From positions 124,001 to 188,000 of the IMG/VR virus record IMGVR_UViG_3300044972_002389: a stretch of DNA of 64,000 bases; one strand, 5' to 3'. The notes beneath the pieces were generated by a model that ran no database searches, was not told the origin of the DNA, and was given only the letters and a program-made list of their open reading frames with translations. Numbering within the stretch: the stretch's first letter is position 1; every line of letters starts with the position of its first letter. The position numbers and the translations under genes are program-made. Shown here piece after piece: positions 1 to 64,000 of this stretch.

Positions 1-241
1 CTGAATAGATAAACTTTTTGAGAATCTTCATGTGACCAGCCATGCAACTCCAAGCCAGCTCGCTCCATTTGTTTTCTTTTTTGATCCTTTCTTTTTGCCA
101 GTTATCTGGTGCCAGTGTGGGGTGCGATGCAGCAACACTCTCCACAAGAGAGATGTCTAGCCCCACTTGCTCAAACCGGTGTCGCATGCGTTCTGCTTTG
201 CTGAGATTGCGAAAAGTTAGGCAATAGATCGTGGGAATCAT
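1..241 (-). CDS. Glycosyltransferase family 25-like protein (runs off the window edge; N-terminal 80 aa only)
   Basis: Hand-translated, not in the ORF track: MIPTIYCLTFRNLSKAERMRHRFEQVGLDISLVESV...SELAWSCMAGHMKILKKFIYS. Fits the GT25 pattern IYxIxL...RR..M...F...G...C..SH..I. Confidence 0.6.
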   Translation of the reverse strand, partial: MIPTIYCLTFRNLSKAERMRHRFEQVGLDISLVESVAASHPTLAPDNWQKERIKKENKWSELAWSCMAGHMKILKKFIYS

Positions 242-283
242 AATCCATAGTAGTTGACGTTGTGGAAAATCACAAATAACTTG

Positions 284-311
284 TTGACAAAGATGTCGTC
301 TGTCCTACACT
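284..311 (+). promoter_or_regulatory. sigma70-type early promoter
   Basis: TTGACA-N16-TACACT upstream of the NUDIX gene. Confidence 0.7.
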
Positions 312-319
312 GGAAGGAT

Positions 320-757
320 ATGGAGAATCTTACAATGGGTAAATCAACAAGTTGTGGTGTGGTGATAACTGACGGGAACAAGTTGGTTGTTGGGCATGTA
401 ACACGTGGTAAATGGTGGGACCTACCTAAAGGAGGCATGAACCCTGGAGAAAGCTTTCTTGAAGCTGCACTGAGGGAACTAAATGAAGAAACTGGTTTGG
501 TAGTGGAAGACACCTCAGCCCTTACGCCTCTGGGCGTGTTCCTATATAAGCCAAAAAAGGATCTAGTGCTGTATCTTTGGAAGGTCGAACAAATGCCAGA
601 CCCCACTTCCCTAGTCTGCAAGAGCACGTTTAAAGACTCCAAAGGTCGTGATGTCAAAGAATTGGATCAATTTAAAGTAGTCACCTGGCAAGAAGCTGCA
701 AACTTAGTCAATCCAGATATGCAAAAAGTATTGAAAAAAGTAGAGAAGGAAATTTAA
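320..757 (+). CDS. NUDIX hydrolase
   Basis: Nudix box PKGGMNPGESFLEAALRELNEETGL; start at ATG 320 or 335. Confidence 0.92.
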   Translation: MENLTMGKSTSCGVVITDGNKLVVGHVTRGKWWDLPKGGMNPGESFLEAALRELNEETGLVVEDTSALTPLGVFLYKPKKDLVLYLWKVEQMPDPTSLVCKSTFKDSKGRDVKELDQFKVVTWQEAANLVNPDMQKVLKKVEKEI

Positions 758-1053
758 TGACACGAGATCAATTTGTTGAAAAACTGTTGTCTGGTGAAGT
801 CAACCTAGTGTTTGAGAAACGAGATGGCTCTCACCGAAAAATGAAGGCCACATTATCTGAACAACTTGTGCCGCAAGTATCCACGACGCAAGTATCAACC
901 AATAGAAAGTCAAAGGGGCAAAACTTGAATCTAGTGGTCCTCTGGGATCTAGATAAGGGAAATTGGCGCAGTCTGAGGTTTGATAGTCTGCTGTCTGTTA
1001 ATGGAATAGACATGTCTCAACTCATCAAAAATACTGAACGCTCCACAAATTGA
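757..1053 (+). CDS. WYL_2/DUF2693-like SH3-fold phage protein
   Basis: VFEKRDGSHRKMKATL ... LWDLDKGNWRSLRFD pattern typical of this T4-like family. Confidence 0.7.
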   Translation: MTRDQFVEKLLSGEVNLVFEKRDGSHRKMKATLSEQLVPQVSTTQVSTNRKSKGQNLNLVVLWDLDKGNWRSLRFDSLLSVNGIDMSQLIKNTERSTN

Positions 1054-1160
1054 GATTGAGGTATGTGTTTTGAGCATGCCTGTCTGGTAGCTATGCAACT
1101 TGTTGATCGCATAAATCTAGTGTAAATATTGCAGTGCAACATAGAGAAAGAGAGAAAGCA

Positions 1161-1340
1161 ATGTTTACTACACTTATCCGCGCTATTTTTGGCGACGTTT
1201 CAACCCACAACAGCAACATGAACCTGCGTTGGTCCAGCAACACTGAACTAGCCAATTATTTCCGCGCAGAGTACAAGGAAAATGCTCCAGAAGCATATGA
1301 CTACTTCATGTGCACAGGCAAGGGCAACTTTGCTGGCTGA
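1161..1340 (+). CDS. hypothetical protein
   Basis: ORF followed by a terminator. Confidence 0.6.
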   Translation: MFTTLIRAIFGDVSTHNSNMNLRWSSNTELANYFRAEYKENAPEAYDYFMCTGKGNFAG

Positions 1341-1366
1341 GTGCTAGCCCACATCTAAGATAGTGC

Positions 1367-1394
1367 AAAAAGCCCGGTGTATTCCGGGCTTTTT
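1367..1394 (+). terminator. Rho-independent terminator
   Basis: AAAAAGCCCGG-tgtatt-CCGGGCTTTTT. Confidence 0.85.
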
Positions 1395-1438
1395 CCTTGA
1401 CATCGTAAGCAGCTATTTGGTAGTGTGATTACACTGGC

Positions 1439-1639
1439 ATGACACTTTCTCATTGTTACAACACACGGCTAATCAGGATGAGTATTCAAGAAGCCAACAG
1501 TCGTATCTGTTGGTGTGCTGATAATTTTGGTGACCGGGATATCAAGTGGACTGTGCGATGCCACGACAGAAGTCGTTATGAATGGTGGTTTACAAATAAG
1601 GATGATTTAATTTGGTTTGGCCTTGTTTGGGAAAGTTGA
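1439..1639 (+). CDS. Trp-rich small protein family member (FxxxEDxxxFxLTW family)
   Basis: WCADNFG ... FTNKDDLIWFGLVW. Confidence 0.8.
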   Translation: MTLSHCYNTRLIRMSIQEANSRICWCADNFGDRDIKWTVRCHDRSRYEWWFTNKDDLIWFGLVWES

Positions 1640-1700
1640 CTGAACAACAGGGTGTGTTAAGTTTCAGATTGTTGAAACACTCGTGTATGGAGTAGGAAAA

Positions 1701-1979
1701 ATGAACACTCGCGTTTCTGAGTCTCAGCGTCGGGAAAATTCTCGAGCTATTGCTCGTAGGGATAAATGGCGTCAACAATATGTGGTTGTGGTGAAGGCTA
1801 TTCGTGAACTCAAAAGCCAAACTCGCGGCCGGCCATATGATCCGGTGATCAAAGTGCAACTGCGTACAATGAGGCAGCTGGCTTGCGACATGATGTTTGA
1901 ACGGACGCATTACATCCGTTTTGATCTGGTGAATACAGCATATCCTTATGCAGCTACAACACTGGAACAAGCTGCATGA
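1701..1979 (+). CDS. hypothetical protein
   Basis: RBS-like AGGA before ATG; ATGA overlap with the next gene. Confidence 0.7.
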   Translation: MNTRVSESQRRENSRAIARRDKWRQQYVVVVKAIRELKSQTRGRPYDPVIKVQLRTMRQLACDMMFERTHYIRFDLVNTAYPYAATTLEQAA

Positions 1980-2491
1980 ACAAAGAAACTGTGTTAATGC
2001 AGGAGGTAATTGTAAATTATCACCCGCAATTCGCTGACAGCACTCAACTTCGTGAGATCGGCATGTTGCGGCCAGAGATTTTCAAGGTGGAAATGCTGAT
2101 TGAAGAATGTCTGGCGGCATGGGGTCCTTACAACTTGGTCAGAGGGGATCATCAAGATTTCAGTGATGGAAGTGATTGTAAAACTGCAAGTATTCGATCA
2201 GAACCGGTTAAAGCTGGTACAGCATCTCATAAAGGTGAAATCTCAGGTGTACAAACCAGTGCTGGTGTTGTCAAGCAGGGAGCATTACGGTGTGTAGTTT
2301 ATAACCCTTGCGAAAACAATATCTTGTATTTTTACTTACCCAAAGAGTTTTGGACACAAAATATCAATCGGCATCCCACAACTGGTATGGGACGGATCTT
2401 TTTCACGTATAATCGTAACACAATGGTAATTCCCAAACTTATTCAATATCAAGTGAATAATTTTGAAGAATTAGCAAGGACCACAGGGTAA
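1976..2491 (+). CDS. hypothetical protein, possible PD-(D/E)xK nuclease fold
   Basis: E-rich helix (EMLIEE) followed by DFSDGSDCKT, a D...DxK arrangement. Confidence 0.4.
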   Translation: MNKETVLMQEVIVNYHPQFADSTQLREIGMLRPEIFKVEMLIEECLAAWGPYNLVRGDHQDFSDGSDCKTASIRSEPVKAGTASHKGEISGVQTSAGVVKQGALRCVVYNPCENNILYFYLPKEFWTQNINRHPTTGMGRIFFTYNRNTMVIPKLIQYQVNNFEELARTTG

Positions 2492-2496
2492 CAAGC

Positions 2497-2682
2497 ATGC
2501 AGAACCTGGGTGCAGAACTTTGGCCCCACAGAGTTGAAACTCTGGGGGGCAGTGATCAAGCTGGCATGCGTGGTTGGCTTGAGCGGAACGTGGACTGCAC
2601 TGCTTGGTTCTTTGCAGCAGCCAATGTTGTGTATTTTTCGCACAAAGAAGATGCTATGCGATTCAGTTTGATTTGGACATGA
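2497..2682 (+). CDS. Trp-rich small protein family member
   Basis: WLERNV ... FSHKEDAMRFSLIWT. Confidence 0.8.
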   Translation: MQNLGAELWPHRVETLGGSDQAGMRGWLERNVDCTAWFFAAANVVYFSHKEDAMRFSLIWT

Positions 2683-2891
2683 AGTATTGGGCAGCAACCA
2701 CGTTGGATGAGCCCAGACGTCAGGAAATGTCACGCTGGTGCAACCAAAGTTTTGGCTACACTGGGTGGATGGTTCACCCCCAGTTTGGGCAATGTGAGGA
2801 AGAATGCTATCTCAAATGGAGTTTTTGGTATCAAGCGGATGTTGTTCTTTTCACCTTGGTTTGGGATGTCGCTGCCAATGAAGATAAGTGA
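2679..2891 (+). CDS. Trp-rich small protein family member
   Basis: WCNQSFG ... FWYQADVVLFTLVW; ATGA overlap start. Confidence 0.8.
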   Translation: MKYWAATTLDEPRRQEMSRWCNQSFGYTGWMVHPQFGQCEEECYLKWSFWYQADVVLFTLVWDVAANEDK

Positions 2892-3079
2892 ACCAACGTG
2901 GGACAAAATTATAGCCTATTACCAAACAAAATCTCACATAGATGATTATAATTGGGCGAGCTTCAAACAGTGGGTATGTACAACCTATAACGTTGATAAA
3001 GTCTATTTGGGTGTTGAGGTTGAACTTGTTTTTTATCTCCCAAGAAGATGAGGCTGTGTTCGCATTAAGTTGGCTATAA
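2878..3079 (+). pseudogene. Trp-rich family member frameshifted at a T6 run (3029-3034)
   Basis: MKISEPTW...WVCTTYN...ELVF; removing one T gives ISQEDEAVFALSWL*, completing the family motif. Confidence 0.7.
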
Positions 3080-3277
3080 ATGGGCCCTACACCGTGGAGC
3101 CACTTGCCTTATGAAGTTACCTTGCCCATCAACTCAGTTCACAATCTGTTGAAGATCAGCATCTGGTGCAACAACAACTTTGGTGACCAACCCATCAAAT
3201 GGATGTATATTGGGCAAGGTCGCTGGTTGTTTCCTTCAGAGGAGCAAGCTGCTGAGTTTGCGTTGATTTGGACATGA
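3080..3277 (+). CDS. Trp-rich small protein family member
   Basis: WCNNNFG ... FPSEEQAAEFALIWT. Confidence 0.8.
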   Translation: MGPTPWSHLPYEVTLPINSVHNLLKISIWCNNNFGDQPIKWMYIGQGRWLFPSEEQAAEFALIWT

Positions 3278-3331
3278 ACAAAATTTGACAGCAGCGATAG
3301 CTACCTGTTTTGGCTGCTGACCGTCAGTTGA
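3278..3331 (+). pseudogene. Orphan 3' remnant of a Trp-rich family gene
   Basis: TKFDSSDSYLFWLLTVS* lies in frame right after the TGA of 3080-3277 and matches the motif register. Confidence 0.5.
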
Positions 3332-3363
3332 CACAAACCAAATTGGCCTGCATAAATTGGAGT

Positions 3364-4422
3364 ATGACAATGGAAACTCTCAAACTACTGGCGGCCAATT
3401 TGCGTTGCACTGATGCAGATTTTGAAGCAAAATACGCTGATTTATTGAATCAAATCAACGTTGAACTGGACCAACGCGAGTTGAAGAAGCAGCTGGCCAC
3501 TTATGCAGCTTCCTTAGGCAAAGAAAACAGTGTGCTGGATTTGAGCAGCAGTGTTGTTGGCCTCGAAGGCAAGATTGCATTTTGTTTGAACCATGGTGCT
3601 GAGTTGAACGCAAGCAGTCTCACCCGAGTGGTGTTGCTGCTGGACCGCCTGGCAGAGCAAACTGAGCGAGCTACTCCCACATGGCAAAATTTGCCCATTA
3701 CTAGCCAAACACGGCAGCGGGATCAGTATGTTAACTGTTACAGTCGAATTGACAACCTCAAAACACAAACGTTACAAGGCACTCGAACAATACGTGAGGT
3801 GGCAGCAGGTGTGCGAGACATTGTATCAGCGTATGCACCCAGCAACAGCGGAGTTCATCGTCAGTTATTGACTCATTACAAAGACTGTTTGCATGAAGCC
3901 CAAAGTGACCCCACTGTCAGCAATTGGGTGCCTGTGTTACGAACAGTGGTTGAAACCCTCACACTACTTAACAGCAATCGTGGCAGCATCAAACAAGGCA
4001 AGCGAACTGCACGGGCTAGGTTGATGAGCAGCACTGTTGACACTAGAGATCGCCAAGGAGAAGCTGCTGCCACTCGTATCAAAGTGAAGTCAACAGACAC
4101 TGATTTGGGTATCACGTCAGTGGATCCCACTAATGTGGTTGGTGCTGAACTGGCCGTAGTCTACAACACCAAAACTCATCACGTGGAAGTGTATCGAGCC
4201 AGTGGAGAGCAAAAGCTCAGTGTGCAAGGGGCTCGCATCACCAATTTTGACCCTGCCTTGAGTCAAGGGCGAGCTTTGCGTGAGCCCGACAGTTGGCTGC
4301 CACGATTTACCAGCATTACCACAGTTCGACGTGCAGAAGTGTTGATGACCAGCCTCAAGGGCAAAAAGTGGGCACTCTCTGGCAAACTAAACAGCAACCA
4401 TCTTATCCTGAAAACTCTCTAA
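3364..4422 (+). CDS. conserved hypothetical large-myovirus protein
   Basis: Long ORF; C-terminal SVDPTNVVGAELAVVYNTKT...LSVQG...GKLNSNHLILK recalls a conserved uncharacterised T4-like protein (from memory). Confidence 0.65.
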   Translation: MTMETLKLLAANLRCTDADFEAKYADLLNQINVELDQRELKKQLATYAASLGKENSVLDLSSSVVGLEGKIAFCLNHGAELNASSLTRVVLLLDRLAEQTERATPTWQNLPITSQTRQRDQYVNCYSRIDNLKTQTLQGTRTIREVAAGVRDIVSAYAPSNSGVHRQLLTHYKDCLHEAQSDPTVSNWVPVLRTVVETLTLLNSNRGSIKQGKRTARARLMSSTVDTRDRQGEAAATRIKVKSTDTDLGITSVDPTNVVGAELAVVYNTKTHHVEVYRASGEQKLSVQGARITNFDPALSQGRALREPDSWLPRFTSITTVRRAEVLMTSLKGKKWALSGKLNSNHLILKTL

Positions 4423-4482
4423 AAAATCTTGCATTAGTGAAACGCCCTGTTACAACTGTTGGGCATATAGAGGAACAACGCT

Positions 4483-4788
4483 GTGGAACCCAAAGACCAA
4501 CCAAACCCATTTGGTAAGTGGACCATTATTGGTGGGAATTTTCCACCGGAATGGAAAGATGACCCAGAAATGGCTCGGATCATGCAAGCACTCTTGGAGG
4601 CTAGCATCATTGCTGCTCAGCGCGAAGAGGCTCTTGAACGACTTATGGGGGTCCAGCAGGATCCGGATCCTGAACTGGATGATGCCATTACTGACATTAT
4701 CCTTGACGATGTGCAGGAATATCCTGAGGCACTGGGTTGGATCATGGGCGCATATCGCAAGGGTGAAGAACTGGGCTGGAAACGCTAA
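4483..4788 (+). CDS. hypothetical acidic protein
   Basis: GAGGA RBS, GTG start. Confidence 0.7.
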   Translation: MEPKDQPNPFGKWTIIGGNFPPEWKDDPEMARIMQALLEASIIAAQREEALERLMGVQQDPDPELDDAITDIILDDVQEYPEALGWIMGAYRKGEELGWKR

Positions 4789-4796
4789 AACCACTG

Positions 4797-4825
4797 TTGA
4801 CAACCCCGTAACCCCCTGCTACTTT
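4797..4825 (+). promoter_or_regulatory. sigma70-type early promoter
   Basis: TTGACA-N17-TACTTT preceded by TGC. Confidence 0.75.
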
Positions 4826-4831
4826 AGGCAC

Positions 4832-5068
4832 ATGAACAACAAACCCAAACCCACTCCCGCCCGTCTTGTGCGCAGCCTCATCACCCTGCTGGGTACACCT
4901 CGAATCCTGTTCAGCGACCGCATTCAAAATGGTCGCAGCATCAAGGTATGGGGGTGGGATGAACGCCTCTACAGCGAGGCCAGCATGATCCTTGCGCGGC
5001 ATGGCTACCGTGTGCGCAAGGTAAAGACCTCGTTTGGCAGCACTCGTCTTCACGTGTTTGAGAAATAG
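4832..5068 (+). CDS. hypothetical basic protein (probably leaderless)
   Basis: ATG 6 nt after the -10 box; MNNKPKPTPARLVRSL... Confidence 0.65.
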   Translation: MNNKPKPTPARLVRSLITLLGTPRILFSDRIQNGRSIKVWGWDERLYSEASMILARHGYRVRKVKTSFGSTRLHVFEK

Positions 5069-5079
5069 GAAAACCGGTT

Positions 5080-5451
5080 ATGACCGATGATCTCGGAAAC
5101 CTTTCTGACAATGACTTCAAGCGCCTAGTGCACCTGGTGAACGAGATCATCCACCTAAGCCACGAAGGTGCTCGAGAAGGGCAAGCTCGGGCACACGACA
5201 TCTACGCACTGTCACGAGATGCACGCGACATCTTGATCCTGGACGAAACCAGTCGGGAAGCTATGCGACGCCTCACAAATACTGAACGTCCCACCATGTA
5301 TGGGGTCACCATCAGCAAGTCTGTGGAAGACTATGTTCGTGCTGGCATGAAGATCAATGCCATCAAAGAGCTGCGAACTGAAACGGCTCTGGGCCTGAAA
5401 GAGGCCAAGGACGTTGTGGAGGCTTTTGCCAGCACAATTACGCCCTTTTAG
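5080..5451 (+). CDS. Protein with ribosomal L7/L12 C-terminal-like domain
   Basis: KINAIKELRTETALGLKEAKDVVE resembles the bL12 signature K(V/I)xxIKxVRxxTGLGLKEAKxLVE. Confidence 0.75.
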   Translation: MTDDLGNLSDNDFKRLVHLVNEIIHLSHEGAREGQARAHDIYALSRDARDILILDETSREAMRRLTNTERPTMYGVTISKSVEDYVRAGMKINAIKELRTETALGLKEAKDVVEAFASTITPF

Positions 5452-5463
5452 GCACATCTTTGG

Positions 5464-5491
5464 TTGACAACACTCAATATCCTGCTATGTT
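5464..5491 (+). promoter_or_regulatory. sigma70-type early promoter
   Basis: TTGACA-N16-TATGTT preceded by TGC. Confidence 0.7.
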
Positions 5492-5515
5492 GCGCTGGTA
5501 AATGGAGTACATGAC

Positions 5516-6103
5516 ATGACCAACAAGCCTCAGAAGATCGTTGTTCACAAGCACGCCGCCAAGCGGTTGTTTCATGTGAGCATTCACAATGTTGACAGCA
5601 AGGCTGCTAACACCACTTGGCAGGGTATTGCAGGCAAGAGCCGTTATGCATATGAACAGGGCTTGGTAGGCAACTACAAGAACGATCGCGTTCTCACTGG
5701 TGGGCTGATGCTGGCTTTTGTCAACACCCAATATGAGGGTTGGGAAACACAGGACGTGGAGGGCGAGTTTCCCAACATGATCCGTGCTGCTGAACACAAG
5801 GAACAGGTGGCGGATCAGCTGATCCAGGAGGGTCTTACAAACGTTGGTGTGCGCAATGTGAACAGCAAGCGCGATCCCAGCAGTGATGGCATGGGCAGCA
5901 ACTGGAACGCCAAGTTCAACCCCAACCGGATGACAATGGCCAAGGTGAACGAGAAGATTGACTGGATCAACACAAGCCTGCAGATGAACATCTCTCGAGA
6001 CGTTCGGAGCCGGGCACTGCGGGCAGTGATTGGTGCTAACGGCAATGTGGACAGCATGGCTGGCCTGCTCCGCTTCATCCGACAGGAAATGGGCCTGGTT
6101 TGA
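5516..6103 (+). CDS. hypothetical protein
   Basis: GGAG RBS, long ORF behind a promoter. Confidence 0.75.
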   Translation: MTNKPQKIVVHKHAAKRLFHVSIHNVDSKAANTTWQGIAGKSRYAYEQGLVGNYKNDRVLTGGLMLAFVNTQYEGWETQDVEGEFPNMIRAAEHKEQVADQLIQEGLTNVGVRNVNSKRDPSSDGMGSNWNAKFNPNRMTMAKVNEKIDWINTSLQMNISRDVRSRALRAVIGANGNVDSMAGLLRFIRQEMGLV

Positions 6104-6396
6104 TGGCTGCTGTTTATCGGATCCTGCATGTGCCTACTAGCATGTATTTTTGCCCCAGCAGGGAAGTGCGAGTCAAGCTCGCAGACCTACCCAGCTATTA
6201 TGGCAGCGGCACGATTGCAGTAAAGAGCAATCTCAGCAAAACTGGTAAGACCTATCTCAAACTGCCTACCATCAAGCAAATTGGCCAAAGATACTACACT
6301 CACTTGTTCAATTCTGTGACAGACATGGCTCCTGGAACACATTACTGTGTGAGGGCTGTGGTGGTGGATGAGTGGGTGGTTGAGGAAATGGCATAA
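6100..6396 (+). CDS. hypothetical protein
   Basis: Start overlaps the previous stop. Confidence 0.65.
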   Translation: MMAAVYRILHVPTSMYFCPSREVRVKLADLPSYYGSGTIAVKSNLSKTGKTYLKLPTIKQIGQRYYTHLFNSVTDMAPGTHYCVRAVVVDEWVVEEMA

Positions 6397-6405
6397 AGTT
6401 TTTGG

Positions 6406-6434
6406 TTGACACATAGCTACACCTAGTCTAATGT
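6406..6434 (+). promoter_or_regulatory. sigma70-type promoter
   Basis: TTGACA-N17-TAATGT. Confidence 0.6.
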
Positions 6435-6465
6435 GCGTTGATAAGACAGTTTTTGTGAGGACGAG

Positions 6466-7677
6466 ATGAGCAAGTTCAGTTGCCCTGTGGTGCGTGTGGC
6501 CGCAGTCGAAGAACATCCGAATGCGGATCGCCTTTCTCTTGTGCGCCTTGAAGGCCTCGGTTATCTCTGCATCGCAAACAAACTAGAGGATGGTAGCCCG
6601 CGCTACAAGCCCGGTGACTGGGTCGTATACATTCCCTCAGCCTCGGTGCTGCCTGAATGGCTGCTCAAGGACATGGGATTTTGGAACGAAGACGCTGGTA
6701 AGGGTGTGCTGGCAGGCAGTGATGGCAACCGTGTGAAGCCACTCAAGCTGCGTGGTATTTTCAGCGAAGGTGTGCTGTATGGGCTCATTGCATATGGTGA
6801 TGACGATTGCCTTTCTGCTGATTTTGGGTCGGCGACGGATGTACATGTAGTAGGCAAAGACAGTCTTGAATATCCAGTCAAGCTAGGCGAGGATGCTGCT
6901 GCAATCTTGGGCATCACCAGGTGGGAGCCGCCCATTCCCGCTGCGATGTCTGGTGAAGTTGCCAGTGTTGCTGAGGCTGCTCTTACCTACGATTTTCAGC
7001 GTTGGGAGAGCGTGCCTGACATCTTCGAACCTGGTGAGGTGGTGGTGGCCCAAGAAAAAATTCATGGATCTTGTACCATCATCCAGTACTTCCCAGGCAT
7101 GGACCATCCCGAGATGTTCCCCGACCATGCAGGCTACCGCAGCATCACTGTCAGCAGCAAGGGACTAGGCGGTCAGGGTTTGGTGTTCAAGAACAACGAA
7201 GCCAACGCCAACAACCTCTATGTGCGGGCACTTGGCACACTGCTAGCCGACCATGACCTCGCCGGGCTCCTCCACAGGATGAGCAAGGTGGACGGCGGTG
7301 CTCATCCGGTGGCTATCCTGGGAGAAGTTTTCGGCAAGGGCGTGCAGGACCTCGACTACGGCACCACTAAGCCCACGTTCCGGGTGTTCGACATGCGGAT
7401 CGGGCGGGAGTGGCTAAGTCCCGATGCCGTGGCCTACTGGGCAAAGGACCTGCCCTGTGTACCTACCCTCTACACTGGCCCCTTTGACCAAACTGCCATT
7501 GAGGCTGTGAGAGACGGTGTCACAACGGTGGGTGGCACCAATGTGCGGGAAGGTGTGGTGGTGCGCAGCCTGGTTCCCACCGAGCATCCCCTGCACGGTA
7601 GGAAAATCTGCAAATTCATCTCTCCGGCGTATCTGCTCCGCCGAGTGAAGAACGGCGAGGCAACGGAGTTCAACTGA
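6466..7677 (+). CDS. RNA ligase, DRB0094/Rnl5 family (N-terminal OB/tRNA-binding-like domain)
   Basis: N-terminal HPNADRL; nucleotidyltransferase motifs EKIHG, GEVFG, FRVFD, REGVVV, KFIS. Confidence 0.9.
   Translation: MSKFSCPVVRVAAVEEHPNADRLSLVRLEGLGYLCIANKLEDGSPRYKPGDWVVYIPSASVLPEWLLKDMGFWNEDAGKGVLAGSDGNRVKPLKLRGIFSEGVLYGLIAYGDDDCLSADFGSATDVHVVGKDSLEYPVKLGEDAAAILGITRWEPPIPAAMSGEVASVAEAALTYDFQRWESVPDIFEPGEVVVAQEKIHGSCTIIQYFPGMDHPEMFPDHAGYRSITVSSKGLGGQGLVFKNNEANANNLYVRALGTLLADHDLAGLLHRMSKVDGGAHPVAILGEVFGKGVQDLDYGTTKPTFRVFDMRIGREWLSPDAVAYWAKDLPCVPTLYTGPFDQTAIEAVRDGVTTVGGTNVREGVVVRSLVPTEHPLHGRKICKFISPAYLLRRVKNGEATEFN
7582..7677 (+). repeat. Copy 1 of a 96-bp diverged direct repeat (RNA ligase 3' end)
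   Basis: Ungapped 79/96 identity to 8086-8181 (hand count). Confidence 0.9.
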
Positions 7678-7759
7678 TGCGCTACGATCTACTGGAGGTC
7701 TACTGCTGCCTATGCCCAAGTCCCTAGACATATTGATCCCAGAAACAGAAACTTTCTGG

Positions 7760-7787
7760 TTGACAATGTCCGGAACTGTGCTAATAT
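7760..7787 (+). promoter_or_regulatory. sigma70-type early promoter
   Basis: TTGACA-N16-TAATAT preceded by TGC. Confidence 0.7.
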
Positions 7788-7814
7788 GACGTATAATACA
7801 TAAAGGACTAACAA

Positions 7815-8087
7815 ATGAGCGATCTCCCCAAGCCTATGTTTGCTAACGTTGGCCGCGCGTATGTGGCTGCTGCCGCGTTGGGTCTAGACACTAGCAATCT
7901 CAGTCGTGATCGTGCTGATACTGTGCTCCGCGCGCTGGTCAAAATGCCTGGTTGGCTGGAACAAAACCTGGATGTGTATCAGATGTGGATGGCTGATGTT
8001 GACCCCTGGCATTGCTTCATCCGTGACCTGAGCGCGTACACCAAGCAAGTGCGGGCTCACACGAAAGCTACCACGCGGGCCAAGTGA
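7815..8087 (+). CDS. hypothetical protein between the two ligase 3'-end copies
   Basis: AAGGA RBS and its own promoter. Confidence 0.75.
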   Translation: MSDLPKPMFANVGRAYVAAAALGLDTSNLSRDRADTVLRALVKMPGWLEQNLDVYQMWMADVDPWHCFIRDLSAYTKQVRAHTKATTRAK

Positions 8088-8181
8088 GTATCGACTGCAT
8101 AGCAGGAAAATCTGCAAGTTCCTCTCTCCGTCATATCTTCTCCGACGGGTGAAGAACGGTGAAACAACAGAGTTCAACTGA
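8086..8181 (+). pseudogene. Copy 2: orphan RNA ligase C-terminus EYRLHSRKICKFLSPSYLLRRVKNGETTEFN*
   Basis: No start codon; diverged duplicate of the last 31 ligase codons plus stop. Confidence 0.85.
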
Positions 8182-8193
8182 GTCGGGGCCACG

Positions 8194-8472
8194 ATGACCG
8201 AAAACTATATTCTCTTGAAATGGGGCACACTCAAGGGCTATCGGGTAGCTGACAACCCTGTGGCGCAAGGTTTGATTAAACAGTACATGGAGTTGGGTGC
8301 CAGCGCCATGCACCAACAGGACACTCCCGAACAAAAACAAATCATATGCGAACTGCTGCCTGCTCTGGCGTGCCCGCGCCGTGCCTTCCCCAACCCATAC
8401 GACCCCACAGGGCTGCTGCACTGGATCGCAACCCAGGAGCCGGTCATTCTCGGACGCGACCCCGCTGGCTAG
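8194..8472 (+). pseudogene. Chimeric ORF: phage gene 5' half (to ...KQIICEL) fused in frame to the 3' end of a high-GC bacterial gene
   Basis: Abrupt GC and codon-style change at about 8355 inside the ORF. Confidence 0.65.
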
Positions 8473-9640
8473 CCGGCTGGCCATTTCAGGATGCCGCCAT
8501 GTCACGCCGCTTTCTCGTTACCGGAGGTGCCGGCTTCGTCGGCAGCCATCTCGTCGCCGCCCTGCTGGACCAAGGCGCGGAGGTGGTGGTGTTCGACAAC
8601 CTGCGCACCGGCCATCGCGAAGCCGTGCTCCCCGGCGCCACGCTGGTCACCGGCGCGCTGGAGGACCCCGATGCGATCGCGTCCGTGCTGGCGCAGGGGC
8701 CGTGGCATGCGGTGTTCCACTTCGCCGCGCTGTCGCTGGTGGGCGATTCCATGCGCGACCCGATCGGCTATCTCTCGGCCAATGTCGGCAACGGCCTGCG
8801 CCTGTTGGAGGCCTGCGTGAAGCACGGCGTGCCCCGCTTCGTGTTCTCCTCCACCGCCGCCCTGTTCGGCACGCCAGACCGCATGCCGATCGACGAGGAA
8901 ACCGCGATCGACCCCGGCTCACCCTACGGCGAAAGCAAATGGATGATGGAGCGCGCGCTGGGCTGGGCCGAACGCATCCACGGCATGCGCTCCGCCTGCC
9001 TGCGCTACTTCAACGCCGCCGGCGCCGACCCGCAGGGCCGCCTGGGCGAGGACCACACGCCGGAAACCCATCTGATCCCGTTGGCCATCGACGCCATGCT
9101 CGGCCGTCGCGCCGAACTCGCCGTGTTTGGCACCGATTACGACACGCCGGACGGCACCTGCATCCGCGACTACATCCATGTCACCGACCTCGCCGCCGCC
9201 CACCTCGCGGCGCTGGAGCGGCTGGACCACGCCAGCGTCACCTACAACCTCGGCACCGCCGCCGGGCATTCGGTGCTGGAGGTGATCCAGAGCGTGGAGC
9301 GCGTCAGCCGCCGCCCGGTGCCGCACCGCTTCGCCCCACGCCGCCCTGGCGACCCCGCCCGCCTTGTTGCCAGCCCGGCGCGGATCATGCGCGAAACCGG
9401 CTGGCAGCCGCGCCTCGCAGCACTGGATGACATCGTCGCCACCGCCCTGGCCTGGCGCGAAGCCCATCCGCGCGGCTACGGCGGATGAGTTACCGCATCC
9501 CGGCGCATCGGCCTGTGCGTGTTCTCAGAAGTGCATTTTTCACCTACTTATGTCCTCATCCGCCCAGCCGCCGCAGCGAGGACCGCCACGCCATGAGCCA
9601 GCCTGCCGCGACCACGGTCGCCAAGAACCTGGGCGCATGA
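8356..9640. other. Foreign high-GC (~70%) bacterial DNA segment
   Basis: Sampled 60-nt lines are about 75% GC against about 50% in the flanks; both ends cut genes; no transposase or terminal repeats seen. Confidence 0.9.
8499..9488 (+). CDS. galE: UDP-glucose 4-epimerase
   Basis: LVTGGAGFVGSH, FHFAALSLVGDS, FSSTAA, YGESK, LRYFNAAGA, GEDHTPETHLIP, DGTCIRDYIHV, YNLG. Confidence 0.97.
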   Translation: MSRRFLVTGGAGFVGSHLVAALLDQGAEVVVFDNLRTGHREAVLPGATLVTGALEDPDAIASVLAQGPWHAVFHFAALSLVGDSMRDPIGYLSANVGNGLRLLEACVKHGVPRFVFSSTAALFGTPDRMPIDEETAIDPGSPYGESKWMMERALGWAERIHGMRSACLRYFNAAGADPQGRLGEDHTPETHLIPLAIDAMLGRRAELAVFGTDYDTPDGTCIRDYIHVTDLAAAHLAALERLDHASVTYNLGTAAGHSVLEVIQSVERVSRRPVPHRFAPRRPGDPARLVASPARIMRETGWQPRLAALDDIVATALAWREAHPRGYGG

Positions 9641-9709
9641 CGCTGGAAGTCCTGCATGGAGTTTCCCAACCAAGAAACTTATCTGCAATGTTTGCTCACA
9701 TGGAGTTGA
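9641..9709 (+). pseudogene. 3' remnant of a Trp-rich family gene cut by the galE segment
   Basis: RWKSCMEFPNQETYLQCLLTWS* matches the family register. Confidence 0.65.
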
Positions 9710-9778
9710 CGGCATCTGTGAGTCTGTTGCGTGTGATACAATGTACCAACACCCTCTCTATGGACGGAGATAAAAAGG

Positions 9779-9806
9779 TTGACACAGTCTGTCTGTGCTG
9801 TATATT
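9779..9806 (+). promoter_or_regulatory. sigma70-type early promoter
   Basis: TTGACA-N16-TATATT. Confidence 0.7.
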
Positions 9807-9830
9807 GAAGCTACACAAGGAGAACAACAA

Positions 9831-10313
9831 ATGGAAGCCACGCCTGATCTAGCTGTCTACGTGCTGGCCCGAACTGATCTGCCCAGTATGAACCCAGGAA
9901 AGCTGGCTGCACAAGTACATCATGCTGGAACCCAGATGATGAGCCTATTTGCAGATCATCCACTAGTTCAACAGTATGTTGCCGACGGTGTCTCACAAGG
10001 TGCCTACTACTTCAACACCACAATTGTGCTGGGTGCCACAATGGACCAGCTTCATGGTCTGAGATGCACTTATGGTTGGGAATACCACCTCACTGTCAAG
10101 GGGTCAGTCGTCGACCCCAGCTACCCATTTTTTGTGGAAAATCAAGAGGTAGCTGATCTTGTTGCAGCTAATGGCAAGGCAGCTGTCATCAAAACCATGG
10201 ATGATGGGCGTGTGCTGATGACTCGCCAAGAGACCACTTGCATTTGGTGCCTTGTGGATCGCAACAAGCCCGAAGTTTCAGACATTCTAGGCCATCTCAA
10301 ACTCTATCCCTAA
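9831..10313 (+). CDS. Peptidyl-tRNA hydrolase type II (PTH2)-like protein
   Basis: VYVLARTDLPSMNPGKLAAQVHHA matches the PTH2 N-terminal signature; AAGGAG RBS. Confidence 0.7.
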   Translation: MEATPDLAVYVLARTDLPSMNPGKLAAQVHHAGTQMMSLFADHPLVQQYVADGVSQGAYYFNTTIVLGATMDQLHGLRCTYGWEYHLTVKGSVVDPSYPFFVENQEVADLVAANGKAAVIKTMDDGRVLMTRQETTCIWCLVDRNKPEVSDILGHLKLYP

Positions 10314-10331
10314 CAACAAAGGACACTGCCT

Positions 10332-10460
10332 GTGCTATTGCTGATTGAACTCATCGGTGCTCTGGTGCTCATTGGCGTATGTGCCTATGGTGCCAGCAAA
10401 CTGATCGAAAGTTTCTACGATCGCAACCGAACCCCTCCCGACCGCAAGGACCCCAACTGA
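10332..10460 (+). CDS. small single-pass membrane protein (42 aa, not in the ORF track)
   Basis: GTG start; LLLIELIGALVLIGVCAYGA hydrophobic stretch; abuts the SPFH gene. Confidence 0.6.
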   Translation: MLLLIELIGALVLIGVCAYGASKLIESFYDRNRTPPDRKDPN

Positions 10461-10461
10461 T

Positions 10462-11382
10462 ATGTGGAATCAACCTCCGCGTGACTCCAATCCTCGAATC
10501 AACCCTCTACAGGAGACTCCCCGAGTGAACGCTCGATTCATCGCTACCATGGTAGGTGGCGCAATGGCTGCTCTGCTGGCACTCACAGTGATCCTCGGCA
10601 GCTGGTACACAGTTGATGAGCGTCAGCGCGGTGTGCTGCTCCGCAACGGCAAGCTGGTGAGCGTGGTGCAGCCAGGGCTGGGATTCAAAATCCCCTTCAT
10701 CGACAATGTGGTGCTCATGAGCACCGAGACCGTCCTGCTGCGACTGGACAAGGAAGCGGTCTACAGCCGAGACCAGCAACCTGCAACTATCACCTTCTCG
10801 GTGAGCTGGCGTGTGAGCGAAGACAATGTGGACGATGTCTACAAGGAGTTTGGCGGGCTCCGAGGAGTTCAAGACCGTGTGATCCTGCCGGGTGTGCGTG
10901 ACGAGCTCAAGAACGTAATGGGTCGCTACAACGCAGTCACAGCGATTCAGGATCGCACCCGACTGGGCACAGATGTCAAGGCGGCCATTGTGGCCAACAT
11001 CAAAGGGCCGTTTGTGATCGAGAATCTGGCTATTGAAAACATTGATTTCAGTGACGCTTACGAAAAATCCATCGAACAGCGAATGCTCGCGGAGGTGGCT
11101 GTTGAAAGAGATCGACAGGATGCGATCCGAGAGAAGGTGCAGGCTGAAATTGTTGTAACCAAAGCGCAGGCCGAAGCTGATGCAGTCAAGGCACGAGCTG
11201 GAGCTGAAGCTGAAGCTATCCAACTGCGCGGCGAAGCTGAAGCCAAGGCCATCCGGGCCCGAGGCGATGCACTTCGCGCGAACGCAGAGCTAGTCACACT
11301 TACGGCTGCAGAGCGATGGGACGGTAAGCTCCCTACCACTATGGTCCCAGGTGCAGCACTGCCCTTTGTGCATGTGAAGTAA
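10462..11382 (+). CDS. SPFH/band-7/prohibitin domain membrane protein
   Basis: TM helix, then YTVDERQRGVLLRNGK, PGLGFKIPFID, coiled-coil AEAEA repeats, WDGKLP. Confidence 0.92.
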   Translation: MWNQPPRDSNPRINPLQETPRVNARFIATMVGGAMAALLALTVILGSWYTVDERQRGVLLRNGKLVSVVQPGLGFKIPFIDNVVLMSTETVLLRLDKEAVYSRDQQPATITFSVSWRVSEDNVDDVYKEFGGLRGVQDRVILPGVRDELKNVMGRYNAVTAIQDRTRLGTDVKAAIVANIKGPFVIENLAIENIDFSDAYEKSIEQRMLAEVAVERDRQDAIREKVQAEIVVTKAQAEADAVKARAGAEAEAIQLRGEAEAKAIRARGDALRANAELVTLTAAERWDGKLPTTMVPGAALPFVHVK

Positions 11383-11388
11383 TCAAAC

Positions 11389-11416
11389 AGAAAGGTGGGT
11401 GAAAGCTCACCTTTCT
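11389..11416 (+). terminator. stem-loop, probable terminator
   Basis: AGAAAGGTGGG-tgaaag-CTCACCTTTCT. Confidence 0.55.
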
Positions 11417-11418
11417 CC

Positions 11419-11446
11419 TTGACAAAAGTGTCAAACCCGCTAAATT
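11419..11446 (+). promoter_or_regulatory. sigma70-type early promoter
   Basis: TTGACA-N16-TAAATT preceded by GC. Confidence 0.65.
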
Positions 11447-11450
11447 ACAG

Positions 11451-11636
11451 ATGTTGATAAACCAAGTGAGCTATCCACACATGACCGAAGATCAGATTGA
11501 GCGTACCGTGGAACGTGCAACAGATCGCCTGGACGAGCGTTATATGCGAGGGGAGATCAGCCGGGCACGCTATGCTGATGAAGCTGACAAGCTGAGTACA
11601 TGGGCTGAACGCGAGTATCGCAGGGCGCGTCGGTGA
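11451..11636 (+). CDS. hypothetical protein
   Basis: ORF behind a promoter; GTGA overlap with the next gene. Confidence 0.6.
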   Translation: MLINQVSYPHMTEDQIERTVERATDRLDERYMRGEISRARYADEADKLSTWAEREYRRARR

Positions 11637-11974
11637 AATTGGGACAACACCTACACCAACGCCAAATGCTGTTGGATCAAGAGCTGTTGAGAACCACGTT
11701 GTTGGCAGTGCAACGTGAGCGAGAACGTGTGCATGACCAGCACTATGATCTGGAACGCTTTAAAAGCCAGATCATCAGTTGTGTTTTGGAAAATCGGCCC
11801 ATGCTCATGTTTACTCCTGGAAATAACTGGACTGACCCTCAAAATCCTGAACACCCTCCACGTTTTGTGTGCCATCGAGACCACAAGTTATGGCAAGAGT
11901 TCCTAGTTTGGTTGGAAAGTGAACACATGGAAATCCAATACCATGGATGGAATTTCACTGTGATAGCCAAGTGA
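11633..11974 (+). CDS. hypothetical protein
   Basis: GTGA-coupled on both sides. Confidence 0.65.
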   Translation: MKLGQHLHQRQMLLDQELLRTTLLAVQRERERVHDQHYDLERFKSQIISCVLENRPMLMFTPGNNWTDPQNPEHPPRFVCHRDHKLWQEFLVWLESEHMEIQYHGWNFTVIAK

Positions 11975-12255
11975 CAGAAGACAGAGTCTTCCACAATGCG
12001 CTGCTTTTGTTTCCCAAAGATCTTTTCTGCTGCTCTGTTACACTTGGCGAGGAATACTACCGCCAACAATACGAAATCTTGGATTGGCTACGCCAACAAG
12101 GACCTGGTGACACTGGAATTGGTGATCCACCACAAGGTGAGTGCGTTTGGGCATATACACAGCTTTTTGGATACCAGTATATCGCTTTCCCCACTAGGGA
12201 ACTGGTGACGCATTTTCAGCTGGTTTGGCAAAACAACACAGGACATAGTGGTTGA
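11971..12255 (+). CDS. Trp-rich small protein family member
   Basis: WLRQQGP ... FPTRELVTHFQLVW. Confidence 0.7.
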   Translation: MTEDRVFHNALLLFPKDLFCCSVTLGEEYYRQQYEILDWLRQQGPGDTGIGDPPQGECVWAYTQLFGYQYIAFPTRELVTHFQLVWQNNTGHSG

Positions 12256-13030
12256 CACGGATGTGCAGACTCTGTATGTTGTGGGTGTTGCAAAGGAGAC
12301 GGATATGCGAATTGATGTGCCCAGCATCGTAAATGATCCCCAGATGAGAACCTTGCCCTATTGGCTGGAGGTATATCCCAATCAGGATCAAGCTCGCCGG
12401 GCTCGAGCACTGGCTCGCAAGGCGTATGATCGCACACGGCTAGCTGAGGTGCAGCGTTGGCGCTGCTGCTGGTGTCACTGCGAGATGCGTGGCGAACAAG
12501 GCTTCAAGAACAGTGCCACCATTGAGCACATCACTCCTCGCAGTTGTGGTGGCACTGACCACATCACCAACTTGGCTGTGGCGTGTGGCCGATGCAACAA
12601 CCGTCGAGGCAACACGCCCTGGGAAGATTTCCTGCAGGCTATGGAAATGAGTCGGCCCGCGCCTGAGACTGGCAGCTTTCGCTCACTGGCTTTTGAACGT
12701 AAGATGCGCCGAGAGGCTGCTGAGCAGAACAAGCGCATCAAGCAGTTGACTCATTTGGTGCGCAACCACGAGGTGCAAGCCACTGCTACTCAAACGCGAC
12801 GCGAACAGTGCAAGTCACTGGAAGCCCAATACTCAGACATGCTGCCAGGATTGCAGCTGGCTGGTTTCCAACGAGCCAAGAGGATGCGTCGCGAAGTTGA
12901 CCGTCAACTGGCACTGCAAGCCCTCTCACAAAAGGTCAGCAACCCTTTTGAAGTGGACAGTCGGCCCTGGCGCATCTACGAGCGTATGCGTAACAAGCAG
13001 AGTGTTGACACACTGCAAGCAGCCGCTTAA
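12248..13030 (+). CDS. HNH endonuclease-domain protein with a long helical C-terminus
   Basis: CCWC...ATIEHITPRSCGGTDHITNLAVACGRCNNRRG. Confidence 0.85.
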   Translation: MVDTDVQTLYVVGVAKETDMRIDVPSIVNDPQMRTLPYWLEVYPNQDQARRARALARKAYDRTRLAEVQRWRCCWCHCEMRGEQGFKNSATIEHITPRSCGGTDHITNLAVACGRCNNRRGNTPWEDFLQAMEMSRPAPETGSFRSLAFERKMRREAAEQNKRIKQLTHLVRNHEVQATATQTRREQCKSLEAQYSDMLPGLQLAGFQRAKRMRREVDRQLALQALSQKVSNPFEVDSRPWRIYERMRNKQSVDTLQAAA

Positions 13031-13033
13031 ATA
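13028..13033 (+). promoter_or_regulatory. putative T4-type late promoter (TAAATA)
   Basis: TAAATA 5 nt before the ATG at 13039. Confidence 0.45.
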
Positions 13034-13038
13034 AGGTT

Positions 13039-13332
13039 ATGAAAAGGTTCCTTGTTGCATTCATGTTGCTGTCCTCCAGTCCCTGTTGGGCGCAAGGATA
13101 CCACTACCGCCCCTATGGCTATACTCCTGCGCCTCACTACCGCCACCATCACCATAACCACGGTGGCGGAAACTGGGTAGCCCCTCTTGTAGGGGGCATT
13201 GTTGGCGGTGCAGTGTTGGGCGCTATCATTGCACCAAACATCTATGCTCCTGCACCAGAGCCCATTTGCACTGATAGGCTAGTGGGATATGATGTTTATG
13301 GTCGTGCCGTTGTGGAACGTTTTTGTAGGTAA
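13039..13332 (+). CDS. secreted/membrane His-Tyr-Pro-rich protein with a glycine zipper
   Basis: Signal peptide MKRFLVAFMLLSSSPCWA; HHHHNHGGG; GGIVGGAVLGA. Confidence 0.7.
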   Translation: MKRFLVAFMLLSSSPCWAQGYHYRPYGYTPAPHYRHHHHNHGGGNWVAPLVGGIVGGAVLGAIIAPNIYAPAPEPICTDRLVGYDVYGRAVVERFCR

Positions 13333-13376
13333 AGTGTGCCTGCAGCCAGCACATCAATCATCCGAAAACAAACCAG

Positions 13377-13404
13377 TTGACAACCTTGCAAAACCTGCTA
13401 TAAC
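13377..13404 (+). promoter_or_regulatory. sigma70-type early promoter
   Basis: TTGACA-N16-TATAAC preceded by TGC. Confidence 0.75.
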
Positions 13405-13431
13405 TCACGCAACGCAACAGAGGATACAGCA

Positions 13432-14334
13432 ATGAGTCACTTCACCGTTATGGTTATTGGGCCTGACCATGAAGCCCAGCTTGCTCCCTACCACGAGTTT
13501 GAATGCACTGGTGTGGCAGACCAGTATGTGGTGGATGTGGACGTCACTGACAAGTTCCTTGCCGATATGAAAGATGCGGAGGAACATGCAGAGGAAGACC
13601 AATCTGCCCTTGACTATGCGCTGGAATATTACGGTTTTGAAGACCAGGTAGTTGAAGATGAGAGCGAAGTTGATCGAGAGGGTGAGCACAAGTTTGGATT
13701 TGTGGTGGTCCGGGACGGTGAGCTCGTCCGGGCTGTGAAGCGCACCAACCCCAACAAGCAGTGGGACTGGTACGAGGTTGGTGGGCGATGGACTGGCACG
13801 CTCAAGCTCAAGCCTGGTGCAAAGGGTGTGCAAGGCCGCCCTGGACTGGGAACCCAAGGAGCAAAACAAGGGTATGCTGACCAGGCGAGGATGGGAGACA
13901 TCGACTGGGCAGGCATGCGTGACGAGGCAGGCGAGAAGGCCGGAGTCTATTGGGATCGGGTGCGGGCACTTGCTCCAAATGTTTGGGAAAGCTGGGACAG
14001 TGTGATTTCACGCTTCCCCAGGGACACTGACGGTGCTCGAAATTTCTATCATAACCAAACGGGCAGGCAGGCCCTGCACCAAGCCAAAGACTTGTTTTGG
14101 TGTGAGGACTCGGTGCTGGTCGGCCGTGAAGAGTATGTGCAAACTGCTCGAGACAGTGCTGGCATGACCTTTGCATTTGTCAAGGACGGTGCGTGGATGG
14201 AGCGCGGCAGCATGGGCTGGTGGGGCATGAGCACAGACGACATGCCCAAGAGTGAGTGGTATGCTCGGATGAATGAGATGATCAACGGACTGCCCGAGGA
14301 CACACTGATCACCATTGTTGACTGCCACATCTAG
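13432..14334 (+). CDS. conserved hypothetical phage protein
   Basis: MSHFTVMVIG...NPNKQWDWYEVGGRW...IVDCHI pattern common in large phages. Confidence 0.75.
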   Translation: MSHFTVMVIGPDHEAQLAPYHEFECTGVADQYVVDVDVTDKFLADMKDAEEHAEEDQSALDYALEYYGFEDQVVEDESEVDREGEHKFGFVVVRDGELVRAVKRTNPNKQWDWYEVGGRWTGTLKLKPGAKGVQGRPGLGTQGAKQGYADQARMGDIDWAGMRDEAGEKAGVYWDRVRALAPNVWESWDSVISRFPRDTDGARNFYHNQTGRQALHQAKDLFWCEDSVLVGREEYVQTARDSAGMTFAFVKDGAWMERGSMGWWGMSTDDMPKSEWYARMNEMINGLPEDTLITIVDCHI

Positions 14335-14346
14335 CCAAAAAACGGG

Positions 14347-14374
14347 TTGACAGCCCTGAAAATCGTGCTATACT
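14347..14374 (+). promoter_or_regulatory. sigma70-type early promoter
   Basis: TTGACA-N16-TATACT preceded by TGC. Confidence 0.8.
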
Positions 14375-14402
14375 GCCCACAGTAGCTGGAAAGGCGCTGA
14401 AC

Positions 14403-15620
14403 ATGCACTACACGTTTCCCGAGATCACGCACCTGGATCAAGTGCTGGAAGCTGTCCAGGGTGTGGAAGGCTTCATTGTAGCCCAGCGGCCCTGGGGCAC
14501 TGTGGTCAACTACATTCAGATGGGCCCGGACATGTTCCCCGAGGTCCATACTGCTGGAGGCAGCGCCAGCATGCGCGAGCGGCAGACTCGACTCAAGGCT
14601 ATCCGCCGGGAGTGTAGGGGGCTGCTGTTCAGCCTTGATGGAAAGTTGGTGAGCCGCGCATTTCAGAAGTTTTGGAACGTGGGCGAACGGCGCGAGACTT
14701 TGATTGAAAACATCGATCTCACTCAGCCACACATCATCCTTGAGAAGTTGGATGGAAGTATGATTCGTGCTCTACCTCTAGGTAAGGGCTACTGTCTTGC
14801 AACCAAGATGGGGCCCACTGCTGTAGCAGCACAGGTTGAGCCGTTCGTGGCAACTCGAGACAACTATGACCGATTTATCCGAGACACACTGGAGCAGGGA
14901 TACACTGCCTGTTTCGAGTGGTGTACTCGTCAACAAAAGATTGTGTGTGATTATCCAGTTGATCGACTGGTGCTGACTGCTGTGCGTCACATCAACTCGG
15001 GTGAGTATCTCACCTACTCTCAGATGCAGGAACTGGCGGCCGAGTATGAGCTGGATCTAGTCAAGGCCTATCCTGGTACTGTGGCTAGCATGGAGCAGCT
15101 CGTTCGGGAGACGCATGAGCTGGAAGGCGAGGAGGGGTGGATCATCCGGTGGGATGATGGACATATGGCCAAGTTGAAATCGGCCTGGTATGTGCGTATC
15201 CACCGTGCCAAGGATGCTCTCACGCAGGAGAAGAACCTCATCGACCTCATGCTGGCGGAAAAGCTGGACGACGTCAAGAGCTTTCTGCCTGTGGAGGACC
15301 TGGCTCGCATCGACGCCTACGAGAACGCCTTCTGGACGGGTGTGGGGCAAACTGCCTACATATGGAAGGACCAGTATGTCAAGCTCCGGCGGCAGTTTGG
15401 TGACGATAGAAAGCGGTTTGCACTGGAGGCAGCACCGGGTCTTGAGCCCAACCTGCGTAGTGCTGTGTTCAAGGTCTGGGCCCGTGAGGGCCACGTGGAC
15501 TGGCGTGAGCTGGTGTGCGATGTGATCCGCAAATGCACTGGCACGCAGACCCGGGTGGACGAGGCACGCTCACTGTTCCGTGCGCCGCGGTGGAGCCAGC
15601 AAAGTGTGGGAGACGAATGA
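14403..15620 (+). CDS. T4 Rnl1-like RNA ligase
   Basis: FQKFWN, EKLDGSM, FEW, EGWII, AKLK. Confidence 0.9.
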   Translation: MHYTFPEITHLDQVLEAVQGVEGFIVAQRPWGTVVNYIQMGPDMFPEVHTAGGSASMRERQTRLKAIRRECRGLLFSLDGKLVSRAFQKFWNVGERRETLIENIDLTQPHIILEKLDGSMIRALPLGKGYCLATKMGPTAVAAQVEPFVATRDNYDRFIRDTLEQGYTACFEWCTRQQKIVCDYPVDRLVLTAVRHINSGEYLTYSQMQELAAEYELDLVKAYPGTVASMEQLVRETHELEGEEGWIIRWDDGHMAKLKSAWYVRIHRAKDALTQEKNLIDLMLAEKLDDVKSFLPVEDLARIDAYENAFWTGVGQTAYIWKDQYVKLRRQFGDDRKRFALEAAPGLEPNLRSAVFKVWAREGHVDWRELVCDVIRKCTGTQTRVDEARSLFRAPRWSQQSVGDE

Positions 15621-15811
15621 TGGCCTACAAAGGTGACACGGTGAAGTTTCGAGTGAGCAGTCCCAACGGCACTTGGCGCACAGTCTCCACGCTGGAAGAG
15701 GCTGAGCAAGAGATCAAAACTCTGGTGGACACCTATGGTGTGGCCTGGGCCGCAGTGGATAGGATTGAGACCACAAGGATCCTTGTTCGGCAAGTCAAGG
15801 CTGATGAGTGA
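15617..15811 (+). CDS. hypothetical protein
   Basis: ATGA-coupled to the ligase. Confidence 0.6.
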   Translation: MMAYKGDTVKFRVSSPNGTWRTVSTLEEAEQEIKTLVDTYGVAWAAVDRIETTRILVRQVKADE

Positions 15812-16031
15812 CTCTTACCTTGTAACTTTGGTAGCGCCTATGTGCGATGATTTTGATCAAGTGTGTGATTGGTGCATGCAACAATGGCCGTGTAAGGAGC
15901 GGCGCTGGCATATACACTGGGCTGGATTAACAACTAGAGGCAAGGGGTGGCAAATCACTTGCAGTTTCTGGCACCAAGATGATCTCACCATGTTCCTGCT
16001 CACATGGGCGCACCTGGTTGAATCTAGATAA
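15804..16031 (+). CDS. Trp-rich family member (tandem array unit 1)
   Basis: WCMQQWP ... FWHQDDLTMFLLTWAHLV. Confidence 0.85.
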   Translation: MSDSYLVTLVAPMCDDFDQVCDWCMQQWPCKERRWHIHWAGLTTRGKGWQITCSFWHQDDLTMFLLTWAHLVESR

Positions 16032-16044
16032 ACAGGCGATAGTG

Positions 16045-16284
16045 ATGGCTATACTGCCCTACACAGCCACATTGGTAGCACCCAAACTCCGGGAGCTTGA
16101 CCAAGTTCAGGAATGGTGCCTACAAATGTGGCCTTGTACTCATCGAGCCACATGGTATCAAGATAATATGACAATGCAAGTATTTGCAAGGTTTGAATTC
16201 AAATGCACCTGGAGTTTTCAGTTTCGAGAAGATCTCACCATGTTCCTGCTGACCTGGAGTCATTTGGTGGACAGCCATGAGTGA
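16045..16284 (+). CDS. Trp-rich family member (tandem array unit 2)
   Basis: WCLQMWP ... FQFREDLTMFLLTWSHLV. Confidence 0.85.
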   Translation: MAILPYTATLVAPKLRELDQVQEWCLQMWPCTHRATWYQDNMTMQVFARFEFKCTWSFQFREDLTMFLLTWSHLVDSHE

Positions 16285-16531
16285 TGCATATGTTGTGACA
16301 GTGATGGCTTACTCACTTGAAGAATTTATCCCAGTTTACAACTGGTGCTGCCGCATGTGGGGCGATACAAGCTTGTATCAGACTTGGTGTATGGGTTGGG
16401 CTAATTCAGATCTTTTGCGTGGAGTATATGTTTGCGATTGGGCTTTTCAACACAAGGATGATCTCATCATGTTTTTACTGACTTGGGGTCATTTGGTTGA
16501 CTCTAGCCAAGAGGCAGAAAGTTGTGAATGA
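16277..16531 (+). CDS. Trp-rich family member (tandem array unit 3)
   Basis: WCCRMWG ... FQHKDDLIMFLLTWGHLV. Confidence 0.85.
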   Translation: MSDAYVVTVMAYSLEEFIPVYNWCCRMWGDTSLYQTWCMGWANSDLLRGVYVCDWAFQHKDDLIMFLLTWGHLVDSSQEAESCE

Positions 16532-16800
16532 CAAGTTCAAGATAACATTGAGTGCCCACACAAAGGGAGAACTCGAAGCTGTGAATCTATGGTGCCAACA
16601 GTTGTGGCCAGGTGAGTGCGGGACAGTATGGGACAGCGGATGGCCACTACCTACAACTTTTTTTTAGAGCAGGTGGCATCACTGCGTGGCGTTGCAGTTG
16701 GTGGTTGACACGCAGGGAAGATCATGCTATGTTCCTGTTGACATGGGCACATTTGGTAGAGCCGCCCCAGAATTACACAAGGTATCCTCAAAGTGAATAA
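16524..16800 (+). pseudogene. Trp-rich family member (unit 4) frameshifted at a T8 run (16658-16665)
   Basis: MNDKFKITLSAH...WCQQLWPG...PTTFF*; removing one T joins it to RAGG...LTRREDHAMFLLTWAHLV. Confidence 0.8.
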
Positions 16801-16812
16801 GGACAACAAACG

Positions 16813-17196
16813 ATGACCCCGGCACAGAAAATCAAACAGCGAATCCTTCTCGATCTTGTTAACCAGGGTTCACTCAGCATTGACCCTGCTGCTATCACAT
16901 CAGACAATGTGGACGAGCTTTACGAGGAGCAAGATGCCTGGGACATTGAGTGTGACTTTCGCCAAGGCGAAGTTGAAACTGGTATTCCCTGCGAATATTC
17001 CCGGCACTACGAAAGCCAGAGCGTGGCTGCCCAGATGGCAGATGGTTCCTGGGTAGGCTGGACCTACTGGTATGGTGGCGGCAAGCATGGTGAACCCGAA
17101 TCCATTCCTTGGATGAGCGAGGCCTACGAACTAGACGTCAAGGAAGAGGAGAAGTTGGTGATTGTTCAAACGTTCTCAAAGAAGGGAAAAGAATGA
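16813..17196 (+). CDS. conserved hypothetical phage protein
   Basis: AAGGA RBS; SVAAQMADGSWVGWTYWYGGGKHGEPE. Confidence 0.75.
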   Translation: MTPAQKIKQRILLDLVNQGSLSIDPAAITSDNVDELYEEQDAWDIECDFRQGEVETGIPCEYSRHYESQSVAAQMADGSWVGWTYWYGGGKHGEPESIPWMSEAYELDVKEEEKLVIVQTFSKKGKE

Positions 17197-17405
17197 ACCA
17201 GGATCTCAAAACTCGGCATATAGCACTGGCCTTGGCTCGAGCTGATGATGAATACCGTGGCTTTGAGCCTTTTCCGGAACCTCCCCTGGATGCTGATGCG
17301 GACTGGTATCATGATCACGTGGATGGATGGCCATGGTATAAGCACATGGCAGAAAGGCTGTTGACGCAACCCAACCTCTGTGCTATCCTACAAAACAATA
17401 CATGA
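17193..17405 (+). CDS. hypothetical protein
   Basis: ATGA overlap. Confidence 0.6.
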   Translation: MNQDLKTRHIALALARADDEYRGFEPFPEPPLDADADWYHDHVDGWPWYKHMAERLLTQPNLCAILQNNT

Positions 17406-17414
17406 GGTAAATCC

Positions 17415-17669
17415 ATGCAATACCTGCTCACCCAAGAAGAGTATGACGCACTCCGAGCTCGACAGGAGCATGAACTCAAGCTGAGTAGAGCCAAGCTTCA
17501 GAAACTCTGCACCAGGATTGCGGACACTATGCCTGTGAAGTGGGGATGGAGCAAGGACGAGGAAGCCAAGCCCTGGGGTTGTATCCACTCTCAGCAAGAA
17601 GAATGGTATTGCGATAGCTGTCCTGTGCAGGAAATCTGTCCTGAGCCCCACAAAGAGTGGAGCAAGTGA
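17415..17669 (+). CDS. hypothetical Cys-containing protein
   Basis: GAGG RBS; PWGCIH...YCDSCPVQEICP. Confidence 0.7.
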   Translation: MQYLLTQEEYDALRARQEHELKLSRAKLQKLCTRIADTMPVKWGWSKDEEAKPWGCIHSQQEEWYCDSCPVQEICPEPHKEWSK

Positions 17670-17926
17670 CAGCACTCCTACTCACCATCGCACTGGTCAC
17701 AGGACTATGCTATCTGGTCAGCTTGTATCTGTCATTGTGGGTTGGTGTGTTTATGATCCTATGGATACTGTTCAGCATCGGCTGGTTTTTCCGAACCTGG
17801 GCAGTCAAGGACAAGGATGGCCCGGAAACCATGTTTGATCGGATAGTGATCTCAAGCATAATACCAGTTGCCATGCTGTTTGGATTTTTGAATAATCTCC
17901 TACAAAAAAGGTTGGGATTGCCCTGA
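17666..17926 (+). CDS. membrane protein
   Basis: Three hydrophobic segments; GTGA overlap. Confidence 0.7.
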   Translation: MTALLLTIALVTGLCYLVSLYLSLWVGVFMILWILFSIGWFFRTWAVKDKDGPETMFDRIVISSIIPVAMLFGFLNNLLQKRLGLP

Positions 17927-18195
17927 TGAAATCAGATATTATCAATCGCCTCACAGATCAAGCTGATGAGCATGCCAGTGACTATGTTGGCAGTCTACGC
18001 CAGCGTGGTCTTCAAGTGCTGCCCGAATACTACGAGCAAGCGTTCAGGAATAAGTTTGCTGAACTGATTGTGAGAGAATGTGCTGACATTGTGGACCGGA
18101 TGGATGAGGGTCGCAATGAATACTTCCAGCGACTGGACGGGACCAAGGTCGTCACCGGAGACGTATTGAAACACTATTTTGGTATCCGGGAATAA
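17926..18195 (+). CDS. hypothetical protein
   Basis: KFAELIVRECA motif common in phage small proteins. Confidence 0.65.
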   Translation: MKSDIINRLTDQADEHASDYVGSLRQRGLQVLPEYYEQAFRNKFAELIVRECADIVDRMDEGRNEYFQRLDGTKVVTGDVLKHYFGIRE

Positions 18196-18200
18196 CCAAC

Positions 18201-18509
18201 ATGCTGTGCTATAACCCAGCCCACCCACACCATCACAATCAAACATTGTGGTGTGTGTATGGGTTTGAAAGCTTTCCTGAAATTATCTGCTGCAAGATTG
18301 TCCCCCATCCCGAGTTTGGGCCCATCATCTGGGGCTACAGCGTCTACCGGGGCGTGCCAGGGTTCCGCACGCTGGGCCAAAATGTCATCAACTGGCAGAG
18401 GGGATTGGAAGAGCGGTTTGGCCACACCATGTTTGAATTCTATACCACGCAAGAAGAGGCCTTGGAGAGGCTGCGGGAGCTTACCACCCCAGCGGCAGAG
18501 GCAGTGTGA
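18201..18509 (+). CDS. hypothetical protein
   Basis: ORF in a co-oriented run. Confidence 0.6.
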   Translation: MLCYNPAHPHHHNQTLWCVYGFESFPEIICCKIVPHPEFGPIIWGYSVYRGVPGFRTLGQNVINWQRGLEERFGHTMFEFYTTQEEALERLRELTTPAAEAV

Positions 18510-18512
18510 CTT

Positions 18513-18725
18513 ATGCACTTGATGCGCACCTGGCTGTTGAATCTCAGTGATGAAGAAATCACCCAGGCTATTGACAGTTGGTTTGATCGGGAGATTTGGG
18601 ATCAAACTCCCGACAAGCTGCGATGGATAGTGATTGATCTTGATCTCTACGAACAAGCCGTGCATTTGCAAAAGTGTAACTTTGATCGTGCATATGCCCA
18701 ACTCACCTGGAAAGGACCCAGCTAG
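18513..18725 (+). CDS. hypothetical protein
   Basis: ORF in a co-oriented run. Confidence 0.55.
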   Translation: MHLMRTWLLNLSDEEITQAIDSWFDREIWDQTPDKLRWIVIDLDLYEQAVHLQKCNFDRAYAQLTWKGPS

Positions 18726-19003
18726 TGCTCTATACCGTAGCTGTGAGTTATTTTGCCACAGGCGAGGGACATACCTTGAGCCTGTGGATTGGCGTTGCTA
18801 GAGACCCCCAGGATGCCCGAGAAAAGTTTCAGCAGGCTGTGCCCAATGGCAGTTTTTGGGTGCAGGGTGCAGAAACTTTTGAAGGTGTCAATCGTGAGCA
18901 TGTGGCATGCAAGTATCTGCTCACACCATTGGCACTCACAAATCTAGAGGATCCTCATTGCATGCGTGAGTTTTCTGCTCAGCTGCATTTCAACTACAGT
19001 TGA
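18725..19003 (+). CDS. hypothetical protein
   Basis: YFATGEG motif; coupled start. Confidence 0.65.
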   Translation: MLYTVAVSYFATGEGHTLSLWIGVARDPQDAREKFQQAVPNGSFWVQGAETFEGVNREHVACKYLLTPLALTNLEDPHCMREFSAQLHFNYS

Positions 19004-19028
19004 CATAGTGACAGACATGTGCTACTGT
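19000..19028 (+). promoter_or_regulatory. sigma70-type promoter
   Basis: TTGACA-N17-TACTGT preceded by TGC. Confidence 0.6.
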
Positions 19029-19054
19029 GCAAGCTGCACAATAAGGTGTGTTCA

Positions 19055-19261
19055 ATGTTTAGGATTGAAAAACGGCTCAGCAGTTTCTTCCGCAAAAACA
19101 GCTTGCGTGGTGCTCCATTCAAGCAATGGACCTTGCACAAAACCTATGACAGGCTAGCTGATGCAGTTCAAGCCTATGATACGATGATCTCCAAACCCGG
19201 ATACGGTATGAATTGGCGCATTGTATCTGGAGATACTGTAGTCAAACAAAAGAACAAATAG
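19055..19261 (+). CDS. hypothetical basic protein
   Basis: AAGGTG RBS before ATG. Confidence 0.6.
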   Translation: MFRIEKRLSSFFRKNSLRGAPFKQWTLHKTYDRLADAVQAYDTMISKPGYGMNWRIVSGDTVVKQKNK

Positions 19262-19374
19262 ACATGGTAGCCGTATTATGAATTGGGAAAGTTTGTTGTT
19301 CCTTCTGCTGAGCATGTTGTTTGCCAGCTTGGTTGTGTTGACCACATTATTCCCATAGCACAAGGATTGAAGAA

Positions 19375-19650
19375 ATGAGCCAAGACTTGGACGACGATTG
19401 GGATTGGGAAGAATTTTTCCGTCAATTTCCCTGTGGTGCGGCTGTGATTTTTGGTAACCATGTGGTGCATGCTGAGGGGTATCCTGAACCAGTCTCGGAC
19501 ATTGACGAAACTGAATTGCGCAAAGAGTTGGCAGAAGATCACGAGCTGGAACTGACCCTTCTCCGAGATTACTCAGTCATACGATTGGAAGGAGATAACT
19601 GGCGCCAGTTGATGCAGCAGTATGCAGGTGCAGATGGCACGCAGAAATAA
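19375..19650 (+). CDS. hypothetical acidic protein
   Basis: ORF in a co-oriented run. Confidence 0.65.
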   Translation: MSQDLDDDWDWEEFFRQFPCGAAVIFGNHVVHAEGYPEPVSDIDETELRKELAEDHELELTLLRDYSVIRLEGDNWRQLMQQYAGADGTQK

Positions 19651-19873
19651 GACGCCACAACGGATCAAACCCCGCCGAGGATGGCACCGCGTGGTGTTGC
19701 CCAATGTACCCAATCCTTGGCGTGAGTTACTGACGGGCATGCCATCAACTGTGTCAAAGATTGACGACTGGCTGGCAGAAAACACCTCTGGCAAATGTGA
19801 GCAGTTTCGCTACAACACATGGGACTTCAAACGCCAAGAAGATGCCCTGTTGTTTACCTTGACGTGGGGATAG
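19634..19873 (+). CDS. Trp-rich family member
   Basis: WLAENTS ... FKRQEDALLFTLTWG. Confidence 0.8.
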   Translation: MARRNKTPQRIKPRRGWHRVVLPNVPNPWRELLTGMPSTVSKIDDWLAENTSGKCEQFRYNTWDFKRQEDALLFTLTWG

Positions 19874-19874
19874 C

Positions 19875-20210
19875 ATGGAAATAAAAATCACCAAACAAAC
19901 TGTCCTTGCCCCTGTGCGTAAGTTGAGCGCAACTTGGACAATGGAAAAACCACAAACATTGAAACACACTGTGAGCGATGAGATCGAGCAACTTATCCAG
20001 GAAGAGATCAACAGTGAAATTTTAGCCGAAATATATCGAGTCCAAGGATGGTATCTTGTACCCCTCACTGCTCACAGCGTCTGGACAAAAGGCGCAGTGA
20101 CGCCATGGCTCTTGGAACATTACCCAGATGGTGGTTACTATCTCTTCACTGGTGGTTGCATGTTCCGGGACAAAGAGATGGCTGTGGAGTTTGAGCTCAC
20201 ATGGACATAA
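19875..20210 (+). CDS. Trp-rich family member with an N-terminal extension
   Basis: RKLSATWT N-terminal module; WLLEHYP ... FRDKEMAVEFELTWT. Confidence 0.75.
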   Translation: MEIKITKQTVLAPVRKLSATWTMEKPQTLKHTVSDEIEQLIQEEINSEILAEIYRVQGWYLVPLTAHSVWTKGAVTPWLLEHYPDGGYYLFTGGCMFRDKEMAVEFELTWT

Positions 20211-20413
20211 TACCCAAGTTCAGTTTCCTGCATCGTGTGGAATATCGGGATCTGCCCGAAGACCCGAGAGTTATGAACTATGGAGAATCTCGCACACAAA
20301 TGATCATATGGTGCTGGAAAAATCTTCCTTTGAGCGATTGGTCGCATGACCCCTTGGGTATTGATTTCAAGCATCAAGAAGGTCTCATGCAGTTTATGTT
20401 AACGTGGACATGA
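20201..20413 (+). CDS. Trp-rich family member
   Basis: WCWKNLP ... FKHQEGLMQFMLTWT. Confidence 0.8.
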   Translation: MDIIPKFSFLHRVEYRDLPEDPRVMNYGESRTQMIIWCWKNLPLSDWSHDPLGIDFKHQEGLMQFMLTWT

Positions 20414-20631
20414 TTGTTACCAAGTGCTTGCCCGGCGGTGGATGGTATGCCGAAGTCATGCTGGACGATAGTGAATGGCCACCAATTGATGAAAATGACC
20501 AATGGTTAGACAGACCCATTCGACGTTGGGTAAGAGAACACACTGAGGGAGCACATTTTTTCAGTTTTAGGGGAACAATACTGTTCAGTAACGAAAGTGA
20601 TCTCACAGCGTTTGTGGTCTCTTGGTCATAA
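20404..20631 (+). CDS. Trp-rich family member
   Basis: WVREHTE ... FSNESDLTAFVVSWS. Confidence 0.75.
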   Translation: MDMIVTKCLPGGGWYAEVMLDDSEWPPIDENDQWLDRPIRRWVREHTEGAHFFSFRGTILFSNESDLTAFVVSWS

Positions 20632-20879
20632 CACGTAGAGTGGCCCGCTTTTTGGAAAAGGAGAAGGATCCTCTCTACCCTTATCCGGTTGTGTTTGACA
20701 ACATGGAAGTCTCTGAGGCTGAAATACTTCGAGCCTGGCTAAGACAGCATGGTGGCCGAGAAAACGAGGATTGGGCTTGGACTCATGGATGGTGGGGAGA
20801 TACCGTTCACTGTTTTAGGTTTCGAGATCCTTGCACAGCAGAGTTTTTCCGCTTGACTTGGCACCCAACAAGCGTATAG
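20622..20879 (+). CDS. Trp-rich family member
   Basis: WLRQHGG ... FRDPCTAEFFRLTW. Confidence 0.75.
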   Translation: MVITRRVARFLEKEKDPLYPYPVVFDNMEVSEAEILRAWLRQHGGRENEDWAWTHGWWGDTVHCFRFRDPCTAEFFRLTWHPTSV

Positions 20880-21040
20880 TTGCAGTATGAAATACGACTC
20901 AGATATATGGTGTTGTGAGATTCTGCTGGCACGCTATCAGCAAGGATGTTTACAACATACCAATCTATCTTCTTGCCCTGATTTTTTGGTGAATTGGGCA
21001 GCACAATCTCAATTGTTTTGTAGGCAGTGGAAAACAAAAA

Positions 21041-21469
21041 ATGAACACCAATAATCCCAAAACTGTTTGGCACGAGGATGGAACCAGCCCAGTTCCTGGC
21101 TCGCGTGTATTTGTTTTTGGCAGCAATCTCGCTGGCATTCACGGTGCCGGAGCGGCCCGGGAGGCTGCCGCTAAATTTGGTGCCCTGTATGGTTGCGGCC
21201 ATGGCTGGCAACCTCTCAATCAAAGCTATGCCATTCCCACCAAGGACCGTCGAATCCACACCCTAGCTTTGGATGAGATCAAACTCTATATTGATGAATT
21301 TGTGCGACTCACACAAAGCCCGTTTGTTATGAATAGTGGTTATTGGGTCACCCGAGTGGGCTGTGGCCTAGCTGGTTACCAAGACCACGACATTGCACCA
21401 TTGTTCCGTGGCGCAGTAAATTGCAGTTTTCCTTTGCCTTGGCGCCAGTATTTGGAGCTTGAGACTTGA
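21041..21469 (+). CDS. A1S_2505-family phage non-structural protein (macro-like fold suspected)
   Basis: VFVFGSNLAGIHGAGAA...SYAIPTKD...VTRVGCGLAGY. Confidence 0.75.
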   Translation: MNTNNPKTVWHEDGTSPVPGSRVFVFGSNLAGIHGAGAAREAAAKFGALYGCGHGWQPLNQSYAIPTKDRRIHTLALDEIKLYIDEFVRLTQSPFVMNSGYWVTRVGCGLAGYQDHDIAPLFRGAVNCSFPLPWRQYLELET

Positions 21470-21774
21470 TTGACATAGCTTTTCCTAATAGCCGCATTGG
21501 GCACTACATGCGGGTCACAAAGAGGTCTGGAAAGTGGGTGATGCAACAAAGCTACATTGCACTGATTCACAAAATCGCCACCACCGAAGACTGCTATTAC
21601 CTTGACTTCTACAAAAGCCGAGATAATGCCACAATGCTGGAGTGGTGCCAAAACGCATGGGGTCCGCCAGAGGTTGGTGAAACATGGTGGCAAAAGCTCA
21701 CTGGGCAAGCTCAACTCACACTTGTGATACGTGGCGAAGAGCGTGTCACGCAATGGCAACTAACCTGGGAGTAA
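21466..21774 (+). CDS. Trp-rich family member
   Basis: WCQNAWG ... IRGEERVTQWQLTWE. Confidence 0.7.
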   Translation: MIDIAFPNSRIGHYMRVTKRSGKWVMQQSYIALIHKIATTEDCYYLDFYKSRDNATMLEWCQNAWGPPEVGETWWQKLTGQAQLTLVIRGEERVTQWQLTWE

Positions 21775-21778
21775 GCCA

Positions 21779-22066
21779 ATGAGCAGTGAATATCAGCATT
21801 TGAAAACTCTTGCATCGGAAATTTTCCGGCTGATGGGCGAGGAGAGTTTCACAGAGATAGACAGCATCTTGAGCAATATGCAGCCTACACTTCAAACAGA
21901 AGTAGAGATGGTGGCACTGCTACGCTACAGTTTTACAGCTCGGCATCATCTCACCTGTTACCATATCTATCTTGACGCAGTAGCACAGGAATTGCTGCGT
22001 CGTGGCAAAGATGTGGAGAGGATTTTGCAGGGACTGCCCTTCTACAGCATCGATAGGTATCCATGA
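21779..22066 (+). CDS. hypothetical protein
   Basis: ORF, ATGA-coupled to the next gene. Confidence 0.65.
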   Translation: MSSEYQHLKTLASEIFRLMGEESFTEIDSILSNMQPTLQTEVEMVALLRYSFTARHHLTCYHIYLDAVAQELLRRGKDVERILQGLPFYSIDRYP

Positions 22067-22329
22067 GTCAGCAGGCTGCGCAGACTAGGGAGGCACATTT
22101 GTTGAATCACCAACCAGTTGACTGGGCAGATGATGTGATGGGGTTTCCCTACGCAGTCGCATGCAAGGTCACAGTGGTGGATTTGTGGCTTCGAACCAAC
22201 TGGTGCAAGCAAAACATTGGCTGCTGGTTGGTAGATTGGACTCACACATATGATAACCACCGGCAGGTGTATTGGTACTGTTTCTCTAGTCAGGAGCAAT
22301 TGACACAGTTTCAACTCACATGGTGTTGA
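22063..22329 (+). CDS. Trp-rich family member
   Basis: WCKQNIG ... FSSQEQLTQFQLTWC. Confidence 0.8.
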   Translation: MSQQAAQTREAHLLNHQPVDWADDVMGFPYAVACKVTVVDLWLRTNWCKQNIGCWLVDWTHTYDNHRQVYWYCFSSQEQLTQFQLTWC

Positions 22330-22354
22330 ACGTTTCACAAGAAGGAAGGAACAG

Positions 22355-22597
22355 GTGATTCGTATGGTTTTGCAGAAAATTTATCAACAAAATCAATGGT
22401 ATGATAGCTTAAGTGGACATTACGTGCACCCCTACAAAGTTCCTGTTGTTTCTCACGCCCCAAGCGGTTGCATTCGCCCGGGACATCTATTGGGTTATAC
22501 TTTTCTCAGGCACTCCTATGTTCCTCTATCTCATGTGGGGCTTATGGCACTGTGGCGCTTTCCGTATGTGATCAAGAACAAGCGTCAGCAACGTTGA
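22355..22597 (+). CDS. hypothetical protein
   Basis: AAGGA RBS, GTG start. Confidence 0.45.
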   Translation: MIRMVLQKIYQQNQWYDSLSGHYVHPYKVPVVSHAPSGCIRPGHLLGYTFLRHSYVPLSHVGLMALWRFPYVIKNKRQQR

Positions 22598-22624
22598 CAC
22601 ACAACAACAATCCGTTACTATAAT
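22594..22624 (+). promoter_or_regulatory. sigma70-type promoter
   Basis: TTGACA-N16-TACTAT overlapping TATAAT. Confidence 0.7.
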
Positions 22625-22643
22625 ATTACAAAAGGAGACTACT

Positions 22644-23015
22644 ATGCGAATTCAGGTGCCATTCAAGCCAGGCTACCGTTTCTGGAGCCCGCGTGTGCTC
22701 CGTCGAAGCGAGCTGGTCACCATCACGCATGAGTGCAAGGAGTATTCTCGGCGAGAAGAAACTCTTGAGATCAGTGCCCGGCACAAGGAGATCACCAGTG
22801 TTGAAATCACACTGAACCAAACTGGTGAGTCCAAGTTTCGCTATTGGGCTGTGACTGTGGGAAAGACAATGGCTATACACACTCTTGTTGATCCCTATTC
22901 GGGATTCAGCAATGAGCAAGATGCAACAGAGTTCGCTCGTCTCTGGCGAGATACACAGAGCACTGAATATTTTGGTAGCCCAATTGGCGAGTGCCATGAT
23001 TACGACCATGAGTGA
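22644..23015 (+). CDS. hypothetical protein
   Basis: AAGGAG RBS. Confidence 0.75.
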   Translation: MRIQVPFKPGYRFWSPRVLRRSELVTITHECKEYSRREETLEISARHKEITSVEITLNQTGESKFRYWAVTVGKTMAIHTLVDPYSGFSNEQDATEFARLWRDTQSTEYFGSPIGECHDYDHE

Positions 23016-23208
23016 CGAAGTCATCAATTATGTGATTGCACGTCCTTGGGATACTCAAGAGCCCAACAATCTCTGCATCTATCACTTGCACAGTGAAGTG
23101 CATCGTGGCACAATAGAGGATGCAATGCTGACCTTGTCTCGTGTGCAACAGAGTAATCCTGGTTTTGAATATGAGGTATATGAGGTGTTTTACAGGAAGT
23201 TAAGTTGA
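23008..23208 (+). CDS. hypothetical protein
   Basis: Coupled ORF. Confidence 0.6.
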   Translation: MSDEVINYVIARPWDTQEPNNLCIYHLHSEVHRGTIEDAMLTLSRVQQSNPGFEYEVYEVFYRKLS

Positions 23209-23483
23209 TGGGTTGGTTTGATAACTGCACAAAGGTTTGTCTATCGGGCCAAATACCCTGTAACTGTGATTTCATGCCGGGTCAGCAGGTGTTTCTCACA
23301 AGCAAGGACAGAGATCGTCATGCTGAAGACTATGCAAGTAGGAAAACCAATTGGAGTGCGCCTTTTGAACCTTGGGTTGTGGAAACATGGCGCAGGTGTA
23401 GTGAAGCAACAGGCGCAGACAAAGTTGCCCAGAAAGTGCGTGACCGTTTGACCAACAGGCCTGTCTTTGCCAAACGACCTTAA
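23205..23483 (+). CDS. hypothetical protein
   Basis: Coupled ORF, Cys cluster. Confidence 0.55.
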   Translation: MMGWFDNCTKVCLSGQIPCNCDFMPGQQVFLTSKDRDRHAEDYASRKTNWSAPFEPWVVETWRRCSEATGADKVAQKVRDRLTNRPVFAKRP

Positions 23484-23763
23484 TACCTGCTGTATTTTTG
23501 AATTTCCTATGGGAGGTGTTACCAGCTGGGTAGTGCGGTTGCCCAACAGCACCAACGGCCACGAACCCCAAGTAGTCAATTGGCTAATTGAGAGATTTGG
23601 CATCGACGATCACGAATATTGGACAAAAATCTTCAACCAGAAGAGAGAGACGCCCAACAGCCTTTGGAAACGAGGCAGCATCTGCACCTATGTGTATCAG
23701 GAATACTGGTTCACCAACAGAGATGATGCATTTGAGACCTATTTGGTGTTCTCAAAAATTTAA
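23467..23763 (+). CDS. Trp-rich family member (divergent)
   Basis: WLIERFG ... FTNRDDAFETYLVF. Confidence 0.6.
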   Translation: MPNDLNTCCIFEFPMGGVTSWVVRLPNSTNGHEPQVVNWLIERFGIDDHEYWTKIFNQKRETPNSLWKRGSICTYVYQEYWFTNRDDAFETYLVFSKI

Positions 23764-23778
23764 ATTGAAAGGAAAATT

Positions 23779-24435
23779 ATGTTAGATACTATGGCAGATG
23801 TGATGCGCACAGCCTACGAGAGAGGTTGGATCACCACAAGAGACGGAAATGTAAGCATGCGACGAGCAGTACAAAACTGCATGTATATTACACCAACAGG
23901 AGTTCGCAAACAGGTTCTCACCAGCGAGAGCATGATCAAGCTGTATTTTCCTGAAGACCGGATGAGTTCAGATGCATGGAGCAGGATGACTCGTGCTGAT
24001 GACCTTTACCAACAGCGAATCATTGGCTTGCGTCCCAGTGGTGAACTGCCCTTCCACTATTGGCTACAAGTTAACACGCCTACTTCAAATCGTGTTGTGT
24101 TGCATCTTCATCCCACTCACATTGTGGCTGCAATGTATGCTGGTATGGATCTACAACAGATTGTACGTGATTTTCCTGAGCTTGAGAACCACACAACTGT
24201 AGGCCCAACTGTGGGCAAAGTACAAGCGCAAAGCACAGATCTTGGCTCAGCTGTTGCCCAAGCTTTTGATGTGCAACCTGATGGAGGCATCAATAGCCAC
24301 ATAATTGGGTTGCACATGCATGGCGTAGTAGCAGTGGATGTGGATCCTTGGTCAGCCTATGGTCACATCGAGAGATTGAACCATGTGTGTGAGATTGTGT
24401 TGGCTGCTGGAGGAATGCGTGACCAAACCCGTTGA
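23779..24435 (+). CDS. Class II aldolase/adducin-family protein
   Basis: DGNVSMR, ITPTG, PSGELPFH, VVLHLHPTH, HGVV. Confidence 0.88.
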   Translation: MLDTMADVMRTAYERGWITTRDGNVSMRRAVQNCMYITPTGVRKQVLTSESMIKLYFPEDRMSSDAWSRMTRADDLYQQRIIGLRPSGELPFHYWLQVNTPTSNRVVLHLHPTHIVAAMYAGMDLQQIVRDFPELENHTTVGPTVGKVQAQSTDLGSAVAQAFDVQPDGGINSHIIGLHMHGVVAVDVDPWSAYGHIERLNHVCEIVLAAGGMRDQTR

Positions 24436-24715
24436 GCATGACCTCAACTCACTACCCCTTGGTCAAATCCACGAGGCCATGATTTGGTTTTACGACACAT
24501 ATGATGTACGAGAAGCTGAGGCTGACAAGTCTACTGGCGTAATAAACGTTAAACTGCCTATTGACAACTTCTCTGAGGTGGCACTGACTTTGCACGAGCT
24601 GTGGCAGGAAACCTTCCTGCGCAGCCAGCACAGTGATCTCAAGGACGAGTATCAACGCTATGAAAGTTTGCGTCTGTTGATCAAAAGCTTGACTGAAAAA
24701 ACAATTCGCGTATAA
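24419..24715 (+). CDS. hypothetical protein
   Basis: GGAGG RBS, GTG start. Confidence 0.6.
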   Translation: MTKPVEHDLNSLPLGQIHEAMIWFYDTYDVREAEADKSTGVINVKLPIDNFSEVALTLHELWQETFLRSQHSDLKDEYQRYESLRLLIKSLTEKTIRV

Positions 24716-24716
24716 C
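24689..24716 (+). promoter_or_regulatory. sigma70-type promoter
   Basis: TTGACT-N16-TATAAC. Confidence 0.6.
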
Positions 24717-24743
24717 AAGACAACACTGCACTCAGGAAGCATC

Positions 24744-25844
24744 ATGTTTGAAAATGTAGATTTTGGCATTCGAGAAGATCATTTTGGCCATGGGCTGTGT
24801 AGCCGGATGCGGTTGGAGTTTCTCAGCCAGCAAACCGGCGCGACAATGGTAGTGTGTCGAGCTGTGAAGCTGGAAATGCGCCGCAACATCGTAGACGTGT
24901 TCACTGGTATGGAAAGCCTCCTAAACAAGACTTTTCCTGAGGCAGAGGGCACTTGGCAGTTTGTGCAAGTAGATCCTGACTACTGGATGATCCAGAATAG
25001 CAGTATGTTCATTATTGGTGAGCAGCGCAGTGCAAACAGCCGACGCAGTTGGGGGTATGATGAAGGCAGCGTTCGTGTGAACCGTGCCAGCATCGAGGCA
25101 TATGGAACTCCAGACCGGGTTAACCAGCTGCTGACTGCTGTGGAAGACACGTTCCAAGATCGCACTTTTACCAAAATCACGTGGTATTACAAGGATGGTT
25201 CTTCGGTGGACTATCGCAGCCTCTACGTTGATCAGGACAACCAGATTCAAAACAGCTTTTATCCTTGGTTCACACAAGGTGTTGATGCCTTCATTGAAGA
25301 TTACCTGACTAGCACAGGCACAGTGCTACTCCTCTATGGGCCACCTGGAACTGGCAAAACCAGCTTTCTCAAGCATCTCATTTGTAGCCGGCGCATGAAT
25401 GCGATCGTCAGCTACGATGAAGACATCCTGCGTGATGATCGCTTTTTCATTGACTTTTTGGCTGATGATGAGCACAACATCATGATCATCGAGGATGCTG
25501 ACCTGCTGCTGAGCAATCGAGAAAGTGAACAGAACAAGATCATGAGCAAGTTCTTGAATGTCAGTGATGGCATTGTGAAGGTGGCCAGCAAGAAGATGGT
25601 GTTCACTACCAATATTAGCCAACTAAACAAGGTGGACCCAGCTTTGCTACGCAAGGGGCGTTGCTACAGTGCAGTGGAGTTCCGCAACATGAGTCCAAAT
25701 GAGGCTGCCCTTGCTGCTGAGTCTGCTGGTGAACCCCAGCAAAACTGGAAAGGTAAGGAGCATTGGACACTAAGTGAAGTTTTCAATCGCGATATTGCCA
25801 CAGCAGAAGTTACGCCTACAATGGGATTTGGTTTCCGGGTTTGA
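24744..25844 (+). CDS. AAA+ ATPase
   Basis: Walker A GPPGTGKT, Walker B IIEDAD, FTTN, DPALLRKGR. Confidence 0.92.
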   Translation: MFENVDFGIREDHFGHGLCSRMRLEFLSQQTGATMVVCRAVKLEMRRNIVDVFTGMESLLNKTFPEAEGTWQFVQVDPDYWMIQNSSMFIIGEQRSANSRRSWGYDEGSVRVNRASIEAYGTPDRVNQLLTAVEDTFQDRTFTKITWYYKDGSSVDYRSLYVDQDNQIQNSFYPWFTQGVDAFIEDYLTSTGTVLLLYGPPGTGKTSFLKHLICSRRMNAIVSYDEDILRDDRFFIDFLADDEHNIMIIEDADLLLSNRESEQNKIMSKFLNVSDGIVKVASKKMVFTTNISQLNKVDPALLRKGRCYSAVEFRNMSPNEAALAAESAGEPQQNWKGKEHWTLSEVFNRDIATAEVTPTMGFGFRV

Positions 25845-25859
25845 AAATCATAGGAAATC

Positions 25860-25867
25860 TATAAATA
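25860..25867 (+). promoter_or_regulatory. T4-type late promoter
   Basis: Perfect TATAAATA. Confidence 0.6.
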
Positions 25868-25890
25868 AGGAACTATTACCAAGGCAGGCA

Positions 25891-26097
25891 ATGAAAACAA
25901 TAGCAGTAATATTTCTTTCATATGTAGGCGCGTTGTGCGCCTTTGCTGCTAGTGGTTTTCTTGCCAGCTGGGCATATCAGTTAAATGGATGTATATGGAC
26001 CTCAAGCGGTGTGTTTGGGGTCAGTTTTTTGGCTATTGTAACTGGATTTGCTGGTGTAATTACAAACTTGTTTGACTTCTCCGACTGGTTCCGTTGA
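25891..26097 (+). CDS. small membrane protein (2 TM)
   Basis: Two hydrophobic segments. Confidence 0.65.
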   Translation: MKTIAVIFLSYVGALCAFAASGFLASWAYQLNGCIWTSSGVFGVSFLAIVTGFAGVITNLFDFSDWFR

Positions 26098-26121
26098 CAG
26101 CCAAAAGTTTCATGCTATAGT
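26094..26121 (+). promoter_or_regulatory. sigma70-type promoter
   Basis: TTGACA-N16-TATAGT preceded by TGC; ATG follows after 5 nt. Confidence 0.75.
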
Positions 26122-26126
26122 TAAGC

Positions 26127-27359
26127 ATGAAAAAGTTATCCTTACATAGTATAGTAGTTTTGATTGGTCCCACTAAGAGTGGCAAAAGCACATGGGCCCA
26201 AAACCAGTTTGACGCTGATGAAATCATAAGCCTTTCTTCAATCAAGAAAGAGTTGACAGGCAACAATTCAACAGTGGATATTTTGCCAAATATTTGGCAC
26301 GAACTCTATCGTAGAGTTGATATTCGTATCGCCAACGGGCAACGTGCAGTAGTTGATTCCACTAATCTAAAAGACAAGGACAGATTTACTTTTCTTGATA
26401 TTGCCGAAAAGTATGGTGTGGAAGTCTATTACAAACCTTTTGACCTTGAATGGGGCACAATACAGCAAAACTCTGGTTCTTGTTATGACTTTGACTCTTT
26501 GAGAAAAAGCTATAGTATATGGAAAAATGCTCGCACACAGGTGTTACAGGGCGATAATAAACGAGCTGTTGTGCTGTGTGGTGACGAAACCACTGTTGGA
26601 TTTCCAAATGAATTGCAGAGTGCAAGGATTTTAGCAGTAGGCGATGTTCATGGCAATTTTCCAGCTATGCAGCAGGCAGTGCAAATGGCACAACAGTTAC
26701 ACGCAAAGCTAGTGTGGCTGGGAGATATTGTGGACTATGGCGCCAATAATCTCAAATGTTTGAAACTTGCATATGACACTGTTCGAGACGGGCAAGCACT
26801 TATGATTTGGGGAAATCACGAAAGAAAAATTGATCGCTGGATTAGGAGCGACTTGGGTGAAACCTTTAATGGCAAACTTAGCGAGTCAAATCTATCTACT
26901 ATAAGAGAAATCAACAGTTTGAATGACTTGCGGAAAAAGAAGTTTCTTGCAGCTTGGACAGCACTAAGAAACTGGAGTTTTAACCACCTAACAGTGGGAA
27001 AATTTTTGTTTACTCATGGTGCAGCAACACCTGCCATGTGGGCCAACAAGGATCGCAGATTGCAAGGTGTTTGTGCAAATATGGCCTATTTTGGTGAGGT
27101 AGACACTGTTTCACCGACCAAGAATGATGGATATCCAAACCGTATCTGGAATTGGGTTCAAAACATACCTGCTGATCATACTGTTGTTGTAGGGCATGAT
27201 TGGCTTGATCGTGTCAGTTACAACGTTGTGGAAAAAGCAAATTCTTGTGGCGGCCGGGCATTTGTTACAGATTGTGGTAGCAGCAAAGGCGGTCGTTTGG
27301 GTGCACTTTTTGTTGATCAACATAGCAAAGAAGTTTTGCCTTACTATTTTGACACTTAA
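26127..27359 (+). CDS. Polynucleotide kinase-phosphatase (P-loop kinase plus calcineurin-like phosphoesterase; Pnkp-like without a ligase domain)
   Basis: GPTKSGKS, VVDSTN; GDVHG, GDIVDYG, GNHE, THG, VVGH. Confidence 0.85.
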   Translation: MKKLSLHSIVVLIGPTKSGKSTWAQNQFDADEIISLSSIKKELTGNNSTVDILPNIWHELYRRVDIRIANGQRAVVDSTNLKDKDRFTFLDIAEKYGVEVYYKPFDLEWGTIQQNSGSCYDFDSLRKSYSIWKNARTQVLQGDNKRAVVLCGDETTVGFPNELQSARILAVGDVHGNFPAMQQAVQMAQQLHAKLVWLGDIVDYGANNLKCLKLAYDTVRDGQALMIWGNHERKIDRWIRSDLGETFNGKLSESNLSTIREINSLNDLRKKKFLAAWTALRNWSFNHLTVGKFLFTHGAATPAMWANKDRRLQGVCANMAYFGEVDTVSPTKNDGYPNRIWNWVQNIPADHTVVVGHDWLDRVSYNVVEKANSCGGRAFVTDCGSSKGGRLGALFVDQHSKEVLPYYFDT

Positions 27360-27362
27360 ATA
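27357..27362 (+). promoter_or_regulatory. putative late promoter TAAATA
   Basis: 25 nt upstream of the HNH start. Confidence 0.4.
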
Positions 27363-27387
27363 TCATAGCAGTTAAAAAAGGTGTGTT

Positions 27388-27969
27388 ATGAATGCCACTC
27401 TGGTACTCAATGCTGATTACAGTCCTTTAGGTGTAGCTCCGTTGAGCACACTCAATTGGAAAGAAGCTATCAAGCTGATTTATCTTTCTCAAGTTAATGT
27501 AATAGAGCAGTATGACGATTGGTTTGTTCATAGCCCCAGCGTAACTATGCAAGTGCCCAGTGTTGTTGTTTCAAAAACCTATGTTAAGAGCAGTAGGACT
27601 GTGAAGTTCAATAAACAAAATTTGTGTATACGAGACAACTATACTTGTCAGTATTGTAATCAAATATTTGAGCTGAAAAGCCTTACTATTGAGCACGTTA
27701 TTCCACGATGCTGTGGAGGCAAAACAACCTGGACTAACGTTTCAATGGCTTGTTCTAGATGCAACACCCGAAAAGGACATCGATTAGATATACATCCACA
27801 AATCTTACCTTACAGACCCAGTATTGGTGAAATTATAAGCAAAGTTAAAAGACAGCCAGTTGTTGTGCCCAACAGCAACTGGCTGCCTTACATTGGGTGG
27901 ACACCCAGTTTGGTTTCAGTACGAGAGCCTTACAAAAATATTGACACGGTTGCATCAAAACACACATAG
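27388..27969 (+). CDS. HNH endonuclease
   Basis: TLVLNADY, RDNYTCQYC, TIEHVIPR, WTNVSMACSRCNTRKG. Confidence 0.9.
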   Translation: MNATLVLNADYSPLGVAPLSTLNWKEAIKLIYLSQVNVIEQYDDWFVHSPSVTMQVPSVVVSKTYVKSSRTVKFNKQNLCIRDNYTCQYCNQIFELKSLTIEHVIPRCCGGKTTWTNVSMACSRCNTRKGHRLDIHPQILPYRPSIGEIISKVKRQPVVVPNSNWLPYIGWTPSLVSVREPYKNIDTVASKHT

Positions 27970-27995
27970 TGATACACCCCTATAGGAGAATACCA

Positions 27996-28220
27996 ATGAG
28001 TGAAACAACAGAGGCAACAATGCCTCCCACATCTGCCTCTGGAGCAGCAGAAATAACCATTACTGATTTAAAAAATGTTTTAGTCCTTATTGATTTGTGC
28101 ACCCAACGAGGTGCTTTTCGAGGACCTGAATTGAGTTCTGTTGCAGCTTTATACGACAAGATTCAAGGCTTTGTTGGTGTGGCTGAAGAAGGCAAAAACA
28201 CTAAACCAACCGGCATTTAA
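27996..28220 (+). CDS. conserved hypothetical large-phage protein
   Basis: DLKNVLVLIDLCTQRGAFRGPEL pattern; AGGAG RBS. Confidence 0.75.
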   Translation: MSETTEATMPPTSASGAAEITITDLKNVLVLIDLCTQRGAFRGPELSSVAALYDKIQGFVGVAEEGKNTKPTGI

Positions 28221-28228
28221 GGAGCACA

Positions 28229-28945
28229 ATGATGTTTGACAATATGTACCGACACACAGGCCAGCTAAACAACACTGGCAAAAATGTAGTAGTTGTATTC
28301 ATGCAACTGCCAGAAGATCCTGCACATGCATTAGTAATTGACACAGATGCATTGCCTGACATGTATAATGAGGCTCTCAGGAAGGTTGTCGAAAGCACTG
28401 AAGGACAGCAAGCCAAGAATCTTGCTGACGTTTTGGCCCGTCGTCCCAGCCCAGATGGCAGTTCCAGTAACATGCTAGCTAAGTTTCACCAAAGCAATAG
28501 ACTGCAAAAAACACCTGTATCTAATGTCACAATGGTTCCTCGCCGCGGAGTTCGTTGGCCTCTCTCTGATGTAATTGCAGCAATGGCATCACAGGAAACT
28601 GTTCCACAAGGCTTTAATGACCTAGACCCTGAAACAAAGGCTATGGTGGCTGCCGATCTCAGGAAGTTCAATGTTCATGCTGTGAACTCAGAAAATGACA
28701 ACACCGGGCAGATAAAAGCACAGGCTGCCAATCTCTTGGAAATGGCACGCATGTTGGAAACAGATGCACATAGCAAAAGAGAACAAGCATACCGGATTGA
28801 TCCCAGTCTTAGGCCCGCAAAACGTAATCAACCAGCCGCAACAGCAGCACCTGTGGAGATAGCAGCACCTGTGGAGATAGCAGCTGACCCTCTTCCGGTT
28901 GTGCCTACTCTTAAGAAACCAAGTAAGGCTAAGCGAGCTGCCTAA
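28229..28945 (+). CDS. conserved hypothetical large-phage protein
   Basis: AAGGAG RBS; RHTGQL...VVFMQLPEDP..ALVI. Confidence 0.75.
   Translation: MMFDNMYRHTGQLNNTGKNVVVVFMQLPEDPAHALVIDTDALPDMYNEALRKVVESTEGQQAKNLADVLARRPSPDGSSSNMLAKFHQSNRLQKTPVSNVTMVPRRGVRWPLSDVIAAMASQETVPQGFNDLDPETKAMVAADLRKFNVHAVNSENDNTGQIKAQAANLLEMARMLETDAHSKREQAYRIDPSLRPAKRNQPAATAAPVEIAAPVEIAADPLPVVPTLKKPSKAKRAA
28843..28884 (+). repeat. 18-bp tandem repeat x2.3 (AAPVEI)
   Basis: AGCAGCACCTGTGGAGAT twice plus AGCAGC. Confidence 0.9.
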
Positions 28946-28973
28946 GTAAAAATCTCAAGAGCTGGACAAACTG

Positions 28974-28980
28974 ATAAATA
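28974..28980 (+). promoter_or_regulatory. putative late promoter ATAAATA
   Basis: Upstream of 29007. Confidence 0.5.
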
Positions 28981-29006
28981 AAGGAACTCCAGTTCTTGAG
29001 GTAGCT

Positions 29007-29372
29007 ATGGCAAAGAAGAAAACAACTGAAGACTTGGAATGGGAGTCTATATTCAACAGTATCTCTTTTAATACTGAACCTCCCGCCAAATATATAAAAG
29101 ATGCTGTAGTACGCACGAGATACGGAAAGCGCATCAAATTATCAGGCAAAGAATTTGTTTCTGTAATGGAACAAGAGCGTATGATGGATCCTGAAGATGC
29201 GCTTATTGAAAGCTGCAAGGTAACCTTGGACTTTGATCGACTCAAGCAAGATATCTCACGTTTTGCCAACAGTGTGCTCAAGAAGGCCAGCAGTCGTTAC
29301 AAAAAAAGTCGTGCACAAACAAGTCAAGCAGCTAAGTTACGCAAACTCTTATCTCAGCAGAAACAAAGTTAA
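29007..29372 (+). CDS. conserved hypothetical protein
   Basis: GAGG RBS. Confidence 0.75.
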   Translation: MAKKKTTEDLEWESIFNSISFNTEPPAKYIKDAVVRTRYGKRIKLSGKEFVSVMEQERMMDPEDALIESCKVTLDFDRLKQDISRFANSVLKKASSRYKKSRAQTSQAAKLRKLLSQQKQS

Positions 29373-29449
29373 TTTTATTTCCCAGCTGTTCAACTTGATT
29401 TAACCCAGTATCCTAGGACAAAATAGCAGTATAGGTATTGGAGATTGAG

Positions 29450-30382
29450 ATGACAACTTGGGAACAGGTGGCTGACGACAGCAGATACACAAAGGTACTT
29501 GACAAGGGCTTTGTGGGCTTGATTGACCACATGGGCAGTGATCAAGCCATTGTGCAAGCTGCTCGAGTCAGCTATGGCGAGGGCACAAAATCTGTAAATG
29601 AGGATCGCGGTTTGATCCGCTATCTCATGAGGCACATGCACTCGACTCCATTTGAGATGGTGGAATTCAAGTTTCATCTCAAAATGCCAATCTTTGTAAT
29701 GCGTCAACATGTGCGACACCGAATGGCCTCAATCAACGAATACAGTGGTCGTTATAGTGTTATGACGGATGAGTTTTATATTCCTGAACCAACTCGAATT
29801 CAAGCGCAAAGCAGTGACAACAAACAGGGCAGTGCCGGACAACTTGCAAAGCAAGAACTGGAAATAGCACTCAACACAATCCAGCGAGTAAGTGCTGAAA
29901 ACTATCTAGACTATCTCAGCCTCATAAATGACCCCAATGGACGAGACTATAAATTTGGTGAGCGTCAGGGCCTGGCACGCGAGCTGGCACGTATGGTGCT
30001 GCCAGTAAACAACTACACTGAATTGTATTGGAAAATTGACCTCAAAAACCTGTTTCACTATCTCAATCTCAGAATTGATTCTCACGCGCAATATGAGATC
30101 CAACAGTTGGCCTTACCTATTGCAGAGCATGTGAAACGCATTTGTCCAATTGCATGGGAAGCGTTTGAAGACTATTGGCAGCAAGCCACAACTGTGAGTA
30201 GGCTTGAAAAAAACCTATTGCAGGAGCTTATCAACTTCAGTAACGTACAGAGCGTGAGTTTTGCAGACAGTTATGAGACTATGATCCAAACCGCAGGTAG
30301 CAAATCACAACTGCAAACACAGTTTGGAATGAGCAAACGTGAGTTGGCAGAATTTGAGAAGCAGTGGAAGCTGGCCCTTTAG
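29450..30382 (+). CDS. thyX: Flavin-dependent thymidylate synthase
   Basis: AARVSY, HSTPFE, RHRMASINEYSGRY, ELARMVLP, LRIDSHAQYEI. Confidence 0.96.
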   Translation: MTTWEQVADDSRYTKVLDKGFVGLIDHMGSDQAIVQAARVSYGEGTKSVNEDRGLIRYLMRHMHSTPFEMVEFKFHLKMPIFVMRQHVRHRMASINEYSGRYSVMTDEFYIPEPTRIQAQSSDNKQGSAGQLAKQELEIALNTIQRVSAENYLDYLSLINDPNGRDYKFGERQGLARELARMVLPVNNYTELYWKIDLKNLFHYLNLRIDSHAQYEIQQLALPIAEHVKRICPIAWEAFEDYWQQATTVSRLEKNLLQELINFSNVQSVSFADSYETMIQTAGSKSQLQTQFGMSKRELAEFEKQWKLAL

Positions 30383-32151
30383 GCCAGCTTCGCTTCTAGG
30401 GCTGCAAGTTTTTGACTTAGTTCTTGCACTGCTGCCCATAATATAGGTACTAACTTGCTGTTGTCTACTGACTGATAGACTGGATGGCCGTTTTCATCAA
30501 CTTCATCTTTCTGGCCCTTAACAGCTTGTGGTACCACAGCTTGAAGTTCATGAGCTAAGAAGCCACTAGACCTTTCAGTCCGCATTGAGTCAACCCAGTT
30601 ATAGGTTTTGGCATGAACTTTGCCTACTAAATCCAGGGCTTGGCTTAACGGAGCAATGTTTGTTTTGCGTCGATAATCAGATAGGCTGTTGTAATAGGTG
30701 CCGGCATCATCGAAAAGTATACTTCCTGACTCATATGCGTTTAGGATTGATGTTGTATTGATTTTGAATGATATACCTTTTTGGACCGCAGGTGTTATTG
30801 GATAACTGCCCCAAAGATTTATCATAGTATTTGGCTGAGGGTTGAAGGGCTGACTTACGGTTGACCTGATGTTGATACCATCGGTGTTGGCTTGATTCAT
30901 ATTGATAGTAAGAAATGAATCATTGAACGCTGGGGAGGCAGTGGCATTTGCTGCAATTGTTACGTCACCCAACCTCAAACCACGGTTTACAAACCGGGCA
31001 GTCTCAACACCAGATATGAAACAGCTTAGCTGATTTGACGCCACTTGGCCTAGTCCTGTTTGTAAATCACCTTTGAAAACATATTTCATAGGGCCATCAG
31101 ATTCAGAAGGGGAGCCAGCACAGAATTTGTGAGAAAACACTGTCCACAATTTTGTGTTCAAGCTACCAAGGTCAAATACGGCATCCACAGTAGGAATATT
31201 TGTAGCATCTTTCCGCATGAAAATTGTGGGACTGACGGGAGGCGTCCCAAGGGTATCAGCATTTAAGGCGCTTGTGGCTTTGCCATCAAAATTTGTGGCG
31301 TAGATAGTATTGTATTTGAAGCTGGTACTACCAAGGTTGTATAAGTTGTCATTTATTGGTAGATTTGTTTGGTCGCGACGCATGTAGCTTCCTGATGGTA
31401 TGCCACCAAGGAAAACGCTGTTTTGGGCCAACAAAGTGCTTGTGCTTTCGCCATAAAATTTGGCATTGGGCAATGTGGGATTTAAGGTTATTCCTGGATA
31501 GACACTTGTGAACCCTTGTAATGGATTGGTTGGTGTTGCTGCTGGAGCGAAAGTTGCATCATTACTTACTACTGCAACCAGTTGTCCACCTACAGTCAAT
31601 CTCAATACCTTATGGATTGCATTTAAGGTGTCTGTTACCAACAGTGCATCAACATTTGTATAGACTGGTATGCTGGGACTATTTGCATCGTTGCCGTCAG
31701 CGGCACCCAGCGGACCAACTAAGTTCCACTGTGATGAACCATACACAAAAAGTTGTTTTTTAGTTTGATCATACAACAGCTCTCCGTCAACAGGATTTAC
31801 AGGGCCAGGAGGAGAGGGAGGGCCTGGAGGAGTAGGACCAGGTGGTGTGGGTGGAGGTATGTTGGGTGTAGTTTGTACCGGGGCTGCACTTTTCCAGGCA
31901 GTGCCGTCATATACTTTCAATTGAGCGTTGGCAACGTCATACCATAATTGACCAACTCTTGGATTACTGGGCCCAGATAATGGTGCCCCAGCAAAGTTTT
32001 CCAACATCCATACTAAGTTTTCAACAACAGGCTCACCGTAATTGGGATAATTACGCCCAGGCAACCGCAACGAAGTTGCGGTTGTGTTGATTGTCTTGTC
32101 AGGAATGGATGCAATCGGAGTTCCGCTGTAACTGTTGATCACATATGTCAT
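30379..32151 (-). CDS. Tail fibre-like virion protein with a C-terminal intramolecular chaperone (peptidase S74) domain
   Basis: N-terminal LPGRNYPNYGE...ENF...GQLWYD; C-terminal SDYRRKTNI, GFLAHELQAVVP, LVPILWAAVQEL. Confidence 0.85.
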   Translation of the reverse strand: MTYVINSYSGTPIASIPDKTINTTATSLRLPGRNYPNYGEPVVENLVWMLENFAGAPLSGPSNPRVGQLWYDVANAQLKVYDGTAWKSAAPVQTTPNIPPPTPPGPTPPGPPSPPGPVNPVDGELLYDQTKKQLFVYGSSQWNLVGPLGAADGNDANSPSIPVYTNVDALLVTDTLNAIHKVLRLTVGGQLVAVVSNDATFAPAATPTNPLQGFTSVYPGITLNPTLPNAKFYGESTSTLLAQNSVFLGGIPSGSYMRRDQTNLPINDNLYNLGSTSFKYNTIYATNFDGKATSALNADTLGTPPVSPTIFMRKDATNIPTVDAVFDLGSLNTKLWTVFSHKFCAGSPSESDGPMKYVFKGDLQTGLGQVASNQLSCFISGVETARFVNRGLRLGDVTIAANATASPAFNDSFLTINMNQANTDGINIRSTVSQPFNPQPNTMINLWGSYPITPAVQKGISFKINTTSILNAYESGSILFDDAGTYYNSLSDYRRKTNIAPLSQALDLVGKVHAKTYNWVDSMRTERSSGFLAHELQAVVPQAVKGQKDEVDENGHPVYQSVDNSKLVPILWAAVQELSQKLAALEAKLA

Positions 32152-32176
32152 ATTGCTTGCCTCAGAGTATTTCTGA

Positions 32177-32183
32177 TATTTAT
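32177..32183 (-). promoter_or_regulatory. late promoter ATAAATA
   Basis: 25 nt upstream of the tail fibre start. Confidence 0.6.
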
Positions 32184-32214
32184 GCAGCAAATGACCTTGC
32201 TAGCCACAAAAAGC

Positions 32215-32799
32215 TTAGGCTGTTTGAATACGGATAGTATAAACCACTTCAATTTCGCGATTCAAAGATTTTTGAACTGGTGAAAATACTACATGGCTTA
32301 TCAACAATCCTGTATCTGCAACTGCTTTTTTGGTTTTCAAGCCCAACTCATTGAACACGTAAGGACTTGACACATCTGTTGCTGTATCAAATGCATCTTG
32401 GCCAGCTGGTTCACCCAAGCCCAAAACACATGTGATTTTCACATCAGTATATACTGTACCAGGTCTGTGAATAACTTTGATAAAGTTACGAGTGGGGTCA
32501 CTGTTGTCTGGACTGAGATCATTTACAACTTTGTAATATGTTTCGTTGTATAGTTGTGCATCAAGGCCCTGTACATTGGGTGGGAGATAAATTACTGTTC
32601 CTACACCAGAAACAACAGCAGCACCATTGCCGAACACCATTTCTTGAATATAACCTTCGGGGCGATAAGCCAACCCTTGTGCCAATGCAATGCTGAAATT
32701 CTCAAAATTGATGGCATTGTATTTGTCTACCAAAACTTCCTTGGTATGAAAGTCGCGGATCAAAACGTGTCCTGTAATATTATTCAAGGGAGTTTCCAT
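32215..32799 (-). CDS. conserved jumbo-phage virion structural protein
   Basis: GHVLIRD...NAINFENFS..LA...FGNG...FNELGL...HVVFSPVQKSLNR. Confidence 0.75.
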   Translation of the reverse strand: METPLNNITGHVLIRDFHTKEVLVDKYNAINFENFSIALAQGLAYRPEGYIQEMVFGNGAAVVSGVGTVIYLPPNVQGLDAQLYNETYYKVVNDLSPDNSDPTRNFIKVIHRPGTVYTDVKITCVLGLGEPAGQDAFDTATDVSSPYVFNELGLKTKKAVADTGLLISHVVFSPVQKSLNREIEVVYTIRIQTA

Positions 32800-32801
32800 T
32801 T

Positions 32802-32930
32802 TTAGGAGAGCCTTTTGTCTAGGATTATTTTGTTTGAGTTTAAATCTTTTATCAGTAGATGACTGCTTACTACTAATTTTTGACAGTCATCTACTTTTGT
32901 ATCAACTATTTTTTCTGTCTGCTGTTCCAT
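32802..32930 (-). CDS. small 42-aa late protein (not in the ORF track)
   Basis: MEQQTEKIVDTKVDDCQKLVVSSHLLIKDLNSNKIILDKRLS*, directly behind ATAAATA. Confidence 0.55.
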   Translation of the reverse strand: MEQQTEKIVDTKVDDCQKLVVSSHLLIKDLNSNKIILDKRLS

Positions 32931-32935
32931 GGCTA

Positions 32936-32942
32936 TATTTAT
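32936..32942 (-). promoter_or_regulatory. late promoter ATAAATA
   Basis: Overlaps the stop of the 4017-aa gene. Confidence 0.55.
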
Positions 32943-35900
32943 GCTGGTATCGACCCAGGTTGTGACAACAAAAATTGAGCTTGGTAAGTGCTGCTATATT
33001 GTAGCCCTAGTCCACCATAAGGCCACTGATACCCACCTGGGATAACTTGCCGCACACTACCATCTCGCACTACGCTGGTAGTTGGGTGAGACATAGCTGT
33101 TGTTTTCCAGTCTTGTTTGAAGATTATAAGTCCAATATTTTTATTGCCTGCAGGAGGTGGTTCAAAAATTGGAGCCAATGTCTGAGAGGGGAATTGCAGA
33201 TAAAATCCAGGGGCTGCATTTGAGGGGTTGCTTACTAGCATCCAATCGTTTTGGAGCTTGCCATCCACAATAACATACGCATTTACCATTCCTGCTTGCC
33301 ATTCTCCTGCGTTTGTAATAGTTACAGGATACAAATCACTGTTGCCTGTGCTACTCCAATACTGTGCCACAAATTTATCACTAATGCCGCCAGGTGTTCC
33401 CAGTGTGCCACGATTGATTTTTCTCAAAACAGCTTGGTTAGGAAATGCAGTTGAGGCCGCAGGAGCTTTGTCAAAATATTCAATTCTTTCACCCTCAATC
33501 CAAATAACCCCAGGTCGTTTGTCATCAGGTTCAAGAAGAGTGTCGCCATTTGCTACAAAAATTTCCTGATCATTCCAGTTCAACACCTGAGTAAGAACGG
33601 TCCTGTCCTGATTCCCAAGGCGTAGGTATTGTGTGTCGTTATACACATTTGTCACAGCACGGAATGCAACACCATCTTTGCTGGGCAACGCTGTGGGATA
33701 ATAGGCTTGAATCTCATCAGCTGCTGTCAAAGTGTAATGATTTCCTAACTTTAGGTACCAACTGTTTCCGGTTTTGACTATGGTATAGTCTAAAATCCAG
33801 CTTAAGCTACTGCCGTTGAGCCATACTTGCACACTTTGGAACTCCAACGGAGTATTGGTGAATAGGTATTGGTTGCTGGAATCACCTGTCCAGACATCGT
33901 TATAAAAGGCACTTGCGCTGTCTTCACCCCAAGTTCTTACAACAATAGTATCGCCGTCAACCACCGCCCAACTTGCCAAAAGTAGGTTTGTTCCTTGGAT
34001 TTGATAATCATAGTTTTGGGCGACTGGATCAGCCACTTCAATGTAAATGAAACTTTTATCTGATGGCGCTGTAGTGAATATTATTTGATTTCCAGCCAAT
34101 GTATATTCTGTGTTAGGCAATACTGAGGCATTTAACCAAACTTGAATAAATGACCCAGGATCTGGGAAAATAGCCAAATTATATGCTGTTGTGTTGTTGT
34201 CACCAATTGCACTCAAAAGGTAGGGTGGCTTCAATCGCTTGCCGTTACTGTAGACCAGTGCATTGTTACTTTGTGCAGGATTGAATCCGCTCAAGGGATT
34301 ATTTGGTGTATTCAAATTCAGCGGATACGTGAGCAATGGCAAGGTTACTACCAAACTCTGTAATTTTTGTAGACTTTGATATTGACTGCTGTATACCAAA
34401 ATTACAATAGTGTCGCCAGGCAAAGGTGTAAATCCCAGTCCAATTTGACGATTGTCGGCAGGGTTTACACCAAAACTCACTGTAGGCACTCCATTCCAAG
34501 TCATCAGAATAGTGTTAGCGCCTATGGGTTGATCCATTGTGATCACAAAACTTGTGATGTCAAAAACAACAGTTTTAGTTTCTTGAATATGGCTGGAATA
34601 GTTAGCAATGCTGAACCCTGTGCCAGTACCAGGTGCTCCACCACTTATGGTTACACCCACTTGTTGGAGGCCAACATTCTTATTCAAATAACTACCACGA
34701 GTCAACGGCAAGATGCTGGCTACTCCCCATTGTGGAGTAATCAACCCTCCTATACCTGTTCCATTTGTATACCATTCATTTTGACTTATGCTGGGCTGAG
34801 TATAATAGCCTTGATTTACAATACTCACAGCAGTAATTTGTCCAGCTACACCACCAAAAGCAGTAGTGCTGTCAACCTTGATTACCAAAGTTTGCGTTCC
34901 GCTCCCGTATTTGAAATACAAGAGATCTCCTACCTTGTAGCCAGATCCTGGCTGATTTACATTTACAGCAGTTGCACGTATTGCAGTGACTAACACTGTT
35001 GTAGATGTGTAGCTCTGTGATGTATCACTTAACACGATAGTATCGTTCAAGTTGTAATCAATTCCTTGATTTACTATGCTCCAATTTCCGAGACCAGGGG
35101 TTGCTCCACCAAAACCAAAGCTGGTAATTACAACTGATCCCACTGGCGGGAAAACAAAAACAATGCTATTGCTGCTGGGATCATATACATAATCAGAGGT
35201 TGGTCCTAGAGTTTTCAAAATTCCGCCTACACTGACAATAATGTCAGCAGCACTGAACACTGGTTGGCCAATATAAAATCTATCAGTAATGCTGTCGCCA
35301 AGCCAACTTTCAGACAACACATTCCCAAAGCCCACTGTGGGTTGATTGGCAACATCTATTATCAAGGTTTCTTTTCCTTGAAGCGGGAACAACTCTTCAG
35401 GATGATTGCCTTCCACATGTGGTCGACTCAACCCCTGTCCATCATATACAGCATCAAGCGTGCCTCCTAGGGCACTTTCAAATGTGCTGCCTGCTTCTGC
35501 TACCCAAATGTTGGGTTTGGCTACAGCACTAAGTGGCGCCAGTGCAAATTCAAGACTTGTGCCGCCCCAACGTAGGACAAAGGTGGCATTTACGCCTGAA
35601 CCGCCAGAGGCTTGCACTGCTGTTCCACTGGGAGTCAGTGTGTATGCCCCTGGAAAGACCACCTCAATTTTCAAAATTGCACCTGTCAAACTTGTGTTGA
35701 CTACTTTCAGCTGAGCAGGAATAGTATAAGTGCCTCCAGATACAGAGAGTATATCATTTACACTATATCCTAATCCTTGATTAGCAACATCCACAGCAGT
35801 TATCCAGTTTTTGACTGTCCAATTGAGAGGAGTGTTTTGAAGATTACCATTTACCCAAACACGCAAGTCATTTGGAGCTTGTGGGGCCTGAGGCAGGGCA

Positions 35901-38900
35901 AACTTTGTTTGCAGCCCGTCCCCTTTGAATACCCAATATTGTGGCCTTGCTCCACCATTTATGTATTGATCAAATAACCGATCAACTTCTTGGCTAGTGT
36001 TGTCCCAGCCCAATACGCCATCCCACACTGGCTCGCCCCAACGACCATTTAGATTGAAATCCAAACCATCCAACACTGTTCCTTTGGGAGCACATCCACT
36101 GATCAGTAAGGGATCATTTGGAGGAGGCATGCTAGGAGTGGGCTGATACAACTGTTGAATTCTGTCTGCTGCTCCGTTATCCAGTTGATATCCAACCAAT
36201 TCAAATATGCCTTGATTGAACACAAACAAACTCCAAAGCCCAATGTTGTCGTAAATTACTTTGATTATTTCTCCATTAGGCAAGTTTGTCAGAGCTTTCA
36301 TTTCTTCGATAGTGTCAATAAACCTATTTGGCACAGTATTCTCGCTGTATCCAGGACTGTAATAGTCTTCTGCGGGCACACACGCCAGTCGGTCCAACAC
36401 AATTTTTGTCCTTGTGCTGCGTACACTGAGGTTTGCTATATCAAATACAGTCACAGTAACAATATCTCCAACACCTGGTGTGAAGTTGAGTTCAACGAGA
36501 GTGCTGTCGTCTAAATTTATCTCATAATCATTAGTTAATAAGTTGTTCCATCGAACTTGTGTAAATTGCCAAGTTATGGGATTTGTCATGCTTACTATTT
36601 GAGAAATGCCGTCACCAATAAATGTCTTACGCTCAAGATAGCTAGATGCGTATACATACGCCTGCACAACATCGTTAGTGTTAGGCACAAAGACCAAATC
36701 AATTATTGAGTTGTCTCCAGGACGCAAATTCCAAGCTTGAGAAAGCTTGCTATTCCAGTATACCAAAACATTTTCAGGTTTGGTGCTAGTGCTTAGTTGA
36801 AGAGATTTGGTTGATCCGTTACCAGTTAAGGTCACTGTTTCAATCAATGCACCACTGCTGGCTTTGTAGTTGTCGTACCACGGCTTGTATATGGTATCTC
36901 CGGACAAAATCGCAAGATCAACTGGGTTACTGACATTCAAGATTGAAACATTATTGTTCAGGTCAATATAGGGAGGGTTATCCAAATCGCTGCTGTTGCT
37001 TTCCCAATAGTCCGAGACCACTCTGTAATCCACAAATTGGCGTATGACAACGTGGTAGGGTTTAACCTCTTGAATATATTTTTCCAAGCTGTCTATTTTA
37101 CTTGGGTCATAATAGGCTGAACTCAAGAGTTGTTGGCTGAAACCTTTCAAATTGATAAAGCTTGTTTTGAAACACCAATCTACGAAATTTTGTTCAGCCA
37201 GCACATGGCTCACTAGCTCAAAAAATACCATGTTACGTTCATTTACATCACTGTCAACTTTCAAAAGTCCCACAGCTTTGTTGTTTTCAGGCCACAATCC
37301 CTGCAAAATATAGCTCAATTCTAGGCGTGTATCATACTCCCAACCTTGATAATCAACTGCATAACTTCCTCCACTGAAGCCCATGCTGTACTTTTCGTAG
37401 TCATAGAGATTGTCACTGAGTTGTAGATTGCCGTTTTGTACACCTACTACGGTCCATAAGGTTTCAGAATCAGGCGTGTATTCAAAAAGATTCCAACGGC
37501 CATTGCCTGTATTCAACACTTTGACCAAAGTTCCAGAGTCAACCACAAGAGTGTCACGGTCAGCCAAAGTGGCAACAGTAGCCCCAATCAGGGTGTCGGC
37601 ACTGATGCCGCTGGCATACCAATCTACCAAGTACCAAACTTGGTTAGTGTCCCATGCTTGCATACGCTCTAATGAAAACTGGTTTTGTCCTTGATAAAGC
37701 CAAATGGTCCAGCGGTTGTTGGTGGCAGCACTTACATCTACCAAAACTTTGTTACCAGGTATTAGGCTGGGAATCAAAGCATCTCTTGCCGCCAAAGTAG
37801 CTACGTAATAATCCCAATTGCAGGGCAATATGCCTTTTACTGGCCGTACAATTTGCCACTCTAGGGGATCAATTCCCAATTTCAAAATGTTCTTGTTGTT
37901 TTGAATATAGGTTGTTGGCAATAGCTGTGATGCACCTTCCAAAACCAACACTTGTGCATCTATTAGGTTGTCATCTATGCTGTCAAAATCTGCAGACCTC
38001 ATCAAGATCCATGGATTGTTGAGCGAGCCAATGTCCACTACATCATAAATTCCATTTTGATTAGGTGTTTGTGTGACAATAGAGCTGGTAAGAGTAACTG
38101 GATTTTGATTTTTAACAATTATTCGGTCTCCCAAATTTACTGTTATACCATCAACAACCAATGCACTATAAGATGAGCCATTATAGGTTAAGGTAGCACC
38201 CTTGCCATTTTCCCCAGGATAGTAAACAGTGTCTAGAGCAGTTGTGGTTGCCACTCGAGCATTGGCTTTGGTATTTTTTTGGAGAGGCTGTGGCTCTACG
38301 CTCTGAAAATACTGTAACCAGCCAAGCCTGTCAGGGTCATCCAATGGCGGCACACTGCTGCTGCTAAGGAGGCTGTTGATTTTTTTAACAAAAGCTCTCC
38401 TAGCAGTAATACCATCCTTGAACCAACTTTGTGAAGGTCGTGTCAGCATGCCATACTTGCTCATTTCAGGCAGTCGCAAATTGGGAACACTGTTGCCTAC
38501 GTTGTTGAATTCCACAAGACTATCACACATTTTGCTCCACAAATCTAGTGTAGGTGTGCTCAAAGGATCGTTGGGTCTCAACAATGTCCACTCTTTGTAG
38601 ATTTTATCTACATTTTCTCTACTTGTATAATTCACTTGCCAGACAGTGTTGTTTTCATCCAAGAAACTGCCAATGTTTGCTAACAATGCGCCTGTGCTGC
38701 TGATTGCGGCCCACCAGCTTTGGTTTTGTGTTTGTGGACTTTCAACAATTTGACTCAAAGATGCAACACTTATCTTGCGATCTGGCACGTTGGGCACTGT
38801 GGTTTTGTTTTTTACCCAAAAGTAATAGGCATTTGTGTATTGGCCGCTTTCATTACGCTCACTTGCCAACACGTAGGGATAATCAGCACCTTTTACTGAT

Positions 38901-41900
38901 CCTGTAGGGGTTTGATCTCCCCCTGTGGCTGCTGAGTTGCCCGCTGTAACAGCGCCTGCCCAAGATGAAGGAGGCACAAGGCTTCGTATCCATTCATAAA
39001 TGTCAATGCTGATTCCTGGAGCAATTTGTCCCCAATGTCTCCGGCGGTAGCTGTCTGTTCCAATTTCATAATCAATAAACCTTGTTGTGCTTAAATCCCA
39101 CCAAGTTTGCCCCACTTGGTTTGGGCCCCACGCTGTAGAGGGGTCAACTTGATACAATCTTGAATCTCCAGCATTATAGCTCGCTGGATCCCAGTGTGTG
39201 CGATATGTTACTTCCTCATTTACAAGCCCTGGCAATGCACCTTTGCTGGGGTCCCAAATATTCAAATGAGCTAGTGTTTGTAATGTTGTTTTGTTATAAA
39301 GTGTGCTGGTCAATAATAGGCTGGTGTCAACTTTCTTGTCTTCTCTGCGATATTCAAACCAGACACCATATTTTTGATAGACTTTCCAAGGTTCATCTTG
39401 ATTACCATCAACATAGGCAAAATCTCTTTGTGTCCAACCACCAGGAGGGGTTGCGTTATTGAATGCAGCATATGTGGGAAATCTTATACTCCAGTATTGT
39501 AACACTTGTCCATTGGCACCAGTAGCAGAGGTGGTTGCCTGCACATCAAAAGTATTCCTAGTGACATTGAAAACTGAAAAAGTACCATCCAGTCTACCAT
39601 TTACCCCTGTAACTCCGCTCAATACAAGGATGTTGCCATTTTGCAGATTGTGAGGCAAGCTGGTTGATATTGTTGTTTGATTCAATGTTACAGGAGTAGT
39701 TTGTTGAATTTGCCAGGCTGGCCGGCATACTTTGTAAATGTTCCATCCAATAGCAGTGTCAATAAATTGCCAAACTCTGTCATGTGCCTGCAAGGGAGTA
39801 TTTTTAGTTTCAAGAGTTTGAGAGAGACTAAACAACTCTGCTTGATCTTTGACATAATAAGTGGCCTCGGAAAATAACACGTATCCGCTGTTTGGCAAAT
39901 CCCCTGGGGCTGAACCGTAGTGGCTTCTCAATGAGAAGTTTGGCGTTGCCTCACTTTTATACAAGACTCTACTGTCTTTGGGGGTTATTGTAATTGTGTC
40001 GTCATAAGCCAAATCTTCAATAGAGCCAGAGAAAAACTCAACCAACTGCGGATTACTTCTCACTTCAGTTTGCAGTAGCAGCACGTCAATGCCGTGAATA
40101 AGTTCGTTGCTGCCATAAGTACCCAAACGGAAAGCGTACTCTTCGTAGTAGCTAAAGCTTTCATTGGCATCAACCAGTTGAGTGTTTCGCAACAAACTAT
40201 CAATAGTGCCTTTTGTGCCTTTTTGTTTGATCATGCCTTGATAAAATTGAAACTGTGTGGTTTCATCCACAAGGAGATTGGTCAAATATTCGCGTTGTTG
40301 ATAGCCCACTAAGTGAGTAGCCAACATGTTATATCTTTTAGGCAAGGCTTGCGACAGTGCGCTGGTGGCATTTGTATGCATCCCTGTGCTGTCGCTGTAA
40401 TTGTAGGGAGTTGGCACATCTATGTTGTATAACTTGCGAATATCGTCAACAGTTTTTTCAAAGTTAGCTAAGATCTGGTTATTGACAATTATCCGATCAC
40501 CAATGGTAGATGTGGTTTGTGTTACTAGATAACCAGGCGCCTCAAGACGGCCTGCCCAGTCCATGCTCTTGTAAGTCTGTATCTTGAATCGGCTTTGTCT
40601 TACGTCAAACAGTGGGTCATACACAATATCGCCAAAAATTGTTTTGTTTTGGAACAGGAGTGCATGTTCAAGGCCAGTAGTGTAGAGTCTAATGCCAAAA
40701 ATGCCTTGATCATTCAAAGGTCTTACTGAAACTTGATCATCAATGCGCAAGAAATCTATATTTTGGACTTGAATTGGTCGTCCGCCACGATCTAAAATCG
40801 TGTAGCTGCCATTTACTATGCCGCCGATGTTTTGAATAGTTCCAAAACTTGTGACAAATTTTGTTTTGAGTGCCAAAGGACTCAAGGCAATGTAATTGCC
40901 TGCTGCCCAAGGTCCTTGACTCCAGAACAAGAACTCTCGGCCGCTCAGGCTCCAATCTTGCAATTGGCCAGTGGTGCTGGAATATTCATCAAAAATCCAA
41001 CCTTGGCTGACTTGCCAACGCCCCAAGCTTACCAAAAAGTCAAATACATCTTGCTGTGTAGGCAAAATGGTACCATACGGCACTTTTTTAACAGATGGCA
41101 ACCCCAGCTTGTATTCAATAACCTTGATTTTGTCTACAATCACTGTTGTTTTTGGACCAGTAAGGTTACTGGGAATTACATAAAAGTTGGGATCATAGCT
41201 GTCGTATCCAATGACTCGGTAACCCTCAGATCCTCTATATTCCACAATTACGCCGCTATAGAAGAACTCTTTTAAGCTGGCACTGCGTATGAGATTGTTG
41301 GTCACATCTTCTTGGGGGATCAACAAACTGTCGTTGGAGCTTAGACCAAAGCTGTCAACCAAAAGCTTAACACTTGTGCCATCAATAAATCCTCCAGCTC
41401 TGTATCCTAGAGTTACATCACTGTTGCGGATAACATTACCAAAATATTCTGTGACGGAACGACTGTCATTTATCAAATACTCACTTATCCAGTGTTGAAT
41501 GCCGCATGATCCATAATAGCTTAAGTCACTGCTTAAGGTTGTTACATTTTGTGGATCTTCACGATGAACAAAAATGTCACTGTTGCTGATTCTTTTCCTG
41601 TAATCCTTCCAAACCCATTGACTGTTGGTTTGTGTGGCAAAAATCTGTTGGGCCCGTGGGCCGTCCCAGAGGTATTCAATAAATTGCGCTGGCTTGGCCA
41701 GATATCCTATCTGCGCCCAAATTTGGTCACTGTCAACTGCTGTAAGCCAGACATTTTCCAAAGGACCGCGGTCCCCAAATTTCCAATCGGCCCGGGCTTC
41801 AATTTCGCTAGGCAATGTGGTGACTATGCGAGCTGGACCAGGAGGCAACAGTTGCCCAAATTCGTCCACTGGCAAATATTGCATCAACCCAGGACGAGCA

Positions 41901-44900
41901 TACGCCGGATCAATTCCCTGTCGTTGTCCTTGGCGTATCCTGCCATCTCTTAAATCATACCACAATTGGGTGTTGCCACTGGTGTAAGGTGCGGCACCAT
42001 ATTCTGCATTCCACCAAAGTGGTTGCTGACTGAAGCCCAACATTTCCCAAGGGCAAGAGTTGGGGCGATCAGTATCAAAAAAGAGAAAATAGATACCGCG
42101 CCAATGACCAGGCACTGGGTTGTTTTCTTGATCAGTGCAACTGCTGTAATTCCAACTAAAGGGATCATCTATTTTGTAGGTTGTGTTCTTAAATGCATCC
42201 AACTGATTTGTTGTTAACCAACGTTCAAAAACTGGATACAACATTGTTAACTGATCTTTGTAAGAGTAGTTTGTGGTTCTCCACTTGCCAGAAAATATCG
42301 TTTTGATATCAAGCTTTTGCACACTGTCAGGATTTCTGTAGCTGGCTGGCAGAGAGTTGAACAAATTTACTTCCAATTGCATCCAAGCTCTAGCCACAGG
42401 ATGCGTCAACAGTTGAGGATCAACGGTGCTTGATTGCTGGTCAGCTATTGTTCCCAAGTCAGCACCGTTAAAATCTTGTAATACAACAACTGCACCATTG
42501 TGGCATCGGAGACTCAAGGGACTGTTGGGCTGGGTGACATCAAAAAATGCTGTTGGCACAAAACTGGGGGTGACTCCCAGCCGGGCTGCGCTTGCTGGGA
42601 CAAATGTGGGTGTTATTGACTTTTCACTGCAATATCGGCCAGGAACGCCGTCAAAGCCGCTCATTGCCCAAGGACTGCTAAGTGTTTTGCCGACATTTAT
42701 GGATTTCAATGCCTTATCTAGCCATTCACTAATGGGATTGGCCAAAGTCAGGCCTCCACTGTTGAATAAGTTAACTAAACTGTTGATGTATTTGTTGTAA
42801 AAGCGGAGATATTCTTTTTGTGACCATTGCATAACACCAATGGGATCCAACAATGCATTACTGCTGGTCAAAGCAGATGTTTGTGCTATGCTGTTCAAAA
42901 TCATGGTTTTCAACAAAGGTGCACGATGTTGAAGTATTACGGTTCCAAGACTTTGGTTTTGTGCAGTATCACGCCAATTATTTGCACCAATTATATTGCC
43001 AATAATATTTGATTGGTTACCAATAACAGTAATCAAATGATTGATGATATTTTGCCTTGTGATCGTAGAGACCTCAAGGTTATTGGGATTGGCTTCAAGA
43101 TTTTTAGGAATTTCAAAATAGCCAGTTGTTGCTATGTTGGTAATGTTTTGCCATGTTTTTACCACTACATTGGAATTGGGCTGCACACTGTTTGCTAGAG
43201 TCAAAACTTTGCCACTTACAGTGTATTGATCAGGAGTCAACAATACACCGCTTACTTCAACATTTATTGCACTAGGACCAGGAGCACCTGTCCCAGGTGC
43301 TTGATCCAATGTGAATGTTTTTTGACTTTCTTGTGTATAAAATTGATTCACCACATATTGTCTACTCAACACAGGGCTTTTGAACCAATTGTTTTGATAC
43401 ACTGGTTGAGTAGTAACAGGATCAACAGTTTGCCAAAACTTGAATCCGCTGATGTCTACTCTTAAATTATTGGGTTGGTATGTCCAAGTGTTTTGACTCA
43501 ATGTGTTTTCAAATGTTAATTCATTTGCTGAAACCAGCAAAGAGCCTTGGTTTATTGCAGCCAGTTGACTTGGATCATAAGAGAACAATGATGATCCACT
43601 AAAGCTGCTGAGCGGATAAATGCTGGGATCACTCAAACTGTTGCCGTCAATGTCAAATAATTCAAATAAGGGACTTTGACTGTCCACAGTTTGTTTCCAG
43701 CTTTGTGCACTTACCCAACTGTTCGTGCTGCTTTGAAATCTCAAATAAGTGTCAAAAAATCTGTTAAGAGGATTTCCGCTGGCCACATACAGACTGTCAT
43801 TGTTTTTGGGCGCACCTGTAACATCACTCTGGTTTGGCAATAATTGTAAGGTCAGCTTGTTATCGCTGCGCAATCCGCTAACTCGATAAATTCGATTATT
43901 GGCTTGACCGTCTACTAAGTTGGTGAACAAAATTGTCATGCCATCGTCAAGACTTATGCCGTCGACCAATAAGGGATTGCTGTTGCTTTGGCTTCGTCCA
44001 ATCAAACTGCCTAAGTCAGTGGTGAAGCTATCAACTACTGTAACCCTACCTCTACCAATAGTGCCAAAATTCCAGAGTTTAGTGGTTTTGTCAAAACATA
44101 TGATAGGATACTTGGCAACTAGCGCGTTAACATCTTGCAAGAGTGTTTGGCTTTGCACCAATACATCTCTATGGAACCAACGGTTTCTGATACTCCAGGG
44201 ATTTTGGTTACTGCTGCCGCGATGCATAACAACATACGCAGGTGTAACCAACTTATCAACGCCGTCCCAAGGAGTGCTGTCGTATTCTTTGGGATTGTCC
44301 CAGCGTATCTTGATACTGCTGTCTGTGTCGTCAACAAAGTAAATTTTTCTGCCCACGCCTTCAATAATCAACTCACGATCTCTAAGAGCTATATCCAAGT
44401 CAAGAGTAGGTTTGATTTTTAGCCCAGTGGAAAACACAAGGGGGTGTGTGGCGCCATTTATTATAGATGAAGGATTATTGGCAATTGCGTATGTGCCAGC
44501 ATATACATATGCTGATTCATTACTAACAGAGCTTAGGTCTGTTATGTCCAATAGCGTAATAGTATCTGGTCCATCACTTAACCAAACATATTCTTGAAAA
44601 TTCAACCACATGTCCACATCACATGGTAAACCAAAGCTGTAGTATTCTTGTTCAAACAAGCGATTATGATCGTTAACCAACGCACCTTGACTGCGCAACT
44701 TGTTCAACAAATCTTCATAAAACAAAATGTGCGAAACTGTGTCACTGCCTTGGCTGCGGCTTATTGCTGTTGCCTCAACTTGATAATCTTGGCGGGATTT
44801 AGAGGTCTCTACGACATAAAAATCCTTTTTGGGATTATACCAACTGGGCATTCGACCAATATAGTTGTTCAAATATTCAACTTTTTCAGGTTGAAACAAA

Positions 44901-44992
44901 TGGTCAGCTGTGGCTGCGAAAAATTTACGAAGGATATCGGTTTGTAATACCTCGGGTAGCAGATCGCTTATTCTACGTTTTGTATCGCTCAT
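32939..44992 (-). CDS. Giant (4017 aa) virion structural protein, baseplate/tail associated
   Basis: Uninterrupted 12-kb ORF coupled to the baseplate wedge gene; repeated GDG..T..F.L...V..NG...DY beta-modules. Confidence 0.8.
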   Translation of the reverse strand: MSDTKRRISDLLPEVLQTDILRKFFAATADHLFQPEKVEYLNNYIGRMPSWYNPKKDFYVVETSKSRQDYQVEATAISRSQGSDTVSHILFYEDLLNKLRSQGALVNDHNRLFEQEYYSFGLPCDVDMWLNFQEYVWLSDGPDTITLLDITDLSSVSNESAYVYAGTYAIANNPSSIINGATHPLVFSTGLKIKPTLDLDIALRDRELIIEGVGRKIYFVDDTDSSIKIRWDNPKEYDSTPWDGVDKLVTPAYVVMHRGSSNQNPWSIRNRWFHRDVLVQSQTLLQDVNALVAKYPIICFDKTTKLWNFGTIGRGRVTVVDSFTTDLGSLIGRSQSNSNPLLVDGISLDDGMTILFTNLVDGQANNRIYRVSGLRSDNKLTLQLLPNQSDVTGAPKNNDSLYVASGNPLNRFFDTYLRFQSSTNSWVSAQSWKQTVDSQSPLFELFDIDGNSLSDPSIYPLSSFSGSSLFSYDPSQLAAINQGSLLVSANELTFENTLSQNTWTYQPNNLRVDISGFKFWQTVDPVTTQPVYQNNWFKSPVLSRQYVVNQFYTQESQKTFTLDQAPGTGAPGPSAINVEVSGVLLTPDQYTVSGKVLTLANSVQPNSNVVVKTWQNITNIATTGYFEIPKNLEANPNNLEVSTITRQNIINHLITVIGNQSNIIGNIIGANNWRDTAQNQSLGTVILQHRAPLLKTMILNSIAQTSALTSSNALLDPIGVMQWSQKEYLRFYNKYINSLVNLFNSGGLTLANPISEWLDKALKSINVGKTLSSPWAMSGFDGVPGRYCSEKSITPTFVPASAARLGVTPSFVPTAFFDVTQPNSPLSLRCHNGAVVVLQDFNGADLGTIADQQSSTVDPQLLTHPVARAWMQLEVNLFNSLPASYRNPDSVQKLDIKTIFSGKWRTTNYSYKDQLTMLYPVFERWLTTNQLDAFKNTTYKIDDPFSWNYSSCTDQENNPVPGHWRGIYFLFFDTDRPNSCPWEMLGFSQQPLWWNAEYGAAPYTSGNTQLWYDLRDGRIRQGQRQGIDPAYARPGLMQYLPVDEFGQLLPPGPARIVTTLPSEIEARADWKFGDRGPLENVWLTAVDSDQIWAQIGYLAKPAQFIEYLWDGPRAQQIFATQTNSQWVWKDYRKRISNSDIFVHREDPQNVTTLSSDLSYYGSCGIQHWISEYLINDSRSVTEYFGNVIRNSDVTLGYRAGGFIDGTSVKLLVDSFGLSSNDSLLIPQEDVTNNLIRSASLKEFFYSGVIVEYRGSEGYRVIGYDSYDPNFYVIPSNLTGPKTTVIVDKIKVIEYKLGLPSVKKVPYGTILPTQQDVFDFLVSLGRWQVSQGWIFDEYSSTTGQLQDWSLSGREFLFWSQGPWAAGNYIALSPLALKTKFVTSFGTIQNIGGIVNGSYTILDRGGRPIQVQNIDFLRIDDQVSVRPLNDQGIFGIRLYTTGLEHALLFQNKTIFGDIVYDPLFDVRQSRFKIQTYKSMDWAGRLEAPGYLVTQTTSTIGDRIIVNNQILANFEKTVDDIRKLYNIDVPTPYNYSDSTGMHTNATSALSQALPKRYNMLATHLVGYQQREYLTNLLVDETTQFQFYQGMIKQKGTKGTIDSLLRNTQLVDANESFSYYEEYAFRLGTYGSNELIHGIDVLLLQTEVRSNPQLVEFFSGSIEDLAYDDTITITPKDSRVLYKSEATPNFSLRSHYGSAPGDLPNSGYVLFSEATYYVKDQAELFSLSQTLETKNTPLQAHDRVWQFIDTAIGWNIYKVCRPAWQIQQTTPVTLNQTTISTSLPHNLQNGNILVLSGVTGVNGRLDGTFSVFNVTRNTFDVQATTSATGANGQVLQYWSIRFPTYAAFNNATPPGGWTQRDFAYVDGNQDEPWKVYQKYGVWFEYRREDKKVDTSLLLTSTLYNKTTLQTLAHLNIWDPSKGALPGLVNEEVTYRTHWDPASYNAGDSRLYQVDPSTAWGPNQVGQTWWDLSTTRFIDYEIGTDSYRRRHWGQIAPGISIDIYEWIRSLVPPSSWAGAVTAGNSAATGGDQTPTGSVKGADYPYVLASERNESGQYTNAYYFWVKNKTTVPNVPDRKISVASLSQIVESPQTQNQSWWAAISSTGALLANIGSFLDENNTVWQVNYTSRENVDKIYKEWTLLRPNDPLSTPTLDLWSKMCDSLVEFNNVGNSVPNLRLPEMSKYGMLTRPSQSWFKDGITARRAFVKKINSLLSSSSVPPLDDPDRLGWLQYFQSVEPQPLQKNTKANARVATTTALDTVYYPGENGKGATLTYNGSSYSALVVDGITVNLGDRIIVKNQNPVTLTSSIVTQTPNQNGIYDVVDIGSLNNPWILMRSADFDSIDDNLIDAQVLVLEGASQLLPTTYIQNNKNILKLGIDPLEWQIVRPVKGILPCNWDYYVATLAARDALIPSLIPGNKVLVDVSAATNNRWTIWLYQGQNQFSLERMQAWDTNQVWYLVDWYASGISADTLIGATVATLADRDTLVVDSGTLVKVLNTGNGRWNLFEYTPDSETLWTVVGVQNGNLQLSDNLYDYEKYSMGFSGGSYAVDYQGWEYDTRLELSYILQGLWPENNKAVGLLKVDSDVNERNMVFFELVSHVLAEQNFVDWCFKTSFINLKGFSQQLLSSAYYDPSKIDSLEKYIQEVKPYHVVIRQFVDYRVVSDYWESNSSDLDNPPYIDLNNNVSILNVSNPVDLAILSGDTIYKPWYDNYKASSGALIETVTLTGNGSTKSLQLSTSTKPENVLVYWNSKLSQAWNLRPGDNSIIDLVFVPNTNDVVQAYVYASSYLERKTFIGDGISQIVSMTNPITWQFTQVRWNNLLTNDYEINLDDSTLVELNFTPGVGDIVTVTVFDIANLSVRSTRTKIVLDRLACVPAEDYYSPGYSENTVPNRFIDTIEEMKALTNLPNGEIIKVIYDNIGLWSLFVFNQGIFELVGYQLDNGAADRIQQLYQPTPSMPPPNDPLLISGCAPKGTVLDGLDFNLNGRWGEPVWDGVLGWDNTSQEVDRLFDQYINGGARPQYWVFKGDGLQTKFALPQAPQAPNDLRVWVNGNLQNTPLNWTVKNWITAVDVANQGLGYSVNDILSVSGGTYTIPAQLKVVNTSLTGAILKIEVVFPGAYTLTPSGTAVQASGGSGVNATFVLRWGGTSLEFALAPLSAVAKPNIWVAEAGSTFESALGGTLDAVYDGQGLSRPHVEGNHPEELFPLQGKETLIIDVANQPTVGFGNVLSESWLGDSITDRFYIGQPVFSAADIIVSVGGILKTLGPTSDYVYDPSSNSIVFVFPPVGSVVITSFGFGGATPGLGNWSIVNQGIDYNLNDTIVLSDTSQSYTSTTVLVTAIRATAVNVNQPGSGYKVGDLLYFKYGSGTQTLVIKVDSTTAFGGVAGQITAVSIVNQGYYTQPSISQNEWYTNGTGIGGLITPQWGVASILPLTRGSYLNKNVGLQQVGVTISGGAPGTGTGFSIANYSSHIQETKTVVFDITSFVITMDQPIGANTILMTWNGVPTVSFGVNPADNRQIGLGFTPLPGDTIVILVYSSQYQSLQKLQSLVVTLPLLTYPLNLNTPNNPLSGFNPAQSNNALVYSNGKRLKPPYLLSAIGDNNTTAYNLAIFPDPGSFIQVWLNASVLPNTEYTLAGNQIIFTTAPSDKSFIYIEVADPVAQNYDYQIQGTNLLLASWAVVDGDTIVVRTWGEDSASAFYNDVWTGDSSNQYLFTNTPLEFQSVQVWLNGSSLSWILDYTIVKTGNSWYLKLGNHYTLTAADEIQAYYPTALPSKDGVAFRAVTNVYNDTQYLRLGNQDRTVLTQVLNWNDQEIFVANGDTLLEPDDKRPGVIWIEGERIEYFDKAPAASTAFPNQAVLRKINRGTLGTPGGISDKFVAQYWSSTGNSDLYPVTITNAGEWQAGMVNAYVIVDGKLQNDWMLVSNPSNAAPGFYLQFPSQTLAPIFEPPPAGNKNIGLIIFKQDWKTTAMSHPTTSVVRDGSVRQVIPGGYQWPYGGLGLQYSSTYQAQFLLSQPGSIPA

Positions 44993-47900
44993 TTCAATCT
45001 CAATTCAGTTTGATTTAGGCTGGGAACAATTAAAATGTCAGTGACCCTGGCACTGCTGATGAAAATTTCATCAGGTTGACATTTTATTTCAAATAAATCA
45101 CCAAAACTACTGTTTTGGTTTTGTGGAACAATCACTAAGGAATTCAAGATAGCCGGATTTTGTTGGTGAATGTATGCCGCAAGCTCAGTGAAAAAGAAGC
45201 TTTGACCAAAATCCCAGTTAGCGATACTGAAATAGTTGTCAATGTCTCGAATAATCCGGGCTTTTATTTCACTGTCTGTAATGCTTACACCAGAGTTCTT
45301 AACTACCTTAAATGATACTCGCAGTTCAGGATCAGCACTTTGTCCAAACAACAGCTTGTATTTGACTGGATGCCAAATCAATTGATCAGTCATCATTTTG
45401 TATGTGTCAAATTCAGCGAAAGTAATACGCAAGTCTTCAGGTGCTGGTGGCTGAGGCATAGGGTCTGTGGTTTTGCCTCTGGCAATCCAATTGCGCATAG
45501 CTGTATCATAGCTGCTGGTCAAAACATATGTGTCGATTATGTTCATGATTGCAGGGTCAACTCTTTTGCCTTTGTCTATAAAGTGTTGCCAACAATAATT
45601 GAGATCATTACGGCCCACTGCGGCTTTGTATGACGGTGTTACGTCAATTAAGCTGTTGTTACTAAATTGGTATTTGAAGAACAGCTTTTGATCTCTAACA
45701 TACGCTACCTCGCCATCGTTCCAACTCAGTGGGTTTGGTGGGTATTTGGTGCTCATGGAAATGAGATCGGTGAATATCTTATCAACAGTTGTGGGGGTCA
45801 AATAATCAAAACCATTTATTACTGTTGTTTTCCAAAAAACATAGGGAAAACTGCTGCCAGTTATTAGGCCTGTATCAAGGTCAATTTGTTGTTCTCGATC
45901 AGGGTCTACAATCACTTTGAATTCATCAGGATTGTCAACAATGCCATCAAAATTAGAGTCTTGAAACCTTACTTGCACTCTGCGGGGCTCAATATAGCCA
46001 TCTGGATACAATTGCTGTGATGCAATAGGCCAAAACCAGTCTTGAGAAAAGCTGAGATTGGTAGCTAAGTTGGTATTGACACGCAATATTTTAACAAAAT
46101 CCTGGTTGGCTAACCCTGTATTACTACTGATTACAGGTGAGGTGTTGATTGTATAAAACCTTACATCATTTACACTTTCAAAAACATATTTCAGGCCACG
46201 ACTGGTGATGTACCAGCCAAAGCCAGGCACATACTTCAATTGAATAAGCCAACTGGCATCTAAATTTTGATTAGCTGTGTTGCCTTGCTGTGCAAGAGAG
46301 AAGTCTGCGTCAACAGCCAAATTACTGGTGGAAATAATTTGCCACATGCCAGTTAGTTGGATATAACTGATGCCGAAGGAAAGTTTTTCATCCAAGGCAT
46401 TTTTGACTGCGTCTTTTTCAGCACTCAAGAGCACGTCTTTGAAACTGGGTATTACACTGCTTAGCATCGTTCCATTGGGCACAAAGCTACTGATAATTGC
46501 ATTACCAGCACTGCTGACACTGTTGCCTTCGTCCACGAGATAGCTGCTGGTTCCGTTGGCAAAAAACAAATAGCTGCCTTTCCGGATCCCATATGTTGTA
46601 TCTGGTAATGCCAAAACAAAGTCAACTGTTTGAGTATAAAAGTGAGCATTGGGAAATACAGTGTTACTGGGGTTTTGGTTTGTCCATTGAATATTGCCAC
46701 CACCGCGTTTTGGATATTTGGCTAGATAAAAGTCCCGCATATCGGTGTTGATTTTTCGTGAATCAACACTGCCTTGAATCAAGGGTTGAATGTAGGTGTC
46801 AAGGATTTGTGTGTTGTTGACATTTAAACTGTTGGGCACTTCAATGTAGGTTTCATGTTCTTCTTCAAACAAGATTCCATCGTCTGAAAACACTTTTGAA
46901 TTTTGATAAGTGCTAGTGGGATCATTTATATCAATGTAACGACTTTGGCCACTGTAAACACGGTTTACACTCTTGATCTTCAATGCTTGACTGCTGATCA
47001 AAGGGTAGACGTTGTAATCCTCTCCATTGACCATTCTGTTTTGGGAATAAAACACTGCTGGAGCACGTTCGCGTATAAATGCATTGCTTTCCCTGCTCAG
47101 GCTGTTGGCTACACTGCTTTGTAAATCAAATTGCATTTGCAGCAGATTTTGCGATGTACCATCGTTATCGCGATAATAACTCAGGCTCAAAGGAACACTG
47201 GATATATCTTGTGGTAAGATAGTATAGGTTAAATTGTTACTGGTCCGGAAGTAGACCCGTATCCGGCCAACTGGTATGTTACCAAAATTACCGTCACTAA
47301 ATTTGATACTGATACTGTCTGTGCCACTTATGTCGCGTGTAATAACTTGAAAAATATCTCTAGTAGATCGATTCAAGGAATTGTAAGCTATATTTGTGCC
47401 AAACAAGGCAGGTACTTTGGTCCATTCAACCAGTGTATTGCCCTGGTCATCAACTGTTTCAACCCACACATCACTTTCATTTACATTTAAGGCTGTTAAA
47501 TCAAGAACACGATTACTCAAAGGCTCTGACAGAACAAAATCTGTAAATGATAGGGTTCCTTGTTTGAACAAGCCAAAAAATCCTGTATCAGGACTGGCAT
47601 TGCCATTGCCATCGTTGCGATACAATACGCTCCAAGGCTGTATATAATTGGGAGTCTTTTCCCTATAATACCCAGCTGATCCCACAGTGATGCTACCACT
47701 TACACTGTTGACAAAATCAGTATTGACAAACTCAAAATTCATTTGTTGTCCGTTCACCACTCCGGTGAAGGGAAATGCAAGAGTGCGGGTCACTGTATTA
47801 TCTAGGTCATATCGCTCAACAGTGAGTCCGTTAACTGCCCCGCTTTTTACAGGCTGACCAAAAGGATTGACCTTGCTGAAGCTGGCATTTAAGACCAAGA

Positions 47901-48369
47901 TAAATTGTTCAAACCAATCAGGGTTGTTTGCATCATTCCAAATAACAGGCACATTGGCTAGATTGAAACCATTGGAGTCATAGATATTTTGATCAGTGAT
48001 TACTTGAGTTAACTTAACCAAACCCTGTGCAGCAATACAGCGTCGTGGGTTGTAGGAAATCAGCCTGGCAAGGCGAAAAATACTGTCACGTCGGGTAGCA
48101 GTATCGATGAAATTTTCCCGAATATTCAGATCCAAACGGAATGCCAAACTGGATGCCAAATAAGCCAAAAGTTCAATTATTGCGACAAATTCGCTGCTTT
48201 CAATCCAGTCGTTGAAATCTTCTGGATAATTCAAGCGGATGTAATCAATCAAAGCTTGGCGGATAGTATCATAGTCATAGGCATTAAAATTTACCTGACT
48301 CATGGCTTGATACAGCACACGCCAATCTTGTCCAAGGAATAAATTATTTTGTCGGAGGCTTTGACTCAT
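44989..48369 (-). CDS. Baseplate wedge subunit (T4 gp6-like)
   Basis: DFNDWIESSE..AIIELLAY...ENFIDTATRRDSIFRLARLISY, FSDGNFG, RMVNGEDY. Confidence 0.88.
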   Translation of the reverse strand: MSQSLRQNNLFLGQDWRVLYQAMSQVNFNAYDYDTIRQALIDYIRLNYPEDFNDWIESSEFVAIIELLAYLASSLAFRLDLNIRENFIDTATRRDSIFRLARLISYNPRRCIAAQGLVKLTQVITDQNIYDSNGFNLANVPVIWNDANNPDWFEQFILVLNASFSKVNPFGQPVKSGAVNGLTVERYDLDNTVTRTLAFPFTGVVNGQQMNFEFVNTDFVNSVSGSITVGSAGYYREKTPNYIQPWSVLYRNDGNGNASPDTGFFGLFKQGTLSFTDFVLSEPLSNRVLDLTALNVNESDVWVETVDDQGNTLVEWTKVPALFGTNIAYNSLNRSTRDIFQVITRDISGTDSISIKFSDGNFGNIPVGRIRVYFRTSNNLTYTILPQDISSVPLSLSYYRDNDGTSQNLLQMQFDLQSSVANSLSRESNAFIRERAPAVFYSQNRMVNGEDYNVYPLISSQALKIKSVNRVYSGQSRYIDINDPTSTYQNSKVFSDDGILFEEEHETYIEVPNSLNVNNTQILDTYIQPLIQGSVDSRKINTDMRDFYLAKYPKRGGGNIQWTNQNPSNTVFPNAHFYTQTVDFVLALPDTTYGIRKGSYLFFANGTSSYLVDEGNSVSSAGNAIISSFVPNGTMLSSVIPSFKDVLLSAEKDAVKNALDEKLSFGISYIQLTGMWQIISTSNLAVDADFSLAQQGNTANQNLDASWLIQLKYVPGFGWYITSRGLKYVFESVNDVRFYTINTSPVISSNTGLANQDFVKILRVNTNLATNLSFSQDWFWPIASQQLYPDGYIEPRRVQVRFQDSNFDGIVDNPDEFKVIVDPDREQQIDLDTGLITGSSFPYVFWKTTVINGFDYLTPTTVDKIFTDLISMSTKYPPNPLSWNDGEVAYVRDQKLFFKYQFSNNSLIDVTPSYKAAVGRNDLNYCWQHFIDKGKRVDPAIMNIIDTYVLTSSYDTAMRNWIARGKTTDPMPQPPAPEDLRITFAEFDTYKMMTDQLIWHPVKYKLLFGQSADPELRVSFKVVKNSGVSITDSEIKARIIRDIDNYFSIANWDFGQSFFFTELAAYIHQQNPAILNSLVIVPQNQNSSFGDLFEIKCQPDEIFISSARVTDILIVPSLNQTELRLK

Positions 48370-48399
48370 TCGATATGTGCCCTGTTTTATCTACTTGCG

Positions 48400-48405
48400 T
48401 ATTTA
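48400..48405 (-). promoter_or_regulatory. late promoter TAAATA
   Basis: Upstream of the gp6-like gene. Confidence 0.55.
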
Positions 48406-48437
48406 AGCGAGTTTTAACCACACATATAACTTAAGAT

Positions 48438-48833
48438 TTAGATAATAGTGGTTTCAACATTTCTGCGATCAAAATCAATTTGGAAAACTTCCACAATATC
48501 CAACGGTTGGTAGTAGAGATCCATCTGGAGTTGCAGGCCATTGTCATATTCAGTAAGTTTGATATCTCGTATTTGAACTCGACCATCAGCTGCCACTATT
48601 TGATAGCAGTCGTCAATAATCATCTGCAGGTTGTCAGCCACCATGGGTTCAAATAACATGTCCCAAATTATTGATCCAAAGTCTGGGCGCATGACTCTTT
48701 CGCGTTTCCTTGTATAAAACGCATTAACCAAATCTCTCTTGATAAGATCAAGATCAGTGTATTGTGTTTGTTTGATACTGGTGTCCACTGAACTATAACC
48801 AATGAACAATCGGGTGCGGGGTGCTACTGCCAT
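48438..48833 (-). CDS. Baseplate wedge/sheath initiator (T4 gp25-like)
   Basis: DLIKRDLVNAFYTRKRERVMRPDFGS.IWDMLFEP. Confidence 0.88.
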   Translation of the reverse strand: MAVAPRTRLFIGYSSVDTSIKQTQYTDLDLIKRDLVNAFYTRKRERVMRPDFGSIIWDMLFEPMVADNLQMIIDDCYQIVAADGRVQIRDIKLTEYDNGLQLQMDLYYQPLDIVEVFQIDFDRRNVETTII

Positions 48834-48839
48834 AATACT

Positions 48840-48845
48840 TATTTA
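48840..48845 (-). promoter_or_regulatory. late promoter TAAATA
   Basis: 6 nt upstream of the gp25-like start. Confidence 0.55.
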
Positions 48846-48853
48846 GAGAAGAT

Positions 48854-48881
48854 TTGACACTCTAAAATCTTGCCACAAAAT
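48854..48881 (+). promoter_or_regulatory. sigma70-type promoter, divergent from the late block
   Basis: TTGACA-N16-CAAAAT; ATG after 5 nt. Confidence 0.5.
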
Positions 48882-48886
48882 AAGTG

Positions 48887-49390
48887 ATGAATAAAAAACA
48901 TTTGAGTTTTGATGATATTACTGTTCTTACCTACAGTCTTTGCGATAATATAGAGGCGTCAGGTTGGCAGCCCTCGATTGTTGTTGGCATTACTAGGGGT
49001 GGCCTCCTTACAGCCAAAATGTTGAGTCATTATTGGAAAGTGCCTATGTGCACAATTGATGTGAGCTTGCGGGACTATACCTTATGGAGCGAAGATTTCA
49101 ATACCAATTTGGTAATTGAGGCATTCAATGGTCACAATCTTCTTGTGGTTGATGATATAAACGACAGTGGTGCAACAGGGATCAAGATCAAAAACACTTG
49201 GACCACTGTAGTGAACAGTTTGCCAGAACATCAATCATTATGGCCCAAAAACAATATCAAATTTGGCGTGCTGTTGGAAAATGAAGTCAGCTCTCACCAA
49301 AGTGACTTTTGGGGCTCAAAAATCAACAAGGAACAAGATCCCATTTGGTATGTTTTTCCTTGGGAGATCCAACGGGGCAAGGGTGATTGA
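48887..49390 (+). CDS. Type I phosphoribosyltransferase (xanthine/hypoxanthine-like)
   Basis: VGITRGG, PRPP loop LVVDDINDSGAT, WYVFPWE. Confidence 0.88.
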   Translation: MNKKHLSFDDITVLTYSLCDNIEASGWQPSIVVGITRGGLLTAKMLSHYWKVPMCTIDVSLRDYTLWSEDFNTNLVIEAFNGHNLLVVDDINDSGATGIKIKNTWTTVVNSLPEHQSLWPKNNIKFGVLLENEVSSHQSDFWGSKINKEQDPIWYVFPWEIQRGKGD

Positions 49391-49586
49391 AAAAACACAC
49401 AATCTATTGTTTCCTTGGAGCGTGAGAATGAACTTTGATGTGGTGGATTGGACACCTATGGACCATTGGTGTGTAGAGCATTTTGGCAATGAAGGTGTGT
49501 TGTGGAGCATTGGTTGGGAGAATGGCACGTGGGATTTTCAAAAATTTGAGGATGCAATGATGATGTGGCTGACATGGGTGAGATAA
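49383..49586 (+). CDS. Trp-rich family member
   Basis: WCVEHFG ... FQKFEDAMMMWLTWV. Confidence 0.8.
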   Translation: MIEKTHNLLFPWSVRMNFDVVDWTPMDHWCVEHFGNEGVLWSIGWENGTWDFQKFEDAMMMWLTWVR

Positions 49587-49900
49587 TTGAAGATTGGAGC
49601 GTTTCTGCAGATCTCTGCTGTCCGCTAAGCTTGGATCGTGATAGATTGGATTGTGAACTGGCTTTGTTGAAGTATCGCACAACCCAAGAAGTTCAAGACA
49701 ATCTCATACTTATCTATCTCAATATGCCAAGTTTGGGTTATCCCATTGGCCAATTGGAGTTGGTTAAAGAGTGGCGCACTATTCTCTGTGAAGAGCTTGT
49801 GAAACGGAAACCCATTCATTGGCGTCATTTCTTGAAAAGCCGTATGGACAAAAACGCTGCTGAGAAAACATCAGTTGACGAGCCCAGCCCTTCAGCGTAA
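49565..49900 (+). CDS. hypothetical protein
   Basis: Overlapping co-oriented ORF. Confidence 0.55.
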   Translation: MADMGEIIEDWSVSADLCCPLSLDRDRLDCELALLKYRTTQEVQDNLILIYLNMPSLGYPIGQLELVKEWRTILCEELVKRKPIHWRHFLKSRMDKNAAEKTSVDEPSPSA

Positions 49901-49922
49901 GTTATCAAGGGACACGGAAGGA

Positions 49923-50381
49923 ATGATTATGACCAAAGGTGAGCTGCTAGGCAAGTGTTTGGTTTTTGCCACCAACGCACATGCTGGTCAGTTTGACAAG
50001 GGAGGTGCTCCATATTTGCTCCACGTCCTAAAGGTTATGCACTATTTGCGCACCGAGGACGAAGAGCTGCAATGCATTAGTTTGCTCCACGACGTGTGTG
50101 AAGATACTGATGCCACCTACGCTGATCTCAGAGATATTGGCTGCACCGAGCGTGTGATTGCGGGCGTGAGGGCACTGACCAAAGTGCCGGGTGAAACACT
50201 CGACGAATACAAGGCTCGAGTTTTCGCCAACCCCGATGCCATGCGTGTGAAAAAGTGCGACCTGCGTCACAACTCGGATATCCGGCGCTTGAAAGGTGTC
50301 ACAGAGAAGGACATTCGGCGCATGGCTCGCTACCATGAGTTTTACCTGGAGATTTGCGAGCGACTCAAGCTAGCTGATTGA
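49923..50381 (+). CDS. HD-domain phosphohydrolase (Mesh1/SpoT-hydrolase-like)
   Basis: AHAGQFDKGGAPYLLH, LLHDVCED, VKKCDLRHN. Confidence 0.85.
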   Translation: MIMTKGELLGKCLVFATNAHAGQFDKGGAPYLLHVLKVMHYLRTEDEELQCISLLHDVCEDTDATYADLRDIGCTERVIAGVRALTKVPGETLDEYKARVFANPDAMRVKKCDLRHNSDIRRLKGVTEKDIRRMARYHEFYLEICERLKLAD

Positions 50382-50405
50382 CAATCCAATCAATACTGCT
50401 ATAGT
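50378..50405 (+). promoter_or_regulatory. sigma70-type early promoter
   Basis: TTGACA-N16-TATAGT preceded by TGC. Confidence 0.75.
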
Positions 50406-50426
50406 GCTGGGGAAAGGAACACGCTG

Positions 50427-51014
50427 ATGATCACCATTGTGAAAAAGTCCACACAAAATCGTCGAGCACTCTTGGGCCAAACTGGTAAACAGTTTGTGAG
50501 AATGTCGGGCGATGCCGTGCGCTCCATTGTGGAGAAAAATACTTTTGATCCCACTTTGGCTTTTTGGGTTCATTGGTACAATCAAGCACCTGCCCTTGAT
50601 TTCGATGCAACTGCGCTCACACCAAAGCAATGCCAAGATTTGATTGAGCTTGTGACGTTGCAGACCAAAAAAGATCTTGAAAATATTCTCAAGTATCTTG
50701 ATGAGATCAGGCTAGATCAAGAATATTGGCGCACCGTGTCAGAAAAGCTGAGCCAAGGGCTTGAACCACCCAACGCCCCATATTTCTTTTGGGACCCGCC
50801 TGTCGGCATCCCAGACTTCTCCCGGTGGACGCAAGCTGATGCGCCAAATCAAGAGTGGCTGGAACATGTAGACAATCGCCTCAAGAGACTGAAGGTAGTT
50901 GAGCGCGACTACCGCAAGTCAGCCAGGCTCCACCAGGATCGCTTGAACGACACATACATTTGGGCAGATGTGCAGACCGAAACTGTGCGCACCACTGTCA
51001 TCACTCCAGTTTGA
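50427..51014 (+). CDS. hypothetical protein
   Basis: AAGGA RBS. Confidence 0.7.
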   Translation: MITIVKKSTQNRRALLGQTGKQFVRMSGDAVRSIVEKNTFDPTLAFWVHWYNQAPALDFDATALTPKQCQDLIELVTLQTKKDLENILKYLDEIRLDQEYWRTVSEKLSQGLEPPNAPYFFWDPPVGIPDFSRWTQADAPNQEWLEHVDNRLKRLKVVERDYRKSARLHQDRLNDTYIWADVQTETVRTTVITPV

Positions 51015-51021
51015 GGGTCAC

Positions 51022-51840
51022 ATGAGCAAGGACAGTCTTGGCGACAGGATGAAGCTGCTGGAACAGCAGGAAACTGATCGACGCTTCCTGTTCAGCTTGC
51101 CCATCTATGCGCGTATTGACGGACGGGGCTTCAGCAAGTTCACCAAGGACATGGAGCGACCTTACGACACTGGCATGACCACTAGCATGATCGAAACCAC
51201 TCGAACCTTGGTGGAGAAAACCCAAGCTACTCTCGGGTATGTTCAAAGTGACGAGATCAGCTTGGTGTGGGTGCCCACAGGCAATGGCCATGGTTGGTTT
51301 GATGGCAAGATAACCAAGATGACCAGTGTGCTGGCTGGCCTGGCCACAGCAGCATTCATTGAGAATGTTATTCAGTATTTTCCCAACTGGCAGCAGCTGG
51401 TGCTCCGCCTGCCGCACTTTGATGCAAGAGTCATCAGCATGCCCAGTTTGAGTGAGACGGCGAACATGTTACTTTGGCGCAATCTTGATTGTGCCAAAAA
51501 TTCCGTGAGCATGGCTGCCCATCACTATCGCAGCCACAAAGAGCTGCAAGGCCTAGATCAAAAACAGCAACAGGAACTCATTTGGCAAAGTGGCGTCAAC
51601 TGGAGCTCATATCCCGCAGCATTCAAGCGAGGAACTTGGGTACGTCGACGTGTAGTGCAACGCACGTTGAATGACTCTGAGCTGGGGTTGATTCCGGAAA
51701 ACTACAGGCCAGATCCCGGCACACTGTTTGCCCGGAGCGAGGTGCAAAGCTATGATCTGCCTCCTCTCAATCGAGTCACAAACCGAGTGGCTGTGCTGTT
51801 TGAAGACGCACCGCCTGAATACAAAACAGATAACCCTTGA
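51022..51840 (+). CDS. tRNA-His guanylyltransferase Thg1-like 3'-5' polymerase
   Basis: LGDRMK, RIDGRGFSKFT, YVQSDEISL, FDARV, FKRG. Confidence 0.9.
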   Translation: MSKDSLGDRMKLLEQQETDRRFLFSLPIYARIDGRGFSKFTKDMERPYDTGMTTSMIETTRTLVEKTQATLGYVQSDEISLVWVPTGNGHGWFDGKITKMTSVLAGLATAAFIENVIQYFPNWQQLVLRLPHFDARVISMPSLSETANMLLWRNLDCAKNSVSMAAHHYRSHKELQGLDQKQQQELIWQSGVNWSSYPAAFKRGTWVRRRVVQRTLNDSELGLIPENYRPDPGTLFARSEVQSYDLPPLNRVTNRVAVLFEDAPPEYKTDNP

Positions 51841-51864
51841 CATACTCTCTGCCACTGCTATAAT
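51837..51864 (+). promoter_or_regulatory. sigma70-type early promoter
   Basis: TTGACA-N16-TATAAT preceded by TGC. Confidence 0.85.
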
Positions 51865-51889
51865 CCGCGCATACAAAGGAGACAGGTTG

Positions 51890-52834
51890 ATGGGCAGCTG
51901 GAACGAAACTTGTGGGATCACACGCTTGCCCATCCATTCAGGCGATCCTGTGGTGCTGATCATGTTGAGCCAGGTCACTGACTCTGGTGGTGCTGATGGC
52001 GCTTGCTATGCCAGCCACTACTGGAAGCCCTATGCGCTCCCGCTACGTGCAGTCTACAACGACTACGGTGGTATTGAAGATGTGGGCACAGAGTGGAATC
52101 AACGCTGGATCCTGGGCAAAACTCGCGAAAGCATGGAGAGCATGCCAGAGGGAGAAAATCCCTACCACGAGCCCGCTGTGGATCCACTACAGCTTGACAG
52201 CATGGAAACCCTCATGGAGTGGATTCGATCTGATCGGGTGTGGGTGAGAGGTGCTCGCAATCCCCGGGGCGGTGGGCATCTCCTGGGCTGGACCATGTGC
52301 CACGCTTGGGCATGGGACCATCTAGCCCAGCAGAGTGAACACTGGAATGGCGATGTGACCACACTGGAGATGAACTACAAGCGGGGTCAGGAACGCTACC
52401 GCAGCCTCTTCAAGCTGGCACAGGATCACCCGGATGGTATGAACTTTGAGATGGCTTATTGGCGCTGGCGGGACACCCACTCCCTACGGGATCACTGGGC
52501 TGCCTTGCTAACTGGAGGCAGCAGCTTTGAAAGCTATGGTGGTGCCACAACTGGCATCCGCTCTTACGCTGATCTCATGCGGCTGTGGGCAGTGGCAGGA
52601 CGTGACGTCGATCATCCCGAAGTTGACGACTTTCTCCGGGAGATGAGTGCCTTTCTGTTGGTATCAGACAACATGTGTGGACTGCGCATGACATGGCACC
52701 CGCAAACTGGCAAGGGCAGTCAGTGCGCCGAATACCCTCTCTACAAAAGTTTTTTTCTTCGCTGCCAGCAGCATGTGGACCTGATGCTGAACGGTGGCGA
52801 CGATGATGACTGCGACACTGATGACACTCTATAA
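51890..52834 (+). CDS. conserved hypothetical phage protein
   Basis: AAGGAG RBS; MGSWNETCGIT...YNDYG. Confidence 0.75.
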   Translation: MGSWNETCGITRLPIHSGDPVVLIMLSQVTDSGGADGACYASHYWKPYALPLRAVYNDYGGIEDVGTEWNQRWILGKTRESMESMPEGENPYHEPAVDPLQLDSMETLMEWIRSDRVWVRGARNPRGGGHLLGWTMCHAWAWDHLAQQSEHWNGDVTTLEMNYKRGQERYRSLFKLAQDHPDGMNFEMAYWRWRDTHSLRDHWAALLTGGSSFESYGGATTGIRSYADLMRLWAVAGRDVDHPEVDDFLREMSAFLLVSDNMCGLRMTWHPQTGKGSQCAEYPLYKSFFLRCQQHVDLMLNGGDDDDCDTDDTL

Positions 52835-52858
52835 CCTCAAAAACAAGGAAACCGTGCT

Positions 52859-53275
52859 GTGAACAACCTCAGCCTTCTCATCTACCTTGCTGGCGTAACA
52901 GGCAGTATTGGTAGCTTTCTGGTATTTGTTGCTGTTCTGTTTGGATTTGGAATAGCAGTCTGCGGTGTCGTTTGGGTCGTAAGTCTTGACGCTACCAATT
53001 TCCGCACTGTGGAATATGCCAATCACGTCAAAATCCACAGCTGGCGCTGGCTTTGGGCGTTTTTGGTGCTGATGATTTTTGTTGGTAGTGTGTCAGCACT
53101 GGTGCCCAGCCGACAGACAGTGCTGCTGATTGCTGGCAGTGAGATGGGCGAGCGAGTGCTCAATCACCCACGCTTCAACCAAGTTGTGGATCCTGGACTA
53201 GAGCTGGTGACAACCTGGATGCAAAAAGAAACGGCTGAGATCCGCCGGAGCATGGATCCTACCAAAAAGCAGTAA
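52859..53275 (+). CDS. membrane protein
   Basis: Two to three TM segments; PSRQT motif. Confidence 0.75.
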   Translation: MNNLSLLIYLAGVTGSIGSFLVFVAVLFGFGIAVCGVVWVVSLDATNFRTVEYANHVKIHSWRWLWAFLVLMIFVGSVSALVPSRQTVLLIAGSEMGERVLNHPRFNQVVDPGLELVTTWMQKETAEIRRSMDPTKKQ

Positions 53276-53279
53276 TAGG

Positions 53280-54107
53280 CTAGCCCAGCTGGCCCAGGCT
53301 GGTGACAAATCCCGGGCGCCCGGGCTGGTTGTGCAGGATGAACTCGCTTTGTCCTGCACGATCGGTTATCCAGATGATGCTGTTAACAGGTATGTCAGCT
53401 TGCAGGACTTTCTCAAGCTTGCGGTCTCTCTTTTGCAACAGCTCAGTGATCCAAGTTTGGTCTTCTCGGAACTGCTCCTCTAAATCGTCCCCATCAGTTA
53501 TCATGTCACCATCGCTGTCAAAGATGTGATAATAATAAGGGTCTAGGTCAGGGTCATTGGTGGGCTCATCAGTGCGCACATATTGTTTCCCTCTCCAAGT
53601 GACTTTGCCCTTTTGGTTATACTCTTGCACTGCTTGTTGAATAGCCTGATCAGTTATGGGCTTGACCTTCATGAGCCTGGGATCTACTCCTGCAAACCAA
53701 GCTGCAACGCGGGGGTCACTTGTCCAGCTGAGTGTGTGCCGGGGACCACCTTTGTCACCCACAGGGGTTTGAGCTCGATAGAGACGTATGGTGTCGCCAA
53801 ACTTCCTCCGCAAGGCCGCTTGCACTGGCCTAAAACTCTGCTCCAGGCTGGCTCGGATCCGTTGGCCCCGCTCACTTGGCTGTGGGCTGTAGGCATCTTC
53901 CAGTTGAGCACTTTTCATGATTCCGCCCCACATGCCCTTGTTTTGGGCATCCGGTGGCACTCCTACAAATCCCTCTAGGGCATCAGCAGCCTCTCCGGTC
54001 AAACTGTCATCAGCTTGGTCCACTAGATTTTTGATGCCCAACTGCTCAACGCTGATGTTGGAGAAGCTTTCCCGTAGGATCCGGGGATTGAGATCTGTTA
54101 TACGCAT
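53280..54107 (-). CDS. Putative ADP-ribosyltransferase-fold late protein (Alt-like, possibly head-packaged)
   Basis: R-S-E-like motifs IRLYRAQ, LSWTSDPRVAAWFA, QSEFIL; N-terminal MRITDL..ILRE; TAAATA upstream. Confidence 0.55.
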   Translation of the reverse strand: MRITDLNPRILRESFSNISVEQLGIKNLVDQADDSLTGEAADALEGFVGVPPDAQNKGMWGGIMKSAQLEDAYSPQPSERGQRIRASLEQSFRPVQAALRRKFGDTIRLYRAQTPVGDKGGPRHTLSWTSDPRVAAWFAGVDPRLMKVKPITDQAIQQAVQEYNQKGKVTWRGKQYVRTDEPTNDPDLDPYYYHIFDSDGDMITDGDDLEEQFREDQTWITELLQKRDRKLEKVLQADIPVNSIIWITDRAGQSEFILHNQPGRPGFVTSLGQLG

Positions 54108-54111
54108 GGGA

Positions 54112-54117
54112 TATTTA
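54112..54117 (-). promoter_or_regulatory. late promoter TAAATA
   Basis: 4 nt upstream of the ATG at 54107. Confidence 0.55.
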
Positions 54118-54129
54118 CGCAAAAAATGG

Positions 54130-54158
54130 TTGACAGGCCAGCCTCCTTGTGCTACATT
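54130..54158 (+). promoter_or_regulatory. sigma70-type early promoter
   Basis: TTGACA-N17-TACATT preceded by TGC. Confidence 0.75.
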
Positions 54159-54183
54159 CCTTACTGTAAACAAGGAGGCTGCT

Positions 54184-54378
54184 GTGAGCGATGAACCCCA
54201 ACTGGATGGCATGATCCCACTTTCTGCCCTAGCAGATTTCCTCCGTGATCATCTCACCGTTGAGGTGGAGGTGTATGAGGAGAACTACAGCCAAGGCTAC
54301 GTTACCACTGAGGTCACCATTAAGTTGGGTGACATTGTGATCACCAGGGGCTCGGACAACCACAACTACACGCGCTAA
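54184..54378 (+). CDS. hypothetical protein
   Basis: AAGGAGG RBS, GTG start. Confidence 0.7.
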   Translation: MSDEPQLDGMIPLSALADFLRDHLTVEVEVYEENYSQGYVTTEVTIKLGDIVITRGSDNHNYTR

Positions 54379-54403
54379 CAGGCGATTTTTTCAGAACAAA
54401 TGG

Positions 54404-54432
54404 TTGACAGGGTGGTCAACCCATGCTAGTAT
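54404..54432 (+). promoter_or_regulatory. sigma70-type early promoter
   Basis: TTGACA-N17-TAGTAT preceded by TGC. Confidence 0.7.
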
Positions 54433-54460
54433 GCCTACATAAGCTAAAGGACGTAGAGAG

Positions 54461-54655
54461 ATGCAAGTTTCCGAGCTGATTGAACGGCTGCAAACCTTGA
54501 AGGAGCAGCACGGCGATGTTCCTGTGATGGTAGGCAATGACGATGGCGACGTATGGGATTGCATTATTGCTACCCATTATGTAACAGAGCAAGATGAGTT
54601 TCCCAGCAACTGGAACATGCCAGAAGGCTTTGAGTTTATCAAGCTCAGCAACTGA
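54461..54655 (+). CDS. hypothetical protein
   Basis: MQVSELIERLQ...HGDVPV phage small-protein pattern. Confidence 0.7.
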   Translation: MQVSELIERLQTLKEQHGDVPVMVGNDDGDVWDCIIATHYVTEQDEFPSNWNMPEGFEFIKLSN

Positions 54656-54667
54656 AGGATCAAGATC

Positions 54668-55096
54668 ATGGACATCACTGCATTTGGCAAGACCCAACCG
54701 CTGGAACAGCATCTTTGGGAGATTGCCAACACCCGGCGAGATGAGTTTCCCAAGGATGTGATCAACCTCATGCTGGCAGCCTACTCTGTCATCGAAAGCC
54801 AAAAGATTTTCATCCAGCAAGGTGACGAGCGTGAGGCTCGGATAAACACCCAGCTCAATGCCAAGCTGGACCAACTGCTGAGTTGTGTGGATCAGCCTCG
54901 TTGGTTGGTGCAGGGCACGGTGAGCGTGAGCCACTACATGCAAGATGGGCGCGAGCAGAGAGTTGAGACCCTGGTGGTGCTGGCTGACACTGAGCAGGAA
55001 GCCTGTGACAAGTTTGTGGCTCATTGGGAGAGCAAGACCTCAGAATATGCCGTCTACTACACTGCCTGGGCTGACAAGGCCCATCAAACTGGTTGA
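54668..55096 (+). CDS. hypothetical protein
   Basis: AAGGA RBS. Confidence 0.7.
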   Translation: MDITAFGKTQPLEQHLWEIANTRRDEFPKDVINLMLAAYSVIESQKIFIQQGDEREARINTQLNAKLDQLLSCVDQPRWLVQGTVSVSHYMQDGREQRVETLVVLADTEQEACDKFVAHWESKTSEYAVYYTAWADKAHQTG

Positions 55097-55120
55097 CACT
55101 GACTAGAGTTATGCTACAGT
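55093..55120 (+). promoter_or_regulatory. sigma70-type early promoter
   Basis: TTGACA-N16-TACAGT preceded by TGC. Confidence 0.75.
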
Positions 55121-55148
55121 GCCAGAGACAGAGTAAGGACCTTTGCCC

Positions 55149-55310
55149 ATGACAGTAATCCGAGAAACATGCGAACTTTGTGAGCATAACAGGCTCTGCT
55201 ATTGCAGATCATGTGATTTGAGTGGCGAGCCCAACCCAGAAGCTTTCACCAGAAATGAACTGGTAGAGGCACTAATCTCCTACTACAGGGCCCCAAGGAC
55301 CGCTGAGTAA
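55149..55310 (+). CDS. small Cys-rich protein (53 aa, not in the ORF track)
   Basis: MTVIRETCELCEHNRLCYCRSCDL...; AAGGA RBS; TAATG overlap with the next gene. Confidence 0.6.
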   Translation: MTVIRETCELCEHNRLCYCRSCDLSGEPNPEAFTRNELVEALISYYRAPRTAE

Positions 55311-55702
55311 TGAAACTTCTTCGATTCCGCGAGAAGCATGGCGATCGAGTTTTCCTTTTCAAAACCAAAGAGGAACTTCAGCTGATCCTAGCGCAGGTTG
55401 CACAGGAAAGGCTGGACGAAGGCTATTGGTATGACACTGAGAATGGCAGTGATCAGGTTGACAGGCTGTGGCCCATGCGGCATCTCAGTGATGCGGACAA
55501 GATCGCACTTCTGCTCAAGAGGCTGCACGACCCTTCTGCCCGGCCCAACACCAACCCTACCAGCTATTATCTGCACCAGGTTGCGCAATGGATGCGAGCT
55601 CGCCGGGACTATGAGTATGAGGGCTGGGATGAACTGCCTGTCGAACAGTGTCAACTCACCCACTACGAGGGCAGCGTGCGTCGCACCAGCTCTGCAACAT
55701 AG
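55310..55702 (+). CDS. hypothetical protein, paralog A
   Basis: Clear colinear similarity to 56220-56633. Confidence 0.8.
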   Translation: MKLLRFREKHGDRVFLFKTKEELQLILAQVAQERLDEGYWYDTENGSDQVDRLWPMRHLSDADKIALLLKRLHDPSARPNTNPTSYYLHQVAQWMRARRDYEYEGWDELPVEQCQLTHYEGSVRRTSSAT

Positions 55703-55713
55703 AGGTTGATATC

Positions 55714-55901
55714 ATGAAAACACTGGCTAGGTTTGGTGTTTGAATGGAGTGTGGACAAGAACAATGTGCTGTGGATCAGCCCAAACCAAACTCGCAAGCA
55801 AGCTTTTTTTTGATCAACATCAAGCGGAGATCCAGCGCCTCACTCGGGAGGCTATCCAATCCATCTCTGCCAAAATCATTGCGGTGAACAACAACCCATA
55901 A
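55714..55901 (+). pseudogene. Disrupted region: MKTLARFGV* stub plus a downstream frame broken at a T8 run (55804-55811)
   Basis: Stub resembles MRTLARFAI at 56643; LVFEWSVDK...QAFF joins DQHQAEIQ...NNNP* if one T is removed. Confidence 0.5.
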
Positions 55902-55907
55902 GAGTCG

Positions 55908-55935
55908 TTGACAATCGTCTGTGGTGTGCTACACT
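55908..55935 (+). promoter_or_regulatory. sigma70-type early promoter
   Basis: TTGACA-N16-TACACT preceded by TGC. Confidence 0.75.
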
Positions 55936-55964
55936 AGGCACAGGAAACAAATGGGAGACATGCT

Positions 55965-56192
55965 GTGAAGAAACGTGTTGTTGTCACTTTGGAACTGATT
56001 TACGACCATCCCGAGACTGTGACAGTGCGTGGCAAACAGGTGGCCTATCCCTTTGATGTAGGCTATGTGTTGAGCGAGATCAAGGGCACGCTAGAATGCA
56101 GCGACTATGGTGTTTGGGGCCTGCAGAAGGTGAACGGCGGCTGTGTGAGTCACCTGCAACTTGTGCTAGCTGACGACATTGTTGACGAGTAA
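55965..56192 (+). CDS. hypothetical protein
   Basis: GGGAG RBS, behind a promoter. Confidence 0.6.
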   Translation: MKKRVVVTLELIYDHPETVTVRGKQVAYPFDVGYVLSEIKGTLECSDYGVWGLQKVNGGCVSHLQLVLADDIVDE

Positions 56193-56219
56193 TTCACTCA
56201 TCACACAAGGAACCCTCTG

Positions 56220-56633
56220 ATGCGACTGATTCGATTCCGCGAGAAGCATGACGACCGTGTGTTTGTTTACTCCACAGGATTGGAGAAGCAGCTGATCCTT
56301 GCCCAAGTGGCACAGGAACGCTTGCAGGACGGCACTTGGTATGATGATGAGAATGGCAGCGATCAAGTTGATCTCCTCAAGCCCAAGACTCATCTCAGCG
56401 ACGCGGAACGGATTGGCCAACTGCTGGAGAAGCTCTTTGATCCCAGCAACCGTAGCGATGCTAGCAAGGCATACAAGCTAGGTGAGCTCACTTATTATCT
56501 CGGCCTGGTCGAGCGTTGGATGGGTGGCCGCAGGCACTATGAATACGAGGATTGGGACGAGCGACCGGTTGACGCCCTAGAGCTCAAATGCCACCAAGGC
56601 AGTGTGCGCCGTAATACCAACCGGGAAGATTAG
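56220..56633 (+). CDS. hypothetical protein, paralog B
   Basis: Shares RFREKH, QLILAQVAQERL, ENGSDQVD, HLSDA, YEYE with 55310-55702. Confidence 0.8.
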   Translation: MRLIRFREKHDDRVFVYSTGLEKQLILAQVAQERLQDGTWYDDENGSDQVDLLKPKTHLSDAERIGQLLEKLFDPSNRSDASKAYKLGELTYYLGLVERWMGGRRHYEYEDWDERPVDALELKCHQGSVRRNTNRED

Positions 56634-56642
56634 GAAAACACC

Positions 56643-56963
56643 ATGCGAACTCTAGCCCGCTTTGCCATCCGCCCTGCTGACAACCAGTATTCAAAGGGTG
56701 ACCTTATCCTGGGCGCCATGTGTGAGGAACACGCCACCAACCTTCTCAAGCCCAACCATGTGTATGAGATCCGCGAGATTGATGGTGTGCTCACTATAGC
56801 GGACATGGGCGAGAGTGCCATGGGCATGTATCCTGTTGAAGCCCGGGTAGACAGTCCTCTGAGGGGGCAGGTATCGCGTGTGGGTTGGTTCAACGAGATA
56901 GGCCATTTGTTGAGCGTGGGCGATGGCCAGCACTTGGTGACCCGAGAGGAGATAGGCAGGTAG
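56643..56963 (+). CDS. hypothetical protein
   Basis: AGGA RBS. Confidence 0.7.
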   Translation: MRTLARFAIRPADNQYSKGDLILGAMCEEHATNLLKPNHVYEIREIDGVLTIADMGESAMGMYPVEARVDSPLRGQVSRVGWFNEIGHLLSVGDGQHLVTREEIGR

Positions 56964-56981
56964 GCTGCGGGGAAAAACTGG

Positions 56982-57009
56982 TTGACAGCGCCCTGCATCG
57001 TGCTATAAT
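56982..57009 (+). promoter_or_regulatory. sigma70-type early promoter
   Basis: TTGACA-N16-TATAAT preceded by TGC. Confidence 0.85.
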
Positions 57010-57035
57010 GCGCACACAAGCAAGGAGCCGACCTT

Positions 57036-57590
57036 ATGAGCCGCGGAAAATATAGCCCTGCAACTCCTCGCAAGAACAGTGACGCACGCATGAAGCTCGA
57101 CGCGGTCGAACAGTTCGATCGCAACGCCTATGGTGAGGTTCCCTCTCCCTACCAGGCAGGGGTTGACCAATATGATGAGAAGATCCATTTCGTCAACTAT
57201 GACGAGTGGGGCTACGACAGCTATGGCTACTCGGCCTGGCTTGAGGATGGCACGTTTGTTGGCCTTGGGCAAGGTGTAGACAGGCTGGGCTACACTGAGG
57301 ATGACTACATCACCATGAGAGATGATGAGTGGGAGGATGTGTGCTGGAGCATTGATCCTGCGGTGTTCAAGCTTCCTTGCCCTGGTATCACACTCCGCCA
57401 AACTCCCCGGGCCATTCTCAGCCAGCTTGAAGGAGAGATTCAGCATATTTTGAACCGTGCTGAGGATGAGATCAAAAAGGCAAAAGAAATAGGGTATCAC
57501 ACCGAACTGTTTCACCAGCAAGGTCGACAGAGTGCTGCCAACGAGCTGCTTAAGGTTGTGGTTCGCCTACAGAAAGAACAAAACGGTTGA
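57036..57590 (+). CDS. hypothetical protein
   Basis: AAGGAG RBS; YDEWGYDSYGY...GVDRLGY. Confidence 0.75.
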   Translation: MSRGKYSPATPRKNSDARMKLDAVEQFDRNAYGEVPSPYQAGVDQYDEKIHFVNYDEWGYDSYGYSAWLEDGTFVGLGQGVDRLGYTEDDYITMRDDEWEDVCWSIDPAVFKLPCPGITLRQTPRAILSQLEGEIQHILNRAEDEIKKAKEIGYHTELFHQQGRQSAANELLKVVVRLQKEQNG

Positions 57591-57614
57591 CAGCCCCTTG
57601 AGCTGTGCTATAAT
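57587..57614 (+). promoter_or_regulatory. sigma70-type early promoter
   Basis: TTGACA-N16-TATAAT preceded by TGC. Confidence 0.85.
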
Positions 57615-57641
57615 GGGCATATAGAGACAGGAGCACGGGAC

Positions 57642-58055
57642 ATGAGCAAGAAACTGGAAGTAGGCGACGTGTTTGAGGCCTGCAAGAACATGAGTGTTTA
57701 TGCCAAAATCCCCAGCCACTTTGCCTATGTCAACCGGCCCAACGATCCCACTCCTGCAAAAACTGAGGTGCGAGTGGGATGCCTCATGTGGCGAGACGAT
57801 CATGCACTGGATCTCGGCTACCTCAAGGGTCGCTATGTGGTGGAGCATGCTCGGAGTGAGGGCGGCGGCACTGGTCACGGACCCCATGACATTTACCCCG
57901 ACGGTTGGCACATCCGGGCTCGCAAGCTGAACGTAGATGGCAGCTACAATGCCACTGGTGTAGAGATCGAGTTCTACCAGAGCGGTGCGTTCACTGTGGT
58001 GAACAAGGATGTGCCCGTGGTAGGCAAGCTGCACCGGATTTTTGTGGCTGAATAG
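57642..58055 (+). CDS. conserved hypothetical phage protein
   Basis: GGGTGHGPHDIYPDGW...IEFYQSG.F. Confidence 0.75.
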   Translation: MSKKLEVGDVFEACKNMSVYAKIPSHFAYVNRPNDPTPAKTEVRVGCLMWRDDHALDLGYLKGRYVVEHARSEGGGTGHGPHDIYPDGWHIRARKLNVDGSYNATGVEIEFYQSGAFTVVNKDVPVVGKLHRIFVAE

Positions 58056-58067
58056 ACAAAAAAGCGG

Positions 58068-58095
58068 TTGACAGCAGGCCAAACCCTGCTATAAT
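58068..58095 (+). promoter_or_regulatory. sigma70-type early promoter
   Basis: TTGACA-N16-TATAAT preceded by TGC. Confidence 0.85.
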
Positions 58096-58123
58096 GGGCA
58101 CACAGAGAGAGGAAGCAACACCA

Positions 58124-58378
58124 ATGTTCAAGTTCGAGCTGGACCAGACTGTCTACTATCTCATGGACAACCGGGTGTGCAGTGCTCCGGTGTTGTGCCG
58201 CATGCTGGTGGAGAATCAGCATCCCAAGTGGAATGCCACCGACAAGCAGGCGGAGTTTTTCCAGCGTTTTGGTCCCTGCCGTGTGGTGTATGCCACCTGC
58301 CATGGAGAGCATGAAGAAGCCATGCTGTTTGAGAGCCGCGAGGCACTGGCTGCTGCCATCATTGCGGAACAGATCTAA
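58124..58378 (+). CDS. hypothetical protein
   Basis: GAGGA RBS. Confidence 0.7.
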   Translation: MFKFELDQTVYYLMDNRVCSAPVLCRMLVENQHPKWNATDKQAEFFQRFGPCRVVYATCHGEHEEAMLFESREALAAAIIAEQI

Positions 58379-58617
58379 TGACTGCTGAAGGAAAAGTGCT
58401 GTATCAGCGGAATACAATGGGCTATTGGATCTTGCGACATCCATCAGGGTTGTATCCTGTTGATACAACACAGGGTTTTTGGAGTAATCATAGGGTGGCA
58501 GCCATGAGATTCCACACAAAAGAGGAAGCTGATGCCTGTGCTGCCTATCTCTCCACGAGTGTTATAAGCGGGATCAAATGTAACATGCTCTTGGTGGAGA
58601 TGTTGTTTCAGATGTAA
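58378..58617 (+). CDS. hypothetical protein
   Basis: TAATG overlap. Confidence 0.55.
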   Translation: MTAEGKVLYQRNTMGYWILRHPSGLYPVDTTQGFWSNHRVAAMRFHTKEEADACAAYLSTSVISGIKCNMLLVEMLFQM

Positions 58618-58657
58618 ACAACGCTTTTGGTATCAATATCTAACCCACGGGGTAATT

Positions 58658-59134
58658 ATGAACGGCGCCGGACATGCAGACTACTGTAACATACGAATCA
58701 GTCGAGAAGGGCTAGCACGCGGCAAGCTCGAGCTAGTGCATCGATATGTAATCTACTTTGCACGACAGTATGTGACTGATTATCTTACAGGAACTGTAAG
58801 CGGAGCACATCTCAAGATTGGCCAAAGCACTTTGTTCAATTCGCTGCAACGTGGCCGAAACCAAGCGGGTGGTGATTTTAGAATTCTAGCTGAGCTGTGT
58901 TTTCAATCAGCTGATGCTGCCAAACAGGCAGAAAAATATGCTCATTATCTTTTCATGAACGATCAGGTACGCGGTCCGCAAAATCAGCAAGAATTGTTCA
59001 ACATCCCTGATCAAGATGTTGAAACCCGTGCAAAGGCGCTGATTGCCTATTGCACCACCAACAATGATCATCCGTTGCCTTTTGTTGAGGCCCTGTTGTT
59101 TACAGGCGGACAAGAAACCGTGGATATTATCTGA
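58658..59134 (+). CDS. hypothetical protein, weak T5orf172/GIY-YIG-like pattern
   Basis: YVIYF...LKIGQS...R..Q...AE..AH..F...ELF. Confidence 0.45.
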   Translation: MNGAGHADYCNIRISREGLARGKLELVHRYVIYFARQYVTDYLTGTVSGAHLKIGQSTLFNSLQRGRNQAGGDFRILAELCFQSADAAKQAEKYAHYLFMNDQVRGPQNQQELFNIPDQDVETRAKALIAYCTTNNDHPLPFVEALLFTGGQETVDII

Positions 59135-59141
59135 GGCAGAC

Positions 59142-59408
59142 ATGAGCAAAAATCCCACTTCCAACCAAATCATCTCTTGGGTCAAAGCCGAAGCGCAAGC
59201 TCGCCTAGACAATGCTGGTTATTCTGGACGTTATGATGATGGTGGATACGGCGCTCTGCTGCGTGAGGTAGAGGCTTATCAAGCCGGCCAGGCCGGCACA
59301 GTGCCAGGCTCTTGGGAACCCATCATTGAGAAACATGTTCGGCAGCAGGATGCTGAGTATCAAGAGTATCTCAGGCTAGCCAACAAGTTTGGTCCACCAA
59401 AAAATTAA
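59142..59408 (+). CDS. hypothetical protein
   Basis: GAGG RBS. Confidence 0.7.
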   Translation: MSKNPTSNQIISWVKAEAQARLDNAGYSGRYDDGGYGALLREVEAYQAGQAGTVPGSWEPIIEKHVRQQDAEYQEYLRLANKFGPPKN

Positions 59409-59411
59409 GGC

Positions 59412-59439
59412 TAGACATAAAACAGCATCCTGCTATAAT
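59412..59439 (+). promoter_or_regulatory. sigma70-type early promoter
   Basis: TAGACA-N16-TATAAT preceded by TGC. Confidence 0.75.
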
Positions 59440-59466
59440 GCCCACATAGAGAAAAGGAACCCAGCC

Positions 59467-60141
59467 GTGAGTGACGAAATTGATCGCTTGCTGAAGTTTG
59501 ACCCACTGGACACAGCTGAGCGCATGCTGGGCCGCAACAATCCCGATAGTGTCAACCTTGGTATGGCGCTGCACGTCAGCCACAACCAGCGCAAGCAAAG
59601 GGCTCTAGAGGAGTTGGGCGACACCACCTTCAGCAACCGGCTGGTTCGCTACCAGGAGATCATCACCCTCATGGGTTTTGAGTTGGCGCTGGAGCTGCCC
59701 TTTGTGGTACGGGGATACGACAGCACTGATCCCGATCGTGAAGAACGCTATTTCATCTACGCTCACCGGGACGGGCTGCTGCTGTGTTTCGACACCTTCT
59801 GCGGTGACCATGTGAACGGTGCAAAAGTCTACTACAACTGGATTCCTCACAGCGGCACAGACCGTTGGTGCTACACCAGCAGCGGGCATTTTGAGGGCTA
59901 TGTAGACCAGGAAAATCCCGGTGTGTGGTGTGGCGACCATGATGCTCGCGAGGCACTGCGCCACAAGATCCAAGGCCTGCAGAGTGCTGGCGATCTCCTG
60001 CCCCAGTGGAGGCATCGTCCTTGGCTTTGGTTGCTGCACTACCAGGACACCAAGGACACCAACTACGATCATGCAGCCATCACCCAGAGCCGTATCAAGA
60101 TGTGCCCCGAGTGGGTGCAAAACATGATTGGCGCAGTATGA
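59467..60141 (+). CDS. hypothetical protein
   Basis: AAGGA RBS, GTG start. Confidence 0.75.
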   Translation: MSDEIDRLLKFDPLDTAERMLGRNNPDSVNLGMALHVSHNQRKQRALEELGDTTFSNRLVRYQEIITLMGFELALELPFVVRGYDSTDPDREERYFIYAHRDGLLLCFDTFCGDHVNGAKVYYNWIPHSGTDRWCYTSSGHFEGYVDQENPGVWCGDHDAREALRHKIQGLQSAGDLLPQWRHRPWLWLLHYQDTKDTNYDHAAITQSRIKMCPEWVQNMIGAV

Positions 60142-60172
60142 AGCAGCACACGTTGATCTACTGAAAAAGTCC

Positions 60173-60201
60173 TAGACACAACTCAGCAACCTTGCTATAG
60201 T
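60173..60201 (+). promoter_or_regulatory. sigma70-type early promoter
   Basis: TAGACA-N17-TATAGT preceded by TGC. Confidence 0.7.
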
Positions 60202-60229
60202 CACACAACAGTTGAAAGAAACACACCCT

Positions 60230-62206
60230 ATGACAGCTGATTTCCCCAGCTTCAGCACTGCTGTAGCCAATCGAGTCAAGAGCCTCAGCCAGCATGAGCT
60301 GTATGTGGTAGAGGGTATTGACCTCTTCACCAGCTACCTGCTGAGTTTTCCCGAGGGCACTGACCCCATGTTCCGGGTTCGCACCACGCATGACTGCTCT
60401 TGCTGCAAGAACTTTGTGCGCAACATGGGCGGTGTGGTGGCTATCGTCAACGGCCGCAAGGAAAGCGTGTGGAGCGTTCCCAACCTCCCCGAGCCCTATG
60501 CCACTGTGGCTGCGGCCATGGATGCACTAGTGCAACAGCTTCCCATCAAAAGCGTGTTCCGCACCAAGGAAACTCGCTTTGGTGCCTCACACACCTATGA
60601 CAGTGACAACCGACGCTGGGACCACTTCCATGCTGAGGTGGCAACTCGTCACCGCTGTGCTCGTCCCGACGAAGAGCGAGGCAGCATCAACACCACTGCT
60701 CAAGTGCTGCGTCGCGGCCTAGACACCTTGGGTGACGACACCTTCCAGACAGTGCTGGACCTCATCGACAGCAACGCCCTCTACCGTGGTAGTGAGCACC
60801 GTCGAGCTGTGCAGGAGTTTCAAAGCCTCCAGCGTGCCTACCGTGCCTCAGGTGACGGCAGCCTGCATGTGTGGAGCAACGTCGGCAACCCTGTGGCACG
60901 CTTTCGCAACACGGTGATTGGCACGCTGATCCAGGACCTCAGTGATGGTGTGGACCTCGAGCGTGCCGTGCGCGGTTTTGAGCAGAAGGTGGCCCCCACC
61001 AACTACAAGCGCACCACTGCACTCATCACGCCTGCCATGGTCACCAAGGCAGTGGAGAAGTTGCGTGAGCTGGATCTGGAGCGGAGCATCGAGCGGCGGT
61101 TTGCCCGACTGGAAGATGTGAGTGTCAACGACGTGCTGTTTGTGGACAACAGTGTGCAGGCACAGATGCGAGATGGTCTCACCAGCCTGCTCATGGAGGC
61201 AGTCGGCTCAGCGCCGCCCAAGAACGTGAGTGGTGTCACTGGCATCCCGGTGGCTGAGTTTGTGAGCGATGTGCTGCCCAAGGCGCGCCGAGTTGAGGTG
61301 CTGCTGAAGAATCAGCACCTGGGCAACTTTGTGAGCGTGACTGCACCTGTGCATGTGCATGTGGATGCTGGTCGGCTGTTCCGCTGGAACAACGATTTTG
61401 CGTGGAGCTATGATGGCGAGGTCGCAGACAGCATCAAGGCTCGTGTCAAGCGGGCAGGTGGCAACACCAATGCAGCACTCCGAGTGAGTTTGGCCTGGAG
61501 CAACTATGACGACCTTGACATCCATGCTCACTGCCCTGACGGTCACATCTACTACGGCAACCCTGGGCGCATCCTGGACGTGGACATGAATGCAGGCCGA
61601 GGCACCACTCGAGAGCCTGTGGAGAACCTCAGCTGGACTCGTCCGCTTGATGGTGTCTACCGCATTCAGGTCAACCAGTTCAGTCAGCGTGAGACTGACA
61701 ACGTGGGCTTCACACTGGAGATTGAGTGCGAGGGCAAGGTCTCTCAGCTGAGCTATCCACTAGGTGTCAAAGGCACGGTGGACTGCATCACCTTCCAGAT
61801 GGTGCGTGGCGAACTCACTGATCTCAAGATTGTCAACAAGTCAATCCGAGGCGGTGACGTGTCAACCCAGAAGTGGGGTGTGGCTACGGAAAACTTTGTG
61901 CCGGTCAGCACGCTGATGTGCAGTCCCAACCACTGGGAAAACGCAGGCGGTGTGGGCAACCAGCATTGGTTCTTCATCCTGGAAGGCTGCAAGAATCCCG
62001 AGGCCACTCGAGGCATCTACAACGAGTTCCTGCGAGGCGACCTCGAGCCTCATCGCAAGGTGTTTGAGGTGCTAGGCAACAAGACCAAGTGTGCACCCTC
62101 AGATCAGCAACTCAGTGGCGTGGGCTTCTCACGTGGACGCAACGACGAGGTCACTGTGCGAGTCTCAACCAACAACTCAACTCGTGCCTACAACATCATT
62201 TTTTGA
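60230..62206 (+). CDS. large conserved hypothetical phage protein (HDCSCC motif; YfaP/DUF2135-like beta domain)
   Basis: HDCSCCKNF; LRVSLAWSNYDDLDIH...LDVDMN...PVENLSW. Confidence 0.75.
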   Translation: MTADFPSFSTAVANRVKSLSQHELYVVEGIDLFTSYLLSFPEGTDPMFRVRTTHDCSCCKNFVRNMGGVVAIVNGRKESVWSVPNLPEPYATVAAAMDALVQQLPIKSVFRTKETRFGASHTYDSDNRRWDHFHAEVATRHRCARPDEERGSINTTAQVLRRGLDTLGDDTFQTVLDLIDSNALYRGSEHRRAVQEFQSLQRAYRASGDGSLHVWSNVGNPVARFRNTVIGTLIQDLSDGVDLERAVRGFEQKVAPTNYKRTTALITPAMVTKAVEKLRELDLERSIERRFARLEDVSVNDVLFVDNSVQAQMRDGLTSLLMEAVGSAPPKNVSGVTGIPVAEFVSDVLPKARRVEVLLKNQHLGNFVSVTAPVHVHVDAGRLFRWNNDFAWSYDGEVADSIKARVKRAGGNTNAALRVSLAWSNYDDLDIHAHCPDGHIYYGNPGRILDVDMNAGRGTTREPVENLSWTRPLDGVYRIQVNQFSQRETDNVGFTLEIECEGKVSQLSYPLGVKGTVDCITFQMVRGELTDLKIVNKSIRGGDVSTQKWGVATENFVPVSTLMCSPNHWENAGGVGNQHWFFILEGCKNPEATRGIYNEFLRGDLEPHRKVFEVLGNKTKCAPSDQQLSGVGFSRGRNDEVTVRVSTNNSTRAYNIIF

Positions 62207-62219
62207 AAGGACACCCAAC

Positions 62220-62624
62220 ATGAACGATCTTTTTGTTACCGCTTCTCGACAGGCTTGGCGCTTTCCCAGCACTCGTGGCGAGCTCACCACCGAGCAACTG
62301 TGGAGCATGCCACTCCTAGCCAAGAATGGCTTTGACCTCAACTCCGTGGCTCGGGGCCTCAACCAAGAGGTCAAGGACCTAGGCGAGGAAAGCTTTGTGG
62401 AAACACGGAGCAACCCTGCTCGCTCCACTGCTGAAGGCAAGCTGGAACTGGTCAAATCCATCATCGCTGTGCGACAGGAAGAGAACCGGCTGGCCGAGCA
62501 GCGTGCCCAGCGTGCTGTGGAGCGTGCTCGCATCCTGGATGCACTGGCAGCTCGCGAATCCGAAGAGCTCACCAAGGCCAGCAAGGATGAGCTGCTGGCC
62601 CGCCTGGCCCAGCTGGACGGCTGA
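62220..62624 (+). CDS. conserved hypothetical coiled-coil protein, partner of the upstream gene
   Basis: RFPSTRGELTTEQLWSMPL; AAAGGA RBS. Confidence 0.8.
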   Translation: MNDLFVTASRQAWRFPSTRGELTTEQLWSMPLLAKNGFDLNSVARGLNQEVKDLGEESFVETRSNPARSTAEGKLELVKSIIAVRQEENRLAEQRAQRAVERARILDALAARESEELTKASKDELLARLAQLDG

Positions 62625-62630
62625 TTGCTC

Positions 62631-62664
62631 AAGTGAGGGGTGTGACCGTGCCCCTCACTTTTTC
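62631..62664 (+). terminator. Rho-independent terminator
   Basis: AAGTGAGGGG-N10-CCCCTCACTT-TTT. Confidence 0.85.
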
Positions 62665-62666
62665 TC

Positions 62667-62694
62667 TTGACTCAGTCTATGTCTGTGCTACTAT
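62667..62694 (+). promoter_or_regulatory. sigma70-type early promoter
   Basis: TTGACT-N16-TACTAT preceded by TGC. Confidence 0.7.
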
Positions 62695-62721
62695 GCCTAT
62701 TGACACGCAAGAGGTGAGAAC

Positions 62722-63417
62722 GTGAGCCTGATCAACAAGCGTATTGCAGACAGCATCCGACGCTACCCCACTCTTTATCGCTGCCGTACTGATGTGCTGG
62801 AACAGTGGTTTTGTGTGATTGGCAATGGCATGGAATGGCAGGATGGACAGCTAGTGAGCATATTTGACGAGCCACCTTTGCGCACTGTGGAACAGCTGGT
62901 AGCAGAAAACACCAAGTGGATGAGAGAGCGGCTGGAGGAAGATGCCAACGAGATGGATGCCTCTACTTTGGCTCGATATCGTGTGATGATCCAGCAGGAG
63001 AGCATGCGGATTAGGGCCACCGTCGAAAATGCCAATGATCTGGCACTAGTGGAGTGGAGCCACAACACACCGACCAGGCTCAGAGACAGCTTCTCAGCCA
63101 AAAGCATTTATCCTCTCTGTGCCTACAGCCGGATGAGCCAGGTGCCAGATGATGTTGACCCCGAATGGCTTGCAGCAGTGCGTGAGATGATTTTTGTAGT
63201 GTTTCGCAGTGAGCCTGACCAGTATGGATTTGACCCTGAAACCAATGCGAAACAGCACGAGGCCAACATCCAGTTTGCGAGCCAAACTTCGGCTCACTTG
63301 GCTCAACGTTTTGGTGATGGTGGTCGGCCAGCCAGCTATGAATCTTGGTGCTCACGCCAACGGGCATTCAACATCAAGGTCAAGGCAATGATTCAAGACA
63401 TTTTGACAGGAGTGTAA
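62722..63417 (+). CDS. hypothetical protein
   Basis: GAGGTG RBS, GTG start. Confidence 0.75.
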   Translation: MSLINKRIADSIRRYPTLYRCRTDVLEQWFCVIGNGMEWQDGQLVSIFDEPPLRTVEQLVAENTKWMRERLEEDANEMDASTLARYRVMIQQESMRIRATVENANDLALVEWSHNTPTRLRDSFSAKSIYPLCAYSRMSQVPDDVDPEWLAAVREMIFVVFRSEPDQYGFDPETNAKQHEANIQFASQTSAHLAQRFGDGGRPASYESWCSRQRAFNIKVKAMIQDILTGV

Positions 63418-63420
63418 ACC

Positions 63421-63903
63421 GTGCAAGTCAACAGTGATCAATGGTATGTGAAGTGGTTCCTATGGAACTGCAATATTCTGGACCGGTGGCTCAATCCAGG
63501 ATACGCTAGTCGACGAGTAGAGAGGGCTATGAATAAGGGCACCGACCTCTGCACCTTCTTCCGCACAATCCTGCTGGGCACCCTGGTGGCCCTGCTGAAC
63601 TTGGCTGTGTGGGCGTGGGTGGCGTTTGTGATGCTGGTGATGCCCTTCCTGCTGTTCAATGTCACAACGGTGGCCATGACTGTGGGACTTTTTGTTGGTG
63701 TGTTTGCTGCCGCTATGTTGGTGGCAACGGCTGTTGTGGGAGCACCTGAGGCCATCCGGTGGGTGGCAAGAAAGACCAGCAGCGCAGTCAAGAAAGCTCC
63801 TCAGCGTGCGCCCACATTCCTACAGGTGTTTGGGCGCTATCTCATTGGCGTCAAACAGCGTTTTTGCCCCACCATCACCATTAAGGACAACAACAATGAT
63901 TAA
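63421..63903 (+). CDS. membrane protein
   Basis: AGGAG RBS; two to three TM segments; DLCTFFR. Confidence 0.75.
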   Translation: MQVNSDQWYVKWFLWNCNILDRWLNPGYASRRVERAMNKGTDLCTFFRTILLGTLVALLNLAVWAWVAFVMLVMPFLLFNVTTVAMTVGLFVGVFAAAMLVATAVVGAPEAIRWVARKTSSAVKKAPQRAPTFLQVFGRYLIGVKQRFCPTITIKDNNND

Positions 63904-64000
63904 CATCATCCGCAACGGCAGCTTTTTGATCCCCCCAATGGGAGCAGTGGTGGCTGTGGCTGTCACCAGCCTGGCGCTGTTTTTCATGGTCCTAGGCAGC
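63896..64000 (+). CDS. membrane protein, partial
   Basis: AAGGA RBS; MINIIRNG... runs off the window edge. Confidence 0.55.
   Translation, partial: MINIIRNGSFLIPPMGAVVAVAVTSLALFFMVLGS

What the first reader, a model, noticed from the sequence alone, without database searches (positions are those of the whole stretch)
15804..16800. Four-unit tandem array: conserved ~40-bp 3' DNA repeats with hypervariable 5' coding halves
Seen in sequence: four consecutive family genes whose 3' ends (DL-TMFLLTW-HLV) are DNA-level repeats starting at 15981, 16231, 16460 and 16720, spaced 250, 229 and 260 bp. Copies 1 and 2 share an identical 20-mer, GATCTCACCATGTTCCTGCT, while the sequence between repeats barely aligns as DNA. 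Inference: this repeat-spacer architecture could let homologous recombination at the constant 3' end add, delete or swap variable modules, like a gene accordion or cassette array. No recombinase or reverse transcriptase is visible nearby.
Basis: partly seen in the sequence, partly recalled or inferred. Interest (0 to 1): 0.68.

Follow-up and report, generated by a model that had tools for sequence, protein, structure and literature searches.

The report
Recombining tandem small-gene array in phage
Four neighbouring small genes of a large lake-water phage are diverged copies of one uncharacterised family, and related phages show that whole copies are lost or gained, and short patches overwritten, by recombination inside the conserved 3' end; this is unequal crossing-over caught in a phage accessory-gene cluster.

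Summary
Four tandem genes (g1 15804-16031, g2 16045-16284, g3 16277-16531, g4 16524-16800) share a 45-66-nt 3' core (63-73% identical) at the stated spacing, and copies 1 and 2 share the 20-mer. Three corrections are needed. The 5' parts are homologous along their whole length (25-35% aa identity) and stable between close relatives, so they are not hypervariable. g4 is frameshifted in a T8 run. The four genes are a subfamily of a family with 22 members in this record, which gave 30 matches in a 328-kb contig of the same phage. The family has no Pfam or PHROG match and a predicted ferredoxin/ACT-like fold. Synonymous sites are no more alike in the core than elsewhere, so the DNA repeat reflects conservation of the C-terminal helix. 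It is not a dedicated DNA element. Recombination in the core is nevertheless real. Syntenic relatives carry 1, 2, 4 or 5 units. A relative with a near-identical array differs by one 247-nt unit whose junction lies inside the core. T7 (g4 intact) and T8 alleles both occur in lake metagenomes. There is no reverse transcriptase, but a RecA/UvsX-like gene exists. The proteins' function is unknown.

The parts
15620..15811 (+). Conserved 63-aa gene, the left anchor of the array. Its stop overlaps the g1 start (ATGAGTGA).
   Evidence: ORF. It is present directly upstream of the family gene(s) in all relatives. DNA identity to relatives stops at 15811.
15804..16031 (+). g1, 75 aa (P0001)
   Evidence: profile E 5e-38. 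An orthologue with an identical 5' part is in L094.
15978..16022 (+). g1 conserved core (DDLTMFLLTWAHLVE)
15981..16000 (+). The 20-mer identical to g2. It is the footprint of a short gene-conversion tract from g2 into g1. Positions 15987, 15990, 15992 and 15998 differ from L093 and L094 and match g2.
   Evidence: The clustering and direction have P of about 2e-6.
16045..16284 (+). g2, 79 aa (P0005). It is the orthologue of the single 'A-type' gene of distant relatives.
   Evidence: (71-76% DNA identity to the relatives' single gene).
16228..16272 (+). g2 conserved core. It is chimeric relative to L094: bases 1-40 equal the L094 unit-2 core, and from 16262-16268 (ATTTGGT) onward the sequence equals L094 unit 2'. 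This is the junction of the 247-nt unit difference.
   Evidence: (0 differences on both sides of the junction).
16277..16531 (+). g3, 84 aa (P0002). Its start overlaps the g2 stop (ATGAGTGA).
   Evidence: The orthologue in L094 has 2 substitutions.
16457..16501 (+). g3 conserved core
16524..16800 (+). g4, with a GTG start, broken by a frameshift. The first frame runs 16524-16667 (P0006) and the +1 frame runs 16666-16800 (P0004). It is a single intact ORF in L094 and in contigs of runs X12 and X23.
   Evidence: (table 4).
16658..16665 (+). T8 homopolymer that breaks g4. T7 gives the intact gene, and both alleles occur in lake metagenomes.
   Evidence: T8 is identical in four IMG/VR contigs. T7 is found in L094 and in X12 and X23 contigs, while X9 and X17 keep T8.
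16717..16761 (+). g4 conserved core
16813..17196 (+). Conserved 127-aa gene, the right anchor of the array
   Evidence: about 91% DNA identity to relatives, running from within the g4 core onward.
14403..15620 (+). T4 Rnl1-type RNA ligase, at the head of the same gene string. A promoter-like site lies at 14347-14374.
   Evidence: (PF09511, 6.7e-26).

Best explanation
The locus is a tandem array of four old, diverged paralogues. The fourth is frameshifted in this strain. They belong to a large phage-specific family of small proteins (about 70-110 aa) with a predicted beta-alpha-beta-beta-alpha, ferredoxin/ACT-like fold.

The '3' DNA repeat' encodes strand beta3 and the C-terminal helix (W-x-F-x3-[ED]D-L-x-M-F-L-L-T-W-x-H-L-V). 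This is the most conserved structural element of the whole family, and its DNA similarity is a by-product of that protein constraint.

Because the four cores lie in direct orientation 230-260 bp apart, they act as patches of partial homology. The phage's general homologous-recombination system (a RecA/UvsX-like gene is present) makes unequal crossovers and short conversion tracts there. These events remove or add whole units, re-associate 5' modules with different tails, and partly homogenise neighbouring cores.

Shown here: the family, the fold prediction, copy numbers of 1, 2, 4 and 5 in syntenic relatives, a unit-sized indel with its junction in the core, reciprocal micro-conversions, the T7/T8 polymorphism, and the absence of a reverse transcriptase.

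Inferred: the proteins are accessory, probably early-expressed host-interaction factors whose variable alpha1/beta2-loop surface gives specificity. Also inferred is that the turnover of units reflects changing selection from hosts.
For: Family: an iterated profile search of the 133.7-kb record converges on 22 genes, all on one strand (alignment A2). The same profile gave 30 matches in the 328.6-kb contig of the same phage.

Fold: the AF2 model has pLDDT 84 and elements E6-12, H15-28, E37-45, E51-58, H61-70. The best solved match is an ACT domain, Z 8.0.

Protein constraint explains the repeat: same-codon use among g1-g4 is 31/64 in the core (23.6 expected from codon usage) and 31/67 in the 5' part (25.2 expected).

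Copy number at the syntenic slot:
- One unit: L007, L009, L011, L017, L103 (L003 carries one A-type gene in a different gene neighbourhood).
- Two units: L005, L012.
- Four units: the window and L013-L016.
- Five units: L094.

Recent events: window and L094 differ in the whole array by only 7 substitutions, one 247-nt unit and one T. The left flank differs by 7.6-14.7%. The unit junction lies within ATTTGGT at 16262-16268.

Conversion: 4 of the 7 substitutions cluster at 15987-15998 and all take the g2 state. L093 shows 4 clustered changes at 16251-16259 that take the g1 state. In relatives, the L012_b core is identical to L012_a over 42 nt, while L005_b, whose 5' part is 159/159 identical to L012_b, differs at 6 of 45 core positions.

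Discordant histories of the 5' part and the core appear. A variant unit order is seen in X9 and X23 contigs. The recombinase is, and one search shows no reverse transcriptase.
Against: Apart from the g1/g2 20-mer, exact identity between the cores is only 8-10 nt, which is poor substrate for efficient homologous recombination. Events are therefore probably rare or microhomology-driven. T4 is reported to recombine at 6-10-bp microhomologies (PMC9391042).

Only assembled contigs were available, so there is no direct evidence of copy-number heterogeneity within one population, nor of excised circles.

The direction of the 247-nt event (deletion here or acquisition in L094) is inferred by parsimony.

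The function of the proteins is untested. Pfam and PHROGs give nothing and the fold match is generic.

Average omega of the 5' part is below 1 (0.26-0.68), so positive selection is not demonstrated.
Confidence: 0.72

Rival explanations
1. This is an old tandem duplication kept by simple purifying selection. The conserved 3' end is only a conserved helix, and recombination plays no part.
For: Units are only 41-45% identical as protein. Synonymous sites in the core are as diverged as elsewhere. Each unit is stable between the window and L094.
Against: Copy number differs (1, 2, 4, 5) in syntenic relatives. The unit-sized indel has its junction in the core. Clustered substitutions, each taking the state of the neighbouring unit, lie in the cores. 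The 5' part and the core give discordant distances.
Confidence: 0.1
2. The apparent unit indel, conversions and order variants are artefacts of metagenome assembly, either chimeras between co-occurring strains or collapse at repeats.
For: L093, L094 and the X9/X23 variants are short metagenomic contigs. The variant contig in X9 is of low depth, 5 against 63-81 for the main form.
Against: Exact repeats between cores are at most 20 nt, which is shorter than usual assembly k-mers (established practice, not tested here). The window's form is reproduced base for base in four IMG/VR contigs and in a single 1185-nt Logan contig spanning 15635-16819 (record 9). The extra L094 unit has a unique 5' part (P0013) that cannot arise by collapse. 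Conversion tracts of 9-12 nt inside otherwise identical sequence are not an assembly signature.
Confidence: 0.07
3. The conserved core is a functional nucleic-acid element in its own right: a recombination site for a dedicated enzyme, an attC-, PeSL- or CRISPR-like repeat, or an RNA signal. The array would then be a true cassette system.
For: The repeat-spacer look with regular spacing of about 230-260 nt. An HNH endonuclease gene lies 3 kb upstream at 12248-13030.
Against: There is no excess conservation at synonymous sites. No inverted repeat or stem-loop, and no promoter-terminator pair, lies between units, and the genes overlap or are 12-13 nt apart. No reverse transcriptase is present. 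No integrase was seen near the array, although the whole genome was not scanned for one. The same core is conserved in family members scattered over the genome as the end of the protein.
Confidence: 0.05
4. Targeted hypermutation of the 5' halves (DGR-like or similar) makes them variable while sparing the 3' end.
For: The 5' parts of A-type orthologues diverge 6-10 times faster in dN than the flanking genes.
Against: There is no reverse transcriptase in 328 kb and no template repeat. dS is raised as well as dN. The 5' parts are 0-2 substitutions apart between window and L094, while the neighbouring 63-aa gene is 7.6% apart. This fits exchange of old alleles and not ongoing mutagenesis.
Confidence: 0.02

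Closest known systems
Modular shuffling at PeSL cassettes in hyperplastic regions of T4-type phages (Arbiol et al. 2010, PMC2839356; Comeau et al. 2014, PMC4122927)
   Same: Short conserved repeats are interspersed among small non-essential ORFs of a large phage with a T4-like gene set (Rnl1, a Gp23-like stretch, a UvsX/RecA-like gene). Recombination between the repeats inserts, deletes and replaces genes between close relatives.
   Different: PeSLs are intergenic promoter plus stem-loop terminator cassettes flanking unrelated ORFans. Here the repeat is the coding 3' end of paralogous genes, there are no intergenic regulatory motifs, and the modules are homologous to each other. Mini-circles were not testable.
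Recombination-driven segmental amplification ('genomic accordion') in viruses: T4 dmd-tifA amplification against toxIN (Srikant et al. 2022, PMC9391042); poxvirus K3L (from my own knowledge, Elde et al. 2012)
   Same: Tandem copy-number change of a small accessory gene through recombination at short homologies. In T4 the junctions are 6-10-bp microhomologies. Here the junction is 7 nt of identity inside a core that is 37/45 identical.
   Different: Accordions make identical fresh copies that expand and collapse within a few passages. Here the units are ancient paralogues (25-45% aa identity), and the changes seen are loss or gain of single diverged units plus micro-conversion. No selective agent is known.
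Unequal crossing-over and gene conversion in tandem multigene families (general genetics, from my own knowledge)
   Same: Direct-repeat paralogues, indel junctions inside the best-conserved segment, and short conversion tracts that locally homogenise neighbours.
   Different: There is no difference in principle. The case is notable only for its setting: a phage, units of 230-260 bp, and overlapping stop and start codons.
ACT / ferredoxin-like beta-alpha-beta-beta-alpha(-beta) domains (e.g. TyrA ACT domain, 5v0s)
   Same: The predicted topology and size match: Z 8.0, rmsd 2.5 A over 65 residues.
   Different: There is no sequence relationship (12% identity) and no Pfam hit. The tool notes that Z of about 8 is typical of chance-level common folds. 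No ligand-binding motif was identified.

Membership tests
Tandem paralogue array evolving by unequal homologous recombination / gene conversion | Head-to-tail homologous units | tested here: met
   Four units on one strand with spacing 250, 229 and 260 nt. Profile E 1e-38 to 1e-41 for intact units.
Tandem paralogue array evolving by unequal homologous recombination / gene conversion | Copy number differs between related genomes at the same locus | tested here: met
   1, 2, 4 and 5 units between the 63-aa gene and the 127-aa gene.
Tandem paralogue array evolving by unequal homologous recombination / gene conversion | Indel junctions fall inside the shared homologous segment | tested here: met
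   The window g2 core equals L094 unit 2 for bases 1-40 and L094 unit 2' from ATTTGGT onward. There are 0 mismatches on either side. Only one event was resolved at base level.
Tandem paralogue array evolving by unequal homologous recombination / gene conversion | Conversion tracts between paralogues | tested here: met
   15987-15998 (g2 into g1, window). 16251-16259 (g1 into g2, L093). L012_b core equals L012_a over 42 nt.
Classical genomic accordion (poxvirus K3L, T4 tifA) | Near-identical, recently amplified copies | tested here: not met
   Units share 41-45% aa identity. The 5' parts share 42-48% nt identity.
Classical genomic accordion (poxvirus K3L, T4 tifA) | Copy-number heterogeneity within one population or under selection | tested here: inconclusive
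   Only Logan contigs were available. They show co-occurring variant forms in X9 and X23 but cannot show rare variants.
PeSL cassette shuffling (T4-type hyperplastic regions) | Intergenic early promoter plus stem-loop terminator motif as the repeat | tested here: not met
   Units overlap or are separated by 12-13 nt. No terminator-like site lies within 15600-17200, and the promoter-like hits lie inside coding sequence.
Diversity-generating retroelement | Reverse transcriptase and a template/variable repeat pair | tested here: not met
   PF00078 has no match in the 328.6-kb contig. That contig is 77% complete by CheckV, so absence is not absolute. No near-identical template copy was found.
CRISPR-like or integron-like repeat-spacer array | Near-identical non-coding repeats or attC sites with a cognate enzyme | tested here: not met
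   The repeats are coding and 63-73% identical. TRF finds no array. No palindromic sites were found.
ACT / ferredoxin-like fold | beta-alpha-beta-beta-alpha-beta sandwich | tested here: inconclusive
   The model has beta-alpha-beta-beta-alpha with pLDDT 84. Best Z is 8.0 to 5v0s_B and Foldseek gives no hit with E<1e-3. This is fold-level resemblance only.
Any curated protein family (Pfam-A, PHROGs v4) | Profile match above threshold | tested here: not met
   No family matches g1-g4. Across all 23 rows, only one member hits Gp23/phrog_138, through an unrelated N-terminal stretch.

The most novel reading that the evidence does not exclude
The conserved helix-coding core doubles as a selected 'linker' that lets a very large phage (over 328 kb) keep and reshuffle a library of about 30 small host-interaction modules. 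Units would be exchanged, reordered and dropped between co-infecting relatives at the core and at the ATGAGTGA stop-start junction. Individual units would be switched off and on by homopolymer slippage (T7/T8 in g4, where a UUU-UAG context could also allow +1 read-through). That would amount to a phage counterpart of contingency-locus and cassette systems.
Probability: 0.15. Interest if true: 0.7.

Novelty: new variant of a known kind. Interest (0 to 1): 0.5.

Why it matters
Large phages carry many small ORFan genes whose turnover is seen but rarely resolved to the base. This locus gives a clean natural example. Two arrays differ by 0.7% in sequence yet by one whole unit, one conversion tract and one homopolymer slip. 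This shows that the conserved end of a gene family can itself be the recombination substrate that changes gene number. It also defines an uncharacterised family of small proteins that is highly expanded in a lake-water phage of more than 328 kb (22 genes in 134 kb). That expansion is the kind of signature expected of host-interaction or counter-defence factors, so the family is a reasonable target for functional screens.

Tried and rejected
- Tandem Repeats Finder found no array.
- blastn of 14400-17200 against 50,697 phage records gave only an unrelated 56-nt hit.
- tblastn of the RNA ligase found nothing closer than 38% identity, so no close sequenced relative is available.
- Pfam and PHROGs scans of g1-g4 and of all 23 family rows matched no family.
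- Foldseek against PDB and BFVD gave nothing at E<1e-3. VIA-align and the ESM Atlas gave only generic ferredoxin/ACT-like folds and unnamed viral clusters.
- The IMG/VR search anchored on the 127-aa neighbour returned 80 loci, but 75 are unrelated phages that share only that gene and lack the family.
- Family-anchored scans of IMG/VR and JGI metagenomes added only one new locus, L103.
- The contig of P0017 (a B-type unit with a middle-type tail, possibly an array of three or more units) could not be fetched.
- DGR was rejected.
- PeSL, integron and CRISPR-like readings were rejected.
- A DNA- or RNA-level function of the core was rejected on synonymous-site evidence.
- Blanket positive selection on the 5' part is not shown, because omega is below 1.
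- The tree of 5' parts does not resolve the order of duplications; 9 of 14 inner branches are open.
- g4 was read through with X/NNN at the break for alignments. For the tree only, the X was dropped and no residue was put at the break.

Full report
**1. What is in the sequence**

Window 15804-16800 holds four consecutive + strand genes:
- g1, 15804-16031 (75 aa).
- g2, 16045-16284 (79 aa).
- g3, 16277-16531 (84 aa).
- g4, from GTG 16524 to 16800.

The array sits behind a T4 Rnl1-type RNA ligase (14403-15620) and a 63-aa gene (15620-15811), and in front of a 127-aa gene (16813-17196). Units are packed tightly. The stop of the 63-aa gene and the stop of g2 both overlap the next start in the same word, ATGAGTGA. 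Elsewhere the gaps are 12-13 nt.

The repeat finder gives one family of four 66-nt direct repeats at 15956, 16206, 16435 and 16695, with spacing 250, 229 and 260 nt and 65-73% identity. All other pairs of cores share only 8-10 exact bases. Tandem Repeats Finder sees nothing.

g4 is not intact. The frame stops at 16665-16667 directly after a T8 run (16658-16665) and resumes in the +1 frame.

**2. The four genes are a subfamily of a large family**

A profile of the four was iterated against all six-frame ORFs of the 133,672-bp record in which the window lies. It converged on 22 genes, all on the same strand. They lie in clusters at window 1439-3274, 11947-12252, 15804-16800 and 19622-23760, and at two places outside the window (alignment A2).

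Nearly all members end with W-x-F-x3-eD-x3-F-x-L-T-W followed within 0-2 residues by the stop. The four genes of the finding add a tail, x-H-L-V-[ED]-S....

The record is a fragment. Identical sequence lies in IMG/VR contigs of 141-329 kb. The 328,603-bp contig is rated 77% complete and gave 30 matches to the family profile. Twenty-four lake-water metagenome runs hold the locus.

Pfam-A and PHROGs have no family for these proteins. All 36 database homologues are unnamed metagenomic orthologues of members of this phage clade.

An AlphaFold2 model of g2 built with the paralogue alignment has pLDDT 84 and the order beta1-alpha1-beta2-beta3-alpha2. Structure searches give only generic ferredoxin/ACT-like matches. 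The best is Z 8.0, and no Foldseek hit is below E 1e-3. The nearest ESM-Atlas clusters are unnamed viral proteins. The function is therefore unknown.

**3. Why the 3' end looks like a DNA repeat**

The repeat encodes beta3 and the C-terminal helix, the best-conserved part of the whole family. I compared codon use at positions where two copies have the same degenerate amino acid.
- In the core, 31 of 64 codons are the same, against 23.6 expected from codon usage.
- In the 5' part, 31 of 67 are the same, against 25.2 expected.

So there is no extra conservation at the DNA level. The repeat is a by-product of protein constraint, which also argues against a DNA or RNA signal in the core.

The 5' parts are homologous too (13-18 identical residues of about 52), so they are diverged and not unalignable.

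**4. Relatives: unit number, order and junctions**

Contigs with the same synteny (Rnl1, 63/64-aa gene, family gene(s), 126/127-aa gene) carry different numbers of units:

| Units | Contigs |
|---|---|
| 1 | L007/L008, L009/L010, L011, L017, L103 (L003/L004 carry one A-type gene but in a different gene neighbourhood) |
| 2 | L005/L006, L012 |
| 4 | the window and four IMG/VR contigs identical over 8.4 kb, T8 included |
| 5 | L094 |

The single gene of distant relatives is the orthologue of g2 ('A-type'). Its core is 42/45 identical to the g2 core, but its 5' part is only 61-70% identical.

The second unit of L005 and L012 is a further type, 'B'. g1, g3 and g4 have orthologues only in L093 and L094.

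Contigs of runs X9 and X23 show a co-occurring form. In it the 63-aa gene joins directly to an A-type unit, which is then followed by a g1-like unit. That is a different order from the window (tables 5 and 8).

**5. Base-level evidence for recombination in the core**

L094 is the most informative relative. Its RNA-ligase end differs from the window by 14.7% and its 63-aa gene by 7.6%. The whole array (15804-16761) differs by only 7 substitutions, one T, and one extra 247-nt unit.

*The unit indel.* The window's g2 equals L094 unit 2 up to base 40 of the core, and equals L094 unit 2' from ATTTGGT (16262-16268) onward. There are no mismatches on either side. Unit 2' has its own 5' part (P0013, 60% identical to g2). 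The simplest reading is therefore a unit deletion in the window's lineage by unequal crossover between two cores. An insertion in L094 would need a donor and two crossovers, and it too would place the junction in the core.

*Conversion in the window.* Four of the 7 substitutions lie at 15987, 15990, 15992 and 15998 in the g1 core. All four turn the L093/L094 state (DLALFLL) into the g2 state (DLTMFLL). The chance of such clustering and direction is about 2e-6.

*Conversion in L093.* L093 is 96.4% identical to the window. It shows the reverse: four changes at 16251-16259 that give the g2 core the g1 state.

*Conversion in the two-unit relatives.* L012_b and L005_b have identical 5' parts (159/159). 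Their cores differ at 6 of 45 positions. The L012_b core matches the neighbouring L012_a core over 42 nt, and the two carry different tails.

*Discordant distances.* The 5' part and the core give discordant distances. For L005a-L009, dS is 0.25 against 0.97. For window-L007, dS is 0.98 against 0.09.

*Tails.* The two tail types, SSPSMQKES and EPPQNYTRYPQSE, look from their DNA strings like the same sequence read in two frames after an indel. I did not align them formally.

**6. The T run**

T8, which breaks g4, is found in the record, in four IMG/VR contigs, and in contigs of X9 and X17. T7, which gives intact g4, is found in L094 and in contigs of X12 and X23. Those X12 and X23 contigs otherwise differ from the window at only 2-3 positions.

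This is a real polymorphism between near-identical strains. Whether T8 is a null allele is open. The context ACU-UUU-UUU-UAG-A would give the T7 protein after a +1 shift on UUU at the stop codon, or after loss of one U during transcription. That is inference only.

**7. Machinery**

No reverse transcriptase is found in the 328-kb contig. One RecA/UvsX-like ORF is present there. An HNH endonuclease gene lies 3 kb upstream of the array. No promoter-terminator cassettes or stem-loops separate the units.

**8. Interpretation**

Four qualifications apply:
- The repeat is a conserved protein segment and not a dedicated element.
- The units are old paralogues, not fresh amplicons or hypermutated cassettes.
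- Events are probably rare and driven by microhomology.
- Heterogeneity within one population could not be tested, because only contigs were available.

The closest described systems are PeSL-mediated shuffling in T4-type hyperplastic regions (PMC2839356, PMC4122927) and recombination-driven amplification of tifA in T4 at 6-10-bp microhomologies (PMC9391042). This locus differs from both. The repeat is coding, and the modules are homologous but anciently diverged.

I rate it a new variant of a known kind: ordinary unequal crossing-over and gene conversion, well documented here in a new and highly expanded phage gene family of unknown function.

Noticed in passing
whole record; window 1439-3274, 11947-12252, 19622-23760; L001:1645-2560 (-); L002:3297-6293 (-): The four genes belong to a family of 22 small genes in the 133.7-kb record, and the family profile gave 30 matches in a 328.6-kb contig of the same phage. 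All lie on one strand, and nearly all end with F-x-L-T-W just before the stop. No Pfam or PHROG family covers them.
   Followed up: yes
G000 versus IMG/VR contigs behind L013-L016: The record holding the window (133,672 bp) is a fragment. Identical sequence lies in contigs of 141, 223, 310 and 329 kb. The largest is rated 77% complete by CheckV, so this is a very large phage (over 328 kb) from lake water.
   Followed up: partly
window 16658-16665: T7/T8 length polymorphism switches g4 between intact and frameshifted in near-identical strains from different runs. The UUU-UUU-UAG context could allow +1 read-through or transcriptional slippage.
   Followed up: partly
window 19875-20207 (+): One family member (111 aa) carries an N-terminal stretch matching the T4 major capsid protein family (PF07068 Gp23, E 1.3e-6; phrog_138, 4e-7) fused to the family's C-terminal motif. 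The same weak Gp23 flag appears on its 111-aa orthologues in L003 and L005.
   Followed up: no
window 6466-7677, 14403-15620, 26127-27359 (+): A full RNA-repair gene set is present: an Rnl2-type ligase (PF09414), an Rnl1-type ligase (PF09511 plus the T4_Rnl1_C domain), and a kinase-phosphoesterase protein (AAA_33 plus Metallophos). In T4 such a set counters host anticodon nucleases.
   Followed up: no
window 32939-44992 (-) and 44989-48369 (-): There is a 4017-aa ORF followed by a 1126-aa ORF on the minus strand. A 603-aa ORF at 30379-32190 has an endosialidase-chaperone domain (PF13884), which suggests giant fibre or adhesin genes.
   Followed up: no
window 16813-17196 (+): The 127-aa gene right of the array is widespread. 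The IMG/VR scan found 100 stretches that encode a relative; the 75 kept loci outside this clade are 46-62% identical and lack the small-protein family.
   Followed up: partly
L009:5115-5810, L103:1558-2307: Some relatives carry an extra 231-aa gene inserted between the RNA ligase and the 63-aa gene. L012 and the contig of P0017 carry an extra 106-aa gene in front of the A-type unit. The neighbourhood is generally plastic.
   Followed up: no
window 15500-15811 versus L094 and L093: Divergence is sharply mosaic. Between window and L094 the Rnl1 3' end differs by 14.7% and the 63-aa gene by 7.6%, but the array by 0.7% and the 127-aa gene by 1.3%. This implies a recent exchange of the array region between lineages.
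   Followed up: partly
window 8346-9488, 10462-11382, 12248-13030 (+): Accessory genes lie upstream of the array: an NAD-dependent epimerase/dehydratase, an SPFH/Band 7 protein and an HNH endonuclease.
   Followed up: no

Follow-up and report, generated by a model that had tools for sequence, protein, structure and literature searches.

A lone minus-strand gene of a T4-like jumbo phage encodes a predicted R-S-E ADP-ribosyltransferase with a late-type promoter and a putative capsid-targeting peptide

In a 64,000-nt stretch of viral DNA (the window) we have characterised a minus-strand gene, the product of which (P0001) is very probably an ADP-ribosyltransferase (ART) enzyme of the R-S-E class, an activity predicted from sequence conservation and structure models. 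The full proposal, for which we infer both delivery and action and which we slightly favour, is that P0001 would be a small mono-ADP-ribosyltransferase which is made late in infection and delivered from the phage head. The features discussed are listed in Table 1.

Table 1. Positions of the P0001 gene, its predicted functional residues and the flanking promoter elements (window coordinates)
Feature	Position	Strand	Basis or conservation
P0001 coding sequence, 275 aa, starts MRITDL	53280..54107 (stop codon included)	-	ORF and translation
Codons 1-13, MRITDLNPRILRE, putative capsid-targeting/propeptide segment, predicted cleavage after E13	54069..54107	-	
R111 codon (LYRAQ), ART beta-1 arginine	53775..53777	-	102/102 sequences; model strand 106-112
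S127 codon (LSWTS), ART beta-2 serine	53727..53729	-	102/102 sequences; model strand 125-129
Insert, residues 140-232, ~93 aa: helical hairpin, small sheet, acidic loop with conserved T-D-G-D-D	53412..53690	-	
Q253-S254-E255 codons, QxE motif after ARTT-like loop DRAG	53343..53351	-	E255 102/102, Q253 100/102
TAAATA box, -10 element of a T4-type late promoter, 4 nt from the P0001 ATG	54112..54117	-	
Sigma-70-like promoter of the diverging plus-strand gene, TTGACA-17-TACATT with TG	54130..54158	+	

The P0001 gene and its genomic setting

The phage carrying P0001 is a lake-water, T4-like jumbo phage of >328 kb, and not T4-sized; the record investigated here (133.7 kb) covers about 30% of its genome. 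The P0001 ORF has a codon-usage log-odds of +0.28 per codon, with homology-supported genes as the training set of the score. Between 48.9 and 64 kb the log-odds were positive for almost all plus-strand genes, and were zero or lower for the other minus-strand ORFs tested, save for one 70-codon ORF at +0.015. P0001 is the sole minus-strand ORF with a coding signal among the plus-strand genes of this region, which bears out its description as a lone antisense gene in the initial annotation. The same annotation had assigned positions 53280-54117 to this gene; the gene itself is real, but the coding part ends at 54107, and 54117 is where the upstream TAAATA box begins.

An alternative 310-aa reading from the ATG at 54212 was dropped, because the MRI/MKI methionine opens most homologs. 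The 'FLRKY' codons upstream of it coincide with the TAAATA box, which accounts for their conservation. An AAGGAGG sequence approximately 35 nt upstream of P0001 was rejected as a ribosome-binding site, as it is too distant from the ATG and is not followed by a start codon in an open frame. With regard to transcripts, there was a single RNA-library trace, a 151-nt contig with a depth of 2 inside the P0001 gene in one freshwater metatranscriptome, from a run which was picked using the P0001 gene itself and in which DNA carry-over is possible.

A late-type promoter among early genes

The genes surrounding P0001 had been described as early, and this agrees with the position of the plus-strand genes behind near-consensus sigma-70 promoters. 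The 48.8-64 kb region contains 23 sigma-70-like sites, compared to 10.6 ± 2.8 in shuffled sequences, and the 12 best sites are all on the plus strand, with four of these being a perfect TTGACA-16-TATAAT with an extended -10 TG. Both the P0001 late box and a plus-strand sigma-70-like promoter are found in a single intergenic region of 109 nt (Table 1).

The TAAATA hexamer is not over-represented in the window (10 seen versus 17.8 expected), and its reading as a chance hexamer is ruled out by position before gene starts, not by count. Of 35 TAAATA boxes in the record, 21 (60%) are followed, 4-39 nt past their end, by a called ATG in the same orientation, compared to 47/931 (5%) for permuted control hexamers ending at this distance before a gene start, a 12-fold enrichment. 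Within the window, all five minus-strand TAAATA boxes are upstream of minus-strand gene starts. Genes behind TAAATA boxes include those encoding the portal, the prohead protease, baseplate hub and wedge proteins, a gp25-like protein, tail fibres and a virion protein, and the record also encodes a gp55-type late sigma factor (phrog_12791, E 1.5e-76). The proposal of a late-type promoter made in the initial annotation is thus in good agreement with a T4-type late promoter, both in box placement and in the presence of the gp55-like sigma factor, and transcription of P0001 is likely to be late, as judged from the sequence. The late promoters of this genome fall into two spacing classes, one of which implies putative leaderless late mRNAs, and the spacing of only 4 nt between box and ATG implies that the predicted late mRNA of P0001 would be leaderless, or nearly so.

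The TAAATA box upstream of the ART gene is conserved across five lineages, being located 5-7 nt before the ATG in the homologs L003, L006 and L008, and further away, at 41 nt from the start, in L005. In a relative with 94.6% identity the conserved block stops at 54123, 6 nt upstream of the box. The orientation of the gene varies in these lineages: in two phage contigs of 450-460 kb (L003 and L005) the homolog is again a lone opposite-strand gene, here among topoisomerase and ribonucleotide reductase genes, and in L006 and L008 it shares the strand of its neighbours.

Predicted fold and catalytic residues

The structure model of P0001 (pLDDT 80) was compared with 48,161 chains from the PDB, and the ten best matches were all C2/C3-type ARTs, aligned over approximately 135 residues. 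For the insert-free homolog P0111 (model pLDDT 89) the top 26 structural matches had the ART fold, with a best Z-score of 6.8 and the best unrelated chain at Z 3.0. The best matches for both models were CPILE-a (5gtt), VIP2 (1qs1), C3bot2 (1r45), Vis (4xzj) and Certhrax (4fxq), with Z 5.4-6.8 over 131-146 residues, values at which the individual ART matches are moderate, as the tool notes that a Z-score below 8 can reflect a common arrangement. Foldseek searches with the P0111 model gave ARTs as the top 23 matches (best E-values 0.03-0.1), and Foldseek against the AlphaFold DB clusters gave weak, mostly unnamed matches with TM-scores <0.4. The ART-like fold anticipated in the initial annotation was therefore found, in a C2/C3/VIP2-type form. 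P0001 shares the N-terminal helical lobe and the split beta-sheet with these enzymes at a sequence identity of 7-14%, but unlike these bacterial ARTs it is found in a phage context, lacks a secretion signal or binding component, and contains an extra insert between the serine and glutamate motifs.

The three motifs that had been noted in ART order (LYRAQ, LSWTS and QSEFIL) are present, and R111, S127 and E255, with the latter opening the model strand 255-259, are the sole invariant columns in an alignment of 102 diverse homologs with 25-61% identity. This invariance of R, S and E, together with the near-invariant Q, is characteristic of an active site that has been maintained. A fold by itself proves no function, and the matches include the ART-like domain of anthrax lethal factor (Z 5.1-5.2), hence P0001 might be a catalytically dead ART-like fold with a structural or scaffolding role, like that domain; we consider this highly improbable, since it is exactly the R, S and E which are invariant in a set of sequences whose columns average only 19% identity.

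The acidic insertion between S and E, previously put at about 80 aa, is real and acidic, and measures about 93 aa. The model shows helices at residues 153-166 and 209-231 and has low pLDDT around residues 180-200, and structure searches with the insert matched generic helical hairpins only. This lineage-specific insert is missing from 12 of 138 full-domain homologs, and these insert-free relatives provide a natural comparison for the role of the insert.

The C3 enzymes likewise have QxE as their catalytic motif, and R-S-E ARTs with QxE have non-arginine acceptors, which is asparagine for C3 exoenzymes and guanine for the pierisin/ScARP/Scabin group. The motif in P0001 points, at the level of sequence, away from arginine and toward an Asn/Gln-type side chain or a nucleic-acid base. 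Hence the target may not be a protein at all: P0001 could ADP-ribosylate DNA or RNA bases or termini, or hydrolyse NAD+, and such an activity would be compatible with either head delivery or action in the producing cell, and could blunt NAD+-dependent host defence or stop host nucleic-acid metabolism. This fits with the replacement by Q253 of the first glutamate of the arginine-specific ExE in 100 of 102 members, with the presence of Scabin among the structural matches (Z 3.1, P0111 model) and with the DNA-directed modules (ddrB-ParB, SNF2-like helicase) which accompany the domain in polyvalent proteins. Conversely, the best structural matches are the protein-modifying ARTs (iota, C2, VIP2, C3, Vis and Certhrax) with nucleic-acid ARTs scoring far lower, and library and profile searches found no sequence link of the P0001 family to DarT, the pierisin group or RES domains. 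We regard a non-protein target as unlikely.

Comparison with T4 Alt

P0001 had been described as Alt-like. This description is appropriate for its mode of working, with packaging being a prediction, but P0001 is at most a putative member of the Alt family, with marginal homology to Alt itself. As with Alt, P0001 comes from a T4-type phage in which late transcription is of the gp55 type and a gp21-type protease is encoded, its gene is behind a predicted late promoter, the R-S-E order is the same, and its short N-terminus ends in hydrophobic-x-E. The R motif is almost the same in both, and reads ITLYRSQ in Alt and TIRLYRAQ in P0001, with ITLYRGQ as family consensus. The differences are equally clear: T4 Alt (NP_049811, Alt/VIP2 clade) has 682 aa, whereas P0001 has 275 aa and is without the large N-terminal region of Alt; the R-to-S spacing is 16 residues in P0001 versus approximately 27 in Alt; P0001 has the acidic helical insert ahead of the ARTT-like loop; and the catalytic motif is QxE (QSEF) in P0001 versus ExE (EMEV) in Alt, with the arginine-type ExE not kept in the P0001 family. 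With QxE instead of the ExE of Alt, P0001 may have a target other than arginine or RNA polymerase.

Profile comparisons using hhalign gave 2.4% probability over 18 columns for profile A1 versus Alt, and 55% probability (E 1.2e-4) over 82 columns for profile A2 versus Alt 380-640, spanning the N-terminal helices up to the R motif, while no P0001-Alt similarity was detectable with hhalign past the R motif. Alt, ModA and ModB have a conserved gene neighbourhood with baseplate genes (PMC5512222), unlike P0001 and its homologs in L003 and L005, which are without such a neighbourhood.

Distribution of the family and polyvalent proteins

P0001 has 44 homologs at 41-99% identity, and the ART family as a whole comprises at least 212 representative clusters (50% identity, E 0.001 or better), with phage phiM9 protein Sm_phiM9_063 being a distant homolog. 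Proteins of at least 1000 aa make up 46 of the 148 representative clusters listed, and the largest one listed has 7334 aa. The polyvalent proteins with this ART domain that were scanned contained SLT, LPD1, ddrB-ParB, InPase, ART-PolyVal and SNF2-like helicase domains, as well as a weak MuF match. P0001 itself is not polyvalent, as it has a single domain in 275 aa, while the term refers to large polypeptides with at least two disparate effector domains.

The domain has in common with ART-PolyVal (PF18760) that it occurs in giant multidomain proteins of phages and conjugative elements. ART-PolyVal has an H-Y-D active site and belongs to the Tox-ART-HYD2 clade (PMC5512222), whereas the P0001 family has the R-S-E triad and no Pfam match, and in P0063 both domains are found side by side (P0001-type ART at 661-924, ART-PolyVal at 1028-1154). 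Scans of P0001 and its insert-free and multidomain homologs with Pfam, NCBIfam and PHROGs gave no ART family, and nothing or noise above E 0.003; the Pfam scan of P0001 remained without match at E-values up to 10, none of the annotated PHROG models matched P0001, and searches of PDB sequences with profiles A1 and A2 gave chance-level matches only (E ≥0.35). Judged by these searches, P0001 belongs to a sequence family outside current domain libraries. ADP-ribosylglycohydrolase and macro domains were not found in the record (about 30% of the genome).

Putting these elements together, we tentatively suggest an undescribed R-S-(Q)xE ART family which may occur both as a module of polyvalent proteins and as a stand-alone, capsid-tagged head protein of freshwater T4-like jumbo phages, made late from a leaderless mRNA, and for which QxE and the insert could indicate a non-arginine target, possibly nucleic acid.

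The N-terminal segment and virion delivery

The MRITDL..ILRE segment singled out in the initial annotation is present at the N-terminus, where residues 1-17 of the model have pLDDT <50. All 29 close homologs have E13 and, three positions ahead of the predicted cut, a hydrophobic residue. The [LIVM]-x-E sequence fits the T4 gp21 cleavage rule, although this tripeptide is short and common. The N-terminal pattern of the family is M-R-x-x-D-L…[LIVM]-x-E/S, with the slash marking the predicted cut, and a gp21-type prohead protease is encoded in the record (Peptidase_S77, E 1.3e-23; phrog_207). The segment is absent where the ART domain is embedded in large proteins, with the match beginning near residue 25. 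The putative peptide resembles the capsid-targeting MKTYQEFIAE of the T4 internal proteins IPII and IPIII, which is cut by gp21, in that it starts with M-[KR] and ends with hydrophobic-x-E before a small residue, and the family variant MRYYEIIAE/S is close to the MKTYQEFIAE/A of T4. The protein bodies are unrelated, and the peptide of the P0001 family usually has 13 residues, versus 10 in the internal proteins.

We also looked for a targeting peptide shared with other late proteins, and this was rejected: a single other ORF fits the strict pattern (MKQFELSPQLVFE, at 89055 in the orientation of the window). This ORF and its 739-aa neighbour appear to be mutually related via a DUF6267-like part, and may thus resemble the N-terminus of the ART by chance.

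About 44% of phage ARTs are found in contexts suggesting head packaging (PMC9503650), and polyvalent proteins have been argued to be virion-packaged and injected (PMC5512222). To use the presence of the ART domain in polyvalent proteins as an argument for packaging is guilt by association. T4 ModA and ModB are intracellular ARTs, and P0001 could likewise act unpackaged in the producing cell, albeit on a late schedule, modifying host or phage proteins such as those of translation, the timing of lysis, superinfection exclusion or a defence system. The fold, triad and late promoter fit this equally well as delivery, and so does the location outside the head module: P0001 is not adjacent to head genes in the record, early genes take up the 4.4 kb that separate it from the nearest baseplate gene (gp25-like, 48438-48833), and the neighbours in relatives L003 and L005 are the topoisomerase and ribonucleotide reductase genes. 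However, the conserved disordered N-terminal peptide with its invariant E13 has no obvious purely intracellular role, the domain recurs in polyvalent proteins, and a need for the enzyme late in infection would not demand early exclusion by strand inversion, which is conserved in several lineages. Action confined to the producing cell is the less probable reading, at perhaps a one-in-four level of belief, while we consider the case for head packaging and injection of P0001 to be evenly poised.

Proposed mode of action

In the delivery model, P0001 would be silent early in infection because it has no sigma-70 promoter and is oriented against the early transcription units. Late in infection, host RNA polymerase with the phage gp55-type sigma factor would transcribe the gene from the TAAATA box as a leaderless mRNA, and P0001 would be synthesised alongside the head proteins, with the disordered N-terminal peptide (M-R-I-T-D-L…I-L-R-E) steering it into the prohead. 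There the gp21-type protease would cut off the peptide after E13, giving a mature enzyme of approximately 262 aa which the head carries and which passes into the next host along with the DNA. In this new host P0001 would carry out NAD+-dependent ADP-ribosylation of a host macromolecule before phage gene expression, with R111 and S127 predicted to hold NAD+, E255 as the putative catalytic glutamate, and Q253 and the acidic helical insert possibly setting target choice. P0001 should be easy to express and assay, because it is small and stand-alone.

T4 Alt is, to our knowledge, almost the sole studied head-carried enzyme which is injected to reprogram the host ahead of phage gene expression. If our proposal is correct, P0001 would represent a second, sequence-distinct kind of injected phage enzyme, which is widespread and has a different specificity motif. 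R-S-E ARTs were earlier reported to be absent from polyvalent proteins, and the presence of an R-S-E domain there would revise that statement, while the reading as an ART would also give an enzymatic role to a recurrent, as yet unnamed block of the polyvalent proteins.

Protein family and predicted fold

The 275-aa protein had no match in Pfam, NCBIfam or the annotated PHROG families, sequence profiles of its family did not reach any solved structure, and none of its 44 close homologs is labelled beyond 'hypothetical protein'. An exhaustive search gave 212 representative clusters at E ≤0.001, and when 102 diverse domain sequences were aligned (25–61% identity with the query; mean column identity 19%) R111, S127 and E255 were the sole invariant columns, with Q253 kept in 100 of the 102, which bears out the R-S-E motifs proposed in the initial annotation. 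In the AlphaFold model (mean pLDDT 80), R111 lies within strand 106–112 and S127 within strand 125–129, while E255 opens strand 255–259 directly after the loop D-R-A-G-Q-S; all three are modelled at the places where ADP-ribosyltransferases (ARTs) canonically have their arginine, serine and catalytic glutamate.

The model was compared with one representative of every PDB cluster (48,161 chains), and the ten best matches were ten ARTs (CPILE-a, the Listeria ART-ARH toxin, VIP2, Vis, C3bot2, two Certhrax entries, C2-I, C3stau2 and C3larvin; Z 5.4–6.8, approximately 135 aligned residues), with non-ART matches confined to a helical insert. For the insert-free homolog P0111 (model pLDDT 89) the top 26 structural matches were all ART-fold, the best with Z 6.8 vs 3.0 for the best unrelated chain, and the top 23 Foldseek matches were ARTs. 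The ART-like fold expected from the motifs was thus recovered with both models. Every single structural score is moderate and none is taken alone as proof, but since two models and two aligners agree, and the triad is invariant, the protein is very probably an ADP-ribosyltransferase.

The acidic insertion noted earlier between the S and E motifs corresponds to residues 140–232, modelled as a helical hairpin (helices 153–166 and 209–231), a small sheet and a loop that is acidic and modelled with low confidence around 180–200; this loop contains a conserved T-D-x-D motif (T204 in 83/102, D205 in 77/102 and D207 in 54/102 sequences). The insert is accessory, as the majority of family members have it and some, including 12 representative homologs, lack residues 140–232; because it directly precedes the ARTT-like loop, it may act in target recognition.

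The motifs resemble those of T4 Alt (ITLYRSQ in Alt vs IRLYRAQ, FVSTS vs LSWTS, and EMEVIL vs QSEFIL), but the ExE motif, one of the features that define the Alt family, is absent from the window protein. A profile of the deeper family alignment matched Alt 380–640 with 55% probability (E 1.2e-4) over a stretch that spans the N-terminal helices and stops after the R motif, and the shallower alignment gave only 2.4% probability. Hence, of the suggestion that the protein is Alt-like, the outline of the predicted mode of action holds, and membership of the Alt family is not established. R-S-E enzymes with QxE use non-arginine acceptors (the C3 exoenzymes modify asparagine, the pierisin/ScARP/Scabin group guanine), and since the window protein has QxE rather than ExE, its target may differ from that of Alt.

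The only homologs in cultured phages are Sm_phiM9_063 of Sinorhizobium phage phiM9 and EVB91_003 of Rhizobium phage RHph_I1_18 (25–27% identity, annotated as hypothetical), and both phages could be used as experimental models. The phiM9 copy, located 1.5 kb upstream of the large terminase gene, retains R, S and E but has S-K-E in place of Q-x-E.

The domain also occurs in much larger proteins: 46 of the 148 representatives listed are ≥1000 aa (up to 7334 aa), with the domain internal. Pfam scans of eleven large representatives detected hallmark polyvalent-protein modules in seven (SLT in P0051; LPD1 in P0054; ddrB-ParB in P0058; ART-PolyVal in P0063, at a position separate from the R-S-E domain; InPase, SNF2-like helicase and HATPase domains in P0084; InPase in P0068; peptidase C39 with weak MuF and GNAT matches in P0112) and gave no hit in the remaining four. 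Polyvalent proteins have been argued to be packaged and to enter the host along with the DNA, and their ART has been described as an H-Y-D enzyme (PMC5512222), whereas the family described here is an R-S-E ART domain that is also found in such proteins.

A lone antisense gene among early genes

The open reading frame stands as first described, except that its upper coordinate, 54117, falls on the first base of the TAAATA box and is not coding. With a codon-usage log-odds score trained on homology-supported genes, the ART gene scored +0.28 per codon, the other minus-strand ORFs tested between 48.9 and 64 kb were all ≤0 except one 70-codon ORF (+0.015), and nearly all plus-strand ORFs were positive. 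Because the score separates it from the other minus-strand ORFs tested, the ART gene is indeed a real, lone antisense gene. Its plus-strand neighbours are small genes, mostly without annotation; they include a Thg1-like gene whose DNA is similar to that of Caulobacter and Brevundimonas jumbo phages, and a paralogous pair which matched no family.

Between 48.8 and 64 kb there were 23 σ70-like promoter matches vs 10.6 ± 2.8 in shuffled sequences; those matches that were checked against the ORF list are located immediately upstream of plus-strand gene starts. The twelve best sites are all on the plus strand and near-consensus, all but one with an extended -10 TG and four with a perfect TTGACA-16-TATAAT, an unusually clean early-promoter set. 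T4-type early genes, which unmodified host polymerase transcribes, show this pattern, and the same search found no such promoter at the ART gene.

Features of the window, its record and related phage contigs (positions are those of the window unless a contig is named)
Feature	Position	Strand	Remark
4017-aa ORF	32939-44992	-	between 1126-aa baseplate wedge gene and tail-fibre genes
σ70-like early-promoter set	48800-64000	+
HD-domain protein	49875-50381	+	HD_4, ppGpp-hydrolase-like; among early genes
Thg1-like tRNA-His guanylyltransferase	50968-51840	+	among early genes
ART gene	ATG 54107, stop 53282-53280	-	275 residues
TAAATA box of ART gene	54117-54112	-	ends 4 nt before ATG
Block missing in relative	54124-55085		962 bp, three small early genes
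Early paralog 1	55310-55702	+	MKLLRFREKHGDRVF…
Early paralog 2	56220-56633	+	MRLIRFREKHDDRVF…
Boxes 4-7 nt from ATG, in window	13028, 48845, 54117
Boxes 4-7 nt from ATG, beyond window	-5493, 81390, 89042, 107225, 113282		window orientation
277-aa protein	L011:9934-10764 (-); window orientation 89055-89885 (+)		late box 7 nt before ATG
739-aa protein	L011:7715-9931 (+); window orientation 89888-92104 (-)		late box; DUF6267, cytidylyltransferase-like, Acb1 (anti-CBASS phosphodiesterase)
NAD+/ADP-ribose toolkit genes	L008 11201-11974, 18105-18968; L005 1020-1745		related phages
Resolvase and Cas12f1-like TnpB genes	L007 12886-14608		about 2 kb downstream of ART homolog
Sm_phiM9_063	L018 2812-3504		Sinorhizobium phage phiM9
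EVB91_003	L019 1866-2567		Rhizobium phage RHph_I1_18

A probable T4-type late promoter and a predicted leaderless mRNA

The hexamer TAAATA is scarce, with 10 copies in the window vs 17.8 expected and 35 in the whole record, where most permutations of the same letters are commoner. Its placement is distinctive: 21 of the 35 copies (60%) end 4–39 nt before the ATG of a called gene with the same orientation, vs 47/931 (5%) for the other permutations, and each of the five boxes on the minus strand of the window precedes the start of a gene on that strand. Among the genes that follow a box are those for portal, prohead protease, baseplate hub and wedge, a gp25-like protein, two tail-fibre proteins and a virion structural protein. 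Several homing endonuclease genes are likewise preceded by a box, and T4 homing endonucleases can have late promoters too. The record also encodes a gp55-type late sigma factor (phrog_12791, E 1.5e-76; phrog_234, E 8e-19), which matches T4 gp55 only weakly in direct comparison. Given the box placement and this sigma factor, the simplest reading, in agreement with the initial annotation, is that TAAATA is the conserved core of a T4-type late promoter in this phage.

The boxes fall into two spacing classes, one ending 17–39 nt before the ATG, with a Shine-Dalgarno-like stretch between in the sequences read, and one ending 4–7 nt before it, leaving no space for a Shine-Dalgarno. The ART gene belongs to the latter. 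As T4 late transcripts start a few bases past the box, its mRNA is predicted to be leaderless or nearly so, and the 4–7 nt boxes suggest a set of leaderless late mRNAs.

The box is present upstream of the gene in all five lineages compared, ending 7 nt before the ATG in L003 and 5 nt in both L006 and L008 (where the gene caller's longer ORF runs through it), and 41 nt before a TTG startcodon in L005. In the jumbo-phage contigs L003 (58% identical protein) and L005 (53%) the homolog is again the sole gene facing the other way, within a long series of genes for topoisomerase II, ribonucleotide reductase and glutaredoxin; the L006 and L008 homologs are on the same strand as their neighbours. In a 94.6%-identical relative (contigs from three runs) the gene and box matched up to 54123, after which 962 bases are skipped; the conserved block ends 6 nt upstream of the box, and thus nothing farther upstream is kept with the gene. 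So short a conserved stretch would suit a promoter without a -35 element.

Some related phages carry SIR2 two genes downstream from the ART homolog, with a gene for ADP-ribosylglycohydrolase approximately 7 kb farther on; the incomplete (~30%) record holding the window yielded no ADP-ribosylglycohydrolase and no macro domain. The resolvase and TnpB genes of L007 are missing from its near-identical sibling L006, and therefore look like a mobile-element insertion in a phage genome.

Phage context and possible packaging

The window comes from a freshwater T4-superfamily jumbo phage. The record is 133.7 kb (rated ~30% complete), the identical ART protein is also on a 328.6-kb contig, homologs are on contigs of 452–460 kb, and the phage DNA was seen again in 20 or more metagenome runs from lake water. 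A T4-style morphogenetic set is encoded, with a gp25-like baseplate wedge protein, a 1126-aa baseplate wedge protein, a baseplate hub protein, a portal protein, a tail fibre with an S74 chaperone domain and a gp21-type prohead protease (PF03420, 79.7 bits, E 1.3e-23; phrog_207). The 4017-aa ORF lacks a Pfam match and presumably encodes a giant fibre or baseplate protein.

The first 17 residues of the ART protein are predicted to be disordered, and the copies of the domain inside the larger proteins lack this segment, matching only from about residue 25 onwards. E13 is present in each of the 29 close homologs, with L, I, V or M three positions before the predicted cut and S, T or N after E13. 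T4 gp21 cuts after (L/I)-x-E; the conserved pattern fits this rule and, with a gp21-type protease gene in the record, points to possible cleavage after E13. Among the close homologs, the most divergent carry a shorter peptide, MRYYEIIAE/S (slash, predicted cut), resembling the T4 IPII/IPIII capsid-targeting sequence MKTYQEFIAE/A. Counterpoints to packaging are that the N-terminal motif is short and that the gene lies outside the head module, and we regard the chances that the protein is packaged and injected as evenly balanced.

The 277-aa late-box protein has an N-terminus (MKQFELSPQLVFE) with the same pattern as that of the ART, and its Atlas features point to nucleotidyltransferase-like or DUF6267 relatives. 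The N-terminus of the 739-aa protein (MKLFDLLPVV…) resembles that of the ART loosely, and this protein may be a late-made, perhaps packaged, anti-defence enzyme.

The initial observation is confirmed and, as far as computation reaches, its interpretation is supported; the protein is taken to be a phage-borne, late-made R-S-E ADP-ribosyltransferase. The main uncertainty about novelty is that later surveys (PMC9503650) may already contain the family under another name. The novelty lies in the sequence family, the QxE motif and insert, the occurrence in polyvalent proteins and the leaderless-type late promoter, and the finding agrees with the established Alt paradigm rather than overturning it.
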